A stretch of 64,000 bases of DNA from NCBI GenBank assembly GCA_964016885.1, contig OZ024743.1, positions 136,958,001 through 137,022,000 on the forward strand, read 5' to 3'. A program made the position numbers and the translations under genes. Positions 1 through 64,000 of this stretch are shown here, in pieces (the first letter of the stretch is position 1; each line of letters begins with the position of its first letter). Below the pieces are notes generated by a model. The model searched no databases. It was not told the DNA's origin and saw nothing but the letters and a program-made list of their open reading frames with translations. Origin of the DNA: Eledone cirrhosa (lineage: Eukaryota).

Positions 1-3000
1 TGCTTGGTGTTTGGTGCTTGGTGCTTGGTGCTTGGTGTTTGGTGCTTGGTGCTTGGTGTTTGGTGCTTGGTGCTTGGTGTTTGGTTTTTGGTGCTTGGTG
101 CTTGGTGTTTGGTGTTTGGTGCTTGCTGCTGGCTGCTTGGTGTTTGATGCATGGTGATTGGTGCTTGGTGTTTGGTGCTTGGTGTTTGGTGTTTGATGCT
201 TGGTGCTTGGTGCTTGGTGTTTGGTGCTTGGTGCTTGGTGTTTGGTGCTTGGTGTTTGGTGCTTGGTGTTTGGTGCTTGGTGTTTGGTGCTTGGTGCTTG
301 GTGCTTGGTGCTTGGTGTTTGGTGGTTGGTGCTTGGTGCTTGGTGTTAGGTGTTTGGTGCTTGGTGCTTGGTGTTTGGTGTTTGGTGCTTGGTGTTTGGT
401 GTTTGGTGCTTGGTGTTTGGTGCTTGGTACTTGGTGCTTGGTACTTGGTGTTAGGTGTTTGGTGCTTGGTGATTGGTGTCTGGTTTTTGGTGCTTGGTGC
501 TTGGTGTTTGTTGTTTGGTGCTTGCTGCTGGCTGCTTGGTGTTTGGTGCTTTTTTATTGGTGCTTGGTGTTTGGTGCTTGGTGCTTGGTGTTTGGTGTTT
601 GCTGCTTGGTGTTTGATGCTTGGTGCTTGGTGCTTGGTGTTTTGTGTTTGGTGCTTGGTGTTTGTACTTGGTGCTTGGTGCTTGGTGTTTGGTTCTTGGT
701 TCTTGGTGTTTGGTACTTGGTGCTTGATGTTTGGTGTTTGGTGCTTGGTGTTTGGTGCTTGGTGCTTGGTGCTTGGTGTTAGGTGTTTGGTGCTTGGTCC
801 TTGGTGTTTGGTGCTTTGTGTTTGGTGTTTGCTGTTAGGTGTTTGGTGTTTGGTGTTTGGTGTTTGCTGTTTGGTGTCTGCTTTTTGGTGTTCAGTGTTT
901 GCTGTATGGTGTTTGGTGTTTGCTGTTTGGTGTTTGGTCTTTGGTGCTTGGTGTTTGGTGCTTGGTGCTTGGTGTTTGGTGTTTGGTGTTTGGTGCTTGG
1001 TGTTTGGTGTTTGGTGCTTGGTGTTTGGTGTTTGGTACTTGGTGTCTGGTGCTTGGTGTTTGGTTTTTGGTGCTTGGTGTTTGGTGTTTGGTGTTTGGTG
1101 TTTGGTGTTTGGTGCTTGGTGCTTGGTGTTTGGTGTTTCGTGTTTGGTGCTTGGTGTCTGGTGCTTGGTGTTTGGTGTTTGGTGCTTGGTGTTTGGTGTT
1201 TGGTGTTTGGTGCTTGGTGCTTGGTGCGTGGTGTTTGGTGTTTGGTGCTTGGTGTTTGGTGCTTGGTGCTGGGTGGTTGGTGTTTGGTGCTTGGTGTTTG
1301 GTGCTGGGTGCTTGGTGTTTGGTGCTGGGGGCTTGGTGTTTGGTGCTTGGTGCTTGGTCTTTGCTGCTTGGTGTTTGGTGCTTGGTGCTTGGTGTTTGGT
1401 GTTTGGTGCTTGGTGCTTGGTGTTTGGTGCTTCGTGCTTGGTGTTTGGTTTTTGGTGCTTGGTGCTTGGTGTTTGGTGTTTGGTGCTTGCTGCTGGCTGC
1501 TTGGTGTTTGATGCATGGTGATTGGTGCTTGGTGTTTGGTGCTTGGTGTTTGGTGTTTGATGCTTGGTGCTTGGTGTTTGGTGATTGGTGCTTGGTGCTT
1601 GGTGCTTGGTGCTTGGTGTTTGGTGCTTGTAGCTTGGTGTTTGGTGCTTGGTGCTTGGTGTTTGGTTTTTGGTGCTTGGTGTTTGGTGTTTGGTGTTTGG
1701 TGCTTGCTGCTGGCTGCTTGGTGTTTGATGCATGGTGATTTGTGCTTGGTGTTTGGTGCTTGGTGTTTGGTGTTTGATGCTTGGTGCTTGGTGTTTGGTG
1801 TTTGATGCTTGGTGCTTGGTGCTTGGTGCTTGGTGTTTGGTGCTTGGTGTTTGGTGCTTGGTGATTGGTGTTTGTACTTGGTGCTTGGTGCTTGGTTCTT
1901 GGTGTTTGGTGCTTGGTGCTTGGTGTTTGGTGTTATATGCTTGGTGTTTGATGCTTGGTGCTTGGTGCTTGGTGTTTGGTGTTTGGTGTTTGATGCTTGG
2001 TGCTTGGTGTTTGGTGCTTGGTGCTTGGTGTTTGTACTTGGTGCTTGGTGCTTGGTGCTTGGTGTTTGGTGCTTGGTGTTTGGTGCTTGGTGTTTGGTGC
2101 TTGGTGTTACGTGTTTGGTGCTTGGTGCTTGGTGTTTGGTGTTTGGTGCTTGGTGTTTGGTGTTTGGTGCTTGGTGTTTGGTGCTTTTTGCTTGGTGCTT
2201 GGTGCTTGGTGTTTGGTGCTGGGTGCTTGGTGCTTGGTGTTTGGTGTTATATGCTTGGTGTTTGATGCTTGGTGCTTGGTGCTTGGTGTTGTGTGTTTGG
2301 TGCTTGGTGTTTGGTGTTTGGTGCTTGGTGCTTGGTGTTTGGTGTTTGGTGCTTGGTGCTTGGTGCTTGGAGTTTGGTGTTTGGTGCTTGGTGCTTTGTG
2401 TTTTGTGTTTGGTGTTTGGTATTTGGTGCTTGGTGCTTGGTCCTTGGTGTTTGGTGCTGGGTGCTTTGTGTTTGGTGCTTGGTGCTTGGTGTTTGGTGTT
2501 TGCTGCTTGGTGTTTGATGCTTGGTGCTTGGTGCTTGGTGTTTTGTGTTTGGTGCTTGGTTCTTGGTACTTGGTGTTTGTACTTGGTGCTTGGTGCTTGG
2601 TGTTTGGTTCTTGGTGTTTGGTACTTGGTGCTTGGTGCTTGATGTTTGGTGTTTGGTGCTTGGTGTCTGGTGCTTGGTGTTTGGTTTTTGGTGCTTGGTG
2701 TTTGGTGTTTGGTGCTTGGTGTTTGGTGTTTGGTGTTTGGTTCTTGGTGCTTGGTGTTTGGTGTTTGGTGTTTGGTGCTTGGTGTCTGGTGCTTGGTGTT
2801 TGGTGTTTGGTGCTTGGTGTTTGGTGTTTGGTGTTTGGTGCTTGGTGCTTGGTGCTTGCTGTTTGGTGTTTGGTGCTTGGTGCTTGGTGTTTGGTGCTTG
2901 GTGCTGGGTGCTTGGTGTTTGGTGCTGGGTGCTTGGCGTTTGGTGCTTGGTGCTTGGTCTTTGGTGCTTGGTGTTTGGTGCTTGGTGCTTGGTGCTTGGT

Positions 3001-5277
3001 GTTTGGTGCTTGGTGCTTGGTGTTTGGTGCTTGGTGCTTGGTGTTTGGTTTTTGGTGCTTGGTGCTTGGTGTTTGGTGTTTGGTGCTTGCTGCTGGCTGC
3101 TTGGTGTTTGATGCATGGTGATTGGTGCTTGGTGTTTGGTGCTTGGTGTTTGGTGTTTGATGCTTGGTGCTTGGTGCTTGGTGTTTGGTGCTTGGTGCTT
3201 GGTGTTTGGTGCTTGGTGTTTGGTGCTTGGTGTTTGGTGCTTGGTGTTTGGTGCTTGGTGCTTGGTGCTTGGTGCTTGGTGTTTGGTGGTTGGTGCTTGG
3301 TGCTTGGTGTTAGGTGTTTGGTGCTTGGTGCTTGGTGTTTGGTGTTTGGTGCTTGGTGTTTGGTGTTTGGTGCTTGGTGTTTGGTGCTTGGTACTTGGTG
3401 CTTGGTACTTGGTGTTAGGTGTTTGGTGCTTGGTGATTGGTGTCTGGTTTTTGGTGCTTGGTGCTTGGTGTTTGTTGTTTGGTGCTTGCTGCTGGCTGCT
3501 TGGTGTTTGGTGCTTTTTTATTGGTGCTTGGTGTTTGGTGCTTGGTGCTTGGTGTTTGGTGTTTGCTGCTTGGTGTTTGATGCTTGGTGCTTGGTGCTTG
3601 GTGTTTTGTGTTTGGTGCTTGGTGTTTGTACTTGGTGCTTGGTGCTTGGTGTTTGGTTCTTGGTTCTTGGTGTTTGGTACTTGGTGCTTGATGTTTGGTG
3701 TTTGGTGCTTGGTGTTTGGTGCTTGGTGCTTGGTGCTTGGTGTTAGGTGTTTGGTGCTTGGTCCTTGGTGTTTGGTGCTTTGTGTTTGGTGTTTGCTGTT
3801 AGGTGTTTGGTGTTTGGTGTTTGGTGTTTGCTGTTTGGTGTCTGCTTTTTGGTGTTCAGTGTTTGCTGTATGGTGTTTGGTGTTTGCTGTTTGGTGTTTG
3901 GTCTTTGGTGCTTGGTGTTTGGTGCTTGGTGCTTGGTGTTTGGTGTTTGGTGTTTGGTGCTTGGTGTTTGGTGTTTGGTGCTTGGTGTTTGGTGTTTGGT
4001 ACTTGGTGTCTGGTGCTTGGTGTTTGGTTTTTGGTGCTTGGTGTTTGGTGTTTGGTGTTTGGTGTTTGGTGTTTGGTGCTTGGTGCTTGGTGTTTGGTGT
4101 TTCGTGTTTGGTGCTTGGTGTCTGGTGCTTGGTGTTTGGTGTTTGGTGCTTGGTGTTTGGTGTTTGGTGTTTGGTGCTTGGTGCTTGGTGCGTGGTGTTT
4201 GGTGTTTGGTGCTTGGTGTTTGGTGCTTGGTGCTGGGTGGTTGGTGTTTGGTGCTTGGTGTTTGGTGCTGGGTGCTTGGTGTTTGGTGCTGGGGGCTTGG
4301 TGTTTGGTGCTTGGTGCTTGGTCTTTGCTGCTTGGTGTTTGGTGCTTGGTGCTTGGTGTTTGGTGTTTGGTGCTTGGTGCTTGGTGTTTGGTGCTTCGTG
4401 CTTGGTGTTTGGTTTTTGGTGCTTGGTGCTTGGTGTTTGGTGTTTGGTGCTTGCTGCTGGCTGCTTGGTGTTTGATGCATGGTGATTGGTGCTTGGTGTT
4501 TGGTGCTTGGTGTTTGGTGTTTGATGCTTGGTGCTTGGTGTTTGGTGATTGGTGCTTGGTGCTTGGTGCTTGGTGCTTGGTGTTTGGTGCTTGGTGCTTG
4601 GTGTTTGGTGCTTGGTGCTTGGTGTTTGGTTTTTGGTGCTTGGTGTTTGGTGTTTGGTGTTTGGTGCTTGCTGCTGGCTGCTTGGTGTTTGATGCATGGT
4701 GATTTGTGCTTGGTGTTTGGTGCTTGGTGTTTGGTGTTTGATGCTTGGTGCTTGGTGTTTGGTGTTTGATGCTTGGTGCTTGGTGCTTGGTGCTTGGTGT
4801 TTGGTGCTTGGTGTTTGGTGCTTGGTGATTGGTGTTTGTACTTGGTGCTTGGTGCTTGGTTCTTGGTGTTTGGTGCTTGGTGCTTGGTGTTTGGTGTTAT
4901 ATGCTTGGTGTTTGATGCTTGGTGCTTGGTGCTTGGTGTTTGGTGTTTGGTGTTTGATGCTTGGTGCTTGGTGTTTGGTGCTTGGTGCTTGGTGTTTGTA
5001 CTTGGTGCTTGGTGCTTGGTGCTTGGTGTTTGGTGCTTGGTGTTTGGTGCTTGGTGTTTGGTGCTTGGTGTTACGTGTTTGGTGCTTGGTGCTTGGTGTT
5101 TGGTGTTTGGTGCTTGGTGTTTGGTGTTTGGTGCTTGGTGTTTGGTGCTTTTTGCTTGGTGCTTGGTGCTTGGTGTTTGGTGCTGGGTGCTTGGTGCTTG
5201 GTGTTTGGTGTTATATGCTTGGTGTTTGATGCTTGGTGCTTGGTGCTTGGTGTTGTGTGTTTGGTGCTTGGTGTTTG
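1..5277 (+). repeat. Higher-order tandem duplication, period 2964 bp (1-~2313 repeated at 2965-~5277)
   Basis: ORF pairs 151/3115, 783/3747, 839/3803, 1515/4479, 1732/4696 and 2269/5233 are all offset by 2964 with near-identical translations. The match ends at 2314 (G) vs 5278 (A). Confidence 0.95.
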
Positions 5278-7629
5278 ATGCTTGGTGCTTGGTGCTTGGT
5301 GTTTGGTGCTTGGTGCTTGGTGTTTGGTGCTTGGTGCTTGGTGTTTGGTGCTTGGTGTTTGGTGCTTGGTGTTTGGTGCATGGTGGTTGGTGCTTGGTGC
5401 TTGGTGTTTGGTGGTTGGTGCTTGGTGTTAGGTGTTTGGTGCTTAGTGCTTGGTGTTTGGTGTTTGGTGCTTGGTGTTTGGTGTTTGGTGCTTGGTGTTT
5501 GGTGCTTGGTACTTGGTGCTTGGTGTTAGGTGTTTGGTGCTTGGTGCTTGGTGTCTGGTTTTTGGTGCTTGGTGCTTGGTGTTTGGTGCTTGCTGCTGGC
5601 TGCTTGGTGTTTGGTGCTTGGTGATTGGTGCTTGGTGTTTGGTGTTTGGTGCTAGGTGCTTGGTGTTTGGTGCTTGGTGCTTGGTGTTTGTACTTGGTGC
5701 TTGGTGCTTGGTTCTTGGTGTTTGGTGCTTGGTGCTTGGTGTTTGGTGCTTGGTGCTTGGTGTTTGGTGCTTGGTGTTTGGTGCTTGGTGTTTATTGCTT
5801 GGTGCTTGGTGCTTGGTGTTTGGTGCTTGGTGTTTGGTGCTTGGTGTTTGGTGGTTGGTGTTTGGTGTTTGGTGTTATATGCTTGGTGTTTGATGCTTGG
5901 TGCTTGGTGCTTGGTGTTTGGTGCTTGGTGTTTGATGCTTGGTGCTTGGTGCTTGGTGTTTGGTGCTTGGTGCTTGGTGTTTGTACTTGGTGCTTGGTGC
6001 TTGGTTCTTGGTGTTTGGTGCTTGGTGTTTGGTGTTTGGTGCTTGGTGTTTGGTGTTTGGTGTTATATGCTTGGTGTTTGATGCTTGGTGCTTAGTGCTT
6101 GGTGTTTGGTGCTTGGTGTTTGATGCTTGGTGCTTGGTGCTTGGTGTTTGGTGCTTGGTGCTTGGTGTTTGGTGCTTGGTGCTTGGTGTTTGTACTTGGT
6201 GCTTGGTGCTTGGTTCTTGGTGTTTGGTGCTTGGTGCTTGGTGTCTGGTGCTTGGTGCTCGGTGTTTGGTGCTTGGTGTTTGGTGCTTGGTGTTTGGTGC
6301 TTGGTGCTTGGTGCTTAGTGCTTGGTGTTTGGTGCTTGGTGTTAGGTGTTTGGTGCTTGGTGCTTGGTGTTTGGTGTTTGGTGCTTGGTGTTTGGTGCTT
6401 GGTGTTTGGTGTTAGGTGTCTGGTGCTTGGTGTTTGATGTTTGGTGCTTGGTGTTTGGTGCTTGGTGTTTGGTGCTTGGTGTTTGGTGCTTGGTACTTGG
6501 TGCTTGGTGCTTCGTGTTAGGTGTTTGGTGCTTGGTGCTTGGTGTTTGGTTTTTGGTGCTTGGTGCTTGGTGTTTGGTGTTTGGTGCTTGCTGCTGGCTG
6601 CTTGGTCTTTGATGCTTGGTGATTGGTGCTTGGTGTTTTGTGCTTGGTGTTTGGTGTTTGGTGCTAGGTGCTTGGTGTTTGGTGCTTGGTGCTTGGTGCT
6701 TGATGTTTGGTGTTTGGTGTTAGGTGCTTGGTGCTTGGTGTTTGGTGCTTGGTGCAGGGTGGTTGGTGTTTAGTGCTTGGTGTTTGGTGCTGGGTGCTTG
6801 GTGTTTGGTGCTTGGTGCTTGGTCTTTGGTGCTTGGTGTTTGGTGTTTGGTGCTTGGTGCTTGGTGCTTGGTGTTTGGTGCTTGGTGCTTGGTGTTTGGT
6901 GCTTGGTGCTTAGTGTTTGGTGCTTGGTGCTTAGTGTTTGGTGTTTGGTGCTTGGTGCTTGGTGTTTGGTGCTTACTGTTTGGTGCTTGGTGCTTGGTGT
7001 TTGGTGTTTGCTGTTTGCTGTTTGCTGTTTGTTGTTTGGTGTTTGTTGTTTGGTGTTTGCTGTTTGGTGTTTGGTGTTTGCTTTTTGGTGTTTGGTGTTT
7101 GCTGTATGTTGTTTGCTGTTTGGTGTTTGGTGTTTGGTGTTTGGTGCTTGTTGCTTGGTGTTTGGTGCTTGGTGCTTGGTGTTTGGTGCCTGGTGCTTGG
7201 TGCTTGGTGCTTGGTGTTTGGTGTTTGGTGCTTGGTGCTTGGAGTTTGGTGTTTGGTGCTTGGTGTTTCGTGTTTCGTGTTTGGTTTTTGGTGCTTGGTG
7301 CTTGGTGCTTGGTCCTTGGTGTTTGGTGCTGGGTGCATTGTGTTTGGTGCTTGGTGCTTGGTGCTTGGTGTTTGGTGTTTGCTGCTTGGTGTTTGATGCT
7401 TGGTGCTTGGTGCTTGGTGTTTTGTGTTTGGTGCTTGGTGCTTGGTGTTTGGTGCTTGGTGCTTGGTGCTTGGTGTTTGTACTTGGTGCTTGGTGATTGG
7501 TGTTTGGTTCTTGGTTCTTGGTGTTTGGTGCTTGGCGTTTGGTGTTTGGTGCTTGGTGCTTGGTGTTTGGTGCTTGGTGCTTGGTGTTTGGTGCCTGGTG
7601 CTTGGTGCTTGGTGCTTGGTGTTTGGTGT

Positions 7630-8850
7630 TTGGTGCTTGGTGCTTGGTGCTTGGAGTTTGGTGTTTGGTGCTTGGTGCTTTGTGTTTTGTGTTTGGTGTT
7701 TGGTATTTGGTGCTTGGTGCTTGGTCCTTGGTGTTTGGTGCTGGGTGCTTTGTGTTTGGTGCTTGGTGCTTGGTGTTTGGTGTTTGCTGCTTGGTGTTTG
7801 ATGCTTGGTCCTTGGTGCTTGGTGTTTTGTGTTTGGTGCTTGGTTCTTGGTGTTTGGTGCTTGGTGCTTGGTACTTGGTGTTTGTACTTGGTGCTTGGTG
7901 CTTGGTGTTTGGTTCTTGGTGTTTGGTACTTGGTGCTTGGTGCTTGATGTTTGGTGTTTGGTGCTTGGTGTCTGGTGCTTGGTGTTTGGTTTTTGGTGCT
8001 TGGTGTTTGGTGTTTGGTGCTTGGTGTTTGGTGTTTGGTGTTTGGTTCTTGGTGCTTGGTGTTTGGTGTTTGGTGTTTGGTGCTTGGTGTCTGGTGCTTG
8101 GTGTTTGGTGTTTGGTGCTTGGTGTTTGGTGTTTGGTGTTTGGTGCTTGGTGCTTGGTGCTTGCTGTTTGGTGTTTGGTGCTTGGTGCTTGGTGTTTGGT
8201 GCTTGGTGCTGGGTGCTTGGTGTTTGGTGCTGGGTGCTTGGTGTTTGGTGCTTGGTGCTTGGTCTTTGGTGCTTGGTGTTTGGTGCTTGGTGCTTGGTGC
8301 TTGGTGTTTGGTGCTTGGTGCTTGGTGTTTGGTGCTTGGTGCTTGGTGTTTGGTTTTTGGTGCTTGGTGCTTGGTGTTTGGTGTTTGGTGCTTGCTGCTG
8401 GCTGCTTGGTGTTTGATGCATGGAGATTGGTGCTTGGTGTTTGGTGCTTGGTGTTTGGTGTTTGATGCTTGGTGCTTGGTGCTTGGTGTTTGGTGCTTGG
8501 TGCTTGGTGTTTGGTGCTTGGTGTTTGGTGCTTGGTGTTTGGTGCTTGGTGTTTGGTGCTTGGTGCTTGGTGCTTGGTGCTTGGTGTTTGGTGGTTGGTG
8601 CTTGGTGCTTGGTGTTAGGTGTTTGGTGCTTGGTGCTTGGTGTTTGGTGTTTGGTGCTTGGTGTTTGGTGTTTGGTGCTTGGTGTTTGGTGCTTGGTACT
8701 TGGTGCTTGGTACTTGGTGTTAGGTGTTTGGTGCTTGGTGCTTGGTGTCTGGTTTTTGGTGCTTGGTGCTTGGTGTTTGTTGTTTGGTGCTTGCTGCTGG
8801 CTGCTTGGTGTTTGGTGCTTTTTTATTGGTGCTTGGTGTTTGGTGCTTGG
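7630..8850 (+). repeat. Dispersed copy of ~2345-3550 (offset ~5284-5305 bp)
   Basis: ORF pairs 2646/7951 and 3115/8420 (5305) and 2521/7805 (5284). Shared markers TTGGAGT, TTGGTAT, TTGGTCC and CTTTTTTATTGG. Confidence 0.88.
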
Positions 8851-8884
8851 TGTTTGGTGTTTGGTGCTTGGTGATTGGTGCTTG

Positions 8885-9033
8885 GTGTTTGTTGCTTGGT
8901 GTTAGGTGCTTGGTGCTTGGTGTTTGGTGCCTGGTGCTTGGTGCTTGGTGCTTGGTGTTTGGTGTTTGGTGCTTGGTGCTTGGAGTTTGGTGTTTGGTGC
9001 TTGGTGTTTCGTGTTTCGTGTTTGGTTTTTGGT
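8885..9033 (+). repeat. Copy of ~7145-7292 (offset 1741 bp), truncated at the inversion junction
   Basis: The marker order CTGGTGC…TTGGAGT…TTCGTGT-TTCGTGT-TTGGTTT-TTGGT occurs at 7190-7292 and at 8931-9033. Confidence 0.88.
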
Positions 9034-9037
9034 CCAA
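9029..9037. other. Inversion junction between the two satellite arms (TTGG-T-CCAA)
   Basis: 9021-9045 reads tttggtttttggt|ccaagcaccaag. The strand switch is abrupt with no spacer. Confidence 0.97.
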
Positions 9038-9139
9038 GCACCAAGCACCAAACACCAAACAGCAAGCACCAAAGACCAAGCACCAAGCACCAAGCACCAA
9101 GCACCAAACAATAAGCACCAAGCACCAAGCACCAAACAC

Positions 9140-12100
9140 CAAGCACCAAGCACCAAACACCAACCACCCAGCACCAAGCACCAAGCACCAAACACCAAGC
9201 ACCAAACACCAAACACCAAACACCAAGCACCAAGCACCAAGCACCAAACACCAAGCACCAAGCACTAAGCACCAAACACCAAGCCCCAATCACCAAGCAC
9301 CAAACACCAAACGCCAAGCACCAAGCACCTAACACCAAGCACCAAGCACCAAGCACCTAGCACCAAACACCTAACACCAAGCACCAAGCACCAAACACCA
9401 AGCACCAATCACCAAGCACCAAACACCAAGCAGCAAGCAGCAAGCAACAAACACCAAACACCAAGCACCAAGCACCAAACACCAAGCACCAAGGACCAAA
9501 CATCAAACACCAAGCACCAAGCACCAAACACCTAACACCAATCACCAAGCACCAAGCACCGAACACCAAGCACATAACACCAAGCACCAAACACCAAGCA
9601 CCAAGCACCAAACACCAAGCACCAAACACCAAGCACCAAGCACCAAGCACCAAACACCAAGCACCAGGCACCAAGCACCAAACACCAAACACCATGCACC
9701 AAGCACCAAGCCCCAAACACTTAACACCAAGCACCAAGCACCAAGCACCAAACACCAATCACCAAAAACCAAACACCAAGCACCAAGTACCAAACACCAA
9801 GCACCAAGCACCAAACACCAAGCACCAATCACCAAACACCAAGAACCAAGCACCAAACACCAAGCACCAAGCACCAAGCACCAGGCACCAAGCACCAAGC
9901 ACCAAACACAAAACACCAAGCACCAAGGACCAAGCAGCAAACACCAAGCATCAAACACCAAACACCAAACACCAAGCACCAAGCACCAAGCAGCAAACAG
10001 CAAGCATCAAACACCAAACACCAAACACCAAGCACCAAACACCAAGCACCAAGCACCAAACACCAAACACCAAGCACCAAGCACCAAGCACCAAACACCA
10101 AACACCAAGCACCAAACACCAAACACCAAGCACCAAGCACCAAACACCAAACAACAAGCACCAGGCACCAAGCAAAAAACACCAAACACCAAGCACGCAG
10201 CATCAAACACCAAGCACCAAGCACCAAGCACCAAACACCAAGCACCAAGCACCAAGCACCAAGTACCAAACACCAAACACCAAGCACCAAACACCAAACA
10301 CCAAGCACCAATCACCAAGCACGAAACACCAGGCACCAAGCACCAAGCACCAAACACCAAACACCAAGCACCAAACACCAGCCACCAAGCACCAAGCACC
10401 AAACACCAAACACCAAGCACTAAGCACCAAACACCAAACAACAAGCACCAGGCACCAAGCACCAAACACCAAACACCAAGCACGCATCACCAAACACCAA
10501 GCACCAAGCACCAAGCACCAAAAACCAAGCACCAAGCACCAAGCACAAAACACCAAACACCAAACACCAAGCACCAAGAACCAAACACCAAACACCAAAC
10601 AGCAAGCACCAAGCACCAAACACCAAGCACCAAACACCAAACCCCAAGCACCAATCACCAAACACTAATCACCAAGCACTAAGCACCAAACACCGAGCAC
10701 CAAACACCAAGCACCAAGCACCAAACACCAAACCCCAAGCACCATAGACCAAGCACCAAGCACCAAGGAACAAACACCAAGCACCAAGCACAAAGCACCA
10801 AACACCAAGCACCAAGCACCAAACACCCAGCACCAAGCACCAAGCATCAAACACCAAGCACCAAGCACCAAACACCAAACACCAAACACCAAGCACCAAG
10901 CACTAAACAGCAAGCACCAAACACCAAACACCAAACAGCAAACACCAAACAGCAAACACCAAACACCAAACACCAAACAGCAAATGCCAAACACAAAGCA
11001 CCAAGCACCAAGCACCAAACACCAAGCACCAAGCACCAAGCACAAAACATCAAACACCAAGCACCAAGCACCAAGCACCAAACACCAAGCACCAAACATC
11101 AAGCACCAAACACCAAGCACCAAACACCAAACACTAAACACCAAGCACCAAGCACCAATCACCAAACACCAAGTACCAAGCACCAAACACCAAGCACCAA
11201 GCACCAAGCACCAAGCACCAAGCACCAAACACAAAACACCAAGCACCAAGCACCAAGCAGCAAACACCAAGCATCAAACACCAAACACCAAACACCAAGC
11301 ACCAAGCACCAAGCAGCAAACAGCAAGCATCAAACACCAAACACCAAACACCAAGCACCAAACACCAAGCACCAAGCACCAAACACCAAACACCAAGCAC
11401 CAAGCACCAAGCACCAAACACCAAACACCAAGCACCAAACACCAAACACCAAGCACCAAGCACCAAACACCAAACAACAAGCACCAGGCACCAAACACCA
11501 AGCACCAAGCACCAAACACCAAACACCAAGCACCAAGCACCAAGCACCAAGTACCAAACACCAAGCACCAAACACCAAACACCAAGCACCAATCACCAAG
11601 CACGAAACACCAGGCACCAAGCACCAAGCACCAAACACCAAACACCAAGCACCAAACACCAGCCACCAGGCACCAAGCACCAAACACCAAACACCATGCA
11701 CCAAGCACCAAGCCCCAAACACTTAACACCAAGCACCAAGCACCAAGCACCAAACACCAATCACCAAAAACCAAACACCAAGCACCAAGTACCAAACACC
11801 AAGCACCAAGCACCAAACACCAAGCACCAAGCACCAATCACCAAACACCAAGAACCAAGCACCAAACACCAAGCACCAAGCACCAAGCACCAGGCACCAA
11901 GCACCAAGCACCAAACACAAAACACCAAGCACCAAGGACCAAGCAGCATACACCAAGCATCAAACACCAAACACCAAACACCAAGCACCAAGCACCAAAC
12001 AGCAAGCATCAAACACCAAACACCAAACACCAAGCACCAAACACCAAGCACCAAGCACTAAACACCAAACACCAAGCACCAAGCACCAAACACCAAACAC

Positions 12101-14200
12101 CAAGCACCAAACACCAAACACCAAACACCAAGCACCAAGAACCAAACACCAAACACCAAACAGCAAGCACCAAGCACCAAACACCAAGCACCAATCACCA
12201 AACACCAAGCACCAAGCACCAAACACCAAACACCAGGCACAAAGCACCAAACACCAAGCACCAAGCACCAAACACCAAGCACCAAACACAAAGCACCAAG
12301 CACCAAACACCAAACCCCAAGCACCAAACACCAAACCTCAAGCACCAAGCACAAAACACTAATCACCAAGCACCAAGCACCAAACAACAAGCACCAAGCA
12401 CCAGGCACCAAGCACCAAGCACCAAACACTAATCACCAAGCACCAAGCACCAAGCACCAAACACCAAGCACCAAGCACCATGCACCAAACACCAAGCACC
12501 AAGCATAAAGCACCAAGCACCAAACACCAACCACCCAGCACCAAGCACCAAGCACCAAACACCAAGCACCAAACACCAAACACCAAACACCAAGCACCAA
12601 GCACCAAGCACCAAACACCAAGCACCAAGCACTAAGCACCAAACACCAAGCCCCAATCACCAAGCACCAAACACCAAACACCAAGCACCAAGCACCTAAC
12701 ACCAAGCACCAAGCACCAAGCACCTAGCACCAAACACCAAACACCAAGCACCAAGCACCAAACACCAAGCACCAATCACCAAGCACCAAACACCAAGCAG
12801 CAAGCAGCAAGCAACAAACACCAAACACCAAGCACCAAGCACCAAACACCAAGCACCAAGGACCAAACATCAAACACCAAGCACCAAGCACCAAACACCT
12901 AACAACAATCACCAAGCACCAAGCACCGAACACCAAGCACATAACACCAAGCACCAAACACCAAGCACCAAGCACCAAACACCAAGCACCAAACACCAAG
13001 CACCAAGCACCAAGCACCAAACACCAAGCACCAGGCACCAAGCACCAAACACCAAACACCATGCACCAAGCACCAAGCCCCAAACACTTAACACCAAGCA
13101 CCAAGCACCAAGCACCAAACACCAATCACCAAAAACCAAACACCAAGCACCAAGTACCAAACACCAAGCACCAAGCACCAAACACCAAGCACCAAGCACC
13201 AATCACCAAACACCAAGAACCAAGCACCAAACACCAAGCACCAAGCACCAAGCACCAGGCACCAAGCACCAAGCACCAAACACAAAACACCAAGCACCAA
13301 GGACCAAGCAGCAAACACCAAGCATCAAACACCAAACACCAAACACCAAGCACCAAGCACCAAGCAGCAAACAGTAAGCATCAAACACCAAACACCAAAC
13401 ACCAAGCACCAAACACCAAGCACCAAGCACCAAACACCAAACACCAAGCACCAAGCACCAAACACCAAACACCAAACACCAAGCACCAAACACCAGCCAC
13501 CAAGCACCAAGCACCAAACACCAAACACCAAGCACTAAGCACCAAACACCAAACAACAAGCACCAGGCACCAAGCACCAAACACCAAACACCAAGCACGC
13601 ATCACCAAACACCAAGCATCAAGCACCAAGCACCAAAAACCAAGCACCAAGCACCAAGCACCAAACACCAAACACCAAACACCAAGCACCAAGAACCAAA
13701 CACCAAACACCAAACAGCAAGCACCAAGCACCAAACACCAAGCACCAAACACCAAACCCCAAGCACCAATCACCAAACACTAATCACCAAGCACCAAGCA
13801 CCAAACACCGAGCACCAAACACCAAGCACCAAGCACCAAACACCAAACCCCAAGCACCATAGACCAAGCACCAAGCACCAAGGAACAAACACCAAGCACC
13901 AAGCACCAAGCACCAAACACCAAGCACCAAGCACCAAACACCCAGCACCAAGCACCAAGCATCAAACACCAGGCACCAAGCACCAAACACCAAACACCAA
14001 ACACCAAGCACCAAGCACTAAACAGCAAGCACCAAACACCAAACACCAAACAGCAAACACCAAACAGCAAACACCAAACAGCAAACACCAAACACCAAAC
14101 ACCAAACAGCAAATGCCAAACACCAAGCACCAAGCACCAAGCACCAAACACCAAGCACCAAGCACCAAGCACAAAACATCAAACACCAAGCACCAAGCAC
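9140..14200 (-). repeat. Higher-order duplication: ~9140-10050 recurs at ~12510-13420 (offset 3367-3374) and ~10370-11080 recurs at ~13490-14200 (offset 3115)
   Basis: ORF pairs 9357/12724, 9532/12899, 9694/13061 and 9759/13126 (3367 = 481x7); 10665/13780, 10669/13784 and 10847/13962 (3115 = 445x7). Confidence 0.9.
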
Positions 14201-15089
14201 CAAGCACCAAACACCAAGCACCAAACACCAAGCACCAAGCACCAAACACAAAACACCAAGCACCAAGCACCAAACACAAAACACCAAGCACCAAGCACCA
14301 AGCAGCAAACACCAAGCATCAAACACCAAACACCAAACACCAAGCACCAAGCACCAAGCAGCAAACAGCAAGCATCAAACACCAAACACCAAACACCAAG
14401 CACCAAACACCAAGCACCAAGCACCAAACACCAAACACCAAGCACCAAGCACCAAGCACCAAACACCAAGCACCAAACACCAAACACCAAGCACCAAGCA
14501 CCAAACACCAAACAACAAGCACCAGGCACCAAGCAAAAAACACCAAACACCAAGCACGCAGCATCAAACACCAAGCACCAAGCACCAAGCACCAAACACC
14601 AAGCACCAAGCACCAAGCACCAAGTACCAAACACCAAGCACCAAACACCAAACACCAAGCACCAATCACCAAGCACGAAACACCAGGCACCAAGCACCAA
14701 GCACCAAACACCAAACACCAAGCACCAAACACCAAACACCAAGCACCAATCACCAAGCACGAAACACCAGACACAAAGCACCAAGCACCAAACACCAAAC
14801 ACCAAGCACCAAACACCAGCCACCAAGCACCAAGCACCAAACACCAAACACCAAGCACTAAGCACCAAACACCAAACAACAAGCACCAGGCACCAAGCAC
14901 CAAACACCAAACACCAATCACGCATCACCAAACACCAAGCACCAGGCACCAAGCACCAAAAACCAAGCACCAAGCACCAAGCACCAAACACCAAACACCA
15001 AACACCAAGCACCAAGAACCAAACACCAAACACCAAACAGCAAGCACTAAGCACCAAACACCAAGCACCAAACACCAAACCCCAAGCAC

Positions 15090-18000
15090 CAATCACCAAA
15101 CACTAATCACCAAGCACCAAGCACCAAACACCAAGCACCAAGCACCAAACACCAAACCCCAAGCACCATAGACCAAGCACCAAGCACCAAGGAACAAACA
15201 CCAAGCACCAAGCACCAAGCACCAAACACCAAGCACCAAGCACCAAACACCCAGCACCAAGCACCAAGCATCAAACACCAAGCACCAAGCACCAAACACC
15301 AAACACCAAACACCAAGCACCAAGCACTAAACAGCAAGCACCAAACACCAAACACCAAACAGCAAACACCAAACAGCAAACACCAAACACCAAACAGAAA
15401 ACAGCAAACGCCAAACACCAAGCACCAAGCACCAAGCACCAAACACCAAGCACCAAGCACCAAGCACCAAGCACCAAACACCAAGCACCAAACACCAAGC
15501 ACCAAACACCAAGCACCAAACACCAAACACTAAACACCAAGCACCAAGCACCAAACACCAAGCACCAAACACCAAGCACCAAACACCAAGTCCCACGCAC
15601 CAAGCAATAAAACACCAAGCACCAAGCCCCAAACACCAAACACCAAGCACCAAGCACCAAGCCCCTAGCACCAAACACCAAACACCAAGCACCAAGCACA
15701 AAACACCAAGCACCAATCACCAAGCACCAAACACCAAGCAGCAAGCAGCAACCACCAAACACCAAACACCAAGCACCAAGCACCAAATACCAAACACCAA
15801 GCACCAAGCACCAAGCACCAAACACCAAGCACCAATCACCAAACACCAAGCACCAAGCACCAAACACCAAGCACCAGGCACCAAGCACCAAACACCAAGC
15901 ACCAAGCACCAAACACCAAGCACCAAGACCGAAGCACCAAACACCAAGCACCAAGCACAAAGCACCAAGCACCAAGCACCAAAAACCAAACACCAAGCAC
16001 CAAGTACCAAACACCAAGCACCAAGCACCAAACACCAAGCACCAAGAACCAATCACCAAACACCAAGAACCAAGCACCAAACACCAAGCACCAAGCACCA
16101 AGCACCAGGCACCAAGCACCAAGCACCAAACACAAAACACCAAGCACCAAGCACCAAGCAGCAGACACCAAGCATCAAACACCAAACACCAAACACCAAG
16201 CACCAAACACCAAGCACTAAGCACCAAACACCAAACACCAAGCACCAAGCACCAAGCACCAAACACCAAACACCAAGCACCAAACACCAGATACCAAGCA
16301 CCAAGCACCAAACACCAAACTCCAAGCACCAAGCACCAAACACCAAACAACAAGCACCAGGCACCAAGCACCAAACACCAAACACCAAGCACCAAGCACC
16401 AAACACCAAACACCAAGCACGCAGCATCAAACACCAAGCACCAAGCACCAAGCACCAAACACCAAGCACCAAGCACCAAACACCAACCACCAAACACAAA
16501 GCACCAAGCACCAAACACCAAGCACCAAGCACCAAACACCAAGCACCAAGCACCAAACACCAAACCCCAAGCACCAAGCACCAAACACTAATCACCAAGC
16601 ACCAAGCACCAAGCACCAAACACCAAGCACCAAGCACCAAGCACCAAACACCAAGCACCAAACACCAAACACCAAGCACCAAGAACCAAACACCAAACAC
16701 CAAACAGCAAGCACCAAGCACCAAACACCAAGCACCAAACACCAAACCCCAAGCACCAATCACCAAACACTAATCACCAAGCACCAAGCACCAAACACCA
16801 AGCACCAAGCACCAAGCACCAAACCCCAAGCACCATAGACCAAGCACCAAGCACCAAGGAACAAACACCAAGCACCAAGCACCAAGCACCAAACACCAAG
16901 CACCAAGCACCAAACACCCAGCACCAAGCACCAAGCATCAAACACCAAGCACCAAGCACCAAACACCAAACACCAAACACCAAGCACCAAGCACTAAACA
17001 GCAAGCACCAAACACCAAACACCAAACAGCAAACACCAAACAGCAAACACCAAACACCAAACAGAAAACAGCAAACGCCAAACACCAAGCACCAAGCTCC
17101 AAGCACCAAACACCAAGCACCAAGCACCAAGCACAAAACACCAAACACCAAGCACCAAGCACCAAGCACCAAGCACCAAACACCAAGCACCAAACACCAA
17201 GCACCAAACACCAAGCACCAAACACCAAACACTAAACACCAAGCACCAAGCACCAGACACCAAGCACCAAACACCAAGCACCAAACACCAAGTCCCACGC
17301 ACCAAGCAATAAAACACCAAGCACCAAGCCCCAAACACCAAACACCAAGCACCAAGCACCAAGCCCCTAGCACCAAACACCAAACACCAAGCACCAAGCA
17401 CAAAACACCAAGCACCAATCACCAAGCACCAAACACCAAGCAGCAAGCAGCAACCACCAAACACCAAACACCAAGCACCAAGCACCAAATACCAAACACC
17501 AAGCACCAAGCACCAAGCACCAAACACCAAGCACCAATCACCAAACACCAAGCACCAAGCACCAAACACCAAGCACCAGGCACCAAGCACCAAACACCAA
17601 GCACCAAGACCGAAGCACCAAACACCAAGCACCAAGCACAAAGCACCAAGCACCAAGCACCAAAAACCAAACACCAAGCACCAAGTACCAAACACCAAGC
17701 ACCAAGCACCAAACACCAAGCACCAAGAACCAATCACCAAACACCAAGAACCAAGCACCAAACACCAAGCACCAAGCACCAAGCACCAGGCACCAAGCAC
17801 CAAGCACCAAACACAAAACACCAAGCACCAAGCACCAAGCAGCAGACACCAAGCATCAAACACCAAACACCAAACACCAAGCACCAAACACCAAGCACTA
17901 AGCACCAAACACCAAACACCAAGCACCAAGCACCAAGCACCAAACACCAAACACCAAGCACCAAACACCAGATACCAAGCACCAAGCACCAAACACCAAA

Positions 18001-19840
18001 CTCCAAGCACCAAGCACCAAACACCAAACAACAAGCACCAGGCACCAAGCACCAAACACCAAACACCAAGCACCAAGCACCAAACACCAAACACCAAGCA
18101 CGCAGCATCAAACACCAAGCACCAAGCACCAAGCACCAAACACCAAGCACCAAGCACCAAACACCAACCACCAAACACAAAGCACCAAGCACCAAACACC
18201 AAGCACCAAGCACCAAACACCAAGCACCAAGCACCAAACACCAAACCCCAAGCACCAAGCACCAAACACTAATCACCAAGCACCAAGCACCAAGCACCAA
18301 ACACCAAGCACCAAGCACCAAGCACCAAACACCAAGCACCAAACACCAAACACCAAGCACCAAGAACCAAACACCAAACACCAAACAGCAAGCACCAAGC
18401 ACCAAACACCAAGCACCAAACACCAAACCCCAAGCACCAATCACCAAACACTAATCACCAAGCACCAAGCACCAAACACCAAGCACCAAGCACCAAGCAC
18501 CAAACCCCAAGCACCATAGACCAAGCACCAAGCACCAAGGAACAAACACCAAGCACCAAGCACCAAGCACCAAACACCAAGCACCAAGCACCAAACACCC
18601 AGCACCAAGCACCAAGCATCAAACACCAAGCACCAAGCACCAAACACCAAACACCAAACACCAAGCACCAAGCACTAAACAGCAAGCACCAAACACCAAA
18701 CACCAAACAGCAAACACCAAACAGCAAACACCAAACACCAAACAGAAAACAGCAAACGCCAAACACCAAGCACCAAGCTCCAAGCACCAAACACCAAGCA
18801 CCAAGCACCAAGCACAAAACACCAAACACCAAGCACCAAGCACCAAGCACCAAGCACCAAACACCAAGCACCAAACACCAAGCACCAAACACCAAGCACC
18901 AAACACCAAACACTAAACACCAAGCACCAAGCACCAGACACCAAGCACCAAACACCAAGCACCAAACACCAAGTCCCACGCACCAAGCAATAAAACACCA
19001 AGCACCAAGCCCCAAACACCAAACACCAAGCACCAAGCACCAAGCCCCTAGCACCAAACACCAAACACCAAGCACCAAGCACAAAACACCAAGCACCAAT
19101 CACCAAGCACCAAACACCAAGCAGCAAGCAGCAACCACCAAACACCAAACACCAAGCACCAAGCACCAAATACCAAACACCAAGCACCAAGCACCAAGCA
19201 CCAAACACCAAGCACCAATCACCAAACACCAAGCACCAAGCACCAAACACCAAGCACCAGGCACCAAGCACCAAACACCAAGCACCAAGCACCAAACACA
19301 AAACACCAAGCACCAAGCACCAAGCAGCAGACACCAAGCATCAAACACCAAACACCAAACACCAAGCACCAAACACCAAGCACTAAGCACCAAACACCAA
19401 ACACCAAGCACCAAGCACCAAGCACCAAACACCAAACACCAAGCACCAAACACCAGATACCAAGCACCAAGCACCAAACACCAAACTCCAAGCACCAAGC
19501 ACCAAACACCAAACAACAAGCACCAGGCAACAAGCACCAAACACCAAACACCAAGCACCAAGCACCAAACACCAAACACCAAGCACGCAGCATCAAACAC
19601 CAAGCACCAAGCACCAAGCACCAAACACCAAGCACCAAGCACCAAACACCAACCACCAAACACAAAGCACCAAGCACCAAACACCAAGCACCAAGCACCA
19701 AACACCAAGCACCAAGCACCAAACACCAAACCCCAAGCACCAAGCACCAAACACTAATCACCAAGCACCAAGCACCAAGCACCAAACACCAAGCACCAAG
19801 CACCAAGCACCAAACACCAAGCACCAAGCACCAAACACCA
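15090..19840 (-). repeat. Higher-order tandem repeat, ~3 copies, period 1681 bp; third copy has a 196-bp internal deletion
   Basis: ORF pairs 16053/17734, 16217/17898, 16588/18269, 16760/18441, 16774/18455 and 16938/18619 are offset by 1681 with identical translations. The marker TCCCACG-CACCAAG-CAATAAAA occurs at ~15591, ~17293 and ~18974. The offset drops to 1485 after ~19285. Confidence 0.95.
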
Positions 19841-19929
19841 AACACCAAGATCCAAAGACCAAGCTACAAGCCCCAAGCACCAAGCACCAAAAAATAAGCA
19901 CCAAGCACCAAACACCAAGCACCAAGCAC

Positions 19930-21300
19930 CAAACACCAACCACCCAGCACCAAGCACCAAGCACCAAACACCAAGCACCAAACACCAACCACCCAGCACC
20001 AAGCACCAAGCGCCAAGCACCAAACACCAAGCACCAAGCACTAAGCACCAAACACCAAGCCCCAAGCAACAAGCACCAAACACCAAACACCAAGCACCAA
20101 GCACCAAACACTAAGCACCAAGCACCAAGCACCTAGCACCAAACACCAAACACCAAGCACCAAGCACCAAACACCAAGCACCAATCACCAAGCACCAAAC
20201 ACCAAGCAGCAAGCAGCAAGCACCAAACACCTAACACCAAGCACCAAGCACCGAGCACCAAGCACCGAACACCAAGCACCAAACACCAAGCACCAAACAC
20301 CAAGCACCAAGCACCAAGCACCAAACACCAAGCACCAAGCATCACGCACCAAACAATAAGAACCAAGCACCAAGCACCAAACACCAAGCACCAAACACCA
20401 AACACCAAACACCAAACACCAAGCCCCAAGCAACAAGCACCAAACACCAAACACCAAGCACCAAGCACCAAACACTAAGCACCAAGCACCAAGCACCTAG
20501 CACCAAACACCAAACACCAACCACCCAGCACCAAGCACCAAGCGCCAAGCACCAAACACCAAGCACCAAGCACTAAGCACCAAACACCAAGCCCCAAGCA
20601 ACAAGCACCAAACACCAAACACCAAGCACCAAGCACCAAACACCAAGCACCAAGCATCAAGCACCAAACAATAAGAACCAAGCACCAAGCACCAAACACC
20701 AAGCACCAAGCACCAAACACCAACCACCCAGCACCAAGCACCAAGCGCCAAGCACCAAACACCAAGCACCAAGCACTAAGCACCAAACACCAAGCCCCAA
20801 GCAACAAGCACCAAACACCAAACACCAAGCACCAAGCACCAAACACTAAGCACCAAGCACCAAGCACCTAGCACCAAACACCAAACACCAAGCACCAAGC
20901 ACCAAACACCAAGCACCAATCACCAAGGACCAAACATCAAACACCAAGCACCAAGCACCAAACACCTAACACCAAGCACCAAGCACCGAGCACCAAGCTC
21001 CGAACACCAAGCACCAAACACCAAGCACCAAACACCAAGCACCAAGCACCAAGCACCAAACACCAAGCACCAAGCATCAAGCACCAAACAATAAGAACCA
21101 AGCACCAAGCACCAAACACCAAGCACCAAGCACCAAACACCAACCACCCAGCACCAAGCACCAAGCACCAAACACCAAGCACCAAACACCAAACACCAAA
21201 CACCAAGCACCAAGCACCAAGCACCAAACACCAAGCACCAAGCACCAAGCACCTAGCACCAAACACCAAACACCAAGCACCAAGCACCAAACACCAAGCA
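19930..21300 (-). repeat. Cluster of short (~300-420 bp) shuffled tandem duplications
   Basis: ORF ends at 20132/20496/20867 (steps of 364 and 371). Markers CACCAAC-CACCCAG, CGCCAAG, CCCCAAG-CAACAAG and CAATAAG-AACCAAG recur. Confidence 0.8.
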
Positions 21301-24300
21301 CCAATCACCAAGCACAAAACACCAAGCAGCAAGCAGCAAGCACCAAACACCAAACACCAAGCACCAAGCACCAAACACCAAGCACCAAGGACCAAACATC
21401 AAACACCAAGCACCAAGCACCAAACACCTAACACCAAGCACCAAGCACCAAGCACCAGGCACCAAGCACCAAACACCAAGCACCATGCACCAAGCACCAA
21501 GCCCCAAACACTTAACAGCAAGCACCAAGCACCAAGCACCAAACACCAATCACCAAAAACAAAACACCAAGCACCAAGTACCAAACACCAAGCACCAAGC
21601 ACCAAACACCAAGCACCAAGCACCAATCACCAAACACCAAGAACCAAGCACCAAACACCAAGCACCAAGCACCAAGCACCAGGCACCAAGCACCAAGAAC
21701 CAAACACAAAAAAAAAGCCCCAAGCACCAAGCAGCAAACACCAAGCATCAAACACCAAACACCAAACACCAAGCACCAAACACCAAGCACCAAGCACCAA
21801 ACACCAAACACCAAGCACCAAGCACCAAGCACCAAACACCAAGCACCAAACACCAAACAACAAGCACCAGGCACCAAGCAAAAAACACCAAACACCAAGC
21901 ACGCAGCATCAAACACCAAGCACCAAGCACCAAGCACCAAACACCAAGCACCAAGCACCAAGCACCAAGTACCAAACACCAAACACCAAGCACCAAACAC
22001 CAAACACCAAGCACCAATCACCAAGCACGAAACAACAGGCACCAAGCACCAAGCACCAAACACCAAACACCAAGCACCAAACACCAGCCACCAAGCACCA
22101 AGAACCAAACACCAAACACCAAGCACTAAGCACCAAACACCAAACAACAAGCACCAGGCACCAAGCACCAAACACCAAACACCAAGCACGCATCACCAAA
22201 CACCAAGCACCAAGCACCAAGCACCAAAAACCAAGCACCAAGCACCAAGCACCAAACACTAAACACCAAACACCAAGCACCAAGAACCAAACAACAAACA
22301 GCAAGCACCAAGCACCAAACACCAAACCCCAAGCACCAATCACCAAACACTAATCACCAAGCACCAAGCACCAAACACCGAGCACCAAACACCAAGCACC
22401 AAGCACCAAACACCAAACCCCAAGCACCATAGACCAAGCACCAAGCACCAAGGAACAAACACCAAGCACCAAGCACCAAGCACCAAACACCAAGCACCAA
22501 GCACCAAACACCCAGCACCAAGCGCCAAGCATCAAACACCAAGCACCAAGCACCAAACACCAAACACCAAACACCAAGCCCCAAGCACTAAACAGCAAGC
22601 ACCAAACACCAAACACCAAACAGCAAACACCAAACAGCAAACACCAAACACCAAACAGCAAACAGGAAACGCCAAACACCAAGCACCAAGCAGCAAGCAC
22701 CAAACACCAAGCACCAAGCACCAAGCACAAAACACCAAACACCAAGCACCAAGCACCAAGCACCAAGCACCAAACACCAAGCACCAAACACCAAGCACCA
22801 AACACCAAACACCAAACACCAAACACTAAACACCAAGCACCAAGCACCAAACACCAAGCACCAAACACCAAGCACCAAACACCAAGTCCCACGCACCAAG
22901 CACCAAACACCAAGCACCAAGCACCAAGCCCCTAGCACCAAACACCAAACACCAAGCACCAAGAACAAAACACCAAGCACCAATCACCAAGCACCAAACA
23001 CCAAGCAGCAAACACCAAGCACCAATCACCAAACACCAAGCACCAAGCACCAAACACCAAGCACCAGGCACAAAGCACCAAACACCAAGCACCAAGCACC
23101 AAACACCAAGCACCAAGACCGAAGCACCAAACACCAAGCACCAAGCACAAAGCACCAAGCACCAAGCACCAGAAACCAAACACCAAGCACCACGTACCAA
23201 ACACCAAGCACCAAGCACCAAACACCAAGAACCAAGCACCAAACACCAAGCACCAAGCACCAAGCACCAGGCACCAAGCACCAAGCACCAAACACAAAAC
23301 ACCAAGCACCAAGCACCAAGCAGCAAACACCAAGCATCAAACACCAAACACCAAACACCTAGCACCAAACACCAAGCACTAAGCACCAAAAACAAAACAC
23401 CAAGCACCAAGCACCAAGCACTAAACACCAAACACCAAGCACCAAACACCAGATACCAAGCACGCAGCATCAAACACCAAGCACCAAGCACCAAGCACCA
23501 AACACCAAGCACCAAGCACCAAACACCAACCACCAAACACAAAGCACCAAGCACCAAACACCAAGCACCAAGCACCAAACACCAAGCACCAAGCACCAAG
23601 CACCAAGCACCAAGCACCAAACACCAAGCACCAAGCACCAAGCACCAAACACCAAGCACCAAGCACCAAACACCAAACACCAAGATCCAAAGACCAAGCA
23701 CCAAGCCCCAAGCACCAAGCACCAAAATATAAGCACCAAGCACCAAACACCAAGCACCAAGCACCAAACACCAAACACCAAGCACCAAGCACGAAACACC
23801 AAGCACCAATCACCAAGCACCAAACACCAAGCCCCAAGCAGCAAGCACCAAACACCAAACACCAAGCACCAAGCACCAAACACCAAGCACCAAACACCAA
23901 GCACCAATCACCAAGCACCAAACACCAAGCAGCAAGCAGCAAGCACCAAACACCAAACACCAAGCACCAAGCCCCAAACACCAAGCACCAAGGACCAAAC
24001 ATCAAACACCATGCACCAAGCACCAAACACCAAACACCAAGCACCAAGCACCAAGCACCAAACACCAAGCACCAAGCACTAAGCACCAAACGCCAAGCCC
24101 CAAGCACGAAGTACCAAACACCAAGCACCAAACACCAAGCACCAAACACCAAGCACCAAGCACCAAACACCAAGCACCATGAACCAAGCACCTAGCACCA
24201 AACACCAAACACCAAGCACCAAGCATCAAACACCAAGCACCAATCACCAAGCACCAAACACCAAGCAGCAAGCAGCAAGCACCAAACACCAAACACCAAG

Positions 24301-25059
24301 CACCAAGCACCAAACACCAAGCAACAAGGACCAAACATCAAACACCATGCACCAAGCACCAAACACCTAACACCAAGCACCAAGCACCAAGCACCAAGCA
24401 CCGAACACCAAGCACATAACACCAAGCACCAAACACCAAGCACCAAGCACCAAACACCAAGCACCAAACACCAAGCACCAAGCACCAAGCACCAAACACC
24501 AAGCACCAGGCACCAAGCACCAAACACCAAGCACCATGCACCAAGCACCAAGCACCAAACACTTAACACCAAGCACCAAGCACCAAGCACCAAACACCAA
24601 TCACCAAACACCAAACTCCAAGCACCAAGCACCAAACACCAAACAACAAGCACCAGGCACCAAGCACCAAACACCAAACACCAAGCACCAAACACCAAAC
24701 ACCAAGCACGCAGCATCAAACACCAAGCTCCAAGCACCAAGCACCAAACACCAAGCACCAAGCACCAAACACCAACCACCAAACACAAAGCACCAAGCAC
24801 CAAACACCAAGCACCAAGCACCAAACACCAAGCACCAAGCACCAAACACCAAACCCCCAAGCACCAAGCACCAAACACTTATCACCAAGCACCAAGCACC
24901 AAGCACCAAACACCAAGCACCAAGCACCAAGCACCAAACACCAAGCACCAAGCACCAAACACCAAACACCAAGATCCAAAGACCAAGCACCAAGACCCAA
25001 GCACCAAGCACCAAAAAATAAGCACCAAGCACCAAACACCAAGCACCAAGCACCAAACA

Positions 25060-28000
25060 CCAACCACCCAGCACCAAGCACCAAGCACCAAACACCAAGC
25101 ACCAAACACCAAACACCAAGCACGAAGCACCAAGCGCCAAGCACCAAACACCAAGCACCAAGCACTAAGCACCAAACACCAAGCCCCAAGCAGCAAGCAC
25201 CAAACACCAAACAACAAGCACCAAGCACCAAACACCAAGCACCAAGCACCAAGCACCTAGCACCAAACACCAAACACCAACCACCCAGCACCAAGCACCA
25301 AGCACCAAACACCAAGCACCAAACACCAAACACCAAGCACCAAGCACCAAGCACCAAGCACCGAACACCAAGCACCAAACACCAAGCACCAAACACCAAG
25401 CACGAAGCACCAAACACCAAGCACCAAACACCAAGCACCAAGCACCAAGCACCAAACACCAAGCACCAAGCACCAAGCACCAAACAATAAGAACCAAGCA
25501 CCAAGCACCAAACACCAAGCACCAAGCACCAAACACCAACCACCCAGCACCAAGCACCAAGCACCAAACACCAAGCACCACACACCAAACACCAAACACC
25601 AAGCACCAAGCACCAAGCACCAAACACCTAGCACCAAGCACAAACACCAAACACCAAGCCCCAAGCACCAAGTACCAAACACCAAACACCAAGCACCAAG
25701 CACCAAACACCAAGCACCAAGAACCAAGCACCTAGCACCAAACACCAAACACCAGGCACCAAGCACCAAACATCAAGCACCAATCACCAAGCACCAAACA
25801 CCAAGCAGCAAGCAGCAAGCACCAAACACCAAACACCAAGCACCAAGCACCAAACACCAAGCACCAAGGACCAAACATCAAACACCAAGCACCAAGCACC
25901 AAACACCTAACACCAAGCACCAAGCACCAAGCACCAAGCACCGAACACCAAGCACATAACACCAAGCACCAAACACCAAGCACCAAGCACCAAACACCAA
26001 GCACCAAACACCAAGCACCAAGCACCAAGCACCAAACACCAAGCACCAGGCACCAAGCACCAAACACCAAGCACCATGCACCAAGCACCAAGCCCCAAAC
26101 ACTTAACACCAAGCACCAAGCACCAAGCACCAAACACCAATCACCAAACACCAAACTCCAAGCACCAAGCACCAAACACCAAACAACAAGCACCAGGCAC
26201 CAAGCACCAAACACCAAACACCAAGCACCAAGCACCAAACACCAAACACCAAGCACGCAGCATCAAACACCAAGCACCAAGCACCAAGCACCAAACACCA
26301 AGCACCAAGCACCAAACACCAACCACCAAACACAAAGCACCAAGCACCAAACACCAATCACCAAGCACCAAGCACCAAACACCAAGCACCAAGCACCAAA
26401 CACCAAACACCAAGATCCAAAGACCAAGCACCAAGCCCCAAGCACCAAGCACCTAAAAAAAGGCACCAAGCACCAAACACCAAGCACCAAGCACCAAACA
26501 CCAACCACCCAGCACCAAGCACCAAGCACCAAACACCTAGCACCAAACACCAAACACCAAGCACCAAGCACCAAGCGCCAAGCACCAAACACCAAGCACC
26601 AAGCACTAAGCACCAAACACCAAGCCCCAAGCAGCAAGCACCAAACACCAAACACCAAGCACCAAGCACCAAACACCGAGCACCAAGCACCAAGCACCTA
26701 GCACCAAACACCAAACACCAAGCACCAAGCACCAAACACCAAGCACCAATCACCAAGCACCAAACACCAAGCAGCAAGCAGCAAGCACCAAACACCAAAC
26801 ACCAAGCACCAAGCACCAAACACCAAGCACCAAGGACCAAACATCAAACACCAAGCACCAAGCACCAAACACCTAACTCCAAGCACCAAGCACCAAGGAC
26901 CAAGCACCGAACACCAAGCACCAAACACCAAGCACCAAACACCAAGCACCAAGCACCAAACACCAAGCACCAAACACCAAGCACCAAGCACCAAGAACCA
27001 AACACCAAGCACCAAGCACCAAGCACCAAACAATAAGAACCAAGCACCAAGCACCAAACACCAAGCACCAAGCACCAAACACCAACCACCCAGCACCAAG
27101 CACCAAGCACCAAACACCAAGCACCAAACACCAAACACCAAACACCAAGCACCAAGCACCAAGCACCAAACACCTAGCACCAAGCACTAAGCACCAAACA
27201 CCAAGCCCCAAGCACCAAGTACCAAACATCAAACACCAAGCACCAAGCACCAAACACCAGGCACCAAGAACCAAGCACCTAGCACCAAACACCAAACACC
27301 AAGCACCAAGCACCAAACACCAAGCACCAAGCACCAAGGACCAAACATCAAACACCAAGCACCAAGCACCAAACACCTAACACCAAGCACCAAGCACCAA
27401 GCACCAAGCACCGAACACCAAGCACATAACACCAAGCACCAAACACCAAGCACCAAGCACCAAACACCAAGCACCAAACACCAAGGACCAAGCACCAAGC
27501 ACCAAACACCAAGCACTAGGCACCAAGCACCAAACACCAAGCACCATGCACCAAGCACCAAGCCCGAAACACTTAACACCAAGCACCAAGCACCAAGCAC
27601 CAAACACCAATCACCAAACACCAAACTCCAAGCACCAAGCACCAAACACCAAACAACAAACACCAGGCACCAAGCACCAAACACCAAACACCAAGCACCA
27701 AGCACCAAACACCAAACACCAAGCACGCAGCATCAAACACCAAGCACCAAGCACCAAGCACCAAACACCAAGCACCAAGCACGAAACACCAACCACCAAA
27801 CACAAAGCACCAAGCACCAAACACCAAGCACCAAGCACCAAACACCAAGCACCAAGCACCAAACACCAAACCCCCAAGCACCAAGCACCAAACACTAATC
27901 ACCAAGCACCAAGCACCAAGCACCAAACACCAATCACCAAGCACCAAGCACCAAACACCAAGCACCAAGCACCAAACACCAAACACCAAGATCCAAAGAC

Positions 28001-31000
28001 CAAGCACCAAGCCCCAAGCACCAAGCACCAAAAAATAAGCACCAAGCACCAAACACCAAGCACCAAGCACCAAACACCAACCACCCAGCACCAAGCACCA
28101 AGCACCAAACACCAAGCACCAAACACCAAACACCAAGCACCAAGCACCAAGCGCCAAGCACCAAACACCAAGCACCAAGCACTAAGCACCAAACACCAAG
28201 CCCCAAGCAGCAAGCACCAAACACCAAACACCAAGCACCAAGCACCAAACACCAAGCACCAAGCACCAAGCACCTAGCACCAAACACCAAACACCAAGCA
28301 CCAAGCACCAAACACCAAGCACCAATCACCAAGCACCAAACACCAAACACCAAGCACCAAGCACCAAACACCAAGCACCAAGGACCAAACATCAAACACC
28401 AAGCACCAAGCACCAAACACCTAACACCAAGCACCAAGCACCAAGCACCAAGCACCGAACACCAAGCACCAAACACCAAGCACCAAACACCAAGCACCAA
28501 GCACCAAACACCAAGCACCAAACACCAAGCACCAAGCACCAAGTACCAAACACCAAGCACCAAGCACCAAGCACCAAGCACCAAGCACCAAACAATAAGA
28601 ACCAAGCACCAAGCACCAAACACCAAGCACCAAGCACCAAACACCAAGCACCAAGCACCAAGCACCTAGCACCAAACACCAAACACCAAACACCAACCAC
28701 CCAGCACCAAGCACCAAGCACCAAACACCAAGCACCAAACACCAAACACCAAGCACGAAGCACCAAGCGCCAAGCACCAAACACCAAGCACCAAGCACTA
28801 AGCACCAAACACCAAGCCCCAAGCAGCAAGCACCAAACACCAAACAACAAGCACCAAGCACCAAACACCAAGCACCACGCACCAAGCACCTAGCACCAAA
28901 CACCAAACACCAACCACCCAGCACCAAGCACCAAGCACCAAACACCAAGCACCAAACACCAAACACCAAGCACCAAGCACCAAGCACCAAGCACCGAACA
29001 CCAAGCACCAAACACCAAGCACCAAACACCAAGCACGAAGCACCAAACACCAAGCACCAAACACCAAGCACCAAGCACCAAGCACCAAACACCAAGCACC
29101 AAGCACCAAGCACCAAACAATAAGAACCAAGCACCAAGCACCAAACACCAAGCACCAAGCACCAAACACCAACCACCCAGCACCAAGCACCAAGCACCAA
29201 ACACCAAGCACCACACACCAAACACCAAACACCAAGCACCAAGCACCAAGCACCAAACACCAAGCACCAAGCACAAACACCAAACACCAAGCCCCAAGCA
29301 CCAAGTACCAAACACCAAACACCAAGCACCAAGCACCAAACACCAAGCACCAAGAACCAAGCACCTAGCACCAAACACCAAACACCAGGCACCAAGCACC
29401 AAACATCAAGCACCAATCACCAAGCACCAAACACCAAGCAGCAAGCAGCAAGCACCAAACACCAAACACCAAGCACCAAGCACCAAACACCAAGCACCAA
29501 GGACCAAACATCAAACACCAAGCACCAAGCACCAAACACCTAACACCAAGCACCAAGCACCAAGCACCAAGCACCGAACACCAAGCACATAACACCAAGC
29601 ACCAAACACCAAGCACCAAGCACCAAACACCAAGCACCAAACACCAAGCACCAAGCACCAGGCACCAAACACCAAGCACCAGGCACCAAGCACCAAACAC
29701 CAAGCACCATGCACCAAGCACCAAGCCCCAAACACTTAACACCAAGCACCAAGCACCAAGCACCAAACACCAATCACCAAACACCAAACTCCAAGCACCA
29801 AGCACCAAACACCAAACAACAAGCACCAGGCACCAAGCACCAAACACCAAACACCAAGCACCAAGCACCAAACACCAAACACCAAGCACGCAGCATCAAA
29901 CACCAAGCACCAAGCACCAAGCACCAAACACCAAGCACCAAGCACCAAACACCAACCACCAAACACAAAGCACCAAGCACCAAACACCAATCACCAAGCA
30001 CCAAGCACCAAACACCAAGCACCAAGCACCAAACACCAAACACCAAGATCCAAAGACCAAGCACCAAGCCCCAAGCACCAAGCACCTAAAAAAAGGCACC
30101 AAGCACCAAACACCAAGCACCAAGCACCAAACACCAACCACCCAGCACCAAGCACCAAGCACCAAACACCTAGCACCAAACACCAAACACCAAGCACCAA
30201 GCACCAAGCGCCAAGCACCAAACACCAAGCACCATGCACTAAGCACCAAACACCAAGCCCCAAGCAGCAAGCACCAAACACCAAACACCAAGCACCAAGC
30301 ACCAAACACCGAGCACCAAGCACCAAGCACCTAGCACCAAACACCAAACACCAAGCACCAAGCACCAAACACCAAGCACCAATCACCAAGCACCAAACAC
30401 CAAGCAGCAAGCAGCAAGCACCAAACACCAAACACCAAGCACCAAGCACCAAACACCAAGCACCAAGGACCAAACATCAAACACCAAGCACCAAGCACCA
30501 AACACCTAACTCCAAGCACCAAGCACCAAGGACCAAGCACCGAACACCAAGCACCAAACACCAAGCACCAAACACCAAGCACCAAGCACCAAACACCAAG
30601 CACCAAACACCAAGCACCAAGCACCAAGAACCAAACACCAAGCACCAAGCACCAAGCACCAAACAATAAGAACCAAGCACCAAGCACCAAACACCAAGCA
30701 CCAAGCACCAAACACCAACCACCCAGCACCAAGCACCAAGCACCAAACACCAAGCACCAAACACCAAACACCAAACACCAAGCACCAAGCACCAAGCACC
30801 AAACACCTAGCACCAAGCACTAAGCACCAAACACCAAGCCCCAAGCACCAAGTACCAAACATCAAACACCAAGCACCAAGCACCAAACACCAAGCACCAA
30901 GAACCAAGCACCTAGCACCAAACACCAAACACCAAGCACCAAGCACCAAACACCAAGCACCAAGCACCAAGGACCAAACATCAAACACCAAGCACCAAGC

Positions 31001-32200
31001 ACCAAACACCTAACACCAAGCACCAAGCACCAAGCACCAAGCACCGAACACCAAGCACATAACACCAAGCACCAAACACCAAGCACCAAGCACCAAACAC
31101 CAAGCACCAAACACCAAGCACCAAGCACCAAGCACCAAACACCAAGCACTAGGCACCAAGCACCAAACACCAAGCACCATGCACCAAGCACCAAGCCCGA
31201 AACACTTAACACCAAGCACCAAGCACCAAGCACCAAACACCAATCACCAAACACCAAACTCCAAGCACCAAGCACCAAACACCAAACAACAAGCACCAGG
31301 CACCAAGCACCAAACACCAAACACCAAGCACCAAGCACCAAACACCAAACACCAAGCACGCAGCATCAAACACCAAGCACCAAGCACCAAGCACCAAACA
31401 CCAAGCACCAAGCACGAAACACCAACCACCAAACACAAAGCACCAAGCACCAAACACCAAGCACCAAGCACCAAACACCAAGCACCAAGCACCAAACACC
31501 AAACCCCCAAGCACCAAGCACCAAACACTAATCACCAAGCACCAAGCACCAAGCACCAAACACCAATCACCAAGCACCAAGCACCAAACACCAAGCACCA
31601 AGCACCAAACACCAAACACCAAGATCCAAAGACCAAGCACCAAGCCCCAAGCACCAAGCACCAAAAAATAAGCACCAAGCACCAAACACCAAGCACCAAG
31701 CACCAAACACCAACCACCCAGCACCAAGCACCAAGCACCAAACACCAAGCACCAAACACCAAACACCAAGCACCAAGCACCAAGCGCCAAGCACCAAACA
31801 CCAAGCACCAAGCACTAAGCACCAAACACCAAGCCCCAAGCAGCAAGCACCAAACACCAAACACCAAGCACCAAGCACCAAACACCAAGCACCAAGCACC
31901 AAGCACCTAGCACCAAACACCAAACACCAAGCACCAAGCACCAAACACCAAGCACCAATCACCAAGCACCAAACACCAAACACCAAGCACCAAGCACCAA
32001 ACACCAAGCACCAAGGACCAAACATCAAACACCAAGCACCAAGCACCAAACACCTAACACCAAGCACCAAGCACCAAGCACCAAGCACCGAACACCAAGC
32101 ACCAAACACCAAGCACCAAACACCAAGCACCAAGCACCAAACACCAAGCACCAAACACCAAGCACCAAGCACCAAGTACCAAACACCAAGCACCAAGCAC
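25060..32200 (-). repeat. Higher-order tandem duplication, period 3633 bp (2 copies), itself built from ~1.5 kb sub-repeats
   Basis: ORF pairs 25165/28798, 25732/29365, 26263/29896, 26698/30331, 27546/31179, 27899/31532 and 28392/32025 are all offset by 3633. Internal offsets are 1540 (24338/25878) and 1470 (25907/27377). Confidence 0.95.
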
Positions 32201-35200
32201 CAAGCACCAAACAATAAGAACCAAGCACCAAGCACCAAACACCAAGCACCAAGCACCAAACACCAACCACCCAGCACCAAGCACCAAGCACCAAACACCA
32301 AGCACAAAACACCAAACACCAAGCACCAAGCACCAAGCACCAAGCACCAAACACCAAGCACCAAGCACTAAGCACCAAACACCAAGCCCCAAGCACCAAG
32401 TACCAAACACCAAACACCAAGCACCAAGCACCAAACACCAAGCACCAAGCACCAAGCACCTAGCACCAAACACCAAACACCAAGCACCAAGCACCAAACA
32501 CCAAGCACCAATCACCAAGCACCAAACACCAAGCAGCAAGCAGCAAGCACCAAACACCAAACACCAAGCACCAAGCACCAAACACCAAGCACCAAGGACC
32601 AAACATCAAACACCAAGCACCAAGCACCAAACACCTAACACCAAGCACCAAGCACCAAGCACCAAGCACCGAACACCAAGCACATAACACCAAGCACCAA
32701 ACACCAAGCACCAAACACCAAGCACCAAACACCAAGCACCAAGCACCAAACACCAAGCACCAGGCACCAAGCACCAAGCCCCAAACACTTAACACCAAGC
32801 ACCAAGCACCAAGCACCAAACACCAATCACCAAAAACCAAACACCAAGCACCAAGTACCAAACACCAAGCAGCAAGCACCAATCACCAAACCCCAAGAAC
32901 CAAGCACCAAACACCAAACACCAAACGCCAAGCACCAAACACCAAGCACCAAGCACCAAACACCAAACACCAAGCACCAAGCACCAAGCACCAAACACCA
33001 AACACCAAGCACCAAACACCAAACACCAAGCACCAAGCACCAAACACCAAACAACAAGCACCAAGCACCAAGCAAAAAACACCAAACACCAAGCACGCAG
33101 CATCAAACACCAAGCACCAAGCACCAAGCACCAAACACCAAGCACCAGGCACCAAGCACCAAGCCCCAAACACTTAACACCAAGCACCAAGCACCAAACA
33201 CCAATCACCAAAAACCAAACACCAAGCACCAAGTACCAAACACCAAGCACCAAGCACCAAACACCAAGCAGCAAGCACCAATCACCAAACACCAAGCACC
33301 AAGCACCAAACACCAAACACCAAGCACCAAGCACCAAGCACCAAACACCAAACACCAAGCACCAAACACCAAAAACCAAGCACCAACCACCAAACACCAA
33401 ACAACAAGCACCAAGCACCAAGCAAAAAACACCAAACACGAAGCACGCAGCATCAAACACCAAACACCAAGCACCAATCACCAAGCACGAAACACCAGGC
33501 ACCAAGCACCAAGCACCAAACACCAAACACCAAGCACCAAACACCAGCCACCAAGCACCAAGCACCAAACACCAAACACCAAGCACTAACCACCAAACAC
33601 CAAACAACAAGCACCAGGCACCAAGCACCAAACACCAAACACCAAGCACGCATCACCAAACACCAAGCACCAAGCACCAAGCACAAAAACCAAGCACCAA
33701 GCACCAAGCACCAAACACCAGACACCAAACACCAAGCACCAAGAACCAAACACCAAACACCAAACAGCAAGCACCAAGCACCAAACACCAAGCACCAAAC
33801 ACCAAACCCCAAGGACCAATCACCAAACACTAATCACCAAGCACCAAGCACCAAACACCGAGCACCAAACACCAGGCACCAAGCACCAAACACCAAACCC
33901 CAACCACCATAGACCAAGCACCAAGCACCAAGCACCAAACACGCAGCACCAAGCACCAAGCATCAAACAACAAGCACCAAGCACCAAACACCAAACACCA
34001 AACACCAAGCACCAAGCACTAAACAGCAAGCACCAAACACCAAACACCAAACAGCAAACACCAAACAGCAAACACCAAACACCAAACAGCAAACAGCAAA
34101 CGCCAAACACCAAGCACCAAGCACCAAGCACCAAACACCAAGCACCAAGCTCCAAGCACAAAACACCAAACACCAAGCACCAAGGACCAAACATCAAACA
34201 CCAAGCACCAAGCACCAAACGCCTAACACCAAGCACCAAGCACCAAGCACCAAGCACCAAGCACCAAACACCAAGTACCAATCACCAAACACCAAGCACC
34301 AAGCACCAAACACCAAGCACCAGGCACCAAGCACCAAACACCAAGCACCAAGCACCAAACAACAAGCACCAAGACCGAAGCACCAAACACCAAGCACCAA
34401 GCACAAAGCACCAAGCACCAAGCACCAAAAACCAAACACCAAGCACCAAGTACCAAACACCAAGCACCAAGCACCAAACACCAAGCACCAAGCACCAATC
34501 ACCAAACACCAAGAACCAAGCACCAAACACCAAGCACCAAGCACCAAGCACCAGGCACCAAGCACCAAGCACCAAACACAAAACACCAAGCACCAAGCAC
34601 CAAGCAGCAAACACCAAGCATCAAACACCAAACACCAAACACCAAGCACCAAACACCAAGCACCAAGCACCAAACACCAAACACCAAGCACCAAGCACCA
34701 AGCACCAAACACCAAACACCAAGCAACAAACACCAGATACCAAGCACCAAGCACCAAACACCAAACACCAAGCACCAAGCACCAAACACCAAACACCAAG
34801 CACGCAGCATTAAACACCAAGCACCAAGCACCAAGCACCAAACACCAAGCACCAAGCACCAAACACCAACCACCAAACACAAAGCACCAAGCATCAAACA
34901 CCAAGCACCAAGCACCAAACACCAAGCACCAAGTACCAAACACCAAACCCCAAGCACCAAGCACCAAACACTAATCACCAAGCACCAAGCACCAAACAAC
35001 AAGCACCAAGCACCAAGCACCAGGCACCAAGCACCAAGCACCAAACACTAATCACCAAGCACCAAGCACCAAACACCACGCACCAAGCACCAAGCACCAA
35101 ACACCAAGCACCAAGCACCAAACACCAAACACCAAGATCCAAAGACCAAGCACCAAGCCCCAATCACCAAGCATCAAAAAATAAGCACCAAGCACCAAAC

Positions 35201-38200
35201 ACCAAGCACCAAGCACCAAACACCAACCACCCAGCACCAAGCACCAAGCACCAAACACCAAACACCAAACACCAAGCACCAAGCACCAAGCGCCAAGCAC
35301 CAAACACCAAGCACCAAGCACTAAGCACCAAACACCAAGCCCCAAGCAGCAAGCACCAAACACCAAACACCAAGCACCAAGCACCAAAGACCAAGCAGCA
35401 AGCACCAAGCACCTAGCACCAAACACCAAACACCAAGCACCAAGCACCAAACACCAAGCACCAATCACCAAGCACCAAACACCAAGCAGCAAGCAGCAAG
35501 CACCAAACACCAAACACCAAGCACCAAGCACCAAACACCAAGCACCAAGGACAAAACATCAAACACCAAGCACCAAGCACCAAACACCTAACACCAAGCA
35601 CCAAGCACAAGCAACAAGCACCGAACACCAAGCACATAACACCAAGCACCAAACACCAAGCACCAAGCACCAAACACCAAGTACCAAACACCAAGCACCA
35701 AGCACCAAGCACAAAACACCAAGCACCAGGCACCAAGCACCAAACACCAAGCACCATGCACCAAGCACCAAGCCCCAAACACTTAACACCAAGCACCAAG
35801 CACCAAGCACCAAACACCAATCACCAAAAACCAAACACCAAGCACCAAGTACCAAACACCAAGCACCAAGCACCAAACACCAAGCAGCAAGCACCAATCA
35901 CCAAACACCAAGAACCAAGCACCAAACACCAAGCACCAAGCACCAAGCACCAGGCACCAAGCACCAAGCACCAAACACAAAACACCAAGCACCAAGCACC
36001 AAGCAGCAAACACCAAGCATCAAACACCAAACACCAAACACCAAGCACCAAGCACCAAGCAGCAAACAGCAAGCATCAAACACCAAACACCAAACACCAA
36101 GCACCAAACTCCAAGCACCAAGCACCAAACACCAAACACCAAGCACCAAGCACCAAACACCAAACACCAAGCACCAAACACCAAACACCAAGCACCAAGC
36201 ACCAAGCACCAAACACCAAGCACCAAGCACCAAGCACTAAGTACCAAACACCAAACACCAAGCACCAATCACCAAACACCAAGCACCAAACACCAAACAC
36301 CAAGCACTAAGCACCAAACACCAAACAACAAGCACCAGGCACCAAGCACCAAACACCAAACACCAAGCACGCATCACCAAACACCAAGCACCAAGCACCA
36401 AGCACCAAAAACCAAGCACCAAGCACCAAGCACCAAACACCAAACACCAAACACCAAGCACCAAGAACCAAACACCAAACACCAAACAGCAAGCACCAAG
36501 CATCAAACACCAAGCACCAAACACCAAACCCCAAGCACCAATCACCAAACACTAATCACCAAGCACCAAGCACCAAACACCGAGCACCAAACACCAAGCA
36601 CCAAGCACCAAACACCAAACCCCAACCACCATAGACCAAGCACCAAGCACCAAGGCACAAACACCAAGCACCAAGCACCAAGCACCAAACACCAAGCACC
36701 AAGCACCAAACACCCAGCACCAAGCACCAAGCATCAAACAACAAGCACCAAGCACCAAACACCAAACACCAAACACCAAGCACCAAGCACTAAACAGCAA
36801 GCACCAAACACCAAACACCAAACAGCATACACCAAACAGCAAACACCAAACACCAAACACCAAACAGCAAACGCCAAACACCAAGCACCAAGCACCAAGC
36901 ACCAAACACCAAGCACCAAGCTCCAAGCACAAAAAACCAAACACCAAGCACCAAGGACCAAACATCAAACACCAAGCACCAAGCACCAAACACCAAACAC
37001 CAAGCGCCAAACACCAAGCACCAAACACCAAGCACCAAACACCAAGCACCAAACACCAAACACCAAGCACCAAGCACCAAACACCAAGCACCAAACACCA
37101 AGTCCCACGCACCAAGCAGCAAACACCAAGCACCAAGCCCCAAGCACCAAACACCAAGCACCAAGCACCAAGCCCCTAGCACCAAACACCAAACGCCAAG
37201 CACCAAGCACAAAACACCAAGCACCAATCACCAAGCACCAAACACCAAGCAGCAAGCAGCAAGCACCAAACACCAAACACCAAGCACCAAGCACCAAATA
37301 CCAAACACCAAGCACCAAGGACCAAACATCAAACACCAAGCACCAAGCACCAAACGCCTAACACCAAGCACCAAGCATCAAGCACCAAGCACCAAACACC
37401 AAGTACCAATCACCAAACACCAAGCACCAAGCACCAAACACCAAGCACCAGGCACCACGCACCAAACACCAAGCACCAAGCACCAAACACCAAGCACCAA
37501 GCCCGAAGCACCAAACACCAAGCACCAAGCACAAAGCACCAAGCACCAAGCACCAATAACAAAACACCAAGCACCAAGTACCAATCACCAAACACCAAGA
37601 ACCAAGCACCAAACACCAAGCACCAAGCACCAAGCACCAGGCACCAAGCACCAAACACAAAACACCAAGCACCAAGCACCAAGCAGCAAACACCAAGCAT
37701 CAAACACCAAACACCAAACACCAAGCACCAAACACCAAGCACCAAGCACCAAACACCAAACACCAAACACCAAGCACCAAGCACCAAGCACCAAACACCA
37801 AATACCAAGCACCAAACACCAGATACCCAGCACCAAGCACCAAACACCAAACTCCAAGCACCAAGCACCAAACACCAAACAACAAGCACCAGGCACCAAG
37901 CACCAAACACCAAACACCAAGCACCAAGCACCAAACACCAAACACCAAGCACGCAGCATTAAACACCAAGCACCAAGCACCAAGCACCAAACACCAAGCA
38001 CCAAGCACCAAACACCAACCACCAAACACAAAGCACCAGGCATCAAACACCAAGCACCAAGCACCAAACACCAAGCACCAAGCACCAAACACCAAACCCC
38101 AAGCACCAAGCACCAAACACTAATCACCAAGCACCAAGCACCAAGCACCAAACACCAAGCACCAAGCACCAAGCACCAAACACCGAGCACCAAGCACCAA

Positions 38201-38329
38201 ACACCAAACACCAAGATCCAAAGACCAAACACCAAGCCCCAATCACCAAGCATCAAAAAATAAGCACCAAGCACCAAACACCAAGCACCAAGCACCAAAC
38301 ACCAACCACCCAGCACCAAGCACCAAGCA

Positions 38330-41300
38330 CCAAACACCAAGCACCAAACACCAAACACCAAACACCAAGCACCAAGCACCAAGCGCCAAGCACCAAACAC
38401 CAAGCACCAAGCACTAAGCACCAAACACCAAGCCCCAAGTAGCAAGCACCAAACACCAAACACCAAGCACCAAGCACCAAACACCAAGCACCAAGCACCA
38501 AGCACCTAGCACCAAACACCAAACACCAAGCACCAAGCACCAAACACCAAGCACCAATCACCAAGCACCAAACACCAAGCAGCAAGCAGTAAGCACCAAA
38601 CACCAAACTCCAAGCACCAAGCCCCAAACACCAAGCACCAAGGACCAAACATCAAACACCAAGCACCAAGCACCAAACACCTAACACCAAGCACCAAGCA
38701 CCAAGCACCAAGCACCGAACACCAAGCACCAAACACCAAGCACCAAACACCAAGCACCAAGCACCAAACACCAAGCACCAAACACCAAGCACCAAGCACC
38801 AAGCACCAAACACCAAGCACCAGGCACCAAGCACCAAACACCAAGAACCATGCACCAAGCACCAAGCCCCAAACACTTAACACCAAACACCAAGCACCAA
38901 GCACCAAACACCAAGCACCAAACACCAAGCACCAAGCACCAAGCACCAAACACCAAGCACCAGGCACCAAGCACCAAACACCAAGCACCAAGCACCAAGC
39001 ACCAAGCACCAAGCACCAAACACCAAGCACCAAACACCAAGCACCAAGCACCAAGCACCAAACACCAAGCACCAGGCACCAAGCACCAAACAGCAAGCAC
39101 CATGCACCAAGCACCAAGCCCCAAAAACTTAACACCAAGCACCAAGCACCAAACACCAAGCACCAAACACCAAACACCAAGCACCAAAAACCAAACACCA
39201 AGCACCAACTACTAAACACCAAGCACCAAGCACCAAACACCAAGCACCAAGCACCAAACACCAAACACCAAGAACCAAGCACCAAACACCAAGCACCAAG
39301 GACCAAGCACCAGGCACCAAGCACCAAGCACCAAACACAAAACACCAAGCACCAAGCACCAAGCAGCAAACACCAAGCATCAAACACCAAACACCAAACA
39401 TCAAGCACCAAACACCAAGCACCAAGCACCAAACACCAAACACCAAGCACCAAGCACCAAACAACAAGCACCAGGCACCAAACACCAAACACCAAACACC
39501 AAGCACGCAGCATCAAACACCAAGCACCAAGCACCAAGCACCAAACACCAAGCACCAAGCACCAAGCACCAAGCACCAAACACCAAACACCAAGCACCAA
39601 ACACCAGCCACCATGCACCAAGCACCAAGCACCAAACACCAAACACCAAGCACTAAGCACCAAACACCAAACAACAAGCACCAAGCACCAAACACCAAAC
39701 ACCAAGCACGCATCACCAAGCACCAAGCACCAAGCACCAAACACCAAGCACCAAGCACCAAACACCAAGCACCAAGCACCAAGCACCAAACACCAAACAC
39801 CAAACACCAAGCACCAAGAACCAAACACCAAACACCAAACAGCAAGCACCAAGCACCAAACACCAAGCACCAAACACCAAACCCCAAGCACCAATCACAA
39901 AACACTAATCACCAAGCACCAAGCAACAAACACCGAGCACCAAGCATCAAGCACCAAACCCCAAGCACCAAAGACCAAGCACCAAGCACCAAGGACCAAA
40001 CACCAAGCAGCAAGCAGCAAGCACCAAACACCAAACACCAAGCACCAAGCACCAAACACCAAGCACCAAGGACCAAACATCAAACACCAAGCACCAAGCA
40101 CCAAACACCTAACACCAAGCACCAAGCACCAAGCACCAAGCACCGAACACCAAGCACATAACACCAAGCACCAAACACCAAGCACCAAGCACCAAACACC
40201 AAGCACCAAGCACCAAGCACCAAGCACCAAACACCAATCACCAAAAACCAAACACCAAGCACCAAGTACCAAACACCAAGCACCAAGCACCAAACACCAA
40301 GCACCAAGCACCAATCACCAAACACCAAGAACCAAGCACCAAACACCAAGCACCAAGCACCAAGCACCAGGCACCAAGCACCAAGCACCAAACACAAAAC
40401 ACCAAGCACCAAGCACCAAGCAGCAAACACCAAGCAGCAAACACCAAACACCAAACACCAAGCACCAAGCACCAAGCAGCAAACAGCAAGCATCAAACAC
40501 CAAACACCAAACACCAAGCACCAAACACCACGCACCAAGGACCAAACACCAAACACCAAGCACCAAACACCAAGCACCAAACACCAAGCTCCAAACACCA
40601 AGCACCAAACACCAAACACCAAGCACCAAGCACCAAGCACCAAACACCAACTACCAAACACCAAGCACCAAACACCAAGTCCCACGCACCAAGCAGCAAA
40701 CACCAAGCACCAAGCCCCAAGCACCAATCACCAAGCACCAAACACCAAGCAGCAAGCAGCAAGCACCAAACACCAAACACCAAGCACCAAGCACCAAATA
40801 CCAAACACCAAGCACCAAGGACCAAACATCAAACACCAAGCACCAAGCACCAAACGCCTAACACCAAGCACCAAGCACCAAGCACCAAGCACCAAACACC
40901 AAGCACCAAACACCAAACACCAAACACCAAGCACCAAGCACCAAGCGCCAAGCACCAAACACCAAGCACCAAGCACTAAGCACCAAACACCAAGCCCCAA
41001 GCAGCAAGCACCAAACACCAAACACCAAGCACGAAGCACCAAACACCAAGCACCAAGCACCAAGCACCTAGCACCAAACACCAAACACCAAGCACCAAGC
41101 ACCAAACACCAAGCACCAATCACCAAGCACCAAACACCAAGCAGCAAGCAGTAAGCACCAAACACCAAACACCAAGCACCAAGCCCCAACCACCAAGCAC
41201 CAAGGACCAAACATCAAACACCAAGCACCAAGCACCAAACACCTAACACCAAGCACCAAGCACCAAGCACCAAGCACCGAACACCAAGCACCAAACACCA

Positions 41301-42560
41301 AGCACCAAACACCAAGCACCAAGCACCAAACACCAAGCACCAAACACCAAGCACCAAGCACCAAGCACCAAACACCAAGCACCAGGCACCAAGCACCAAA
41401 CACCAAGAACCATGCACCAAGCACCAAGCCCCAAACACTTAACACCAAACACCAAGCACCAAGCACCAAACACCAAGCACCAAACACCAAGCACCAAGCA
41501 CCAAGCACCAAACACCAAGCACCAGGCACCAAGCACCAAACACCAAGCACCAAGCACCAAGCACCAAGCACCAAGCACCAAACACCAAGCACCAAACACC
41601 AAGCACCAAGCACCAAGCACCAAACACCAAGCATCAGGCACCAAGCACCAAACACCAAGCACCATGCACCAAGCACCAAGCCCCAAACACTTAACACCAA
41701 GCACCAAGCACCAAACACCAAGCACCAAACACCAAACACCAAGCACCAAAAACCAAACACCAAGCACCAACTACTAAACACCAAGCACCAAGCACCAAAC
41801 ACCAAGCACCAAGCACCAAACACCAAACACCAAGAACCAAGCACCAAACACCAAGCACCAAGGACCAAGCACCAGGCACCAAGCACCAAGCACCAAACAC
41901 AAAACACCAAGCACCAAGCACCAAGCAGCAAACACCAAGCATCAAACACCAAACACCAAACATCAAGCTCCAAACACCAAGCACCAAGCACCAAACACCA
42001 AACACCAAGCACCAAGCACCAAACAACAAGCACCAGGCACCAAACACCAAACACCAAACACCAAGCACGCAGCATCAAACACCAAGCACCAAGCACCAAG
42101 CACCAAACACCAAGCACCAAACACCAGCCACCATGCACCAAGCACCAAACACCAAACACCAAGCACTAAGCACCAAACACCAAACAACAAGCACCAAGCA
42201 CCAAACACCAAACACCAAGCACGCATCAGCAAGCACCAAGCACCAAGCACCAAACACCAAGCACCAAGCACCAAGCACCAAACACCAAACACCAAACACC
42301 AAGCACCAAGAACCAAACACCAAACACCAAACAGCAAGCACCAAGCACCAAACACCAAGCACCAAACACCAAACCCCAAGCACCAATCACAAAACACTAA
42401 TCACCAAGCACCAAGCAACAAACACCGAGCACCAAGCATCAAGCACCAAACACCAAGCACCAAGCACCAAACACCAAACCCCAAGCACCAAAGACCAAGC
42501 ACCAAGCACCAAGGACCAAACACCAAGCAGCAAGCAGCAAGCACCAAACACCAAACACCA
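38330..42560 (-). repeat. Higher-order duplication, offset 2562 bp (~38330-39550 at ~40890-42110, continuing with whole-monomer indels)
   Basis: ORF pairs 38506/41068, 38652/41214, 38850/41412, 39129/41691, 39401/41963 and 39513/42075. Confidence 0.92.
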
Positions 42561-45500
42561 AGCACCAAGCCCCAAACACTTAACACCAAGCACCAAGCAC
42601 CAAGCACCAAACACCAATCACCAAAAACCAAACACCAAGCACCAAGTACCAAACACCAAGCACCAAGCACCAAACACCAAGCACCAAGCACCAATCACCA
42701 AACACCAAGAACCAAGCACCAAACACCAAGCACCAAGCACCAAGCACCAGGCACCAAGCACCAAGCACCAAACACAAAACACCAAGCACCAAGCACCAAG
42801 CAGCAAACACCAAGCATCAAACACCAAACACCAAACACCAAGCACCAAGCACCAAGCACCAAGCAGCAAACAGCAAGCATCAAACACCAAACACCAAACA
42901 CCAAGCACCAAACACCAAGCACCAAGCACCAAACACCAAACACCAAGCACCAAGCACCAAGCACCAAACACCAAACACCAAGCACCAAACACCAAACACC
43001 AAGCACCAAGCACCAAACACCAAACAACAAGCACCAAGCACCAAGCAAAAAACACCAAACACCAAGCACGCAGCATCAAACACCAAGCACCAAGCAGCAA
43101 GCACCAAACAACAAGCACCAAGCACCAAGCACCAAGTACCAAACACCAAACACCAAGCACCAAACACCAAACACCAAGCACCAATCACCAAGCACGAAAC
43201 ACCAGGCACCAAGCACCAAGCACCAAACACCAAACACCAAGCATCAAACACCAGCCACCAAGCACCAAGCACCAAACACCAAACACCAAGCACTAAGCAC
43301 CAAACACCAAACAACAAGCACCAGGCACCAAACACCAAACACCAAACACCAAGCACCAAGAACCAAACACCAAACACCAAACAGCAAGCACCAAGCACCA
43401 AACACCAAGCACCAAACACCAAACCCCAAGCACCAATCACCAAACACTAATCACCAAGCACCAAGCACCAAACACCGAGCACCAAACACCAAGCACCAAA
43501 CACCAAACACCAAACCCCAACCACCATAGACCAAGCACCAAGCACCAAGGAACAAACACCAAGCACCAAGCACCAAGCACCAAGCACCAAGCACCAAACA
43601 CCCAGCACCAAGCACCAAGCATCAAACAACAAGCACCAAGCACCAAACACCAAACACCAAACACCAAACACCAAGCACTAAACAGCAAGCACCAAACACC
43701 AAACACCAAACAACAAACACCAAACAGCAAACACCAAACACCAAACAGCAAACAGCAAACGCCAAACACCAAGCACCAAGCACCAAGCACCAAACCCCAA
43801 GCACCAAGCTCCAAGCACAAAACACCAAACACCAAGCACCAAGGACCAAACATCAAACACCAAGCACCAAGCACCAAACACCAAACACCAAGCACCAAAC
43901 ACCAAGCACCAAACACCAAGCTCCAAACACCAAGCACCAAACACCAAACACCAAGCACCAAGCACCAAGCACCAAACACCAACTACCAAACACCAAGCAC
44001 CAAACACCAAGTCCCACGCACCAAGCAGCAAACACCAAGCACCAAGCCCCAAGCACCAATCACCAAGCACCAAACACCAAGCAGCAAGCAGCAAGCACCA
44101 AACACCAAACACCAAGCACCAAGCACCAAATACCAAACACCAAGCACCAAGGACCAAACATCAAACACCAAGCACCAAGCACCAAACGCCTAACACCAAG
44201 CACCAAGCACCAAGCACCAATCACCAAACACCAAGCACCAATCACCAAACACCAAGCACCAAGCACCAAACACCAAGCACCAGGCACCAAGCACCAAACA
44301 CCAAGCACCAAGCACCAAACACCAAGCACCAAGACCGAAGCACCAAACACCAAGCACCAAGCACAAAGCACCAAGCACCAAGCACCAAAAACCAAACACC
44401 AAGCACCAAGTACCAAACACCAAGCACCAAGCACCAAACACCAAGCACCAAGCACCAATCACCAAACACCAAGAACCAAGCACCAAATACCAAGCACCAA
44501 GCACCAAGCACCAGGCACCAAGCACCAAGCATCAAACACAAAATACCAAGCACCAAGAACCAAGCAGCAAACACCAAGCATCAAACACCAAACACCAAAC
44601 ACCAAGCACCAAACACCAAGCACCAAGCACCAAACACCAAACACCAAGCACCAAGCACCAAGCACCAAACACCAAACACCAAGCACCAAACACCAGATAC
44701 CAAGCACCAAGCACCAAACACCAAACTCCAAGCACCAAGCACCAAACACCAAACAACAAGCACCAGGCACCAAACACCAAACACCAAGCACCAAGCACCA
44801 AACACCAAACACCAAGCACGCAGCATCAAACACCAAGCACCAAGCACCAAGCACCAAATACCAAGCACCAAGCACCAAACACCAACCACCAAACACAAAG
44901 CACCAAGCACCAAGCACCAAGCACCAAACACCAAACACCAAGCACCAAACACCAGCCACCATGCACCAATCACCAAACACCAAACACCAAGCACTAAGCA
45001 CCAAACACCAAACAACAAGCACCAAGCACCAAACACCAAACACCAAGCACGCATCACCAAGCACCAAGCACCAAGCACCAAACACCAAGCACCAAGCACC
45101 AAGCACCAAACACCAAACACCAAACACCAAGCACCAAGAACCAAACACCAAACACCAAACAGCAAGCACCAAGCACCAAACACCAAGGACCAAACACCAA
45201 ACCCCAAGCACCAATCACAAAACACTAATCACCAAGCACCAAGCAACAAACACCGAGCACCAAGCATCAAGCACCAAACACCAAGCACCAAGCACCAAAC
45301 ACCAAAACCCAAGCACCAAAGACCAAGCACCAAGCACCAAGGACCAAACACCAAGCAGCAAGCAGCAAGCACCAAACACCAAACACCAAGCACCAAGCAC
45401 CAAACACCAAGCACCAAGGACCAAACATCAAACACCAAGCACCAAGCACCAAACACCTAACACCAAGCACCAGGCACCAAGCACCAAACACCAAGCACCA

Positions 45501-48500
45501 AGCACCAAACACCAAGCACCAAGACCGAAGCACCAAACACCAATCACCAAGCACAAAGCACCAAGCACCAAGCACCAAAAACCAAACACCAAGCACCAAG
45601 TACCAAACACCAAGCACTAAGCACCAAACACCAAGCACCAAGCACCAATCACCAAACACCAAGAACCAAGCACCAGACACCAAGCACCAAGCACCAAGCA
45701 CCAGGCACCAAGCACCAAGCACCAAACACAAAACACCAAGCACCAAGAACCAAGCAGCAAACACCAAGCATCAAACACCAAACACCAAATACCAAGCACC
45801 AAACACCAAGCACCAAGCACCAAACACCAAACACCAAGCACCAAGCACCAAGCACCAAACACCAAACACCAAGCACCAAGCACCGAACACCAAGCACATA
45901 ACACCAAGCACCAAACACCAAGCACCAAGCACCAAACACCAAGCACCAAACACCAAGCACCAAGCACCAAGCACCAAACACCAAGCACCATGCACCAAGC
46001 ACCAAGCCCCAAACACTTAACACCAAGCACCAAGCACCAAGCACCAAACACCAATCACCAAAAACCAAACACCAAGCACCAAGTACCAAACACCAAGCAC
46101 CAAGCACCAAACACCAACCACCAAACACAAAGCACCAAGCACCAAGCACCAAGCACCAAACACCAAACACCAAGCACCAAACACCAGCCACCATGCACCA
46201 AGCACCAAACACCAAACACCAAGCACTAAGCACCAAACACCAAACAACAAGCACCAAGCACCAAACACCAAACACCAAGCACGCATCACCAAGCACCAAG
46301 CACCAAGCACCAAACACCAAGCACCAAGCACCAAGCACCAAACACCAAACACCAAACACCAAGCACCAAGAACCAAACACCAAACACCAAACAGCAAGCA
46401 CCAAGCACCAAACACCAAGGACCAAACACCAAACCCCAAGCACCAATCACAAAACACTAATCACCAAGCACCAAGCAACAAACACCGAGCACCAAGCATC
46501 AAGCACCAAACACCAAGCACCAAGCACCAAACACCAAAACCCAAGCACCAAAGACCAAGCACCAAGCACCAAGGACCAAACACCAAGCAGCAAGCAGCAA
46601 GCACCAAACACCAAACACCAAGCACCAAGCACCAAACACCAAGCACCAAGGACCAAACATCAAACACCAAGCACCAAGCACCAAACATCTAACACCAAGC
46701 ACCAAGCACCAAGCACCAAGCACCGAACACCAAGCACATAACACCAAGCACCAAACACCAAGCACCAAGCACCAAACACCAAGCACCAAACACCAAGCAC
46801 CAAGCACCAAGCACCAAACACCAAGCACCATGCACCAAGCACCAAGCCCCAAACACTTAACACCAAGCACCAAGCACCAAGCACCAAACACCAATCACCA
46901 AAAACCAAACACCAAGCACCAAGTACCAAACACCAAGCACCAAGCACCAAACACCAACCACCAAACACAAAGCACCAAGCACCAAGCACCAAGCACCAAA
47001 CACCAAACACCAAGCACCAAACACCAGCCACCATGCACCAAGCACCAAACACCAAACACCAAGCACTAAGCACCAAACACCAAACAACAAGCACCAGCAC
47101 CAAACACCAAACACCAAGCACGCATCACCAAGCACCAAGCACCAAGCACCAAACACCAAGCACCAAGCACCAAGCACCAAACACCAAACACCAAACACCA
47201 AGCACCAAGAACCAAACACCAAACACCAAACAGCAAGCACCAAGCACCAAACACCAAGGACCAAACACCAAACCCCAAGCACCAATCACAAAACACTAAT
47301 CACCAAGCACCAAGCAACAAACACCGAGCACCAAGCATCAAGCACCAAACACCAAGCACCAAGCACCAAACACCAAAACCCAAGCACCAAAGACCAAGCA
47401 CCAAGCACCAAGGACCAAACACCAAGCAGCAAGCAGCAAGCACCAAACACCAAACACCAAGCACCAAGCACCAAACACCAAGCACCAAGGACCAAACATC
47501 AAACACCAAGCACCAAGCACCAAACACCTAACACCAAGCACCAAGCACCAAGCACCAAGCACCAAGCACCGAACACCAAGCACATAACACCAAGCACCAA
47601 ACACCAAGCACCAAGCACCAAACACCAAGCACCAAACACCAAGCACCAAGCACCAAGCACCAAACACCAAGCACCATGCACCAAGCACCAAGCCCCAAAC
47701 ACTTAACACCAAGCACCAAGCACCAAGCACCAAACACCAATCACCAAAAACCAAACACCAAGCACCAAGTACCAAACACCAAGCACCAAGCACCAAACAC
47801 CAAGCACCAAGCACCAATCACCAAACACCAAGAACCAAGCACCAAACACCAAGCACCAAGCACTAAGCACCAGGCACCAAGCACCAAGCACCAAACACAA
47901 AACACCAAGCACCAAGCACCAAGCAGCAAACACCAAGCATCAAACACCAAACACCAAACACCAAGCACCAAGCACCAAGCAGCAAACAGCAAGCATCAAA
48001 CACCAAACACCAAACACCAAGCACCAAACACCAAGCACCAAGCACCAAACACCAAACACCAAGCACCAAGCACCAAGCACCAAACACCAAACACCAAGCA
48101 CCAAACACCAAACACCAAGCACCAAGCACCAAACACCAAACAACAAGCACCAAGCACCAAGCAAAAAACACCAAACACCAAGCACGCAGCATCAAACACC
48201 AAGCACCAAGCAGCAAGCACCAAACAACAAGCACCAAGCACCAAGCACCGAGTACCAAACACCAAACACCAAGCACCAAACACCAAACACCAAGCACCAA
48301 TCACCAAGCACGAAACACCAGGCACCAAGCACCAAGCACCAAACACCAAACACCAAGCACCAAACACCAGCCACCAAGCACCAAGCACCAAACACCAAAC
48401 ACCGAGCACTAAGCACCAAACACCAAACACCAAACAGCAAGCACCAAGCACCAAACACCAAGCACCAAACACCAAACCCCAAGCACCAATCACCAAACAC

Positions 48501-49980
48501 TAATCACCAAGCACCAAGCACCAAACACCGAGCACCAAACACCAAGCACCAAGCACCAAACACCAAACCCCAACCACCATAGACCAAGCACCAAGCACCA
48601 AGGAACAAACACCAAGCACCAAGCACCAAGCACCAAACACCAAGCACCAAGCACCAAACACCCAGCACCAAGCACCAAGCATCAAACAACAAGCACCAAG
48701 CACCAAACACCAAACACCAAACACCAAACACCAAGCACTAAACAGCAAGCACCAAACACCAAACACCAAACAACAAACAGCAAACAGCAAACACCAAACA
48801 CCAAACAGCAAACAGCAAACGCCAAACACCAAGCACCAAGCACCAAGCACCAAACACCAAGCACCAAGCTCCAAGCACAAAACACCAAACACCAAGCACC
48901 AAGGACCAAACATCAAACACCAAGCACCAAGCACCAAACACCAAACACCAAGCACCAAACACCAAGCACCAAACACCAAGCTCCAAACACCAAGCACCAA
49001 ACACCAAACACCAAGCACCAAGCACCAAGCACCAAACACCAACTACCAAACACCAAGCACCAAACACCAAGTCCCACGCACCAAGCAGCAATCACCAAGC
49101 ACCAAGCCCCAAGCACCAATCACCAAGCACCAAACACCAAGCAGCAAGCAGCAAGCACCAAACACCAAACACCAAGCACCAAGCACCAAATACCAAACAC
49201 CAAGCACCAAGGACCAAACATCAAACACCAAGCACCAAGCACCAAACGCCTAACACCAAGCACCAAGCACCAAGCACCAAGCACCAATCACCAAACACCA
49301 AGCACCAATCACCAAACACCAAGCACCAAGCACCAAACACCAAGCACCAGGCAACAAGCACCAAACACCAAGCACCAAGCACCAAACTACAAGCACCAAG
49401 ACCGAAGCACCAAACACCAAGCACCAAGCACAAAGCACCAAGCACCAAGCACCAAAAACCAAACACCAAGCACCAAGTACCAAACACCAAGCACCAAGCA
49501 CCAAACACCAAGCACCAAGCACCAATCACCAAACACCAAGAACCAAGCACCAAATACCAAGCACCAAGCACCAAGCACCAGGCACCAAGCACCAAGCACC
49601 AAACACAAAACACCAAGCACCAAGAACCAAGCAGCAAACACCAAGCATCAAACACCAAACACCAAACACCAAGCACCAAACACCAAGCACCAAGCACCAA
49701 ACACCAAACACCAAGCACCAAGCACCCAGCACCAAACACCAAACACCAAGCACCAAACACCAGATACCAAGCACCAAGCACCAAACACCAAACTCCAAGC
49801 ACCAAGCACCAAACACCAAACAACAAGCACCAGGCACCAAACACCAAACACCAAGCACCAAGCACCAAACACCAAACACCAAGCACGCAGCATCAAACAC
49901 CAAGCACCAAGCACCAAGCACCAAATACCAAGCACCAAGCACCAAACACCAACCACCAAACACAAAGCACCAAGCACCAA
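42560..49980 (-). repeat. Long-period duplication: ~42560-44900 recurs at ~47690-49970 (offset 5053-5123 bp)
   Basis: ORF pairs 42580/47703, 42695/47818 (approx.), 43437/48490, 43622/48682, 43983/49043, 44190/49250 and 44581/49648. Confidence 0.88.
44880..47790 (-). repeat. Tandem higher-order repeat, ~840 bp period (about 2-3 copies; first step 1232 bp)
   Basis: ORF pairs 45990/46830/47676 (840, 846), 46193/47033 (840) and 45215/46447/47286 (1232, 839). Confidence 0.9.
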
Positions 49981-50219
49981 ACACCAAGCACCAAGCACCA
50001 AACACCAAGCACCAAGCACCAAACACCAAACCCCAAGCACCAAGCACTAGGCACCAAGCAGCAAGCACCAAACACTAATCACCAAGCACCAAGCACCAAG
50101 CACCAAACACCAAGCACCAAGCACCAAACACCAAACACCAAGATCCAAAGACCAAGCACCAAGCCCCAAGCACCAAGCACCAAAAAATAAGCACCAAGCA
50201 CCAAACACCAAGCACCAAG

Positions 50220-53200
50220 CACCAAACACCAACCACCCAGCACCAAGCACCAAGCACCAAACACCAAGCACCAAACACCAAACACCAAGCACCTAGCACC
50301 AAGCGCCAAGCACCAAACACCAAGCACCAATCACCAAGCACCAAACAACAAGCAGCAAGCAGCAAGCACCAAACACCAAACACCAAGCACCAAGCACCAA
50401 ACACCAAGCACCAAGGACCACACATCAAACACCAAGCACCAAGCACCAAACACCTAACACCAAGCACCAAGCACCAAGCACCAAGCACCGAACACCAAGC
50501 ACCAAACACCAAGCACCAAACACCAAGCACCAAGCACCAAACACCAAGCACCAAACACCAAGCACCAAACACCAAGCACCAAAAACCAAACACCAAGCAC
50601 CAACTACTAAACACCAAGCACCAAGCACCAAACACCAAGCACCAAGCACCAAACACCAAACACCAAGAACCAAGCACCAAACACAAAGCACCAAGGACCA
50701 AGCACCAGGCACCAAGCACCAAGCACCAAACACAAAACACCAAGCACCAAGCACCAAGCAGCAAACACCAAGCATCAAACACCAAACACCAAACACCAAG
50801 CACCAAACACCAAGCACAAAGCACCAAACACCAAACACCAAGCACCAAGCACCAAACAACAAGCACCAGGCACCAGGCACCAAGCACCAAACACCAAACA
50901 CCAAGCACGCAGCATCAAACACCAAGCACCAAGCACAAAGCACCAAACACCAAGCACCAAGCACCAAGCACCAAGCACCAAACACCAAACACCAAGCACC
51001 AAACACCAGCCACCATGCACCAAGCACCAAACACCAAACACCAAGCACTAAGCACCAAACACCAAACAACAAGCACCAGGCACCAAGCACCAAACACCAA
51101 ACACCAAGCACGCATCACCAAGCACCAAGCACCAAGCACCAAACACCAAGCACCAAGCACCAAGCACCAAACACCAAACACCAAACACCAAGCACCAAGC
51201 ACCAAACACCAAGCACCAAACACCAAACCCCAAGCACCAATCACAAAACACTAATCACCAAGCACCAAGCACCAAACACCGAGCACCTAGCATCAAGCAC
51301 CAAACACCAAGCACCAAGCACCAAGGACCAAGCACCAAACACCAAACACCAAGCACCAAACACCAAACCCCAAGCACCAAAGACCAAGCACCAAGCACCA
51401 AGGACCAAACACCAAGCACCAAGGACCAAGCAACAAACACCAAGCACCAAGCACCAAACACCCAGCACCAACCACCCAGCACCAAGCACCAAGCACCAAA
51501 CACCAAGCACCAAACACCAAACACCAAGCACCTAGCACCAAGCGCCAAGCACCAAACACCAAGCACCAATCACCAAGCACCAAACACCAAGCAGCAAGCA
51601 GCAAGCACCAAACACCAAACACCAAGCACCAAGCACCAAACACCAAGCACCAAGGACCACACATCAAACACCAAGCACCAAGCACCAAACACCTAACACC
51701 AAGCACCAAGCACCAAGCACCAAGCACCGAACACCAAGCACCAAACACCAAGAACCAAACACCAAGCACCAAGCACCAAACACCAAGCACCAAACACCAA
51801 GCACCAAACACCAAGCACCAAAAACCAAACACCAAGCACCAACTACTAAACACCAAGCACCAAGCACCAAACACCAAGCACCAAGCACCAAACACAAAAC
51901 ACCAAGAACCAAGCACCAAACACAAAGCACCAAGGACCAAGCACCAGGCACCAAGCACCAAGCACCAAACACAAAACACCAAGCACCAAGCACCAAGCAG
52001 CAAACACCAAGCATCAAACACCAAACACCAAGCCCCAAACACCAAGCACAAAGCACCAAACACCAAACACCAAGCACCAAGCACCAAACAACAAGCACCA
52101 GGCACCAGGCACCAAGCACCAAACACCAAACACCAAGCACGCAGCATCAAACACCAAGCACCAAGCACAAAGCACCAAACACCAAGCACCAAGCACCAAG
52201 CACCAAGCACCAAACACCAAACACCAAGCACCAAACACCAGCCACCATGCACCAAGCACCAAACACCAAACACCAAGCACTAAGCACCAAACACCAAACA
52301 ACAAGCACCAGGCACCAAGCACCAAACACCAAACCCCAAGCACCAAGCACCAAACACTAATCACCAAGCACCAAGCACCAAACAACAAGCACCAAGCACC
52401 AAGCACTAGGCACCAAGCAGCAAGCACCAAACACTAATCACCAAGCACCAAGCACCAAGCACCAAACACCAAGCACCAAGCACCAAAGACCAAGCACCAA
52501 GCACCAAGGACCAAACACCAAGCACCAAGGACCAAGCAACAAACACCAAGCACCAAGCACCAAACACCCAGCACCAACCACCCAGCACCAAGCACCAAGC
52601 ACCAAACACCAAGCACCAAACACCAAACACCAAGCACCTAGCACCAAGCGCCAAGCACCAAACACCAAGCACCAATCACCAAGCACCAAACACCAAGCAG
52701 CAAGCAGCAAGCACCAAACACCAAACACCAAGCACCAAGCACCAAACACCAAGCACCAAGGACCACACATCAAACACCAAGCACCAAGCACCAAACACCT
52801 AACACCAAGCACCAAGCACCAAGCACCAAGCACCGAACACCAAGCACCAAACACCAAGAACCAAACACCAAGCACCAAGCACCAAACACCAAGCACCAAG
52901 CACCAAGCAGCAAACACCAAGCATCAAACACCAAACACCAAACACCAAGCACCAAACACCAAGCACAAAGCACCAAACACCAAACACCAAGCACCAAGCA
53001 CCAAACAACAAGCACCAGGCACCAGGCACCAAGCACCAAACACCAAACACCAAGCACGCAGCATCAAACACCAAGCACAAAGCACAAAGCACCAAACACC
53101 AAGCACCAAGCACCAAGCACCAAGCACCAAACACCAAACACCAAGCACCAAACACCAGCCACCATGCACCAAGCACCAAACACCAAACACCAAGCACTAA

Positions 53201-54150
53201 GCACCAAACACCAAACAACAAGCACCAGGCACCAAGCACCAAACACCAAACACCAAGCACGCATCACCAAGCACCAAGCACCAAGCACCAAACACCAAGC
53301 ACCAAGCACCAAGCACCAAACACCAAACACCAAACACCAAGCACCAAGCACCAAACACCAAGCACCAAACACCAAACCCCAAGCTCCAATCACAAAACAC
53401 TAATCACCAAGCACCAAGCACCAAACACCGAGCACCTAGCATCAAGCACCAAACACCAAGCACCAAGCACCAAGCACCAAGCACCAAACACCAAACACCA
53501 AGCACCAAACACCAAACCCCAAGCACCAAAGACCAAGCACCAAGCACCAAGGACCAAACACCAAGCACCAAGGACCAAGCAACAAACACCAAGCACCAAG
53601 CACCAAACACCCAGCACCAACCACCCAGCACCAAGCACCAAGCACCAAACACCAAGCACCAAACACCAAACACCAAGCACCTAGCACCAAGCGCCAAGCA
53701 CCAAACACCAAGCACCAATCACCAAGCACCAAACACCAAGCAGCAAGCAGCAAGCACCAAACACCAAACACCAAGCACCAAGCACCAAACACCAAGCACC
53801 AAGGACCACACATCAAACACCAAGCACCAAGCACCAAACACCTAACACCAAGCACCAAGCACCAAGCACCGAACACCAAGCACCAAACACCAAGAACCAA
53901 ACACCAAGCACCAAGCACCAAACACCAAGCACCAAAAACCAAACACCAAGCACCAACTACTAAACACCAAGCACCAAGCACCAAACACCAAGCACCAAGC
54001 ACCAAACACCAAACACCAAGAACCAAGCACCAAACACAAAGCACCAAGGACCAAGCACCAGGCACCAAGCACCAAGCACCAAACACAAAACACCAAGCAC
54101 CAAGCACCAAGCAGCAAACACCAAGCATCAAACACCAAACACCAAACACC
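50220..54150 (-). repeat. Four-copy ~1.05-1.25 kb repeat arranged as a 2149-bp dimer
   Basis: Marker GGACCACACATCAAA at ~50415, ~51654, ~52760 and ~53803. ORF pairs 50775/52924, 51015/53164 and 51241/53390 (2149); 50425/51664 (1239). Confidence 0.88.
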
Positions 54151-54229
54151 AAGCACCAAACACCAAGCACCAAGCACCAAACACCAAGCACCAAACACCA
54201 AACCCCAAGCACCAAACACCAAACCCCAA

Positions 54230-57200
54230 ACACCAAAGACCAAGCACCAAGCACCAAGGACCAAACACCAAGCACCAAGGACCAAGCAACAAACACCAAG
54301 CACCAAGCACCAAACACCCAGCACCAAGCACCAAGCACCAAACACCAAACACCAAGCACGCAGCATCAAACACCAAGCACCAACCACCAAGCACCAAGCA
54401 CCAATTACCAAACACCAACCACCAAGCACCAAACACCAAACACCAATCACCAAGCACCAAGCACGAAACACCAGGCACCAAGCACCAAGTACCAAACACC
54501 AAACACCAAGCACCAAACACCAGCCACCAAGCACCAAGCACCAAACACCAAACACCAAGCACTAAGCACCAAACACCAAACAGCAAGCACCAGGCACCAA
54601 GCACCAAACACCAAGCACCAAGCACCAAACACCAAGCACCAAGACCGAAGCACCAAACACCAAGTACCAAGCACAAAGCACCAAGCACCAAGCACCAAAA
54701 ACCAAACACCAAGCACCAAGTACCAAACACCAAGCACCAAGCACCAAACACCAAGCACCAAGCACCAATCACCAAACACCAAGAACCAAGCACCAAACAC
54801 CAAGCACCAAGCACCAAGCACCAGGCACCAAGCACCAAGCACCAAACACAAAACACCAAGCACCAAGAACCAAGCAGCAAACACCAAGCATCAAACACCA
54901 AACACCAAACACCAAGCACCAAACACCAAGCACCAAGCACCAAACACCAAACACCAAGCAACAAGCACCAAGACCGAAGCACCAAACACCAAGCACGAAG
55001 CACAAAGCACCAAGCACCAAGCACCAAAAACCAAACACCAAGCACCAAGTACCAAACACCAAGCACCAAGCAGCAAACACCAAGCACCAAGCACCAATCA
55101 CCAAACACCAAGAACCAAGCACCAAACACCAAGCACCAAGCACCAAGCACCAGGCACCAAGCACCAAGCACCAAACACAAAACACCAAGCACCAAGAACC
55201 AAGCAGTAAACACCAAGCATCAAACACCAAACACCAAACACCAAGCACCAAACACCAAGCACCAAGCACCAGACACCAAACACCAAGCACCAAGCACCAA
55301 GCACCAAACACCAAACACCAAGCACCAAACACCAGATACCAAGCACCAAGCACCAAACACCAAACTCCAAGCACTAAGCACCAAACACCAAACAACAAGC
55401 ACCAGGCACCAAACACCAAACACCAAGCACCAAGCACCAAACACCAAACACCAAGCACGCAGCATCAAACACCAAGCACCAAGCACCAAGCACCAAATAC
55501 CAAGCACCAAGCACCAAACACCAACCACCAAACACAAAGCACCAAGCACCAAACACCAAGCACCAAGCAACAAACACCAAGCACCAAGCACCAAACACCA
55601 AACCCCAAGCACCAAGCACCAAACACTAATCACCAAGCACCAAGCACCAAACAACAAGCACCAAGCACCAGGCACCATGCAGCAAGCACCAAACACTAAT
55701 CACCAAGCACCAAGCACCAAGCACCAAACACCAAGCACCAAGCACCAAACACCAAACACCAAGATCCAAAGACCAAGCACCAAGCCCCAAGCACCAAGCA
55801 CCAAAAAATAAGCACCAAGCACCAAACACCAAGCACCAAGCACCAAACACCAACCACCCAGCACCAAGCACCAAGCACCAAACACCAAGCACCAAACACC
55901 AAACACCAAGCACCAAGCACCAAGCGCCAAACACCAAACACCAAGCCCCAAGCACTAAGCACCAAACACCAAGCCCCAAGCAGCAAGCACCAAACACCAA
56001 ACACCAAGCACCAAGCACCAAACACCAAGCACCAAGCACCAAGCACCTAGCACCAAACACCAAACACCAAGCACCAAGCACCAAACACCTAACACCAAGC
56101 ACCAAGCACCAAGCACCAAGCACCGAACACCAAGCACCAAACACCAAGCACCAAACACCAAGCACCAAGCACCAAACACCAAGCACCAAACACCAAGCAC
56201 CAAACACCAAGCACCAAAAACCAAACACCAAGCACCAACTACTAAACACCAAGCACCAAGCACCAAAAACCAAGCACCAAGCACCAAACACCAAACACCA
56301 AGAACCAAGCACCAAACACCAAGCACCAAGGACCAAGCACCAGGCACCAAGCACCAAGCACCAAACACAAAGCACCAAGCACCAAGCACCAAGCAGCAAA
56401 CACCAAGCATCAAACACCAAACACCAAACACCAAGCACCAAACACCAAGCACAAAGCACCAAACACCAAACACCAAGCACCAAGCACCAAACAACAAGCA
56501 CCAGGCACCAGGCACCAAGCACCAAACACCAAACACCAAGCACGCAGCATCAAACACCAAGCACCAAGCACCAAGCACCAAACACCAAACACCAAACACC
56601 AAGCACCAAGCACCAAACACCAAGCACCAAACACCAAACCCCAAGCACCAATCACAAAACACTAATCACCAAGCACCAAGCACCAAACACCGAGCACCAA
56701 GCATCAAGCACCAAACACCAAGCACCAAGCACCAAGCACCAAGCACCAAGCACCAAACACCAAGCACCAAGCACCAAACACCAAACCCCCAGCACCAAAG
56801 ACCAAGCACCAAGCACCAAGGACCAAACACCAAGCACCAAGGACCAAGCAACAAACACCAAGCACCAAGCACCAAACACCCAGCACCAAGCACCAAGCAC
56901 CAAACACCAAACACCAAGCACGCAGCATCAAACACCAAGAACCAAGCACCAAGCACCAAGCACCAATTACCAAACACCAACCACCAAGCACCAAACACCA
57001 AACACCAATCACCAAGCACGAAGCACGAAACACCAGGCACCAAGCACCAAGTACCAAACACCAAACACTAAGCACCAAACACCAGCCACCAAGCACCAAG
57101 CACCAAACACCAAACACCAAGCACTAAGCACCAAACACCAAACAGCAAGCACCAGGCACCAAGCACCAAACACCAAGCACCAAGCACCAAACACCAAGCA

Positions 57201-60200
57201 CCAAGACCGAAGCACCAAACACCAAGCACCAAGCACAAAGCACCAAGCACCAAGCACCAAAAACCAAACACCAAGCACCAAGTACCAAACACCAAGCACC
57301 AAGCACCAAACACCAAGCACCAAGCACCAATCACCAAACACCAAGAACCAAGCACCAAAAACCAAGCACCAAGCACCAAGCACCAGGCACCAAGCACCAA
57401 GCACCAAACACAAAACACCAAGCACCAAGAACCAAGCAGCAAACACCAAGCATCAAACACCAAACACCAAATACCAAGCACCAAACACCAAGCACCAAGC
57501 ACCAAACACCAAACACCAAGCACCAAGCACCAAGCACCAAACACCAAACACCAAGCACCAAACACCAGATACCAAGCACCAAGCACCAAACACCAAACTC
57601 CAAGCACCAAGCACCAAACACCAAACAATAAGCACCAGGCACCAAACACCAAACACCAAGCACCAAGCACCAAACACCAAACACCAAGCACGCAGCATCA
57701 AACACCAAGCACCAAGCACCAAGCACCAAATACCAAGCACCAAGCACCAAACACCAACCACCAAACACAAAGCACCGAGCACCAAACACCAAGCACCAAG
57801 CACCAAACACCAAGCACCAAGCACCAAACACCAAACCCCAAGCACCAAGCACCAAACACTAATCACCAAGCACCAAGCACCAAATAACAAGCACCAAGCA
57901 CCAAGCACCAGGCACCAAGCAGCAAGCACCAAACACTAATCACCAAGCACCAAGCACCAAGCACCAAACACCAAGCACCAAGCACCAAACACCAAACACC
58001 AAGATCCAAAGACCAAGCACCAAGCCCCAAGCACCAAGCACCAAAAAATAAGCACCAAGCACCAAACACCAAGCACCAAGCACCAAACACCAACCACCCA
58101 GCACCAAGCACCAAGCACCAAACACCAAGCACCAAACACCAAACACCAAGCACCAAGCACCAAGCGCCAAGCACCAAACACCAAGCACCAAGCACTAAGC
58201 ACCAAACACCAAGCCCCAAGCAGCAAGCACTAAACACCAAACACCAAGCGCCAAGCACCAAACACCAAGCACCAAGCACCAAGCACCTAGCACCAAACAC
58301 CAAACACCAAGCACCAAGCACCAAACACCAAGCACCAATCACCAAGCACCAAACACCAAGCAGCAAGCAGCAAGCACCAAACACCAAACACCAAGCACCA
58401 AGCACCAAACACCAAGCACCAAGGACCACACATCAAACACCAAGCACAAAGCACCAAACACCTAACACCAAGCACCAAGCACCAAGCACCAAGCACCGAA
58501 CACCAAGCACCAAACACCAAGCACCAAACACCAAGCACCAAGCACCAAACACCAAGCACCAAACACCAAGCACCAAACACCAAGCACCAAAAACCAAACA
58601 CCAAGCACCAACTACTAAACACCAAGCACCAAGCACCAAACACCAAGCACCAAGCACCAAAAACCAAACACCAAGAACCAAGCACCAAACACCAAGCACC
58701 AAGGACCAAGCACCAGGCACCAAGCACCAAGCACCAAACACAAAACACCAAGCACCAAGCACCAAGCAGCAAACACCAAGCATCAAACACCAAACACCAA
58801 ACACCAAGCACCAAACACCAAGCACAAAGCACCAAACACCAAACACCAAGCACCAAACACCAAGCACCAAGCACCAAACACCAAGCACCAAGCACCAAGC
58901 ACCAAACATCAAACACCAAACACCAAGCACCAAGCACCAAACACCAAGCACCAAACACCAAACCCCAAGCACCAATCACAAAACACTAATCACCAAGCAC
59001 CAAGCACCAAACACCGAGCACCAAGCATCAAGCACCAAACACCAAGCACCAAGCACCAAACACCAAACCCCAAGCACCAAAGACCAAGCACCAAGCACCA
59101 AGGACCAAACACCAAGCACCAAGGACCAAGCAACAAACACCAAGCACCAAGCACCAAACACCCAGCACCAAGCACCAAGCACCAAACACCAAACACCAAG
59201 CACGCAGCATCAAACACCAAGCACCAAGCACCAAGCACCAAGCACCAATTACCAAACACCAACCACCAAGCACCAAACACCAAACACCAATCACCAAACA
59301 CCAAGCACGAAACACCAGGCACCAAGCACCAAGTACCAAACACCAAACACCAAGCACCAAACACCAGCCACCAAGCACCAAGCACCAAACACCAAACACC
59401 AAGCACTAAGCACCAAACACCAAACAGCAAGCACCAGGCACCAAGCACCAAACACCAAACACCAAGCACGCAGCACCAAACACCAAGCACCAAGCACCAA
59501 GCACCAAACACCAAGCACCAAGCACCAAGCACCAAACACCAAAACCAAGCACCAAGCACCAAGAATCAAACACCAAACACCAAACAGCAAGCACCAAGCA
59601 CCAAACACCAAGCACCAAACACCAAACACCAAGCACTAAGCACCAAACACCAAACAACAAGCACCAGGCACCAAGCACCAAACACCAAACACCAAGCACG
59701 CAGCACCAAACACCAAGCACCAAGTACCAAACACCAAACACCAAGCACCAAGCCCCAAGCACCAAACACCAAACACCAAACACCAAGCACCAAGAACCAA
59801 ACACCAAACACCAAACAGCAGGCACCAAGCACCAAACACCAAGCACCAATCACCAAACACTAATCACCAAGCACCAAGCCCCAAACACCAAGCACCAAGC
59901 AGCAAGCACCAAACACCAAGCACCAAGCACCAAACACCAAGCACCAAACACCAAGCACCAAGCACCAAACACCAAACCCCAAGCACCTAACACCAAGCAC
60001 CAAGCACCAAGGACCAAAAACCAAGCACCAAGCACCAAACACCAAACACCAAACAACAAGCATCAAGCACCAAACAGCAAGCACCAAACACCAAGCACCA
60101 AACACCAAGCACCAAACACAAAGTCCCACGCACCAAGCACCAAACACCAAACACCAAGCACCAAGCACCAAACACCAAGCACCAAGCACCAAGCCCCTAG

Positions 60201-63200
60201 CACCAAACACCAAACACCAAGCAAAAACCACAAAACATCAAGCACCAATCACCAAGCACCAAACACCAAGCAGCAAGCAGCAAGCACCAAACACGAACGA
60301 CCAAGCACCAAGCACCAAATACCAAACACCAAGCACCAAGGACCAAACATCAAACACCAAGCACCAAGCACCAAACGCCTAACACCAAGCACCAAGCACC
60401 AAGCACCAAGCACCAAACACCAAGCACCAATCACCAAACACCAAGCACCAAGCACCAAACACCAAGCACCAGGCACCAAGCAGCAAACACCAAGCACCAA
60501 GCACCAATCCCCAAGCACCAAACACCAAACCTCAAGCACCAAGCACAAAACACTAATCACCAAGCACCAAGCACCAAACAACAAGCACCAAGCACCAAGC
60601 ACCAGGCACCAAGCACCAAGCACCAAACACTAATCACCAAGCACCAAGTACCAAACACCAAACACCAAGCACCAAACACCAAACACCAAGCACCAATCAC
60701 CAAGCACGAAACACCAGGCACCAAGCACCAAGCACCAAACACCAAACACCAAGCACCATACACCAGCCACCAAGCAGCAAGCACCAAACACCAAACACCA
60801 AGCACTAAGCACCAAACACCAAACAACAAGCACCAGGCACCAAGCACCAAACACCAAACACCAAGCACGCATCACCAAACACCAAGCACCAAGCAACAAG
60901 CACCAAAAACCAAGCACCAAGCACCAAGCACCAAAAACCAAACACCAAACACCAAGCACCAAGAACCAAACAGCAAACACCAAACAGCAAGCACCAAGCA
61001 CCAAACACCAAGCACCAAACACCAAACCCCAAGCACCAATCACCAAACACTAATCACCAAGCACCAAGCACCAAACACCGAGCACCAAACACCAGGCACC
61101 AAGCACCAAACACCAAACCCCAACCACCATAGACCAAGCACCAAGCACCAAAGAACAAACACCAAGCACCAAGCACCAAGCACCAAACACCAAGCACCAA
61201 GCACCAAACACCCAGCACCAAGCACCAGCCACCAAGCACCAAGCACCAAACACCAAACACCAAGCACTAAGCACCAAACACCAAACAGCAAGCACCAGGC
61301 ACCAAGCACCAAACACCAAGCACCAAGCACCAAACACCAAGCACCAAGACCGAAGCACCAAACACCAAGCACCAAGCACAAAGCACCAAGCACCAAGCAC
61401 CAAAAACCAAACACCAAGCACCAAGAACCAAACACCAAGCACTAAGCACCAAACACCAAGCACCAAGCACCAATCACCAAACACCAAGAACCAAGCACCA
61501 AACACCAAGCACCAAGCACCAAGCACCAGGCACCAAGCACCAAGCACCAAACACAAAACACCAAGCACCAAGAACCAAGCAGCAAACACCAAGCATCAAA
61601 CACCAAACACCAAATACCAAGCACCAAACACCAAGCACCAAGCACCTAACACCAAACACCAAGCACCAAGCACCAAGCACCAAACACCAAACACCAAGCA
61701 CCAAACACCAGATACCAAGCACCAAGCACCAAACACCAAACTCCAAGCACCAAGCACCAAACACCAAACAACAAGCACCAGGCACCAAACACCAAACACC
61801 AAGCACCAAGCACCAAACACCAACCACCAAACACAAAGCACCAAGCACCAAACACCAAGCACCAAGCACCAAACACCAAGCACCAAGCACCAAACACCAA
61901 ACCCCAAGCACCAAGCACCAAATACTAATCACCAAGCACCAAGCACCAAATAACAAGCACCAAGCACCAAGCACCAGGCACCAAGCAGCAAGCACCAAAC
62001 ACTAATCACCAAGCACCAAGCACCAAGCACCAAACACCAAGCACCAAGCACCAAACACCAAACACCAAGATCCAAAGACCAAGCACCAAGCCCCAAGCAC
62101 CAAGCACCAGAAAATAAGCACCAAGCACCAAACACCAAGCACCAAGCACCAAACACCAACCACCCAGCACCAAGCACCAAGCACCAAACACCAAGCACCA
62201 AACACCAAACACCAAGCACCAAGCACCAAGCGCCAAGCACCAAACACCAAGCACCAAGCACTAAGCACCAAACACCAAGCCCCAAGCAGCAAGCACTAAA
62301 CACCAAACACCAAGCACCAAGCACCAAACACCAAGCACCAAGCACCAAGCACCTAGCACCAAACACCAAACACCAAGCACCAAGCACCAAACACCAAGCA
62401 CCAATCACCAAGCACCAAACACCAAGCAGCAAGCAGCAAGCACCAAACACCAAACACCAAGCACCAAGCACCAAACACCAAGCACCAAGGACCACACATC
62501 ATACACCAAGCACCAAGCACCAAACACCTAACACCAAGCACCAAGCACCAAGAACCAAGCACCAAGCACCGAACACCAAGCACCAAACACCAAGCACCAA
62601 ACACCAAGCACTAAGCACCAAACACCAAGCACCAAACACCAAGCACCAAACACCAAGCACCAAAAACCAAACACCAAGCACCAACTACTAAACACCAAGC
62701 ACCAAGCACCAAACACCAAGCACCAAGCACCAAAAACCAAACACCAAGAACCAAGCACCAAACACCAAGCACCAAGGACCAAGCACCAGGCACCAAGCAC
62801 CAAGCACCAAACACAAAACACCAAGCACCAAGCACCAAGCAGCAAACACCAAGCATCAAACACTAAACACCAAACACCAAGCACCAAACACCAAGCACAA
62901 AGCACCAAACACCAAACACCAAGCACCAAGCACCAAACAACAAGCACCAGGCACCAGGCACCAAGCACCAAACACCAAACACCAAGCACGCAGCATCAAA
63001 CACCAAGCACCAAGCACAAAGCACCAAACACCAAGCACCAAGCACCAAGCACCAAGCACCAAACACCAAACACCAAGCACCAAACACCAGCCACCATGCA
63101 CCACGCACCAAACACCAAACACCAAGCACTAAGCACCAGACACCAAACAACAAGCACCAGGCACCAAGCACCAAACACCAAACACCAAGCACGCATCACC

Positions 63201-64000
63201 AAGCACCAAGCACCAAGCACCAAACACCAAGCACCAAGCACCAAGCACCAAACATCAAACACCAAACACCAAGCACCAAGCACCAAACACCAAGCACCAA
63301 ACACCAAACCCCAAGCACCAATCACAAAACACTAATCACCAAGCACCAAGCACCAAACACCGAGCACCAAGCATCAAGCACCAAACACCAAGCACCAAGC
63401 ACCAAGCACCAAACACCAAGCACCAAGCACCAAACACCAAACCCCAAGCACCAAAGACCAAGCACCAAGCACCAAGGACCAAACACCAAGCACCAAGGAC
63501 CAAGCAACAAACACCAAGCACCAAGCACCAAACACCCAGCACCAAGCACCAAGCACCAAACACCAAACACCAAGCACGCAGCATCAAACACCAAGCACCA
63601 AGCACCAAGCACCAAGCACCAATTACCAAACACCAACCACCAAGCACCAAACACCAAACACCAATCACCAAGCACCAAGCACGAAACACCAGGCACCAAG
63701 CACCAAGTACCAAACACCAAACACCAAGCACCAAACACCAGCCACCAAGCACCAAGCACCAAACACCAAACACCAAGCACTAAGCACCAAACACCAAACA
63801 GCAAGCACCAGGCACCAAGCACCAAACACCAAACACCAAGCACGCGGCACCAAACACCAAGCACCAAGCACCAAGCACCAAACACCAAGCACCAAGCACC
63901 AAGCACCAAGCACCAAACACCAAAACCAAGCACCAAGCACCAAGAATCAAACACCAAACACCAAACAGCAAGCACCAAGCACCAAACACCAAGCACCAAA
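54230..64000 (-). repeat. ~2.2-2.6 kb higher-order repeats plus a ~4.1-4.4 kb duplication (~57080-59630 recurs at ~61225-64000)
   Basis: ORF pairs 54447/57009 and 54562/57124 (2562); 55220/57453 (2233); 57863/61929, 57936/62002 and 58287/62353 (4066); 58976/63322 (4346). Marker CACCAATTACC at ~54400, ~56961, ~59243 and ~63617. Confidence 0.88.

What the first reader, a model, noticed from the sequence alone, without database searches (positions are those of the whole stretch)
9020..9050. Spacer-free inversion junction joining G-rich and C-rich arms in telomere-fusion polarity
Seen: (TTGGTGY)n switches to (CACCAAR)n at TTGG-T-CCAA (9029-9037) with no insert, target-site duplication or foreign DNA. 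Established: G-rich then C-rich on one strand is the polarity of end-to-end telomere fusions, e.g. (TTAGGG)n(CCCTAA)n at human 2q13. Orientation flips also occur inside centromeric satellite arrays. Inference: this is either a fusion of two chromosome ends capped by a non-canonical TTGGTGY repeat, or one breakpoint of an intra-array inversion.
Basis: partly seen in the sequence, partly recalled or inferred. Interest (0 to 1): 0.8.

Follow-up and report, generated by a model that had tools for sequence, protein, structure and literature searches.

The report
Copied strand flip in giant satellite
This is not a telomere fusion but one of 31 direction flips inside a 14.6-megabase block of a 7-letter repeat, and these flips trace to only about 8 original joins that were likely copied along as the block grew by megabase-sized duplications.

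Summary
The flip is real: (TTGGTGY)n turns into (RCACCAA)n at 9033, with no inserted base and no microhomology. The fusion reading fails. This genome's telomere is TTAGGG (10 of 54 chromosome ends; TTGGTGY at 0 of 54). The repeat forms one interstitial 14.6-Mb array on C4 that begins C-rich and ends G-rich, the reverse of fusion polarity. It holds 31 strictly alternating strand switches (15 G-to-C, 16 C-to-G; 50 of 50 probes fit the map), which descend from about 8 founding joins. Two joins recur 10 and 11 times, bounding a 105-256-kb inverted block in 0.4-1.9-Mb super-units. The junction itself recurs 2.64 Mb away (5 differences in 1,400 bases), which argues against a chimeric read. The arms are not mirror images, so it is no fold-back. 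Best reading: a blunt, non-homologous join between oppositely oriented parts of one satellite array, later duplicated with a 2.6-2.9-Mb segment. Closest known: strand switches in human HSat3 (chr9) and beta satellite. Read support could not be tested. An ordinary kind of feature; the copied junction families are a modest extra.

The parts
1..9033 (+). Left arm: (TTGGTGY)n satellite, G/T-rich strand on +. It continues upstream about 790 kb to the previous mapped switch (C4 136.174 Mb). About a quarter of monomers are variants; local block duplications of 1.4-5.3 kb.
9029..9037 (.). Strand-switch junction; the join lies between 9033 and 9034. Blunt: no microhomology, no insert. Second copy at G000 C4 139,609,590.
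9034..64000 (-). Right arm: the same satellite inverted (RCACCAA on +). It runs about 445 kb to a 200-N scaffold gap at C4 137.411 Mb; in the second copy it runs 427 kb to a 100-kb island of other repeats.
7143..7330 (+). Unbroken paralogue of the left arm's last 150 bases (2 mismatches), 1,741 bases upstream. It runs on in the G-rich direction and fixes the left breakpoint.

Best explanation
The junction is a blunt head-to-head join between two oppositely oriented parts of one 14.6-Mb interstitial 7-bp satellite array, one of 31 strand switches in it, likely made by non-homologous repair of a break and likely copied once when a 2.6-2.9-Mb stretch of the array duplicated in tandem. Shown: the blunt join, the second copy, the alternating map, the junction families, the TTAGGG telomere. 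Inferred: (1) a double-strand break in the array was repaired by end joining, or by a replication template switch without homology, onto an inverted end of the same array. Homologous exchange between same-strand monomers cannot create a switch. (2) Unequal exchange or break-induced replication then copied existing switches as passengers of megabase duplications. (3) The join has no function of its own.
For: Breakpoints fixed by unbroken paralogues, 0 microhomology. Second copy 2.64 Mb downstream with the same junction string, 5 of 1,400 flank bases different, indels mostly in whole monomers or larger blocks, and matching sequence again about 400 kb further on. The same order of landmarks follows both copies: junction, 25-28-bp satellite, family-2 switch, family-1 switch. 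31 alternating switches, with 50 of 50 probes agreeing. 11 C-to-G switches are one family, 10 G-to-C switches another (pairwise 0.36-2.0%), and 3 C-to-G a third. Human HSat3 and beta-satellite switch counts scale with array length (10.64898/2026.07.22.740206).
Against: No read-level check: no sequencing run was listed. The two copies differ by only 0.36% and a scaffold gap lies between them, so they could be two alleles placed in tandem. The base-by-base walk between the copies lost register after about 15.5 kb on the right and 3.6 kb on the left. No reciprocal partner of this join was found. Pairs of missed switches between probes cannot be excluded. End joining versus template switching cannot be told apart from sequence.
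Confidence: 0.87

Rival explanations
1. Assembly artefact: the join is a chimeric read or mis-join, or much of the repeated megabase structure is both haplotypes stacked in tandem.
For: Pure satellite is hard to assemble (own knowledge). A 200-N gap lies 445 kb downstream. The two copies differ by 0.36%, which could be allelic. No run was listed for a read check.
Against: Two diverged copies carry the identical join; even if they are alleles, both hold it. No N lies in the window or in 50 kb around the second copy. Ten family-2 copies all differ pairwise (45 of 45 pairs, 5-28 differences in about 1,400 bases), more than two haplotypes can give. The arms share no 100-mer in mirror orientation, unlike a fold-back chimera.
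Confidence: 0.07
2. End-to-end chromosome fusion seam: two ends capped by TTGGTGY (as telomere or subtelomeric satellite) fused at 9033.
For: Local G-rich-then-C-rich polarity and a clean join. C4 is one of four giant scaffolds (379-443 Mb) beside 23 of 22-136 Mb, a karyotype in which fusions are plausible (inference). 44 of 54 ends, both ends of C4 among them, stop short of any telomere.
Against: All 10 resolved ends are TTAGGG in proper polarity; TTGGTGY at 0 of 54. 15 switches share this polarity and 16 have the opposite one. The array's outer polarity is C-rich left, G-rich right. The join is duplicated, and both arms have paralogues elsewhere inside the array. No head-to-head TTAGGG match lies in the array (0 of 18 sites).
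Confidence: 0.03
3. Fold-back (sister-chromatid fusion, breakage-fusion-bridge or hairpin-capped inverted duplication) centred near 9033.
For: The strand folds into a long hairpin across the join (-97.1 kcal/mol, z -17.7). Subtypes like the right arm occur inverted 420-640 kb upstream.
Against: The mirror image of the left 29 kb shares 0 100-mers with the right 55 kb, against 29% and 13% sharing within arms. Any strand switch of this repeat folds so. Only a very asymmetric fold-back that lost hundreds of kb remains possible.
Confidence: 0.03

Closest known systems
Strand switches in human HSat3B5 (chr9) and beta-satellite arrays (10.1101/2021.07.12.452052, passages; 10.64898/2026.07.22.740206, passages and section 6)
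   Same: Multi-megabase satellite array with many internal switches. In humans the count scales with array length (r = 0.90) and is read as a by-product of expansion.
   Different: Here about 2 switches per Mb. They are traced by sequence to about 8 founding joins, two of which recur as a pair in a megabase super-unit. The passages read describe the human switches as randomly distributed; their supplements were not seen and may treat junction families.
Inversion inside the active alpha-satellite array of human chr1, with a later duplication in one haplotype; macro-repeats on chr12 (same two preprints)
   Same: Intra-array inversion followed by large duplication; repeats of very large unit size within an array.
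   Different: 171-bp monomer (stated) and a proven centromere. Centromere function is untested here.
Human chromosome 2 fusion site, 2q13-14 (10.1101/2024.12.12.628057, passages)
   Same: G-rich then C-rich repeat on one strand.
   Different: There the repeat is the species' own telomere motif, a few hundred bases per side, amid segmental duplications. Here the repeat is not the telomere motif, runs for hundreds of kb, and both polarities recur many times.

Membership tests
Telomere-to-telomere fusion site | Repeat is the organism's telomere motif | tested here: not met
   TTAGGG at 10 of 54 ends, TTGGTGY at 0 of 54
Telomere-to-telomere fusion site | G-rich then C-rich polarity at the join | tested here: met
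Telomere-to-telomere fusion site | Single seam; block as a whole reads G-rich to C-rich; no reciprocal switches | tested here: not met
   31 switches, 16 of opposite polarity; array starts C-rich and ends G-rich; join present twice
Telomere-to-telomere fusion site | Flanks belong to two ancestral chromosomes | not testable with these tools
   no relatives are held for this genome
Intra-array satellite strand switch | Same repeat family on both sides in opposite orientation, interstitial | tested here: met
   same two main monomers; C4 137 of 379 Mb
Intra-array satellite strand switch | Switches of both polarities alternate in the array | tested here: met
   15 + 16 switches; 50 of 50 probes
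Intra-array satellite strand switch | Supported by spanning reads | not testable with these tools
   no run listed; indirect support from the diverged second copy
Simple two-break reciprocal inversion | Far end of the inverted block carries the continuation of the left arm | tested here: not met
   the far end abuts a 6-kb-unit repeat and a 25-28-bp satellite, and its last bases are not the left arm's continuation
Fold-back palindrome (BFB type) | Arms are near-identical mirror images | tested here: not met
   0 shared 100-mers, 29 kb against 55 kb
Centromeric satellite | CENP-A binding or primary constriction | not testable with these tools
   Nearly all copies lie on one chromosome, so it is not a pan-centromeric repeat; a role on C4 alone is open

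The most novel reading that the evidence does not exclude
A 7-bp satellite has evolved a megabase-scale higher-order unit with a built-in inversion. Its head-to-head joints, which can extrude long hairpins, are themselves the fragile sites that drive each next megabase duplication, so the strand switches propagate themselves and inflate a chromosome-specific 14.6-Mb block. The junction at 9033 would be a young, second-generation switch caught after its first duplication. The repeated unit is shown in the assembly; the driving role of the joints is untested.
Probability: 0.15. Interest if true: 0.55.

Novelty: new member of a known kind. Interest (0 to 1): 0.22.

Why it matters
As a telomere or fusion finding it does not matter: it is neither. 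As satellite biology it gives a clean case where strand switches can be counted by descent: 31 switches, about 8 origins. That supports the view that switches in large arrays are mostly copied, not made afresh. The junction strings are unique tags in an otherwise unmappable 14.6-Mb array. They would let one date and order megabase duplications, check the assembly, and type array length in populations. No paper in the library held two of the terms TTGGTGC, TTGGTGT, GCACCAA, ACACCAA and 'satellite' as whole words, which is weak evidence only that the repeat is undescribed.

Tried and rejected
Read support: the look-up of sequencing runs on the 67-base junction (3 sampled words) listed no run. 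None was listed, which is no evidence either way; no reads were laid. Palindromic centre as a recognition site: rejected, it follows from repeat phase. Hairpin energy as evidence of function: rejected, expected at any switch. Shared microhomology mechanism: 2 bases at the 134.467-Mb join, 0 here and 0 at 142.158 Mb; the other four joins tested (family 1 and its 131.69-Mb derivative, family 2, family 3, with 129.226 Mb a fifth) lacked usable unbroken parents on one or both sides. The first G-to-C search missed this very junction because its left flank is variant-rich; wider gaps found the rest. Family-1 divergences up to 7.7% (the 131.69-Mb derivative left out, 10 of 11 compared) are probably inflated by block indels and were not used for dating. 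Earlier scan findings: none returned. Papers that added little: 10.64898/2026.09.17.752431 (passages; says satellites tend to lie on one strand) and PMC12597820 (passages). Literature searches. No supplements were read.

Full report
Observation. The sequence reads TTGG-T-CCAA at 9029-9037. The window is one 7-bp satellite with two main monomers, CCAAGCA and CCAAACA on the C-rich strand, and about a quarter variant monomers in both arms. All 1,019 TGGTG words lie left of the join and all 6,193 CACCA words lie right of it. The flip is real and the only one in the window.

Setting. The window is G000 C4:136,958,001-137,022,000, in a 3.0-Gb assembly. C4 is 379 Mb long, one of four giant scaffolds among 27 chromosome-scale ones. 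The 28-base repeat pattern has 570,285 matches genome-wide; at the window's density this equals about 14.0 Mb. The C4 array runs from 128.823 to 143.422 Mb, 14.6 Mb. A 71-kb copy lies on C2 inside a 25-28-bp satellite. So the repeat is almost wholly one interstitial block.

Telomere test. I read 1,500 bases at both ends of all 27 chromosome-scale scaffolds. Ten of 54 ends carry TTAGGG arrays, all in proper polarity, and 0 of 54 carry TTGGTGY. The other 44 ends, both C4 ends among them, stop before a telomere, so the negative is incomplete there, but the genome-wide count leaves little room for terminal arrays. Head-to-head TTAGGG matches occur at 18 sites, none in the array.

Map of switches. 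Pattern searches found 15 G-to-C switches: 129.226, 130.209, 131.437, 133.037, 134.327, 134.467, 134.761, 135.989, 136.967 (this one), 137.734, 138.740, 139.610, 140.594, 141.034 and 142.158 Mb. They found 14 direct C-to-G switches: 129.212, 130.017, 130.436, 131.693, 133.200, 134.432, 134.526, 134.981, 136.174, 137.891, 138.931, 140.780, 141.214 and 142.890 Mb. Two more C-to-G changes pass through other sequence: at 137.411 Mb (a 200-N gap, then 600 bases of 25-28-bp satellite) and at 140.036-140.137 Mb (about six copies of a 6.1-kb unit, then 64 kb of the 25-28-bp satellite; no N in the stretch read up to 140.125 Mb or from 140.132 Mb). The 31 switches alternate strictly, and 50 of 50 probes agree with the map. 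The array begins C-rich and ends G-rich, the reverse of a fused pair of ends.

Junction families. Eleven C-to-G switches share flanks and descend from one join: nine in one orientation, two flipped, one with a remodelled centre. Ten G-to-C switches share one junction string and differ pairwise by 0.36-2.0%, median 0.74%. In nine places the two bound an inverted block of 105-256 kb, spaced 0.44-1.85 Mb apart. Three C-to-G switches form a third family. With this junction (2 copies), the island boundary (2 on C4) and three single joins, 31 switches come from about 8 origins.

This junction. Its second copy lies at 139,609,590. It differs at 5 of 1,400 flank bases, with indels, and the two C-rich blocks match again near their far ends. 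Unbroken paralogues place the left break after the central T and the right break at 9034, with no overlap and no insert. The arms are not mirror images: 0 shared 100-mers, against 29% and 13% within arms. The far end of the inverted block is not the left arm's continuation but the repeat island, so this is not a simple reciprocal inversion. The long hairpin and the short palindrome (3 of 49 phases) follow from any such switch.

Mechanism. Shown: a blunt join, a duplicate, copied junction families. Inferred from established repair biology (own knowledge): same-strand recombination cannot flip a repeat, so a new switch needs end joining or a template switch, and zero microhomology fits classical end joining best. 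Once made, a switch is copied whenever unequal exchange or break-induced replication duplicates the stretch that holds it. Confidence 0.87. The main caveat is the lack of reads. The second copy could be the other allele, which would still support the join but lower the copy count.

Comparison. It works like, and meets the testable features of, intra-array strand switches known from human HSat3B5 on chr9 and beta satellite (over 200 breakpoints; 10.1101/2021.07.12.452052, passages). In those arrays the number of switches scales with array length (10.64898/2026.07.22.740206, section 6). It is not a member of the telomere-fusion class of human 2q13-14, where the inverted repeat is the species' telomere motif (10.1101/2024.12.12.628057, passages). 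Supplements of these preprints were not seen and may already describe copied junction families.

Verdict. Observation confirmed; fusion rejected; new member of a known kind. Interest 0.22. The one feature above routine is the megabase super-unit with its inherited inversion.

Noticed in passing
G000 C2 250.8606-250.9315 Mb (L120, L147) against C4 137.412 and 140.137 Mb (L066, L148): A 71-kb piece of the 7-bp satellite sits inside a 25-28-bp satellite on C2. One of its boundaries is shared with both C4 islands (1-6 differences in about 550 bases, 3-5 in about 1,500), joined through a 5-base overlap. This points to recent exchange between C2 and C4, or to a misplaced contig.
   Followed up: partly
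G000 C1-C6 and C28, 18 sites: Short head-to-head TTAGGG/CCCTAA hairpins, 16 with a near-constant AT-rich centre, dispersed over the large scaffolds. They look like part of a mobile element and would mimic fusion relics.
   Followed up: no
L149 1313-7037 (C4 128.816-128.822 Mb): Six tRNA-Arg genes or pseudogenes, most about 1.45 kb apart, directly abut the array's left edge.
   Followed up: no
L085-L088 (C4 140.036-140.072 Mb): About six tandem copies of a 6.1-kb composite unit built from a degenerate 11-12-bp repeat in both orientations, (TA)n and (TTTTA)n.
   Followed up: no
L028 and L038 (C4 130.436 and 142.890 Mb): The two outermost family-1 copies are inverted relative to each other, are each other's closest match (8 of 1,358) and differ by about 2% or more from the inner copies. 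This suggests a layered expansion from the middle.
   Followed up: no
G000 C1-C28: Strongly bimodal karyotype: four scaffolds of 379-443 Mb and 23 of 22-136 Mb. None of the eight ends of the giants reaches a telomere.
   Followed up: no
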